In this document: positions 1 through 25,494 of the stretch, piece by piece
Layout: the number at the start of each line of letters is the position of its first letter
How positions within the stretch are numbered: the stretch's first letter is position 1
Source: Candidatus Oleincola secundus
Lineage (GTDB): Bacteria; Atribacterota; Phoenicimicrobiia; Phoenicimicrobiales; Stramentimicrobiaceae
NCBI GenBank assembly: GCA_018400815.1
Contig: JAGYLS010000020.1
Location: 1 to 25,494, forward strand
Length of the DNA stretch: 25,494 nt
Direction: 5' to 3'
Made by a program: the position numbers and the translations under genes
The notes under the pieces: model-generated
The model's input: the letters and a program-made list of their open reading frames with translations, nothing else
Told to the model about the DNA's origin: nothing
Databases searched by the model: none

Positions 1-342
1 TTAGTACCTGTTGTTGGTTCAAGATGGGATATGGAAAGATTTGGAATGATTGTAACGGGCACACCTCGACATGCAGATGCGCTGTTTATTGCTGGATACC
101 AGACTTTTAAATCAATCAAAAAAGCGCAACTTATCTATGAACAAATGGCTGATCCGAAGGCGGTTATTGCCCTGGGTGCCTGCACCATGACTGGCGGAAT
201 TTATTGGGATTCTTACAATACAATAAAGAGATTGGATGATTATATACCTGTGAATATTTATATTCCGGGTTGTCCGCCGCGTCCTGAAGCCGTTTTTGAA
301 GCAGTAGAAAAAATATTCAAGCACGTAGGGGAGATGAAATAA
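1..342 (+). CDS. NuoB/MbsJ(MbxJ)-like Fe-S small subunit, 5'-truncated by the window edge
   Basis: Frame is open from base 1 (LVPVVGSRWDMERFG...). Contains the NuoB-family motifs ERFG, TPRHAD, ALGACTMTGG and IPGCPPRPEA. Confidence 0.9.
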   Translation, partial: LVPVVGSRWDMERFGMIVTGTPRHADALFIAGYQTFKSIKKAQLIYEQMADPKAVIALGACTMTGGIYWDSYNTIKRLDDYIPVNIYIPGCPPRPEAVFEAVEKIFKHVGEMK

Positions 343-861
343 ATGGACAAGACGTTATCTGATGAAAAAGAAATATTAGAAAAGATAAAAGATAAATTTA
401 AATATGAAGGAAATATCCAAAGAGCAAAAAGAGTCTGGGTATTTATTAATGATAAGGATGAACTATTAACCTGTTCGAAATGGTTAAAAAAAGAAGGATT
501 TATTCATTTATCAGCTATATCTGTCAGTGATTGGCTGGAAGAAAAGGAGTTCAAGCTTGATTACCTGTTGTGGTCTTTTCAAGACAAGATACTTCTTGTT
601 TTGACTGTTAAGATAGACCGCGAAGAACCGATTATTGATTCGGTAACTTCCGTATGGGGAAATAATGCCCAAGCTCATGAAAGAGAAGCATGGGAATTTT
701 TTAAAATTGATTTTAAAGGAAATAAGAATTTAACACCTCTTTTTACTGATAATTGGCAGGGGCCTCCCCCCTTCAGGAAGGACTTTGATTGGCACAAGTA
801 CGTAAGAGAAAACCATTATAATAAGAATAATGAAAGAGAAAGAGGATATTATGAAGATTAA
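343..861 (+). CDS. NuoC/MbsK(MbxK)-like subunit (30 kDa complex I family)
   Basis: IDSVTSVW...AQAHEREAWEFF..F.G...PFRKDF motif; lies between the NuoB-like and NuoD-like genes; GGGGAG RBS upstream. Confidence 0.85.
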   Translation: MDKTLSDEKEILEKIKDKFKYEGNIQRAKRVWVFINDKDELLTCSKWLKKEGFIHLSAISVSDWLEEKEFKLDYLLWSFQDKILLVLTVKIDREEPIIDSVTSVWGNNAQAHEREAWEFFKIDFKGNKNLTPLFTDNWQGPPPFRKDFDWHKYVRENHYNKNNERERGYYED

Positions 862-1981
862 TCAAGAAATTTCCCGGTTGCCCAAAACTGATCAGTATGA
901 TATGTATTTTGGACCATGTCATCCCGGATCTGCAAATTTCGGGATTAAGTTAAAACTCAAAGGGGAAAAGATTATTTCTGCTCTTTCAGATCCTGGTTAT
1001 CTCCATCGTGGTTTTGAAAAATTAATGGAATACAGGTTACCACTTCAGAATGCCATGCTTTCTGATCGTATTTGTGTTTTAGAATCGTTGGCCTGGGAGT
1101 TAATTCATGCTGAGGCGATAGAAGAATTAATGGATTTGGAAATTCCGGAAAGGGCTAAATTTATCAGGGTAATTATGGCTGAGCTTTCCCGAATTCAGTC
1201 ACACATGATTTGGTGGGGCGTCTTTTCGGCCGGAACGGGTTTTGATACCGGGTTCAAAATTGCTTTTGGTTATAGAGATTATATTTTGGATTTATTTGCA
1301 GAAATTACCGGAGGTAGGGTATATCCTGCCGGATATATCTGTCCAGGAGGCGTAAGAAGAAATTTTCCTGAAGGAATAGAGGAAAAAATTGAAAAAGTTT
1401 TAGATAAATCAGAGGAATTAGCAAAATACATGGAGGTAGAAAACCCGACATTCAAAGCGCGAACCAAGGGGATTGGAATTTTAAAATTGGACGATGCTAT
1501 CAGTTTAGGGGCAACCGGGCCTGTATTAAGAGCATCCGGGTTAAAAACTGATTTAAGAAAAGATGATCCATATGAAGTATATCAAAAATTTAATTTTGAG
1601 GTTCCGGTTAGAGAAGAAGGAGATATTTATGCCCGTTTTTTGATTGGTTTAGCTGAAGTGAAGGAATCAATTAAGATTGTAAGACAAGCAATAGAAACTT
1701 TGCCCGAAGGGGAATTTATCCTTCCCAAATATAAAAAACCTAAAATCAATATGAAAATCAATGAGGGAGAAGTATATGTCCATAATGAAATCGCTAGAGG
1801 AGAAGGAGGCATGCATGTAATAAGTGATGGCGGCATAAAGCCTTATAGGGTTAAAGTTAGAGGTCCCAGCTTTTCTCATATGATCCCGGTATTGGAATAC
1901 ATTCTAAGGGGGGCGGATATAGCAGATATTCCTGCTATATATTGGAGTTTGAATGTTTGTCCGGCAGATTTAGATCGATAA
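851..1981 (+). CDS. NuoD/MbsL(MbxL)-like catalytic large subunit; not a NiFe-binding hydrogenase
   Basis: GPCHPG, PGYLHRGFEKL, DRICVLE, ELSRIQSH, TGPVLRASG, EIARGE, PYRVKVRGPS and C-terminal NVCPADLDR. ATG at 851 follows AGAGGA (the ORF track start at 830 is the alternative). Confidence 0.88.
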   Translation: MKINQEISRLPKTDQYDMYFGPCHPGSANFGIKLKLKGEKIISALSDPGYLHRGFEKLMEYRLPLQNAMLSDRICVLESLAWELIHAEAIEELMDLEIPERAKFIRVIMAELSRIQSHMIWWGVFSAGTGFDTGFKIAFGYRDYILDLFAEITGGRVYPAGYICPGGVRRNFPEGIEEKIEKVLDKSEELAKYMEVENPTFKARTKGIGILKLDDAISLGATGPVLRASGLKTDLRKDDPYEVYQKFNFEVPVREEGDIYARFLIGLAEVKESIKIVRQAIETLPEGEFILPKYKKPKINMKINEGEVYVHNEIARGEGGMHVISDGGIKPYRVKVRGPSFSHMIPVLEYILRGADIADIPAIYWSLNVCPADLDR

Positions 1982-2023
1982 AAAATGGAAGTATTAATTT
2001 ATTGAAGAAAGCAGGCTATTAAA

Positions 2024-2395
2024 TTGGAAATTATTTTTTCTTTATTTAAGAATCTATTTAGTAAACCGATGACAGTGTGTTTTCCTTATGAATCAATAGA
2101 GATACCTCAGGGGTATAGAGGAGAACATCTATATGATAAGGATAAGTGTATATCTTGTGGGTTGTGTGCTAAAATATGCCCTGATAGAGCAATAGAGATG
2201 GTCGAAGCACCTGATGCATGTATTGAGGACTATCCTAAAAAATATCCCAAAATAGATTTAGGAAAATGTTGTTTTTGTGGTTTTTGTGAAGATATTTGTC
2301 CTAAAGGGTGTTTGAAATTAACTGATAATTTTTATCTTTCAACTTTTGATAAAAATTCAGTTATTAAAAAACCTTTCCCGCTTGATAAAAAATAG
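2024..2395 (+). CDS. NuoI/MbsN(MbxN)-like 2x[4Fe-4S] subunit
   Basis: Two ferredoxin motifs, CISCGLCAKICP and CCFCGFCEDICP, plus GYRGEH; TTG start. Confidence 0.9.
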   Translation: MEIIFSLFKNLFSKPMTVCFPYESIEIPQGYRGEHLYDKDKCISCGLCAKICPDRAIEMVEAPDACIEDYPKKYPKIDLGKCCFCGFCEDICPKGCLKLTDNFYLSTFDKNSVIKKPFPLDKK

Positions 2396-2615
2396 AAGTA
2401 AAATGAAAATAACTATAATTATTTGATTAAAAAATTATTATTTAGGAAAAGTGCTAATTTATTCTTTGAAATATAATTTTTTTGTGTTTAAGAAATTATA
2501 GACTATTATGACATATTAATAGTGCTGAAAAGATTATAATTATACATTGCTATTTAAATAGTTTTAAATATGTTGATTTTGTAGAATATTTTAAATATTA
2601 ATTGAGGAAGTAGAT

Positions 2616-3026
2616 ATGAAATTATTAATGATTTATGCGGAAAATTTTGCCTATCAAACGAGGAGTAGAACATTAGAAACAGTTGAAGAATACCAGGAAG
2701 ATAAGCAAATAGAAAATGTTCTGGCTGGTTTTATACAAGTAGAAAAAGAAGATGAAGAAAAAATGGATAAAGTCGAGACTAAACTTATTAAAAATTTAAA
2801 ATGGGCTGCTAAAAAAAATAACACCAATTGCATTTTATTGCACTCTTTTGCTCATCTTTCTTTAAGTAAAGCTAATCCGGATAGTACCAAAAAAATATTT
2901 GATAATGCTGAAAAAAGGCTAAAAGATACCGGCTATGAAGTATATCAGACGCCCTTTGGTTATTTTTTAGATCTCGATTTAAAGGCACCAGGGAAGTCAC
3001 TAGCCAGAGTTTTTAAGGAGTTTTAA
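2616..3026 (+). CDS. Stand-alone archaeal-type threonyl-tRNA synthetase editing-domain protein (DTD-like fold)
   Basis: MKLLMIYAENFAY start, FIQVEKED, HSFAHLS and TPFGYF resemble the archaeal ThrRS N-terminal domain (YPxAHLS, APFGxYK); GAGG RBS. Confidence 0.75.
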   Translation: MKLLMIYAENFAYQTRSRTLETVEEYQEDKQIENVLAGFIQVEKEDEEKMDKVETKLIKNLKWAAKKNNTNCILLHSFAHLSLSKANPDSTKKIFDNAEKRLKDTGYEVYQTPFGYFLDLDLKAPGKSLARVFKEF

Positions 3027-3095
3027 ATTACAATTTTCCATAAAAAATAAAAGTAGACTAATGGAAATGTTTAAGTTGTAAACAATATCGTTTTA

Positions 3096-3785
3096 TCAGG
3101 TAAGATAAAGCAGGATCCCTAAAAAGTGAGATATACTTCCGCCCAGGACAAAGAGATGCCAGATAGTATGATGGTAACGTATCTTAGGTGCCAGAAAAAA
3201 GAATACTCCGAGCAAATAAAATAATCCCCCCACGATAATCCATAAAAGCATTTTTATGGAGACAGCTTCGAGCAGTGGTTTGGTTGCAGATATTATAATT
3301 AATCCCATAATAATGTAAAGTATTACAGAAACAACCTGGGTCTTTTGAAATAGAAAAACTTTCATTAATATACCCATTAGGGCAATTCCCCAAACCAATC
3401 CAAAAAGAGTCCATCCCCAGGAACCATGCAAAGAGATAAGTGTAATTGGAGTATAGGAGCCGGCTATTAAAAGGTATATAGCTGAGTGGTCAAATACCTG
3501 AAAAATTTTTTTTATTCTGGTATCAGGTAATCCATGGTAAATAGTGGACATCAGGTATAAAATTACCAGAGTTGAACCGTAAATAGTGAAGCTGATTATA
3601 TGCCAGATATTTCCTTTTGTAATCGCCATAAAAAGAAGAACGACAAAACCAATAATGCTCAATATGGTTCCTATACCATGGGTAACGGTATTTGCTTTTT
3701 CCTGGTAAGCCATGTTCCTTGATGCAATTGAAGCATTCTCTAAAGCAGTTTCTATCATATTGTCTATAAAATATTTTATTTGCAC
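3096..3785 (-). CDS. trhA: Hemolysin III / PAQR-family (TrhA-like) membrane protein
   Basis: EKANTVTHG, STIYH, FDHSAIYLLIAGSYTP and HTIWHLFVLGGSISH motifs; multiple hydrophobic segments. Start codon uncertain. Confidence 0.9.
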   Translation of the reverse strand: MQIKYFIDNMIETALENASIASRNMAYQEKANTVTHGIGTILSIIGFVVLLFMAITKGNIWHIISFTIYGSTLVILYLMSTIYHGLPDTRIKKIFQVFDHSAIYLLIAGSYTPITLISLHGSWGWTLFGLVWGIALMGILMKVFLFQKTQVVSVILYIIMGLIIISATKPLLEAVSIKMLLWIIVGGLFYLLGVFFFLAPKIRYHHTIWHLFVLGGSISHFLGILLYLT

Positions 3786-3868
3786 AACAAGCTATCCTAT
3801 CAAAATTTGTGCTTCTATAAGAGGCAAAAGAAGAAGTAATTTGTCTATTATAAATTGAAACAACAAAT

Positions 3869-3898
3869 ATTATATCACAATATCATATCCACAGTAAA
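3869..3898 (-). promoter_or_regulatory. Candidate sigma70 promoter for trhA
   Basis: Minus strand TTTACT-N18-TATAAT with an extended TG before the -10. Confidence 0.5.
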
Positions 3899-4026
3899 GA
3901 ATTAACGGTATACTATCAAAAATATTTAGTTAAAATTTTGCATGTTTAACAGTTTGATAAAGCAACACAAAGAGTAGGATAGTATAGATAAGATATAGTA
4001 ACAGTATCTTATGATATTGCCGGCTA

Positions 4027-5847
4027 TCAGGCCAAATTTTTACGGTTTTGATAACGTAAATGATGATCCAGAATCTTCTTTCTTAATCGAATACTCTCAG
4101 GGGTTATTTCCACCAATTCATCATCTTGAATAAACTCCAGGGCTTGCTCCAGGGAAAAATCCTGAGGTTTTTCTAAACGCAAGGCTTCATCAGAACCGCT
4201 TGCCCGCATATTGGTAACATGTTTTTTCTTGTTGACATTGACTTCCAGATCATTATCCCTTTTATTTTCTCCTACAATCATTCCCTGATATACTTTGGTT
4301 GCCGGTCCAATGAATAAATTTCCTCTACCCTGGGCATTATAAAGACCATAAGTGCTGGTAATTCCATCTTCAAAGGCAATTAATACTCCCCTGGAGCGTG
4401 AAGGAATATATCCCTTGTAAGGTTGATAGTCAAGGAAAAGATGGTGCATGATCCCTCTGCCTTTTGTTAAAGTAAGTAATTCACTGCGGAAGCCAATTAA
4501 CCCTCTTGCGGGTATTTGAAATTCAAGTCGAAGCTGATCAGAAGAAAAATCCTGCATATTTATTAAATCTGCTTTTCTAATACCGCACATACGCATTACA
4601 GTACTCAAGTATTCTTTTGGTATATCACAAGTCATGAGCTCTATTGGTTCATATTTTTTATCGTCAATATATCGGAAGATAACTTTTGGTTTGGACACCT
4701 GGAATTCATATCCTTCCCTGCGCATCTTTTCAATAAGGATAGAGAGATGCAACTCTCCTCTTCCGGAAACTCGGAAAGTATCCATTGATTCTGTTTCTTC
4801 TACCCGTAGGCTGACATTGGTGTCAATTTCTTTAAAAAGTCGTTCTCTCAGGTGTCGTGAGGTAACAAATTTACCTTGTTGACCGGCAAAAGGACTGTCA
4901 TTGACTTTAAAATCAATGGTAAGAGTAGGTTCATCAATACTAATTTTTGATAGAGCTTCCGGATTTTCCTGGTCGGCAATTGTTTCACCGATATTTGCTT
5001 CATCAATACCAGCCAATGCTATAATTTCCCCCGAATAAGCCTGCTTAGTCTCAATTCTTTCTAAACCTTCAAAAACATAAAGTTTGACTACTTTCCCTTT
5101 GACATGTCTTTTATCCCGCTTGATCAGCGTTACGCTTTCTCCCAACTCGATTTTTCCACGAATAATTAAACCCACAGCTATCTTTCCTACATAATCATCA
5201 TAATCCAGATTGGTTATTAGCATCTGTAAATCACTTTTATTGTCCACAATAGGAGAGGGAACATATTTTACAATAGTCGAAAAGAGCACCTCAAGATTTT
5301 TATCTAAAGAATCCGGTGAAACCCCGGCTAAACCTATTTGGGCTGAGGTGTAGATTACCGGAAAATCAATTTGTTCATCATTGGCACCCAATTCAATGAA
5401 CAAATCATAAATTTCATTTAGAACTTCTTTGGGACGTGCATTTGTGCGGTCTACTTTGTTAATCACCACAATAGGAATTAGGTTTAATTCCATGGATTTA
5501 CGTAAAACAAATCGGGTTTGTGGCATTGGTCCCTCAAAGGCATCAACAATTAAAAGAACTCCGTTAACCATTCTAAGAATTCTTTCCACTTCCCCTCCAA
5601 AATCTGCATGACCCGGAGTATCAACAATATTAATTTTAGTCTTATTCCAATAAACAGAGGCGTTTTTTGACAAAATGGTAATGCCCCTTTCCTGTTCCAT
5701 GTCATTAGAATCCATGATTCTCTCTTTTATTTTCTGGTTTTCCCGGAATGTTCCACTTTGCTTTAACATAGCATCAACCAGAGTTGTCTTGCCATGATCA
5801 ACATGTGCAATCAAGGCAATATTTCTTAAATCATTATATTTCATCAT
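4027..5847 (-). CDS. typA: Translational GTPase TypA/BipA
   Basis: [38 protein letters not shown] and C-terminal [16 protein letters not shown]. Confidence 0.97.
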
Positions 5848-5896
5848 TAATAACCTTTATTGAACGAAAATTCTGTAATCTGAAAAACAGGATAAA

Positions 5897-5925
5897 ATAT
5901 TATCACAATAAGTCTAATAAGTAAA
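5897..5925 (-). promoter_or_regulatory. Candidate sigma70 promoter for typA
   Basis: Minus strand TTTACT-N17-TAATAT with an extended TG. Confidence 0.45.
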
Positions 5926-6006
5926 GAAAATATTAGTTTAGGCATAGGTTGAGTAGAATCAATAGGGCATAAAATGGTATTTTGATAAAAATATGTCTTA
6001 TTTTTA

Positions 6007-6035
6007 TTGACAGAAGGGAATTTTTATGCTAACTT
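6007..6035 (+). promoter_or_regulatory. Sigma70 promoter of the aro operon leader
   Basis: TTGACA (6007-6012)-N17-TAACTT (6030-6035) with TG at 6027-6028, ~35 nt upstream of the leader ORF. Confidence 0.65.
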
Positions 6036-6069
6036 TATTTTTAACAATAAATCGAAAGGGTTAAACCAG

Positions 6070-6156
6070 ATGCTAAGGAAACAAAGCCAAGAAATATTTA
6101 ATTTTAACTATTATTATTTCTATTTTACTGGCGATGTTTATGCCTTAGTATCGTAA
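6070..6156 (+). CDS. Phe/Tyr-rich attenuator leader peptide, 28 aa: MLRKQSQEIFNFNYYYFYFTGDVYALVS
   Basis: ATG 6070 to TAA 6154-6156, preceded by AAAGGG. 8 of 10 consecutive codons (6097-6126) are Phe or Tyr; it lies directly upstream of the Phe/Tyr biosynthesis operon and overlaps an antiterminator arm. Confidence 0.88.
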   Translation: MLRKQSQEIFNFNYYYFYFTGDVYALVS

Positions 6157-6201
6157 CATAAACAGAAATTAGCAAATCAGATACCATAGGCATGAACATC
6201 G
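6132..6201 (+). promoter_or_regulatory. Antiterminator hairpin 1 (segments 2:3)
   Basis: CGATGTTTATGCCT (6132-6145) pairs with AGGCATGAACATCG (6188-6201), 14 bp with one G-U. GTATC (6148-6152) also pairs with GATAC (6180-6184). Excludes terminator 1. Confidence 0.85.
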
Positions 6202-6221
6202 AAGATGCCTATGGTATTTTT
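6181..6221 (+). terminator. Attenuator terminator 1 (segments 3:4)
   Basis: Perfect 13-bp stem ATACCATAGGCAT (6181-6193)/ATGCCTATGGTAT (6205-6217) with a T run at 6217-6221. Confidence 0.85.
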
Positions 6222-6250
6222 ATATGTAGCGACATATAAAGGACTATAGG
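6208..6250 (+). promoter_or_regulatory. Antiterminator hairpin 2 (segments 4:5)
   Basis: CCTATGGT-A-TTTTTATATGT (6208-6227) pairs with ACATATAAAGGACTATAGG (6232-6250): 19 bp, three G-U, one bulge, AGCG loop. Excludes both terminators. Confidence 0.75.
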
Positions 6251-6276
6251 TTTTTTATTACCTGTAGTCTTTTTTT
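6242..6276 (+). terminator. Attenuator terminator 2 (segments 5:6)
   Basis: 10-bp stem GACTATAGGT (6242-6251)/ACCTGTAGTC (6260-6269), one G-U, followed by T7 (6270-6276), ~50 nt before aroH. Confidence 0.8.
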
Positions 6277-6324
6277 ATATCTAGATTTAAATAAAGCAAA
6301 ACAAAATATCAGGGAGATAATTTT

Positions 6325-6711
6325 ATGACAGTAAGAGGTATAAGAGGTGCAACTACAGTTGATGCAAATAGCAAAGAATCTATTATAAGCAGAAGCAAAG
6401 AATTGTTGCTATTATTACAAAAAGCTAATCATTTTAATACAGAAGATATTGTCAGCATATTTTTTAGCATGACATCTGATTTAAACGCTGCCTTCCCGGC
6501 AGAAGCAGCAAGACAATTGGGCTGGAATAAAGTTCCTCTTTTTGGCATGCAAGAATCAGATGTAGAAGGTGGATTAGGAAAATGCATTAGAATTCTTATC
6601 CAAATTAACAGTAATAAAATACAGGATGAAATAAGACATTGTTATTTACACGAAGCCAAGAGGTTAAGGAGAGATTTAGTTGATATAGAAGGGAAGGAAG
6701 AGGAAAAATGA
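6325..6711 (+). CDS. aroH: Chorismate mutase, AroH class
   Basis: VRGIRGATTV, DLNAAFPAEAAR, KCIRILI and HCYLHEAKRLRRDL; GGGAG RBS. Confidence 0.95.
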   Translation: MTVRGIRGATTVDANSKESIISRSKELLLLLQKANHFNTEDIVSIFFSMTSDLNAAFPAEAARQLGWNKVPLFGMQESDVEGGLGKCIRILIQINSNKIQDEIRHCYLHEAKRLRRDLVDIEGKEEEK

Positions 6712-7742
6712 TTTTAGTAATGGACAGTCGCTCCAGCGATACAGACTTAAATACCATATCTGAAAAATTAAAAAATTTAGGTTTTGAATTGGAAGTTAGT
6801 AAAGGGAAAGAAAAAATAATAGTAGGAATAATTGGAGATACCAGAAAATTATTAAATTTTCCTTTTCATTCTTATCCAGGCGTAATCGATGTTTTGAAAG
6901 TTTTAAAACCCTACAAATTAGCTAGCAGAGAATTTAAAGAATTACCAACCGTTATTAAAATTGGTGATGCCTCTATTGGTGGAAAAGAAATAGCCCTTAT
7001 GGCGGGTCCTTGCTCTGTTGAAGATGAAGAACAAATTTATGAGGCTTCCCAGGGTTTAAGCAAGCTTGGAATAAAGATTCTGCGTGGAGGAGCATTTAAG
7101 CCCAGGAGTTCACCTTACAGCTTTCAGGGATTAGGCGAAAGAGGATTAAAAATGATGAGTGAAGCAGCAAAAAAATTTGGTTTACTGGTAATTACTGAAG
7201 TTATGTCTATTGAACAAATAGATATAATTGCACCTTTTGCAGATATCCTTCAAGTAGGTGCCAGAAATATGCAGAACTTCATGCTTTTAAAGGAATTAGG
7301 AAAAATCAAAAAACCAGTCATGTTAAAAAGAGGGCTGTCGTCGACTGTTGAAGAATTATTGCTATCAGCTGAGTATATTATGTCCGGTGGAAACAAAAAA
7401 GTTATCCTCTGTGAAAGAGGGATAAGGACATTTGAATCCTATACCCGCAATACCCTGGATCTAAGCGTAGTCCCGGCTATCAAGACATTAAGCCATTTGC
7501 CAATTATTGTCGATCCTAGTCATTCAACCGGTAGGAAGGAGTTGGTATGTCCTATGTCTAAAGCAGCCATAGCCGCAGGAGCTGATGGTCTGATTATCGA
7601 AGTTCATCCGAATCCAAAAATGGCTTTGTGTGATGGAGCACAATCGTTGGATTTAAATGACTTTGGAAATCTAATAAAAGAAACAGAATTGGTAGCAAAA
7701 GCCGTCGGAAGATCTTTAAATAATATCCAGGTCACTGTTTAG
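6708..7742 (+). CDS. aroF: DAHP synthase type I-beta with N-terminal ACT-like regulatory domain (copy 1)
   Basis: [47 protein letters not shown] and EVHPNP..ALCDGAQSL; ATGA overlap with aroH. Confidence 0.96.
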   Translation: MILVMDSRSSDTDLNTISEKLKNLGFELEVSKGKEKIIVGIIGDTRKLLNFPFHSYPGVIDVLKVLKPYKLASREFKELPTVIKIGDASIGGKEIALMAGPCSVEDEEQIYEASQGLSKLGIKILRGGAFKPRSSPYSFQGLGERGLKMMSEAAKKFGLLVITEVMSIEQIDIIAPFADILQVGARNMQNFMLLKELGKIKKPVMLKRGLSSTVEELLLSAEYIMSGGNKKVILCERGIRTFESYTRNTLDLSVVPAIKTLSHLPIIVDPSHSTGRKELVCPMSKAAIAAGADGLIIEVHPNPKMALCDGAQSLDLNDFGNLIKETELVAKAVGRSLNNIQVTV

Positions 7743-7823
7743 CAACAAGATTCCAGAATATATATTTTATAAATTTTAAAATAATGAAAAAATGACTTAC
7801 TAAAGATAAAAGGAGAAAAAAGA

Positions 7824-8861
7824 ATGGTTATAGTAATGGATGGTAAGGTAAATGAAGGTCATATTAATAATCTTAGTGACAAATTGAAAAGTATGGGTTT
7901 TAAGCTGCAGATGATTAAAGGTGAAGATAAAACCGTAATAGGTATTATCGGAGATACCAGAAAATTATTATCTTTCCCTTTTTATTCATATTATGGTGTA
8001 GTTGATGTATTAAAAGTCTCCAAACCTTACAAGCTTACCAGTAGAGAATTCAGAGAACTTTCAACCATTATACGGATTAACGAAGTAACCATTGGTGGTC
8101 AAGAAGCCGTCCTTATGGCTGGACCTTGTGCTGTTGAAAATGAAGAACAAATTGATATAATTGCCCGAAAAGTAAGTGCTATCGGCGCAAGGGTCTTACG
8201 TGGGGGAGCATTTAAGCCCAGAACTTCTCCTTACAGCTTTCAGGGATTAGGCGAAAGAGGACTTAAAATGATGAGTGAAGCAGCAAAAAAATATGGCCTG
8301 TTAGTCATTACTGAAGTGATGGCTATTGAGCAAATTGATATGATTGCCAATTATGCAGATATTATTCAAATAGGTGCCAGAAATATGCAGAATTTCATGC
8401 TCTTAAAAGAAATAGGGAAGATAAAAAAACCAGCCATGTTAAAAAGGGGAATGTCAGCTACTATAGAGGAATTTTTATTATCAGCAGAATATATCTTGTC
8501 AGGAGGAAATAAAGAAGTCATACTGTGTGAAAGAGGAATTCGTACTTTTGAAAATTATACGCGTAACACTTTAGATTTAAGTGCTATTCCGGCGATAAAA
8601 GAGTTAAGCCATTTACCGATAATTGTTGATCCGAGCCATGCCACCGGGAGAAAAGAGTTAGTCGGACCTATGTCTAAAGCAGCTATTGCAGCAGGAGCTG
8701 ACGGTTTAATTATTGAAGTTCATCCTAATCCGGAAGAGGCATTGATGATGGCGCACAATCCCTGGAATTAAGTGATTTTGGAACGTTTGATATCAGAATT
8801 GGAACAAGTAGCCCGTGCAGTCGGTAGGAAACATGCATCTTGGTTATACCTCTCTGTTTAG
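7824..8861 (+). CDS. aroF: DAHP synthase type I-beta with ACT-like domain (copy 2); 3' end broken by two indels in this sequence
   Basis: Same motifs as copy 1. After EEAL the expected [11 protein letters not shown] and [16 protein letters not shown] read across a -1 near 8745 and a +1 near 8780, ending at TAG 8859-8861. The ORF track stops at 8771. Confidence 0.9.
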
Positions 8862-8876
8862 AAAGGAACTCTTAAA

Positions 8877-10160
8877 TTGGATAGAGCTATTGAAGGAAAC
8901 AAAAAGGCCAATCCGAGGAAGCATAACAGTGCTCCAGTGATAAATCAATCACACATCGTGCGATTATTTTGAACTCTATTGCCAGGAGAATCAAAATCCG
9001 CTATTTTCTGGATGGTTTGGATTGCAGAACACCTTGTTATGTATGCAGGCTTTGGGTGCTAACATTGAAAAAGCAAGTCCTTTTTTATTAAAAATAAAAG
9101 GAAAAGGTCTTGACGGTTTAAAAGTACCAGAAAATGTTCTTGATGTGGGCAATCCGGAACTACTATGATTATTATCCGGTTGCTAGCTGGACAAAATTTT
9201 TGTAGTGTTTTAGATGGGGATGATTCAATAAGGAAAAGACCGATGAAAAGGATTATTCTACCACTCTCTAATGAATGGCCAAATAAAAGGATTATATCAT
9301 ACCAATTTTGCTCCTTTAAATATAATCGGTAAATCCCTGCAAGGAATTGACTATACCTTACCGGTAGCTAGTGCTCAGGTTAAATTGCTATTCTCCTGGC
9401 AGGCTTTATATGCCAAAGGAGAAACAGTATAAGGGAAAAACAGACCACAAGAGACCATACGGAACGAATGCTGGCCTTGATGAAGGCGAATATTCAATCT
9501 TTCCCTGATGATCAAAAATCCGGTTAATTCCGGGAAAAGAATTAAAGAGTATAGATATTGATATTCCGGGAGACATATCCTCAGCTGCCTATTTTATAGC
9601 AGCGGGATGTGTTAGGAAGGGTCAGAAATAATCATAAGAAATGTGGGAATAAATCCTACCCGACCGGGTTTTGGGAAGTATGAAAGAGATGTGGGGCTAA
9701 TATTCAAATGCTTAATCAAAAAGATATTTCTAACGAACCCAGGGCTGACATTCTTATTAAAGGGGCTTTATTGAAAGGGATTCAGATTGATAAAAAAATT
9801 ATTGCCAATATTATTGATGAATTGCCCTTAGTGGCAGTTATTGCAACCTTAGCGCAGGGTAGAACTATTGTAAAGGATGCACAGGAACTCAGGGTGAAAG
9901 AAAGTGACCGAATTAAAGCTATTGTAGAAGGATTATCCAGAATGGGGGCAAATATTATTGAAAATAATGATGGTTTTGAAATATCAGGACCGACTGGCTT
10001 GTCCGGAAATTCGGTAAACAGTTTTGGTGACCATCGAATTGCTATGTCTCTGGCCGTAGCGGCTTCCTATGCAGAAGGCAAAACAGTGATCCGGGAAACA
10101 GAATGTATAGATATTTCCTATCCGGATTTTATGCCTACTTATCAAAAAATAATGGAATAA
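8877..10160 (+). pseudogene. aroA: EPSP synthase (class II) with many frameshifts in the 5' two-thirds; probably an intact gene with sequence errors
   Basis: AAAGGA RBS and TTG at 8877. Motifs DKSITHRA, GN(S)GTT, RKRPMKR, PVASAQVK, RDHTERM, PGDISSAAYF and VGINPTR occur in shifting frames. The intact C-terminal ORF 9708-10160 has IDELP, ELRVKESDRI and GDHRIAM. Confidence 0.88.
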
Positions 10161-10177
10161 ATTATTAAGGAGAAAAA

Positions 10178-11047
10178 ATGAATCCTATGACTTTGACAAT
10201 TGGTTTGCTGGGTGAACATCTTGAAAATAGCCTTTCTCCATTGATACACCGCAATTTTATTTGTTATTATTCTTTAAATTATTGTTATTTGCCTTTTCAG
10301 ATAAAGACCGAAAATTTGGAAAAGGCAATATTTGGGGCAAAGGCATTGGGGATTCATGGGCTGAATGTCACAATACCTTTTAAAGAAAAGGCTATGGGGT
10401 TCATGGATAATATTGACCCGGCAGCAGAAACAATCGGAGCAATTAATACCATTGTCAGAAAAAATGAAAAGCTATATGGATATAATACAGACTGGAACGG
10501 TTTTAGGGAGCCACTGAAAAAAAAGATGAAGACTAAATTAATCAACAAGAGAGCGGTAGTTTTAGGGGCAGGTGGAGCCGCAAGGTCAGTTATCTTTGCC
10601 CTGGCAGAAGAAGGGTGTCCGGTGATATCAATCTTTAACAGAAGCAAAGATCGTGCCTTAGAGGTAAAAAGAAATTTCAAGAATATTTTCCCCCAATGTG
10701 AAATAAGAACATTCTCTTTTCAAAGAAAAAATTTGCAGGGAGAAATTGATAATGTAGATTTGCTCATAAATACCACTCCCCTGGGCAGCTGGTATTATCC
10801 GGGACAAAACCCCCTACCGGAAGGAATTAAACTTTCATCTAAAGCAATTGTCTATGATCTAATCTATTGTCCGGATAGAACTCCATTGCTGAGGTGGGCA
10901 GAAATAAACGGTAATAGGATATTAAATGGTAAAGAAATGCTGGTATATCAGGCAGCGGAGAGTTTTCATTTATGGACTGGTCTTTATCCTGATCAGGAAA
11001 TAATAACTAAAATATTGAGCAAGATAAGGAAAAAGGAAAATTTGTAA
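10178..11047 (+). CDS. aroE: Shikimate dehydrogenase
   Basis: SLSPLIH, GLNVTIPFKE, GAINT, GYNTD, GAGGAA, INTTPLG and MLVYQA. Confidence 0.96.
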   Translation: MNPMTLTIGLLGEHLENSLSPLIHRNFICYYSLNYCYLPFQIKTENLEKAIFGAKALGIHGLNVTIPFKEKAMGFMDNIDPAAETIGAINTIVRKNEKLYGYNTDWNGFREPLKKKMKTKLINKRAVVLGAGGAARSVIFALAEEGCPVISIFNRSKDRALEVKRNFKNIFPQCEIRTFSFQRKNLQGEIDNVDLLINTTPLGSWYYPGQNPLPEGIKLSSKAIVYDLIYCPDRTPLLRWAEINGNRILNGKEMLVYQAAESFHLWTGLYPDQEIITKILSKIRKKENL

Positions 11048-11067
11048 TTTTATAAAGAGGTATATCT

Positions 11068-12243
11068 ATGGTGTTACGTTTTTTAGATGCCGGAGAATCA
11101 CACGGAAAATGTCTGCTAGGTATTATTGAGGGGTTTCCTCAAGGATTCCCGTTAAGTGAAGAAAAGATTAATCAGGAATTGAAGAGAAGACAGGGGGGAT
11201 ATGGAAGAGGAGATCGGATGAAAATCGAACAGGACCGCATTGATATTTTGTCCGGGATAACTTCAGGTAAATCAATAGGCAGTCCCATAGGCTTAATGAT
11301 AAAGAATAAAGATTGGGAAAATAAGAATCCTAAAAATCAGGAAGAACTGACTATTCCTCGTCCCGGTCATGCTGATCTGGCCGGAGCAATCAAATATAGT
11401 TTGGATAATTATCGGTCAATACTTGAAAGAGCCAGCGCCAGAAAAACAGCGATGCGGGTAGCAATAGGTTCTGTCGGGCAGCAATTGCTGGATTATTTTT
11501 CAATAAATTCTTATAGCCATGTTCTAAGAATTGGCAGTATTTCAATTCATAATCAGATAGTAAAAGAAACAGAAAAAGAGGGAAAAATCAAAACAATCAA
11601 AGAAAAGATTAGCCGGTCGCCAGTTTACAGCTTAGACCCGGAAATTTCTGAAGAGATGTGTCGGGAAATTGATCAGGCAAAAAAGGAAGGAGATTCACTG
11701 GGAGGACAGTTTGAAATTGTAGTGAGAAATGTTCCGGCAGGGCTTGGAAGCCATGTGTTTTGGGATAGAAAAATTGATACGCGCATTGCCGGAGCTTTAA
11801 TGAGTATTCCCAGTGTAAAAGCAGTAGAAATAGGCGAAGGGATAAAAGGTTCAGAAAAAAAGGGCTCTAAAGTTCAAGATCCTATCTATTATCAAATGGG
11901 GCAAGAGAAAGATAATTACCCTGGTTATTATCGCAAGAAGAATTGGGCAGGTGGCATAGAGGGAGGAATAACCAACGGAGAGAATATTGTTGTACGTGTT
12001 TATGTAAAACCTATTCCTACTTTATTCAAACCTCTTCCATCAGTTGACATAAGAACCAAGAAAAAGACAAAGGCAAATTACCAAAGGTCAGATACCTGCG
12101 TTGTTCCGGCGGTTAGCGTCGTCGGGGAAGCAGTTGTGAATTGGGAGCTTGCAGTTGCCTTTACAGAAAAATTTAGCGGAGATTCTATGGATGAAATAGA
12201 GTCTAATTATAAGTGTTATCAGGAAAGGTCAAAAAAGTGCTGA
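11068..12243 (+). CDS. aroC: Chorismate synthase
   Basis: AGESHG, RRQGGYGRG, PRPGHADL, ERASAR, GGIEGGITNG and RSDTCVVP. Confidence 0.97.
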   Translation: MVLRFLDAGESHGKCLLGIIEGFPQGFPLSEEKINQELKRRQGGYGRGDRMKIEQDRIDILSGITSGKSIGSPIGLMIKNKDWENKNPKNQEELTIPRPGHADLAGAIKYSLDNYRSILERASARKTAMRVAIGSVGQQLLDYFSINSYSHVLRIGSISIHNQIVKETEKEGKIKTIKEKISRSPVYSLDPEISEEMCREIDQAKKEGDSLGGQFEIVVRNVPAGLGSHVFWDRKIDTRIAGALMSIPSVKAVEIGEGIKGSEKKGSKVQDPIYYQMGQEKDNYPGYYRKKNWAGGIEGGITNGENIVVRVYVKPIPTLFKPLPSVDIRTKKKTKANYQRSDTCVVPAVSVVGEAVVNWELAVAFTEKFSGDSMDEIESNYKCYQERSKKC

Positions 12244-12782
12244 GAAAGAATATTTTTATAACCGGATTTATGGGTACCGGTAAGAGCACGGTAGCCATGG
12301 CACTTGCCGATAAAATGAATAAAAAATTTACAGATATGGATATTTTGATTGAGAAGAAGGAAGGGAAGTCAATTACTGACATCTTTAACGATGAGGGAGA
12401 GGGAGAATCCTATTTTCGAAAAGTTGAAAGAGAAGTCCTGAAAGAAATTATAAAACAAAATGATTTAGTTATTGCAACCGGAGGAGGGAGTCTTCTTAAT
12501 GATGAAAATTATCAGTTAGCGCGGAAAAATAGTGCAATTATACTTCTTCAGGCAAAGCCGGAAGTTATATTTAAGCGATTAAAGGAAGATAGTGAACGTC
12601 CTCTATTGTCAGAAAAAAATAAATTGGATAGAATTAAAAGTCTGATGGAACAAAGAAAAAATAAATACAGCCGTTTTGAATATTCTGTTGATACATCTAA
12701 TCTTACTGTTGCACAGGTGGTTGATGAAATAATAAAAATATACCGGAGAGAATATGATGAAGACAATATCTCTGAAATTTGA
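12237..12782 (+). CDS. aroK: Shikimate kinase
   Basis: GFMGTGKST P-loop, GESYFR, ATGGG and RPLL; GTG at 12237 follows AGGAAAGG. Confidence 0.95.
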   Translation: MLRKNIFITGFMGTGKSTVAMALADKMNKKFTDMDILIEKKEGKSITDIFNDEGEGESYFRKVEREVLKEIIKQNDLVIATGGGSLLNDENYQLARKNSAIILLQAKPEVIFKRLKEDSERPLLSEKNKLDRIKSLMEQRKNKYSRFEYSVDTSNLTVAQVVDEIIKIYRREYDEDNISEI

Positions 12783-13881
12783 AAAAAAATATAATTGCAA
12801 TATGTTTATTGGAAAAGGCATTTTATCAGATATTGACACCTACCTTATCCCTCTATTGCCGGGAAAGCAGGTAGTATTAGTTACTAATTCGCTGATAAAA
12901 CAACTCTATGGTAATAAAATTGTTAAAATTCTTTCCCAAAAGGGCATTCTTGTTCATATTATTGAAGTTCCTGACGGAGAAAAAAGTAAATCTTTCTCTG
13001 GTGCTGAAAAAATTTATGATAAATTGTTGCAATTTAAATCAGATCGTTCTACTGCATTAGTTGCTCTGGGTGGTGGCGTGATTGGTGATTTGGCTGGGTT
13101 CGTCGCTGCTACCTTTATGAGAGGCATTCCTTTGGTGCATATTCCCACTACGCTTTTAGCTCAAATTGACAGCAGTATAGGAGGAAAAGTAGCCATTGAT
13201 CACTCAAGGGCAAAAAATATTGTAGGCAGTTTTTATCAGCCTATTGCTAACTTGGTTGATTCTGTAGTTTTAGAAAGTCTACCACTATCTCATTTGAAAA
13301 ACGGAATAGCTGAAGCCATCAAAATTGCTATTATTAGCTCTCCTTCATTTTTTAACTGGATAGATCAGCATATGGACCCTTTATTGCAGAAGGAGAAGGA
13401 TGTATTAGACTTTCTGGTAAGCCGGGCAGCACAATTAAAAATCAGTATTATTTTGCGGGATCCATGGGAAAGGAATCAGCGACATTTACTGAATTTAGGA
13501 CACAGTATAGGGCATGCACTGGAGACAGTGAGTGGTTATAGCTCTATTACCCATGGTGAGGCAGTTGCGATTGGCACTGTACTGGAAACTCGCATAGCTT
13601 ATCATAAGAAATTATGTAGCTGGGAAGATAAAGAAAAAATTGAAAATATTATCAGTAAATTAGATATTCTATCGGGTTTAAATCTATTGCAGATTAATCC
13701 GGAGGAATGCTGGGATACCATTCTTTTGGATAAAAAAAATAAAGATGGGAATATCCGCTTTGTTTTACCTGAGAAAATAGGAAAGGTTGAATTATTTCAG
13801 CCTATTCTTAAAGAAGATGTGGACTATGCTTTCAATTCCCTCAAGGAGAGTGAAAGAGAGGAGGAGAACTTTGAAAATTAG
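12754..13881 (+). CDS. aroB: 3-dehydroquinate synthase
   Basis: DGEKSKS, GGGVIGDLAGF, PTTLLAQIDSSIGGK, LNLGHSIGHALE, HGEAVAIG and DKK. Confidence 0.97.
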   Translation: MMKTISLKFEKKYNCNMFIGKGILSDIDTYLIPLLPGKQVVLVTNSLIKQLYGNKIVKILSQKGILVHIIEVPDGEKSKSFSGAEKIYDKLLQFKSDRSTALVALGGGVIGDLAGFVAATFMRGIPLVHIPTTLLAQIDSSIGGKVAIDHSRAKNIVGSFYQPIANLVDSVVLESLPLSHLKNGIAEAIKIAIISSPSFFNWIDQHMDPLLQKEKDVLDFLVSRAAQLKISIILRDPWERNQRHLLNLGHSIGHALETVSGYSSITHGEAVAIGTVLETRIAYHKKLCSWEDKEKIENIISKLDILSGLNLLQINPEECWDTILLDKKNKDGNIRFVLPEKIGKVELFQPILKEDVDYAFNSLKESEREEENFEN

Positions 13882-14323
13882 TGTTATTCATGGCCCGAAT
13901 TTAAATCGTTTGGGACAGAGAAAAAAAGAACATTATGGGGTGCTTACTCTGGCAAAAATAAACAACAGTTTAGAAAAAAAGGCTTCTAAAATGAATATCC
14001 AGTTGGAAATTATGCAATCAAACCACGAAGGAGAAATCATTGATTTTATTCAGATGGTTTCAGAAAAGACAGATGGCATCATCATTAATCCGGGGGCTTT
14101 TACTCATTACAGTTATGCCATAAGGGATGCTTTAGAGGATTGTTTGCTTCCGGTTATTGAAGTGCATTTATCTAATATTTTTGCCCGTGAAGAATTTCGT
14201 GCCAGGTCAGTCACAGCCCAGGCTTGTGCTGGCCAGATTGCCGGACTGGGATACCAAGGCTATTTATTGGCAATTGAAGGACTTCAGTCTTTAATTAAAG
14301 AGCGCAAACCTAAAAAAACTTAA
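13871..14323 (+). CDS. aroQ: Type II 3-dehydroquinate dehydratase
   Basis: HGPNLNRLG, QSNHEG, NPGAFTHYSYAIRDA and EVHLSNIFAREEFR; TTG at 13871 follows GAGGAG. Confidence 0.96.
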   Translation: MKISVIHGPNLNRLGQRKKEHYGVLTLAKINNSLEKKASKMNIQLEIMQSNHEGEIIDFIQMVSEKTDGIIINPGAFTHYSYAIRDALEDCLLPVIEVHLSNIFAREEFRARSVTAQACAGQIAGLGYQGYLLAIEGLQSLIKERKPKKT

Positions 14324-14337
14324 TGAGGAGGCTTAGA

Positions 14338-15228
14338 ATGAGTGAAGAAAGTGAATTTACCGGGTTTAAAAAGATTACTATAATCGGTTGCGGATTAATT
14401 GGCGGCTCCATTGGCTTGGCATTAAAGAAAAACTCCTATTCCGGTGAAATTACAGGTATTGACCGGAAAGAAGTAATTGAAAAAGCAATTTATTCGGGTG
14501 CTATTGATTGGGGAACTGAAGAAATAGAAAAAGGGGTAAAAAATGCAAGTATGGTTATTCTAGCTACCCCGGTTCAGGAAATTATAAGATTACTGTCCAA
14601 AATAAAACCGTTTTTACCGGAATATTGTTTGATTACTGATACCGGGAGTACAAAAAAGGAAATTATTAAAGAGGCATGGAAAGTATATTCAGATAAATAT
14701 GATTTTATAGGCGGTCACCCTATGGCTGGTTTGGAAAAGGGTGGAATAGAATACGCTGATCCATATTTATTTTCCGGGAAACCCTACATTACAGTTGTCG
14801 GAAGAGAAAATACTAATTTAGCTGGTTTAAAAATGTCTACTTTTTTAAATTTCATTAATGCCATGGAGATAAGATTGAATGCTTCAGAGCATGATCGTAT
14901 TATTGCCCTGGTCAGTCATGTTCCACAATTGATTGCCGTTATTATGACCAACCTGTTCGGATCTCTGGTGCAGGAAGGTTATGATGAAAAATGCCTCAAA
15001 ATTGGCGGGAATGCATTCAACGAAATGACCAGAGTTGCCAGCAGCCCTTTTTCCATGTGGAAAGATATCTATCAAACGAACAGTAAATGGACAATAAATT
15101 ATATTAATGATTTAGAAGATATGTTAGGTCAGGTTAAAGAAAAAATTGCAAAAAATCCGCATAAGTTGGAAGAAGATTTTAAAAAAGCCAGTTATTATAA
15201 AGAAAAAATGTCACAGAAGACCGAATGA
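14338..15228 (+). CDS. tyrA: Prephenate/arogenate dehydrogenase
   Basis: GCGLIGGS Rossmann motif, TDTGSTK, GGHPMAG, EHDRIIALVSHVPQ and TRVASS; ATG at 14338 follows GAGGAGG. Confidence 0.94.
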   Translation: MSEESEFTGFKKITIIGCGLIGGSIGLALKKNSYSGEITGIDRKEVIEKAIYSGAIDWGTEEIEKGVKNASMVILATPVQEIIRLLSKIKPFLPEYCLITDTGSTKKEIIKEAWKVYSDKYDFIGGHPMAGLEKGGIEYADPYLFSGKPYITVVGRENTNLAGLKMSTFLNFINAMEIRLNASEHDRIIALVSHVPQLIAVIMTNLFGSLVQEGYDEKCLKIGGNAFNEMTRVASSPFSMWKDIYQTNSKWTINYINDLEDMLGQVKEKIAKNPHKLEEDFKKASYYKEKMSQKTE

Positions 15229-15285
15229 TTTTATGATAGGTAAGCTATTAAAAAGATAATTAACAATTAAAAGAGGTATGATTTT

Positions 15286-16191
15286 ATGGATGAAAAGGAT
15301 GATTATCACTATAAAAAAAATAAAACAGTAGCGCTACAGGGAGAAATTGGTTCATTCAGTGAAATGGCTGCCTTGCAATATTTTGGTTCTGCTGCAGAGA
15401 TGTTATCCTGCAGTAGTTTTAACCAGGTTAGTGAAACAGTTAAACAGGGCAAGGCTGATTATGCTATTTTACCAATTGAGAATTCTCAGACAGGAGGAAT
15501 TAACAATGTGCATGATTTATTATTGAGCGAAAATCTATTTGCAATCGGTGAAGTTATATTAAAAATTGAACATTGTTTAATTGCTCATCAGGACACTAAA
15601 CCGGAGCAAATTGAAAAAATTTATTCTCATCCACAGGCGCTAGCTCAATGTGAAAGATACTTGATAAAAAATTTCTCTCACTGTCAAATTATTCCAGTAT
15701 ATGATACGGCAGGGAGTGTCAAACAGATTAAGGAATCCAGGGAGTTAAAAGCAGCAGGAATTGCCAGTCGAAGAGCTGCTACTTATTATGAGATGAATAT
15801 CTTAGAAAATAGTATTGAAGACAATCCTTCCAATTATACACGTTTTTTAGTTTTTTACCCTGAAATACTGACCAATAAATTAAATAACAAAACATCTATT
15901 ATTTTTGCGGTAGTCAGTGTTCCCGGAGCTATCCATAAATGCTTAAGAGAATTTGCAATTCGTGGCATTAACTTAAGTAGATTAGAATCAAGGCCTAGCA
16001 GGATGAAACCATGGGAATATATTTTTTATATGGATTTTGAGAATGGGCTGCAGGAAAGTGTTACCCAGGAAGCATTGAAGGCACTAAGAGAGTTTACTAC
16101 TTTTATTAAAATTATTGGTACATATCAATCACATTCAAGTACGCTTGATTCTGCCCAAAGGCACCTTCGGGAATTGACTAAAAACAAATAG
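15286..16191 (+). CDS. pheA: Prephenate dehydratase with C-terminal ACT domain
   Basis: QGEIGSFSEMAA, PIENS, SHPQALAQC, NYTRF and INLSRLESRP; no fused chorismate mutase domain. Confidence 0.95.
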   Translation: MDEKDDYHYKKNKTVALQGEIGSFSEMAALQYFGSAAEMLSCSSFNQVSETVKQGKADYAILPIENSQTGGINNVHDLLLSENLFAIGEVILKIEHCLIAHQDTKPEQIEKIYSHPQALAQCERYLIKNFSHCQIIPVYDTAGSVKQIKESRELKAAGIASRRAATYYEMNILENSIEDNPSNYTRFLVFYPEILTNKLNNKTSIIFAVVSVPGAIHKCLREFAIRGINLSRLESRPSRMKPWEYIFYMDFENGLQESVTQEALKALREFTTFIKIIGTYQSHSSTLDSAQRHLRELTKNK

Positions 16192-16327
16192 GCCATTTTA
16201 TTGCCCTCAGCAATTATCTTTCAATAGAAAAACAGCAGGGAGTTAAAGAAGGCATGGATTTTTTGTTATAAATGTTGTAATATAAAAAAGATTATCATAT
16301 TACCATTGCAAGGGGGCTATAGATTTA

Positions 16328-18046
16328 ATGCATTCTCAGGAAAACAATAATTCTAAAGAATCAGTTAATTTTATTCAGAGTATTATTGACCGTGACAGGG
16401 AAAATAATAAATATGGGGGGCGAGTTCATCTTCGTTTTCCGCCGGAGCCAAATGGGTACCTGCATATTGGACATGCCAAATCGATTTGTTTAAATTTTGG
16501 CTTGGCAGAGAAGAATAATGGCTTGTGCAATCTTCGTTTTGATGATACCAACCCCTCAAAAGAAGACATAGAATATATAGATTCGATTATTCGGGATGTC
16601 CGGTGGTTGGGTTTTAATTGGGAAGACCGTCTTTATTATGCTTCTGACTATTTTGATAAAATGTATGAAGATGCTGTTTCCCTGATTAAACAGGGTAAAG
16701 CCTATGTGTGTGACTTAAATCCGGAAGAAATTAGAGAATACCGGGGTACTTTCACTAAGCCTGGGAAGGAAAGTCCTTATCGAAATCGTTCAATTGAAGA
16801 AAATCTATCCTTGTTTAAACAAATGAAAGATGGTATTTTCGAAGACGGCTCTCGGGTTTTAAGAGCAAAAATTGACATGAGTTCTGCTAACCTGAATATG
16901 CGTGACCCGGTGCTTTACCGAATTGTAAAAAAATCACATCATCGAACCGGGGATAAGTGGTGCATCTATCCTATGTATGATTATGCCCACCCCTTGGAAG
17001 ATTATTATGAGCGAATTACCCATTCTGTCTGCACTTTGGAATTCGAAGACCATCGTCCACTTTATGACTGGTTACTTTCGAATCTTTATTCTTCTGAATT
17101 GCCACAGCAGATTGAGTTTGCCAGATTAGATCTGACTAACACTATAATGAGTAAAAGAAAATTACGTATCCTGGTGGAAGAAGGATATGTAAGCGGATGG
17201 GATGATCCACGTTTGCCCACTATTTCAGGTTTGCGACGCAGAGGTTATACTCCTCAGGCAATCAGAAATTTTTGTAATCGTATTGGAGTAGCAAAGACCA
17301 ATAGTGTAGTGGATATTCGTTTTCTGGAACACTGTATCAGGGAAGATTTGAATAAAAATGCACAAAGAGTTATGGCTGTATTAAACCCTCTAAAGCTAAT
17401 CATTGACAATTATCCGGACAATTTAACAGAAGAACTTGAAGGTGAGAATAATCCTGAGGACCCCTCAGCTGGTAGCCGTAAAGTGCCATTTTCTAAAACA
17501 TTGTATATTGAAAAAGAGGACTTTCATGAAGATCCTCCTAAGAAATATTTTAGATTGGCTCCAGGACGTGAAGTGAGATTAAAGAATGCTTATATTGTAA
17601 AGAGTCAGGGATTTGTAAGGGATGAAAAAACAGGTGAGATTTCTGAAGTTCACTGCACCTATGATCCGGAGAGCAAGAGTGGCGGAGCGGGAGCTAAACG
17701 AAAAGTGAAAGGTACTTTACATTGGGTTTCTGCCGGGCATGCTCTGAAGGCGGAGGTTCGTTTGTATGATTATCTTTTGTTAAGTGAAGATAAAAAACAA
17801 GAGGAAGAAGCGAAAGCTAATTTTATCGACCGAATAAATCCAAACTCTTTGGAAGTTTTAACAGAGTGTTTAGTGGAACCCAGCTTAGCTAATGCCGTTA
17901 AAGGTAATAAGTATCAGTTTATGCGTAAGGGATATTTTTGTGTTGACCTTGAATCAAAAACGGGGAATTTGGTTTTTAATCGTATTGTTTCATTACGCGA
18001 CAGCTGGGAGAAAATAATGAAAATAAACCAGGGTAAGGGTAAATAA
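16328..18046 (+). CDS. glnS: Glutaminyl-tRNA synthetase
   Basis: [55 protein letters not shown] and KGTLHWVS. Confidence 0.96.
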
Positions 18047-18079
18047 GTGTATATTATTTATAGGATCCAGTGTTAATAA

Positions 18080-19234
18080 ATGAAAATAGCTTTTTTTACC
18101 AATTGCTATAAACCTTTAATAAATGGTGTGGTCAGTAGTATTGTATCGTTAAAAAATGCCTATGAAAAAAAAGGGCATAGTACTTATATTTTTGCACCCA
18201 GGGTAGAAGACTATATTGACCAGGAAAATAATGTATTCAGGTACCATTCTGTTAATTTAACAGGCAAAGTAAAATATCCCATTGCTATTCCATTGTCTCT
18301 AAGAGCCAGAAAAATTATTAATGAATTTAAACCTGATGTAGTACATATCCATCATCCTTTTGTTCTCAGCATGCCGGCAATTATGTATGGTGAAAAATTA
18401 GGAATACCAAAAGTATTGACTATCCATACGCAATATGAACGTTATGCTTACTATGCATCCCCAATTCCACAAGTCATTGTTAATGAAGCAATTAAAAGAA
18501 TTATTTTTAATCTTGCAAGCAAGGTTGATGTCATAACAACTCCTTCTAAATCTATGAAAGACCTAATAGGTCATTATAGAATTAAAAAGGAAGTTGTAGT
18601 TGTTCCCAATGCAATTAATCTAAATGTATTTCAGGAGAAAAACGAACAGCAATATAGAGAAATTAGAGACCAGTTTGGATTGGATGAGAAAGATGTTGCT
18701 GTTCTATATGTAGGGAGAATTTCCTTTGAGAAAAATATAGACAAAATAATCAAAGCCATGGCAATTGTTCGAGATAAAAAGATAAATAATGTCAAACTTC
18801 TATTAGTGGGGGAAGGAACAGCCATGAAACAGTTGAAAAAATTAGTGGAATCTTTGGGTTTAGAAAGTTTAGTTAAATTTGTAGGTCCAGTTAATAGCGA
18901 TATGATTAAGTATTACTACCAGGCATCAGATATATTTGCTTTTACCTCTACCTCCGAAACTTTTGGTATGGTTATAATTGAAGCTTTTGCCTCAGGCCTT
19001 CCTGTTTTAGCTGTCAAAGCACCGGGAGCTATCGATATAATAACAGATGGTCTTGACGGAATTTTAGTAGAAGATGATATATCTCAATTTGCAAAACGAC
19101 TGGAGAGTTTGATTATTGACAAGGTTTTAAGAAAAAGATTATCGAAAAGCGCATTAAAGACAGCACAATTATATAGTGCAGATTCTGTTTCTGAACAAAT
19201 GCTTAACCTTTACCAGCGGCTCATAAATAGATAA
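18080..19234 (+). CDS. GT4-family glycosyltransferase (1,2-diacylglycerol glucosyltransferase-like)
   Basis: YKPLINGVVSS, HIHHPF, TIHTQY, YVGRISFEKN and SETFGMVIIEA. Confidence 0.88.
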   Translation: MKIAFFTNCYKPLINGVVSSIVSLKNAYEKKGHSTYIFAPRVEDYIDQENNVFRYHSVNLTGKVKYPIAIPLSLRARKIINEFKPDVVHIHHPFVLSMPAIMYGEKLGIPKVLTIHTQYERYAYYASPIPQVIVNEAIKRIIFNLASKVDVITTPSKSMKDLIGHYRIKKEVVVVPNAINLNVFQEKNEQQYREIRDQFGLDEKDVAVLYVGRISFEKNIDKIIKAMAIVRDKKINNVKLLLVGEGTAMKQLKKLVESLGLESLVKFVGPVNSDMIKYYYQASDIFAFTSTSETFGMVIIEAFASGLPVLAVKAPGAIDIITDGLDGILVEDDISQFAKRLESLIIDKVLRKRLSKSALKTAQLYSADSVSEQMLNLYQRLINR

Positions 19235-19414
19235 TCAAAAATATTCTTTCAAATTAATATTTTCTACAAGCATCCCTTTAGTAGATAGATAATTTTCTTG
19301 TTTTTGCTGATCTTAATTTTAATTACTCCATCAATTGCCTTGAAGTTAGATTCCTGGTTATAGAGTCAACCTATTCAACATTGCATGATATAATAAAAAT
19401 AATATAGGAAGGAA

Positions 19415-20551
19415 GTGATAAATATGGGAAAGTTAACTAATAATAAATATTATAGTGTAATCAATACAAAAAGGGCAGCCAATATAAAAATCTTCTTTAT
19501 GTCGCTGACCTTTTTATTGCTAATTACTTTTTTGACAAGCATACCGGTTTTTAGCCAATCAGACACAGAAAAGGCAATTTTTGCCGGTGGTTGTTTTTGG
19601 TGTATGGAAGCAGCATTTGAAGAGGTAGAAGGAGTTATTGATGTCATATCGGGTTATACCGGAGGAGATATACCTAATCCTACTTATGAGGAAGTATCAA
19701 CCGGGAAAACCGGTCATTATGAGGCTATAGAAGTTAAGTACGACCCCGCTGAAATTACTTATCAAGAATTACTGGATATTTTTTGGCAGCAAATTGATCC
19801 CACTAATCCTGTTGGGCAATTTGCTGACAGAGGCAGTCAGTATAAAACAGCAATTTTCTATCATAACGATGAACAGAAGGTTCTAGCAGAAAAGTCAAAA
19901 GATGAATTACAAAAATCAGGAATGTTCCAGGCGGACATTGTGACTGAAATATTGCCTTTGTCAGAATTTTTCCAGGCTGAGGAATATCATCAGGATTATT
20001 ATAAAAAAAATCCTACTAGTTATGAGGGATATCATATCAGGTCCGGCAGAGCTGCCTATATTGAATCAAAATGGGGAGGAAAAATCATGGAAAAGAGTTG
20101 GGATGATAATTATCAAAAGCCATCAAAGGAAGAATTGCGGGAAAAATTGACACCATTGCAATACCAGGTTACCCAGGAAAATGGGACAGAAAGACCTTTT
20201 CAAAATGAATACTGGGATAATAAAAGAGAAGGGATTTATGTAGACATCGTTTCAGGAGAACCACTTTTTAGTTCAACTGATAAATTTGATTCCGGAACAG
20301 GCTGGCCAAGCTTTACCAAACCGATTGATAGTGATTATATTGTTGAAAAAGAAGATAGAAGTCTTATGATGGTAAGGACAGAGGTCAGAAGCAAATATGC
20401 AGATTCACATCTAGGGCATCTATTTAAAGATGGGCCACAGCCTACCGGATTGCGATATTGTATTAATTCAGCTGCCTTACGCTTTATTCTTAAAGAAGAT
20501 TTGGAAAAAGAAGGATACAGGCAATACCTGGAACTTTTAAATAACATATAA
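19415..20551 (+). CDS. msrAB: Exported bifunctional methionine sulfoxide reductase MsrAB
   Basis: Hydrophobic signal segment ending VFS-Q. MsrA motifs AGGCFWC, GHYEA and AEEYHQDYY; MsrB motifs GTERPF, GTGWPSF, HLGHLF and RYCINSA. Start codon uncertain. Confidence 0.94.
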
Positions 20552-20581
20552 ATAATAGAAATGATTTTATATAAGAAACAT

Positions 20582-20630
20582 ATAATGGCTGATATTTGAG
20601 CCTATAAAAGTTCATAATATCAGCCATTAT
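20582..20630 (+). terminator. Long inverted repeat after msrAB, probable terminator
   Basis: 15-bp perfect stem ATAATGGCTGATATT (20582-20596)/AATATCAGCCATTAT (20616-20630), plus inner TGAGC/GTTCA. Confidence 0.7.
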
Positions 20631-20679
20631 TTATATAGTTTATTTTTAAAATTTATAAAAACAGATAGGCTAATGATAG

Positions 20680-20708
20680 TTGACATGATTTTTAATTAGT
20701 GATATAAT
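20680..20708 (+). promoter_or_regulatory. Consensus sigma70 promoter of the yerC-ABC-hisC operon
   Basis: TTGACA (20680-20685)-N17-TATAAT (20703-20708) with an extended TG. Confidence 0.85.
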
Positions 20709-20733
20709 TTCTTAAAACATTAAACCATTAATT

Positions 20734-20749
20734 ATTTAACATATTAAAG
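20734..20749. promoter_or_regulatory. Candidate YerC/HisR operator
   Basis: Palindrome TTTAA-CATA-TTAAA (TTTA-N6-TAAAG) ~26 nt downstream of the -10 box. Confidence 0.45.
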
Positions 20750-20828
20750 ATATCTTGTAATTGATGGTTTTTTATAATTGTAATTGAATTAAATATCTCC
20801 AAAAATATTGGTGATTGGAGGCAAAGTC

Positions 20829-21134
20829 ATGGATCATTATCCTCGCTGGAAAAACGAAATGACTGATCAATTATTTAAAGCGATACTGAGTTTAGATAAT
20901 ATTGATGAATGTTATCAGTTTTTTGAAGACGTAGCAACTATAAATGAAATTAAAGAGCTTAGTCAACGGCTGGAAGTTGCCCGGATGCTTAGTGAAGGTT
21001 TTATCTATGAGGATATTGTACAGAAAACCGGGGCCAGCTCTGCAACAGTCAGTCGGGTAAAAAAGTGTTTAAACTATGGTGCTGATGGCTATCAGCTAAT
21101 ACTGAAAAAAATTAAACAAAAGAATAAACTATAA
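20829..21134 (+). CDS. yerC: YerC/YecD-family TrpR-like repressor (HisR-like)
   Basis: DQLFKAILSL, ECYQFFEDVATINE, SQRLEVARML and TGASSATVSRVKKCLNYG; ATG at 20829 follows GGAGG. Confidence 0.92.
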   Translation: MDHYPRWKNEMTDQLFKAILSLDNIDECYQFFEDVATINEIKELSQRLEVARMLSEGFIYEDIVQKTGASSATVSRVKKCLNYGADGYQLILKKIKQKNKL

Positions 21135-21156
21135 ATAAAATAATGGAGGAACTTTG

Positions 21157-21930
21157 ATGAATAGAAATAAACGAATCATTTCAGCTTTACTTTGTTCTGT
21201 ATTTTTCTTTATGTTGTTAGGGCTACCTGGTATTTCTGCAGAAAAAGAACTCTATATTAACGGAATTGATGCAGATTACCCCCCACATGCCTACATTGAT
21301 GAACAAGGTAACCCGGCAGGTTTTGATGTAGAAGCATTGGATTGGATTGCTGAGGAAATGGGATTTGAGGTAACTCATCAGCCTACTGCCTGGGATGGCA
21401 TTGTATCAAGTCTTTTAGCAAAAAAAATTGATATGGTTTTTTCCGGCATGAGCATTACCGAAGAGAGAAAAGAAAAAGTGAATTTTACAATGCCTTATTG
21501 GTCAATTGACCAGGCAATAAGTGTGAGAAACGATTCTGATTTAAATGCTATTGAAATATTCATGGGTGATTATACAGTAGGAACCCAACGCGGATGCACT
21601 GCTGCTATGTGGATTGAAGATAATTTAATCAATCAGGATCTGTTTCCCAAAGATAGTCTCAAACTGTATGAAGGATTTTCTTTGGCAGTACAGGATCTTT
21701 TAAATGGAAGAGTTGATGCTGCAATGATGGATGATGTAATGGTGGAAGACGCAATTCGCAAAGGAATGGATATTAAAGTTATAGGGACTATAAAAACTGG
21801 CGAAGAGTATGGTGTAGCAGTTAGAAAAGAAGACACAGAACTTTTGGAATTACTCAATGAAGGAATTAATCGTATTATGAATTCACCGAAATGGGATGAA
21901 TTAAAGGCCAAATATTTCCAGGCTCAGTAA
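21157..21930 (+). CDS. Polar amino-acid ABC transporter substrate-binding protein (family 3)
   Basis: Signal peptide (ISA-EK), GIDADYPP, GFDVE, AWDGIV, SGMSITEERK and YGVAVRK; GGAGGA RBS. Confidence 0.93.
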   Translation: MNRNKRIISALLCSVFFFMLLGLPGISAEKELYINGIDADYPPHAYIDEQGNPAGFDVEALDWIAEEMGFEVTHQPTAWDGIVSSLLAKKIDMVFSGMSITEERKEKVNFTMPYWSIDQAISVRNDSDLNAIEIFMGDYTVGTQRGCTAAMWIEDNLINQDLFPKDSLKLYEGFSLAVQDLLNGRVDAAMMDDVMVEDAIRKGMDIKVIGTIKTGEEYGVAVRKEDTELLELLNEGINRIMNSPKWDELKAKYFQAQ

Positions 21931-21981
21931 ATTCCAAATAAAAAAATTATATAAAAATATCAAAATAGAATTAATGAATGA

Positions 21982-22013
21982 CGGGGATGTAAACTAAGAA
22001 GTTTATATCCCCG
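21982..22013 (+). terminator. Intercistronic stem-loop after the binding-protein gene (stabiliser or partial terminator)
   Basis: 14-bp stem CGGGGATGTAAACT/AGTTTATATCCCCG, one G-U, AAGA loop, weak U tail. Confidence 0.65.
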
Positions 22014-22081
22014 GTTTCATGTAAATGTAATGCTAGTTAAAAATTGTTAAATAGCTAAACAAAAGGGATAAGATATAAGTT

Positions 22082-22747
22082 ATGGAAAATTTTATTGTTA
22101 TTTATCAGGCCCTTCCTTTTTTACTTCAGGGCATAATAACAACCTTAGGCTTAGTGCTAAGTGCGCTTTTTTTAGGTTTTATTATAGGTGTGCCTTTATC
22201 GGTAGGACAGGTTTTTGGCTCTTCTTGGACGAAAAAATTTATCGGTATTTATATCTGGTTTTTTAGGGGTTTACCAATACTGGTTTTATTATTTCTTTTT
22301 TATTATGGTTTATTTAACATGATAGGATTGAATTTATCTGCTTTTGTGGCAGCGGTATTAGTATTGGGTTTGCGCAGCTCTGCCTATCAGGCACAGATTT
22401 TTAGAGGAAGTATCCAGTCCTTGGGACAGGGGCAACTGTTGGCAGCCCAATCTCTTGGAATGAGTACAGGCAAGGCAATATGGAATATCATTTTACCGCA
22501 AGCATTAAGGCTGTCAATTCCCGGTTGGTCTAATGAATACCCGGCAATGTTAACAGAATCTGCCGTAACTTATGCTATTGGCGTGATGGAGGTGTTGACT
22601 CGGGGAAACTTTATTGCATCCAGAACCTATAAGCCTATGCCTATTTACCTGACCTGCGCAATAATTTTTTTAATCTTGTCCTATTCAGGAATGAAAATAT
22701 TACATATTTTAGAGGAGAAGGTCAGAATTCCCGGTTTTGAGGAATGA
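22082..22747 (+). CDS. Polar amino-acid ABC transporter permease
   Basis: FFRGLPILV, SAYQAQIFRGSI, GQLLAAQSLGM and ILPQALR. Confidence 0.93.
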   Translation: MENFIVIYQALPFLLQGIITTLGLVLSALFLGFIIGVPLSVGQVFGSSWTKKFIGIYIWFFRGLPILVLLFLFYYGLFNMIGLNLSAFVAAVLVLGLRSSAYQAQIFRGSIQSLGQGQLLAAQSLGMSTGKAIWNIILPQALRLSIPGWSNEYPAMLTESAVTYAIGVMEVLTRGNFIASRTYKPMPIYLTCAIIFLILSYSGMKILHILEEKVRIPGFEE

Positions 22748-23538
22748 AAGGACCAGAAGGAATGAATCAAAAAAAAGAATTAATATTACGAATTAAAGAT
22801 ATTCATAAATCCTTTGGAGGAAAAGAGGTTTTAAAAGGAATCTCTTTTGATGTTTACAAAGGAGAAACAAAGGTAATCATCGGGCCCTCGGGGATGGGGA
22901 AAAGTACCCTTTTAAGATGTATAAACCAGCTTACTTTTCCTGACCAGGGCACGATATGGTTAAGAGACCAGGAGGTAACTCACCATAATTTAAGAGAGAT
23001 TAATCTTTTCCGTCAAAAAATAGGTATGGTTTTTCAGGATTTTAATCTTTTTGACCACCTTGATGCTGTAAGAAATGTTGAAATTGCCCTGATTAAAGTA
23101 AAAGGAATGAAAAAAGAGGAAGCCAGAGAAAAAGCTATGCATGAGTTAAAGAAAGTTGGCTTAGGAAAACAGGCATCGCTTTATCCGGCTCAACTATCCG
23201 GTGGCCAAAAACAGCGGGTTTCAATTGCCCGGGCATTGGCTATGGATCCGGAAGTCATGCTTTTTGACGAACCTACCTCTGCACTTGATCCGGAACTCAT
23301 TGGTGAGGTACTAGGTGTCATGCAAAAATTAGCCAGAGAAGGCATGACTATGGTTGTGATTACCCATGAAATGGGTTTTGCGCGTTCAGTGGCTGATGAA
23401 ATAATTTTTTTGGAAAAGGGCAAGCTATTGGAAAGCGGACCACCGGAAATATTATTTTACCAGCCTAAATATGAGCGAACCCGGAGATTTTTATTCAAAT
23501 TAACCGAGTTATATGGTGATTTAAATGGGAAAAAATAA
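22744..23538 (+). CDS. Polar amino-acid ABC transporter ATP-binding protein (GlnQ/HisP family)
   Basis: GPSGMGKST, LSGGQKQR, FDEPTSALDPE and THEMGFA. Confidence 0.95.
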   Translation: MKGPEGMNQKKELILRIKDIHKSFGGKEVLKGISFDVYKGETKVIIGPSGMGKSTLLRCINQLTFPDQGTIWLRDQEVTHHNLREINLFRQKIGMVFQDFNLFDHLDAVRNVEIALIKVKGMKKEEAREKAMHELKKVGLGKQASLYPAQLSGGQKQRVSIARALAMDPEVMLFDEPTSALDPELIGEVLGVMQKLAREGMTMVVITHEMGFARSVADEIIFLEKGKLLESGPPEILFYQPKYERTRRFLFKLTELYGDLNGKK

Positions 23539-24209
23539 TGATTAACCTAGACTTTTTTTTAGAAATATTATTTCCTTCTTTATTAGAAGGATTAATAATG
23601 ACTATGCAATTGATTTGCTGGTCAATCCCAATTGGATTAGTAATGGGAGTTATTATTGCTATTGGCCGGGTTTATGGTAATGTGCTGGTATCTTTTTTCA
23701 GTAAAGCATACATTATATTTTTTAGAGGGACACCTTTGCTGATTTTACTTTTTATTTTGTATTATGGTTTCCCTTCTATTGGTATTTATTTATCACCCTT
23801 TGTTGCTGCTGTTATCGGGTTTGTTCTTTGCAGTAGCTCTTATCATGCAGAATATATTCGTGGCGCTATTCAATCTGTAAGAAGCGGACAGGTATTGGCA
23901 GCCCAGGCACTGGGAATGAGTAAATTGAGTGCCGTTTTTAATATTGTTCTTCCCCAGGCCTTACGTAGAGCCATCCCCGGTTGCTCTAATGAGATTATCT
24001 ATCTAATAAAATATTCTTCATTAGCCTTCATGGTAACCTGTATTGAATTAACGGGGGCAGGCAAGATTGTAGCCTCTCGATATTTTACTTATACCGAAGT
24101 TTTTTTAGTAATCGGAGCTATCTATCTAATCATTGTTTCCCTGGCTACTAAACTTTTAAATATTTTAGAAGAAAGGGCGTCTTTCCCCGGATGGGAGAAT
24201 AGAAAGTAA
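23538..24209 (+). CDS. Polar amino-acid ABC transporter permease
   Basis: FFRGTPLL, SYHAEYIRGAI, GQVLAAQALGM, VLPQALR and IKYSSL. Confidence 0.93.
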   Translation: MINLDFFLEILFPSLLEGLIMTMQLICWSIPIGLVMGVIIAIGRVYGNVLVSFFSKAYIIFFRGTPLLILLFILYYGFPSIGIYLSPFVAAVIGFVLCSSSYHAEYIRGAIQSVRSGQVLAAQALGMSKLSAVFNIVLPQALRRAIPGCSNEIIYLIKYSSLAFMVTCIELTGAGKIVASRYFTYTEVFLVIGAIYLIIVSLATKLLNILEERASFPGWENRK

Positions 24210-25237
24210 TGGATGAAAAAATAAGAATTAACAAGCCAATTTGCCTGGAACATTCCAGTTTGAAATATCCTTTACCTGAAAAATTATTATTCGAGTTATC
24301 AGAAGAGCTGCATAATATGAATAAATACCCCAGTGGAGGCGATTACCTGGAATTATCTACTAAGTTAGCTGATTATGCAGGTGTTGCTCCAGGCAATATA
24401 TTGCCTGCTAATGGCTCTGATGAGGTGATTGAATCCACTACCAGGGCATTTGGCAATAAATTGATTTTGATTCCTACCCCGACGTTTTCTCAATATGAAG
24501 CAAGTGCGGATCGTAACGGGTTTAGTAAAAAACTAGTTAACTGTTTACAGGGCTATGATTATAAGTTGAATTATAATGATGATGATTTAAAAGAAGCCAG
24601 CCTGGTTTGGATATGCAATCCCAATAATCCTACTGGAGAATCCATTTCCAGGGAGATTATTAAAAATATCCTGGATAGGTCTGCTGGTATTGTGATAGTT
24701 GATGAGTGCAATTATGAATATTTAGGGGAGACAGTGGCGGACTTGATTGACAAATATCACAACCTGGTGATTTCCCGAAGTTTTTCCAAAAATTTTGGTT
24801 TAGCGGGATTCAGATTAGGTTTTACAATTGCCTCACCAAAAAATATTATAAAAATTGCCCGGTATTGCCAACAATTCAGGGTCAACAGGATGGCTGAAAT
24901 AGCTGGTATTAAAGTGTTAAAGTATTTGAATTATTATAAGGAAATATGGCAGGAAGTGGCAAGGGTAAGGAAACAATTTATTGCTGCTCTCCATCAGATA
25001 AATATCATGGCTTTTCCATCTAAGAGTAATTTTGTGCTGGTTGATTTTATTACCCGGGAAAATACAAAAAGCGTATGGCAATATTTAAGAAAAGAAGGTG
25101 TCTATACCTTTGCTGCCTGGGAAGATGAATTTTCGGGATTAGAAAATCATTATATTCGCTTTACCATTGGCACCCGGCAAGAAATGGATTATACGCTTAT
25201 GCTGTTAAACCAATACCAAAAGAATAATCCAATTTAA
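24209..25237 (+). CDS. PLP-dependent class I/II aminotransferase, HisC-like
   Basis: NGSDEVI, PTFSQY, CNPNNPTG, VDEC and SRSFSKNFGLAGFRLG (PLP lysine); TAATG coupling to the permease. Confidence 0.85.
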   Translation: MDEKIRINKPICLEHSSLKYPLPEKLLFELSEELHNMNKYPSGGDYLELSTKLADYAGVAPGNILPANGSDEVIESTTRAFGNKLILIPTPTFSQYEASADRNGFSKKLVNCLQGYDYKLNYNDDDLKEASLVWICNPNNPTGESISREIIKNILDRSAGIVIVDECNYEYLGETVADLIDKYHNLVISRSFSKNFGLAGFRLGFTIASPKNIIKIARYCQQFRVNRMAEIAGIKVLKYLNYYKEIWQEVARVRKQFIAALHQINIMAFPSKSNFVLVDFITRENTKSVWQYLRKEGVYTFAAWEDEFSGLENHYIRFTIGTRQEMDYTLMLLNQYQKNNPI

Positions 25238-25367
25238 TTTTTTATAGAGAATATCCTATTTTATCTTACAACAAATATAATCATTTTTTAGAACAGGTAA
25301 AATATATTTTTATCAAGCTACACTTTCTTTTCATTACCTTTTTAGTTTATAATTATCAAAGAAACCA

Positions 25368-25426
25368 TTTCAGGGGGAGTTGCCCCTGATTAGTAAAAAA
25401 GGAGTTTCAGGTAATTTACCCCTGAA
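25368..25426. repeat. Two related short hairpins (TTTCAGG...CCCCTGA twice)
   Basis: TCAGGGG (25370-25376)/CCCCTGA (25383-25389) and TTCAGG (25406-25411)/CCTGAA (25421-25426). Confidence 0.45.
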
Positions 25427-25494
25427 CAAATTTATGCATTGCTACTATAATATTAAAAGATTAATATTAATTTTTTTTCTAGTCATATTTTTTT

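Follow-up and report, generated by a model that had tools for sequence, protein, structure and literature searches.

A leader ORF rich in Phe and Tyr codons

The locus raises the question whether a short ORF upstream of a run of shikimate pathway genes is a leader peptide that controls these genes, and whether such a leader would respond to Phe, to Tyr or to both. We analysed it in a stretch of 25,494 nucleotides from Candidatus Oleincola secundus (Atribacterota), hereafter called the window. A preliminary description of the window had reported a 28-codon ORF with four Phe and four Tyr codons within ten codons and no Trp, located between a TTGACA promoter and aroH. Both the ORF and its position were confirmed, and the elements are the following:

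6007..6035, plus strand: sigma-70-type promoter, from sequence; same spacing in homologous aroH loci
6054..6060, plus strand: Shine-Dalgarno-like purine run, 9 nt 5' of the leader start; similar motifs in homologues
6070..6156, plus strand: leader peptide ORF, ATG 6070, TAA 6156, 28 codons (28 aa); MLRKQSQEIFNFNYYYFYFTGDVYALVS
6097..6126, plus strand: control codons 10-19 (4 Phe, 4 Tyr, 2 Asn), with codon-periodic conservation in homologues

Codons 10-19 encode the core FNFNYYYFYF, and a fifth Tyr is found at codon 24. The promoter is composed of the -35 element TTGACA (6007-6012), a 17-nt spacer and an extended -10 element (TG at 6027-6028 and TAACTT at 6030-6035), from which transcription would start near position 6042. 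It was absent from the output of a consensus promoter scan, and its -10 element matches at only 3 of 6 positions. The arrangement of TTGACA, 17 nt and TA.. recurs in 26 of 30 aroH loci. These 26 comprise every aroH locus with both the leader core and sufficient upstream DNA; the remaining 4 are without the core or cut.

The leader region has a G+C content of about 31%. Chance occurrence was judged against 1192 intergenic ORFs of 10-45 aa with an SD-like motif from the same genome. The leader ORF ranked first in this set and was the sole one with 8 Phe or Tyr codons in 10, one other ORF having 7. The leader DNA is identical in contigs from two DNA runs of different studies, one of which is possibly the source of the window. 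No Pfam or NCBIfam match was obtained for the leader peptide, a profile search with the leader detected no further copy in the genome, and a downstream hairpin screen of the 1192 small ORFs yielded four weak, unconvincing candidates for other amino-acid leader peptides.

Genes downstream of the leader

The leader is followed by eleven genes in the same orientation (aroH, aroF1, aroF2, aroA, aroE, aroC, aroK, aroB, aroQ, tyrA and pheA), with intergenic gaps of at most 81 nt, two of which were estimated across assembly errors:

6325..6711, plus strand: aroH, chorismate mutase, first gene after the attenuator (TIGR01796 over cut-off)
6708..7742, plus strand: aroF1, DAHP synthase carrying a regulatory domain at its N-terminus; the residue at T. 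maritima position 31 is Ser
7824..8860 (end approximate), plus strand: aroF2, the second of the DAHP synthases, with Ile at position 31 and a garbled C-terminus
8875..10160 (start approximate), plus strand: aroA, EPSP synthase (C-terminal 150 aa matches TIGR01356)
10178..14323, plus strand: aroE, aroC, aroK, aroB and aroQ (NCBIfam)
14323..16191, plus strand: tyrA and pheA (NCBIfam)

The tyrA product belongs to the prephenate dehydrogenase family but scored below the curated cut-offs, while pheA, a prephenate dehydratase, scored over its cut-off. Among the terminators listed, no convincing internal one was found in the aroH-pheA run, beyond which glnS lies. A cluster of small indels at about 8740-9700 garbles the C-terminus of aroF2 and aroA. 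Contigs of the runs X1 and X3 differ from the window aroA by 26 and 21 gaps, and at a locus of the same genus (L033) both genes are intact (aroF2 344 aa, aroA 431 aa). Since the frameshifts are lacking in two DNA runs and L033 is intact, we regard them as assembly errors, single-base indels in the window assembly only, and rejected the reading of aroF2 and aroA as pseudogenes.

In most of family f2 tyrA is the last gene of the operon, with smpB after it, and pheA is in most of these genomes located between ilvC-like and leuA-like genes (names from sequence; L159-L180); in G025 and G034 pheA is fused to tyrA. The leader chassis was not found before pheA of family f2 in 22 loci, nor before trp operons of relatives in 13 loci, and there were no Rfam matches within 1.5 kb of pheA in 17 f2 loci. 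We did not find trpA and tyrS in the genome, but as it is 86% complete their absence is not established.

Two further observations concern the window outside this run. At 20680-25237 a perfect TTGACA-17-TATAAT promoter precedes a YerC/HisR gene, an amino-acid ABC transporter and hisC, and a TTTA-N6-TAAA site near 20736 fits the HisR core consensus (as given in the available text of PMC9413887); this is likely an autoregulated HisR operon. At 2616-3026 a free-standing 136-aa protein resembles the archaeal threonyl-tRNA synthetase editing domain.

Six RNA segments with two mutually exclusive folds

The region between the leader start and aroH can be divided into six segments, and a terminator scan identified an intrinsic terminator at 6238-6276, 5' of aroH:

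6069..6089, plus strand: segment A, from the start codon through codon 7; partner of B if the leader is untranslated (MFE)
6129..6152, plus strand: segment B, codons 20-28; a relay arm with A and C as alternative partners
6180..6201, plus strand: segment C; pairs with D (protector hairpin) or B
6205..6226, plus strand: segment D, left arm of the antiterminator D:E
6233..6251, plus strand: segment E, shared by the antiterminator (as its right arm) and the terminator (as its left arm)
6260..6276, plus strand: segment F (6260-6273) and U-tract; terminator E:F, stem 6238-6273 (terminator scan)

The duplex energies are -22.3 kcal/mol for A:B and -25.5 kcal/mol for B:C. The last codons of the leader had been thought to form the left arm of the antiterminator, a view that has to be revised: B, which contains them, pairs with C and frees D, and the antiterminator proper is D:E. 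From the U-rich 3' part of D, the C:D hairpin may be a pause site or a weak first terminator.

Covariation was assessed in an alignment of 33 leaders. In the terminating fold (C:D and E:F) 99.2% of the cells are paired and 11 of 22 pairs show two-sided changes (0/500 shuffles), with 8 of 14 pairs in the C:D helix (99.1% paired) and 3 of 7 in the E:F core. The read-through fold (B:C and D:E) is paired in 96.3% of cells with two-sided changes in 7 of 34 pairs (6/500 shuffles); here the D:E core contributes 3 of 7 pairs (99.1% paired), and the 14-bp B:C helix, 97.8% paired, varies on one side only, with no two-sided change. One chain of columns through C, D, E and F switches jointly between the families, reading C-G-C-G (15) versus T-A-T-A/G (16). 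At least 8 of 9 pairs of the outer A:B helix are paired in 30 of the 33 leaders, a count biased by the placement of A by best complementarity, and three inner pairs are swapped between the families. All pairings of both sets, A:B, C:D and E:F versus B:C and D:E, are conserved, and the element is, as judged from the alignment, a six-segment attenuator.

Conservation in Atribacterota and metagenomes

We found aroH in 45 of 61 genomes (36 of 52 within the order). The preliminary description had proposed aligning the regions upstream of aroH in related genomes, and this proved informative: the leader core is present in 28 of the 30 aroH loci first examined, in two Atribacterota families, and the F/Y-rich ORF is in frame in 27 of the 28 core-bearing loci. 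The exception, L010, has a 1-nt deletion just after the control codons, with a stop within a few bases of the usual place. L023, one of the 30, is cut by a contig end, and in L012 an insertion sequence lies between aroH and the leader, which persists upstream. The leader is also present in 6 of 6 additional loci of the order. Of the 320 core codons in 32 homologues (L010 excluded), 243 specify Phe or Tyr and 318 end in T or C. The homologues show synonymous third-position changes and middle-base swaps between Phe and Tyr, and indels in the control block are multiples of three, L010 excepted. Most homologues also have Asn codons scattered through the control block, 44 among the 320 core codons; Ser, Asp or Gly sometimes takes their place.

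Metagenomes were scanned with a pattern of segments B and C only, omitting the control codons. The scan gave at least 118 loci, one of which was discarded as too short, leaving 117 scored. Among the matches listed, 115 of 117 carry 6 or more Phe or Tyr codons in the 10 in-frame upstream codons, none of the 117 has a stop in those 10 codons, and a start is found in 116, although these locus counts overstate independence because the homologues, metagenome loci included, are close kin. The next gene among these matches is aroH in 78 cases and aroF in 12, with 27 loci ending too early, so that every next gene that could be reached is aroH or aroF. In 34 genomes from other families of the phylum there was no full-length leader match (short hits only, E > 0.001), and among the loci listed aroH is there mostly internal to a gene cluster.

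In most f2 leaders segment A is made up of the SD and a GTG start, not of the first codons. At f2 loci such as L022 an out-of-frame ATG directly after the -10 element is the start of a 10-codon ORF overlapping the leader, which itself begins with GTG. Sequence comparison suggests that this ATG is homologous to the f1 start and that the start site may have shifted in evolution.

Single loci showed further variants. At L120 (G008:C2, about 62850-63330) a decayed leader with lost start and degraded C is followed by pheA fragments and glnS, and the operon appears to have been deleted between leader and pheA. At L129 (G027:C6) an IS-like transposase lies between terminator and aroH, and at L125 (G003:C156) the leader is located directly before aroE. 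Relatives of a genome titled Zixiibacteriota (L035, L036, L138-L140, L142, L146, L148, L149, L152, L155, L157) carry Tyr-rich leader ORFs and a GC-rich terminator before aroH-aroF-tyrA, which look, by appearance only, like a simpler architecture than the Atribacterota chassis. At several other loci of that comparison aroH seems to stand directly after trpA-like DNA, with no leader.

Switch model and proposed mechanism

The dependence of the folds on ribosome position was modelled by folding no more than the stretch between the ribosome front and the end of E. For A-site positions from codon 10 to codon 19 the antiterminator formed with P(D:E) of 0.93-1.0, and from codon 20 on P(D:E) was at most 0.11, so that the switch flips at codon 19/20. 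Phe codons 10, 12 and 17 and Tyr codons 14-16 all lie inside the fully effective zone. At the equivalents of codons 13-17, P(D:E) exceeded 0.5 in all 33 homologues and from codon 21 in none of the 33; the late codons 18 and 19 are marginal (24 and 11 of 33). With B shuffled, P(D:E) exceeded 0.5 in only 1 of 100 trials. This antiterminator behaviour depends on the model and is lost once pairing around the ribosome is permitted: A:B then re-formed at codons 14-17 (P 0.95-0.98) and the model terminated. It has to be assumed that this closure is prevented sterically or by a second ribosome waiting on A. In the full-length RNA E:F wins at equilibrium whatever the ribosome position, and read-through must therefore be kinetic. 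For the untranslated leader P(C:D) was 0.98 in the window, i.e. terminating; at equilibrium only 18 of 33 homologues terminated.

According to the mechanism we propose, RNA polymerase would start near 6042 and a ribosome would load at 6070. With plentiful charged Phe- and Tyr-tRNA the ribosome would pass codons 10-19, reach the stop and cover B, so that C:D and E:F form and transcription would end at the U-tract at about 6270-6276. If either tRNA is scarce, the ribosome would stall in codons 10-19 and leave B free to capture C; with B:C formed, the D:E antiterminator would block the terminator, and the genes from aro to tyrA and pheA would be transcribed. A leader without translation probably folds A:B and would terminate by default.

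The preliminary description had proposed ribosome-mediated attenuation, and this gains support from the conserved leader, the predicted exclusive folds and the covariation. Those features of the attenuator class that sequence and folding can show are present, namely a conserved ORF with SD and start, a run of end-product codons, a terminator and an exclusive antiterminator. We have high confidence that the leader element is real and conserved and that it is very probably functional; on the alignment and the folding model, a ribosome-mediated six-segment transcription attenuator of the above kind is, with a similarly high degree of confidence, the best explanation. What we infer are translation and stalling, the order of folding, a response to both Phe and Tyr, and a single transcript for all 11 genes; for translation, stalling and the amino-acid response we argue by analogy to the trp, phe and his paradigms.

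RNA libraries gave contigs over the region that come from relatives and show neither ends nor levels: in run X15 one contig covers 6065-6246 (depth 8.7) and another 6220-6368 (3.1), and in run X16 the depth is 31.5 in the bin 6102-6252 and 0 in the next. One RNA-library contig crosses the terminator, although contigs cannot show ends or levels.

The ratio of Phe to Tyr codons and the type of DAHP synthase

Aligned with the T. maritima enzyme, the DAHP synthases have either Ser or Ile at the position of Ser31. In the T. maritima enzyme we take this Ser31 to bind the hydroxyl of Tyr. The literature searched, including the available text of PMC9529685 and PMC10464499, contained no paper supporting a role of Ser31/His29 in T. 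maritima DAHP synthase.

We scored the codon mix at 43 of 44 loci (L016 was not located). Leaders before units with only Ile31 enzymes have more Phe than Tyr codons in 7 of 8 cases and equal numbers in 1. Before Ser31-only units Phe is below Tyr in 17 of 25 leaders, equal in 7 and above in 1. Units with both enzymes, like the window, show a 4:4 mix in 4 of 4 cases. In f2 operons that end in tyrA-smpB with pheA elsewhere, Phe is below Tyr in 11 of 12 leaders, the Ile31 case L010 being counted apart from these 12. Among the metagenome matches listed, 5 of 5 distinct leaders of lone Ile31 genes are Phe-rich, and leaders of aroH-Ser31 loci are Tyr-rich in 36 of 44 and Phe-rich in 4, in a set where Ile31 is confounded with the lone-aroF context. 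In a quick tree the Ile31 enzymes are spread over several separate branches, one pair being nested among Ser31 relatives of the same operon type; it leaves about four contrasts, all in the predicted direction and too few for statistics.

The same RNA chassis was also found before other genes. Phe-rich leaders precede a stand-alone Ile31 aroF at L121, L122, L123, L124 and L126, and Tyr-only leaders (6-8 Tyr) precede a TrpX-like ABC importer, probably a Tyr importer, at L127 and L128. The occurrence of Tyr-only and Phe-rich runs on one chassis suggests selection on each codon type separately. From the sequences compared, the codon mix apparently follows the downstream genes, Phe-rich leaders going with Ile31, Tyr-rich leaders with Ser31 and pheA elsewhere, and 4:4 leaders with both enzymes. 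The earlier expectation that the codon content fits the outputs of the operon is supported, the 4:4 mix standing before both DAHP synthases.

A further-reaching reading is that the chassis is portable and that its Phe:Tyr ratio has been retuned repeatedly, in parallel, to match the feedback specificity of the controlled DAHP synthase (Ile or Ser at position 31) and the position of pheA; we consider the chances for and against this to be evenly balanced. If the retuning is true, the 4:4 leader would be a true OR-gate for Phe- and Tyr-tRNA, the gate in the window would govern a pair of Phe- and Tyr-inhibited isoenzymes, and Tyr-tRNA sensing by a leader peptide would become directly testable in a genome that otherwise uses T-boxes. 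The leader set yields predictions of which ligands an ABC importer and so far uncharacterised DAHP synthases recognise. The family amounts to a natural experiment in which one RNA chassis stands before different genes with control blocks that are Phe-rich, Tyr-rich, Tyr-only or balanced, and it makes the question of Tyr-responsive leaders testable with simple reporters.

Alternative explanations

The same attenuator might work with only one amino acid, Phe or Tyr, as the signal usable in vivo, the other codons being passengers. Dual sensing is not readable from codons alone, because in the aroR leader of C. glutamicum (Phe-Tyr-Phe) limitation of Phe was answered and limitation of Tyr was not (available text of PMC11802643), and stalling at codons 18-19 is marginal in the homologues (24/33 and 11/33 above 0.5). 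We nevertheless consider a single signal unlikely, as Phe codons 10, 12 and 17 and Tyr codons 14-16 share the fully effective zone, and the Tyr-only runs before the ABC importer and the Phe-rich runs before lone aroF suggest separate selection. A sensor of nascent peptide or free amino acid similar to TnaC would have the leader tail D-V-Y-A-L-(V/T)-S arrest the ribosome near the stop at high free Tyr or Phe. The tail is nearly invariant over about 150 loci (metagenome matches listed included), but its bases are constrained by pairing with A and C, and the frameshift in L010 alters the tail amino acids yet keeps the DNA and the stop position. Runs of regulatory codons moreover suit control by tRNA charging, and arrest by the tail appears very improbable to us.

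We give equally little credence to an RNA switch that binds a ligand or a protein, like the orphan trpB motif, with the ORF being incidental. Such a switch is suggested by C:D and E:F scoring 42.2 bits against the Rfam trpB model RF04312, a motif for which the readings as riboswitch, protein-binding RNA or attenuator were left open by its authors (available text of PMC11109978). The score is however below the gathering score of 59, the trpB family was found in 0 of 86 genomes of the phylum, no T-box was found at the leader site, and codon-periodic conservation, SD with start, and Phe/Tyr retuning require translation. Chance, i.e. AT-rich DNA with a constitutive terminator, might be invoked for a region of about 31% GC, as Phe, Tyr and Asn codons are themselves AT-rich. 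Considering the first rank of the leader among 1192 small ORFs, the 115 of 117 metagenome matches listed that are in frame and stop-free with a pattern blind to the control codons, and the covariation in both folds, we count chance as already refuted.

Comparison with known systems

The preliminary description knew of no characterised precedent for a Tyr and Phe leader before an operon of this kind, which is too strong. C. glutamicum aroR, a Phe-Tyr-Phe leader before aroF that responds to Phe and not to Tyr (Neshat et al. 2014, according to the review PMC11802643), resembles the window in having Phe and Tyr leader codons before a DAHP synthase operon and ribosome-mediated transcription attenuation. 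Compared by description, not sequence, aroR has three control codons and a response to Phe only, whereas the window leader, in Atribacterota, has eight and heads the whole shikimate, tyrA and pheA run. A table for Shewanella labels aroF 'attenuator sensing tyr-tRNA' (PMC2659441, available in part); no experimentally shown Tyr-responsive leader peptide was found in the literature searched. In searches of mainly open-access literature (main texts, e.g. PMC4007540 and PMC2965389, available in part) no paper on Atribacterota leaders was found.

The T-box (RF00230) also reads tRNA charging and controls termination. It reads one tRNA directly, whereas the element in the window would use the ribosome and could read two. 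There was no Rfam match to a T-box at the leader site, though the model matches 16 times elsewhere in the genome, with 3 matches over cut-off; examples stand before pheS, leuS, hisS, ilvB and a TrpB-like gene. T-boxes over cut-off were found in 4 of 12 trp loci of relatives scanned. For a task that requires two tRNAs to be read together, a T-box-rich genome would employ the ribosome as sensor. Two of the T-box loci showed additional matches: at L190 (G000:C132) a T-box and a second partial T-box match precede the TrpB-like gene, and at L191 (G000:C130) the T-box before ilvB has a guanidine-I/ykkC-type match after it that stays under the threshold (51 of 63 bits).

The his attenuator also has six segments, with A:B, C:D and E:F formed against B:C and D:E, and its segment A overlaps the control codons. 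It uses His codons. In the window A is located at the start codon, upstream of the control codons. The likeness to hisL of the Salmonella/E. coli his operon lies in leader-peptide attenuation (available text of PMC3896937). E. coli pheL-pheA shares with the window an aromatic codon run, an intrinsic terminator and an antiterminator that forms on stalling, but is Phe-only with four segments (1:2, 2:3, 3:4), as opposed to six segments and mixed codons (available text of PMC3082878). The Rfam Phe, His, Trp, Thr and Leu leader families gave no match at E up to 10 in 5700-6500 of the window, and trpB, with a score under its cut-off, was the sole Rfam hit. The trpB motif RF04312 likewise has two hairpins, the second being a terminator, an antiterminator in the right shoulder of the first hairpin and amino-acid genes downstream; unlike in the window, no leader ORF is described in the available text (PMC11109978). 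Membership in this motif was rejected on the score and the phylum count given above.

The mechanism itself is classical, akin to attenuation at pheL and hisL, and specialists would find nothing surprising in it; with the locus described here, classical leader-peptide attenuation would extend to JS1-type Atribacterota.

Follow-up and report, generated by a model that had tools for sequence, protein, structure and literature searches.

What governs transcription of the 11-gene aromatic amino acid operon in Candidatus Oleincola secundus, an uncultured member of the Atribacterota, and does its leader carry one terminator or two? The locus lies in a 25,494-nt stretch of the forward strand of contig JAGYLS010000020.1, which was analysed as a whole and is referred to here as the window. 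A preliminary description, made from the sequence, had proposed two back-to-back terminators switched by two chained antiterminators. Our analysis favours, with a probability of about 85%, a six-segment Phe/Tyr leader with one terminator, acting as a ribosome-mediated transcription attenuator of the aro-tyrA-pheA operon (Table 1).

The operon, its promoter and the leader ORF

The operon is about 10 kb long, as had been described, and its gene order is the same in genomes G001 and G009. Its aroA is frameshifted in this assembly. Of 39 gap bases relative to the same-genus G001, 27 fall at 8746-9692, a stretch in which the second aroF is frameshifted at its end and aroA over most of its length, whereas the corresponding frames of G001 and G009 are open; an assembly error is likely. 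Elsewhere in the window, a YerC/YecD TrpR-like regulator (20808-21134) lies directly 5' of an amino-acid ABC transporter and an aminotransferase-like gene (21154-25237), which together are possibly a HisR-type regulon. A stand-alone protein encoded at 2616-3026 matches the N-terminal editing part of archaeal-type threonyl-tRNA synthetase.

The predicted promoter has a TG at 6027-6028 and its -10 hexamer at 6030-6035, from which transcription would start near 6043. TTGACA, the 17-nt spacer and the hexamer are found in all 39 untruncated homologues, 37 of which also have the TG. A consensus promoter scan did not return 6007-6035 among its matches.

The regulatory block of the leader ORF, F-N-F-N-Y-Y-Y-F-Y-F at 6097-6126, contains four Phe and four Tyr codons in ten successive codons. 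The reading frame is kept in 39 of the 40 homologues examined, the other one being frameshifted, and all 98 scored metagenome leaders have six to ten Phe/Tyr codons and no Trp in the 14 codons before a conserved D-V. The start codon moves among homologues, while the frame and the Phe/Tyr codons stay conserved. In leaders of a second family (L008, L013, L015 and others), the start has moved and the ATG-like segment 1 contains the Shine-Dalgarno (SD) sequence for a GTG start; helix 1:2 would therefore hide the leader's own ribosome-binding site.

Paralogous leaders occur upstream of lone aroF genes (L056, L057, L058, L060 and L107) and are Phe-biased, with five Phe and one or two Tyr codons in four of them; the aroH leaders of the same family are mostly Tyr-biased (two or three Phe, four to six Tyr). 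It is possible that the paralogues have been split into Phe-tuned and Tyr-tuned copies. In the trp operons of relatives, a T-box is located upstream of trpE (L240, L241, L245 and L247; RF00230 over its cut-off in two of the four), with two T-box/terminator modules in series. The trpA gene was searched for in G000 and G001 and not found, which fits the lack of Trp codons in the aro leader.

Table 1. Features of the leader, its surroundings and the predicted eight-segment relatives
Feature	Position	Strand	Description
typA	4027-5847	-	divergent from the aro operon; the leader element lies between the two
Predicted sigma70-type promoter	6007-6035	+	-35 TTGACA at 6007-6012, 17-nt spacer, extended -10
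Segment 1	6069-6096	+	covers the leader start codon; pairs with 6115-6152 (helix 1:2, protector)
Leader ORF P0001	6070-6156	+	28 codons; stop at 6154
Segment 2	6129-6152	+	last codons of the leader ORF; partner is 1 or 3
Segment 3	6180-6201	+	partner is 2 or 4
Segment 4	6205-6227	+	6205-6218 closes hairpin 3:4 (relay); 6208-6227 pairs with segment 5
Segment 5	6232-6251	+	partner is 4 (antiterminator) or 6 (terminator)
Conserved T6 in terminator loop	6251-6256	+	directly 3' of helix 4:5; predicted NusG pause motif
Segment 6 and T7	6260-6276	+	3' arm and U-tract of intrinsic terminator 5:6
Regulated operon	6325-16191	+	aroH, aroF, aroF, aroA, aroE, aroC, aroK, aroB, aroQ, tyrA, pheA
Predicted eight-segment leaders (L253, L255-L258, L260-L265, L267-L269, L271-L280, L282, L283)	about 1500-1700		6:7 and 7:8; clostridial

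Six segments and five alternative helices

The four pairings of the preliminary description were all found as written: hairpin 3:4 (6181-6193:6205-6217, 13 bp), helix 2:3 (6132-6145:6188-6201, 14 bp with one G.U, duplex -20.8 kcal/mol), helix 4:5 (6208-6227:6232-6250, 19 bp with A6216 bulged and three G.U) and hairpin 5:6 (6242-6251:6260-6269, 10 bp, followed by T7 at 6270-6276). Helix 2:3 is extended by 6148-6152:6180-6184. The two states of the preliminary description, 3:4 with 5:6 and 2:3 with 4:5, are real as pairings and omit helix 1:2 (-26.6 kcal/mol). There are therefore six segments, with 1:2, 3:4 and 5:6 in the OFF state and 2:3 and 4:5 in the ON state; an inner hairpin between segments 4 and 5 (6219-6226:6233-6240) forms in both. 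The fold has a z of -8.05, and none of 200 shuffles was as stable. Among the 372 terminator candidates of the genome, only three, including two from this leader, have a 5' arm that an upstream competitor can capture with -18 kcal/mol or better. Inspection of the 372 by eye gave no convincing case of another leader-peptide attenuator.

All five helices covary in alignment A1, which holds 41 leaders from 37 genomes, out of 52 genomes of the same order, and leaves out one degenerate (L048) and two truncated leaders (L023 and L055). Pairing reaches 94.9% in the OFF helices, where 15 of 36 pairs show changes on both sides, and 96.3% in the ON helices (2:3 and the 4:5 core), where 7 of 26 do. The 4:5 core reaches 99.0% (3 of 7 pairs changed on both sides), helix 2:3 97.7% over 14 pairs, and the outer 10 pairs of helix 1:2 90.3% (2 pairs with changes on both sides). 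The paired percentages of the OFF helices, the ON helices and the 4:5 core lie above those of 500 shuffles and of slid controls (22-51%). A thread of six nucleotides, one in each segment (6073, 6148, 6184, 6214, 6244 and 6267), reads C-G-C-G-C-G in 16 leaders and T-A-T-A-T-A in 12. This swap counts as one change on the tree; of the helices, 4:5 alone connects the positions in segments 1-4 with those in segments 5 and 6. Three further, separate double changes in 4:5 (in G021, G051 and G043b) come from two additional threads. Kin are not independent, and most of the covariation splits along two clades.

Helix 4:5 closes in all 41 homologues and in all 98 scorable metagenome leaders. The latter were collected with a pattern that did not include segment 5, giving 105 distinct loci, of which four chance matches and three loci cut by contig ends were left out. 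The conservation of this pairing had been proposed as a check on the chained switch, and as 4:5 is conserved, the relay is taken to be real. The resemblance of arms 3 and 5, which had been read as a hint of duplication, does not support that origin: the two arms are identical in 38-41 of 41 leaders at the positions that pair with arm 4, and in only 0-1 of 41 at four of the next five positions in the 3' direction, so the likeness is forced by the shared pairing with arm 4.

A pattern scan of 185,579 genomes returned 40 stretches, 34 of which are labelled Atribacterota or its named genera. Of the other six, three are chance matches, two are genuine leaders from bins assigned to other taxa, which are likely misbinned, and one, labelled 'bacterium', has the same sequence as the leader of a relative. 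The named genera belong to class JS1, and a DNA search did not find the leader in any of nine genomes of the phylum's other class. Some leaders have departed from the common arrangement: L010 (G023) has a one-base frameshift 3' of the regulatory codons, L048 (G008) is degenerate and precedes a pheA remnant and glnS, L059 (G027) has a transposase inserted between terminator and aroH, and L041 (G003) sits upstream of an aroE-like ORF.

A probable relay hairpin and single distal terminator

It was initially proposed that hairpin 3:4 is itself a regulated terminator, so that OFF transcripts would meet two terminators in series and leak would be multiplied down. The stem is strong (13-14 bp, -18 to -22 kcal/mol), its tail in the window is TTTTTATA, and helix 2:3 would antiterminate it. 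The T-score after 3:4 has a median of 4.74, and 37 of the 41 homologues pass a lenient B. subtilis terminator rule, the coefficients of which, except lambda, are those we take the rule to have. By this rule, the median score is 1.85 for 3:4 and 4.09 for 5:6; lambda was 0.144, as given in the consulted part of its source (PMC1187862).

Conservation of the tail argues against this proposal. The reported T5 (6217-6221) includes the last base of the stem; four T follow 6217. It arises from a C-to-T change at 6218 that is absent in 36 of the 41 homologues. A T-run of at least five follows 3:4 in only 4/41 homologues and 5/98 metagenome leaders, and follows 5:6 in 36/41 and 83/98. Hairpin 3:4 is usually followed by C-TTTATAT, in which only three T are consecutive (36/41 and 90/98), and these T bases can be explained by their pairing with the A-run of segment 5 in the inner hairpin. 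The 3:4 loop is 11 nt, none of 33 clostridial look-alikes (see below) has even four T after 3:4, and a terminator pattern scan matched 5:6 and not 3:4.

The RNA evidence consists of metatranscriptome contigs of relatives from four of 12 runs; contigs of this kind give no information on ends or levels. In two runs they extend across the 3:4 site, including 6221-6226, where partial termination would not show in contigs. One relative's contig (one contig, one study) spans 6095-6276 and stops at the last T of terminator 5:6. Its word depth is 45, whereas coding contigs from that run have 2.4-5.5, and it hints weakly at an attenuated transcript end at 6276. Another run gave contigs covering 6065-6246 and 6220-6368, the latter of which could be DNA.

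We therefore consider a second regulated terminator at 3:4 improbable. As 37 of the 41 homologues pass the lenient rule, weak termination or pausing may occur there, and hairpin 3:4 is best described as mainly a relay, like C:D in the his leader, and at most a weak terminator or pause site.

A putative NusG pause site in the terminator loop

The loop of terminator 5:6 holds a T-run, on which the preliminary description was silent. A run of at least five T (T5-7) stands directly after 4:5 in 37 of the 41 homologues and 87 of the 98 metagenome leaders, and strict TTNTTT immediately 3' of 4:5 in 30/41 and 74/98; genome-wide, a loop T-run is found in 10 of 372 terminator candidates. NusG-dependent pauses have been described with a -11TTNTTT-6 motif and a hairpin 11 nt from the 3' end (PMC9963633), and in B. 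subtilis riboswitches such pauses precede the terminator/antiterminator decision (PMC11602163), according to the parts of these sources that were consulted. Placing 6251-6256 at -11 to -6 puts the pause at 6261, with the base of 4:5 lying 11 nt upstream, and the genome's own NusG has a W-Y-x-x-R-N-T-P-G-V-T motif and a Y11 equivalent. Motif position, hairpin spacing and NusG contact residues are thus all present in sequence, and the best reading of the loop T-run is a predicted NusG-stimulated pause site near 6261.

Helix 4:5 followed by U6 also has the geometry of a terminator. In 38 of the 41 homologues it passes the lenient rule, which would mean less read-through in the ON state, and the T-run after 4:5 resembles a terminator tail more than the run after 3:4 does. 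This could make 4:5 a leaky terminator capping ON-state expression, or the T-run could be neutral, and in neither case would there be a NusG pause. The 19-bp stem is closed by two C-G pairs, with the T5-7 next to it in the 37/41 and 87/98 leaders given above, and the spacing fits release 7-9 nt after the hairpin, as stated in the consulted part of one source (PMC11602163). However, such a terminator would act on the very state that needs read-through, the spacing fits a NusG pause too (PMC9963633, from the part consulted), and NusG has the contact residues. In addition, G019 does without a loop T-run, as do the clostridial look-alikes (0/33), and the RNA contig 6220-6368, which could be DNA, crosses both sites. 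A leaky or neutral T-run is unlikely in our view, and the predicted pause is retained in the mechanism below.

Folding and proposed mechanism

As first proposed, the position of the ribosome would be relayed by 2:3 to 4:5, which would block the distal terminator; the covariation and constrained folding agree with this. When 6043-6120 or 6043-6126 was blocked, 2:3 formed with a probability of 0.99 and 4:5 with 0.99-1.0 in transcripts ending at 6250-6262. With a ribosome blocked at the stop codon, 3:4 reached 0.99 and 5:6 1.0, and with no ribosome 1:2, 3:4 and 5:6 formed. At full length, 5:6 wins in every scenario, therefore the ON state must be a kinetic trap. When only the footprint of a ribosome stalled at Tyr14 or Tyr16 was blocked, the equilibrium model still gave the OFF state, with the outer part of 1:2 closed; that segment 1 is occluded is therefore assumed in the mechanism.

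The leader combines an ORF rich in end-product codons, an intrinsic terminator before the first gene and, with segment 1 occluded, an antiterminator exclusive of it. From the observed ORF, five covarying helices, terminator and operon, we infer the following ribosome-dependent steps. When charged tRNA-Phe and tRNA-Tyr are plentiful, the ribosome would reach the stop at 6154 and cover segment 2, which 1:2 would hold afterwards. With segment 2 covered, 3:4 would form and leave segment 5 free, and 5:6 with its U7 would end the transcript near 6276. When tRNA-Phe or tRNA-Tyr is short, the ribosome would stall at 6097-6126, and segment 1 could be kept off segment 2 by the stalled ribosome through steric hindrance, or by a second ribosome loading at the start codon. 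Helix 2:3 would then form, segment 4 would capture segment 5 while segment 6 is still within the polymerase, and transcription would continue into aroH. The predicted NusG-stimulated pause, at about 6261, would have 4:5 as its hairpin and could provide time for that helix to close. In the second family, where segment 1 comprises the SD and GTG, formation of 1:2 would also stop re-initiation.

Relation to known attenuators

The preliminary description held that classical attenuators have four segments and one terminator. This is wrong for the enteric his attenuator (hisL), in which AB, CD and EF alternate with BC and DE, as described in the part of the source consulted (PMC10989985). Going by the same part, the two leaders share six segments, five alternative helices, two chained antiterminating helices and one distal terminator, therefore the six-segment relay has the his topology and is not a new design. 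Unlike enteric his, the window leader has Phe/Tyr rather than His codons, precedes an aro rather than a his operon, gives no match to the Rfam His_leader (RF00514) and has a conserved T-run in the terminator loop. The start codon, or the SD and GTG in the second family, lies within its segment 1, in place of the regulatory codons. The window leader is predicted to work like the enteric his leader and is not a member of that family.

Candidate His attenuators of Firmicutes, reported by Ashniev et al. in 2022 (PMC9413887), share with the window leader a leader ORF, an attenuator hairpin, a terminator hairpin and a potential antiterminator, and in our alignment their segments are collinear with those of the window leader. 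They differ in having His codons and his operons and in being described as separate lineage-specific elements; the consulted part of that paper describes no 2:3-to-4:5 relay, codon swapping or 7:8.

Phe (and Tyr) leader codons before aromatic genes are shared by Corynebacterium aroR-aroF, E. coli pheL and pheST and Acholeplasma uORFC-13-1. A Phe/Tyr leader before aroF is known in Corynebacterium and has been proposed in Acholeplasma (PMC11802643, PMC8632094). As far as the consulted parts of these sources go, Corynebacterium aroR responds to Phe and not to Tyr, and these leaders precede a single gene or a short operon, whereas the window leader precedes the whole shikimate-to-Phe/Tyr route. 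No sequence match of the window leader to aroR-aroF, pheL, pheST or uORFC-13-1 was found. Searches of the open-access literature found no report on attenuators of Atribacterota, none on the present leader family and none on tandem terminators in leader-peptide attenuators.

The trpB motif, clostridial leaders and eight-segment relays

No Rfam family matched the window at the gathering threshold. In an E-value scan, the trpB motif RF04312 matched 6183-6281 over its full length, although below threshold (42.2 of 59 bits, E 6e-5). RF04312 is an orphan riboswitch candidate (SRC-39-1) for which the authors could not exclude a classic attenuator (PMC11109978). As described in the consulted part of that paper, the motif consists of a hairpin, an antiterminator in its right shoulder and a terminator, equivalent to window segments 3-6, and is reported from Firmicutes and Fusobacteria; its model has no ORF and no segments 1-2. 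The window leader has this two-hairpin layout, the second hairpin being the terminator and the antiterminator lying in the right shoulder of P1. No match above the RF04312 cut-off (59 bits) was found in 61 related genomes, in five plasmid loci or in 151 + 151 + 41 + 117 + 3 genomes (best 55.8 bits; strict filters, overlapping samples). A whole-genome search of G000 with a first-look filter did not match the window leader, its best other match being 29.8 bits.

Searching clostridial genomes with RF04312 gave 33 loci (L251-L283) at 43-56 bits, none above the cut-off. All 33 have an SD-led ORF of 15-30 codons ending at most 50 nt from the first hairpin, compared with 48 of 6600 shuffles. The codon runs in these ORFs are Phe/Tyr in 19, Leu in five and His in two, with no run in seven by the rule used, and the ORFs downstream (32 scanned) encode SNF-family or BrnQ-family transporters, ABC components and HisZ-type proteins. 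The His-type members match the candidate attenuators of Ashniev et al., L252 reading like their Lutispora entry in the part consulted (PMC9413887).

These loci share the 2:3/3:4/4:5/5:6 chain. Helix 2:3 is found in 32/33 loci, segment 2 pairs upstream in 28/33, and 4:5 is found in 33/33, where segment 5 was chosen by a pattern fitted to the same loci; 2:3 and 4:5 covary (93.2% paired, 12 of 25 pairs). Relative to the leader stop, the order of segments and helices is the same in these Firmicutes leaders and in the window leader, with which the clostridial ones are collinear, with shared cores. Sequence-only homology searches (nhmmer) between the window leader and the Firmicutes leaders found nothing in either direction. 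Model R1, built from Firmicutes only, has the window leader as its top match within the window (24 bits, E 0.008) and gives 17-41 bits to 24 related leaders, but opposite strands score as well. Enterococcus L288, which passes the model RF02863 (sRNA_2410) at 89.5 vs 61 bits, combines a Phe/Tyr leader ORF with this chain. Both L287:2661-2910 (Streptococcus suis) and L288:2159-2345 (Enterococcus gallinarum) have Phe/Tyr ORFs and the chain before ABC binding proteins; in L287, hairpin 5:6 has no U-tract and a later hairpin has one.

The match to a model described as a strong riboswitch candidate (42.2 bits) could also mean that a small-molecule aptamer or an RNA-binding protein operates the switch, with no role for the ORF, as has been suggested for the trpB motif. 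This is very improbable, given that the ORF frame and Phe/Tyr codons are conserved though the start codon moves, that the conserved bases are those of the alternative helices, that no Rfam family reaches its cut-off within the window, and that RF04312-like loci themselves carry leader ORFs (the 33/33 above). Ribosome-mediated attenuation by the leader ORF is the preferred reading.

In 26 of the 33 clostridial loci, a segment 7 that pairs with segment 6 (6:7) and a further hairpin 7:8 are added, and in 21 of the 26 both hairpins are followed by at least five T in the first eight bases (a few tails were imperfectly cut). An unopposed 7:8 would silence the gene, therefore 6:7 would have to be a second antiterminator. 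The idea of a two-terminator domino in the preliminary description is not supported at 3:4/5:6 of the window and is predicted to hold at 5:6/7:8 in these clostridial leaders. Within the family of the window leader, only 2 of 41 leaders gave a 6:7 duplex at a level reached by no more than 5 of 100 shuffles. On an Ilyobacter polytropus plasmid (L285:1570-1760), a short ORF with three adjacent Trp codons is followed, as judged by eye, by two serial terminator hairpins with complementary inner arms, and a PF04392-type ABC binding protein is encoded downstream; it is possibly another two-terminator relay, in Fusobacteria.

Taken jointly, these observations allow a tentative reading, to which we give somewhat less than even odds. 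The window leader would be the Atribacterota branch of a portable chassis of Firmicutes and Fusobacteria, in which the sensed amino acid is swapped via the leader codons. RF04312 and sRNA_2410 would be fragments of this chassis rather than a riboswitch and an sRNA, and many clostridia would use eight segments where the Atribacterota use six and a NusG pause. New here, as sequence-based predictions, are the conserved T5-7 terminator loop placed like a NusG pause motif, the link from RF04312 to the clostridial leaders and the eight-segment relatives.

Significance of the leader

By itself, the window leader would represent the classical his type of attenuator in an uncultured phylum, sensing two amino acids on behalf of an entire pathway; the covariation across its six segments is unusually clean. 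The link to RF04312, through the leader ORF, offers a direct and cheap test of a published orphan riboswitch candidate with >900 members, and the chassis link would unify several separately described elements.

If the chassis reading is true, the sensed amino acid (Phe/Tyr, Leu or His) was changed by swapping leader codons, and the Atribacterota branch times its decision by a NusG pause written into the terminator loop. In the eight-segment leaders, one stalled ribosome would disarm two serial terminators, as 4:5 blocks 5:6 and the freed segment 6 takes segment 7, blocking 7:8. Natural relays of this kind would show how attenuators gain dynamic range by added modules, and they could be used as tight, codon-programmable amino-acid sensors.
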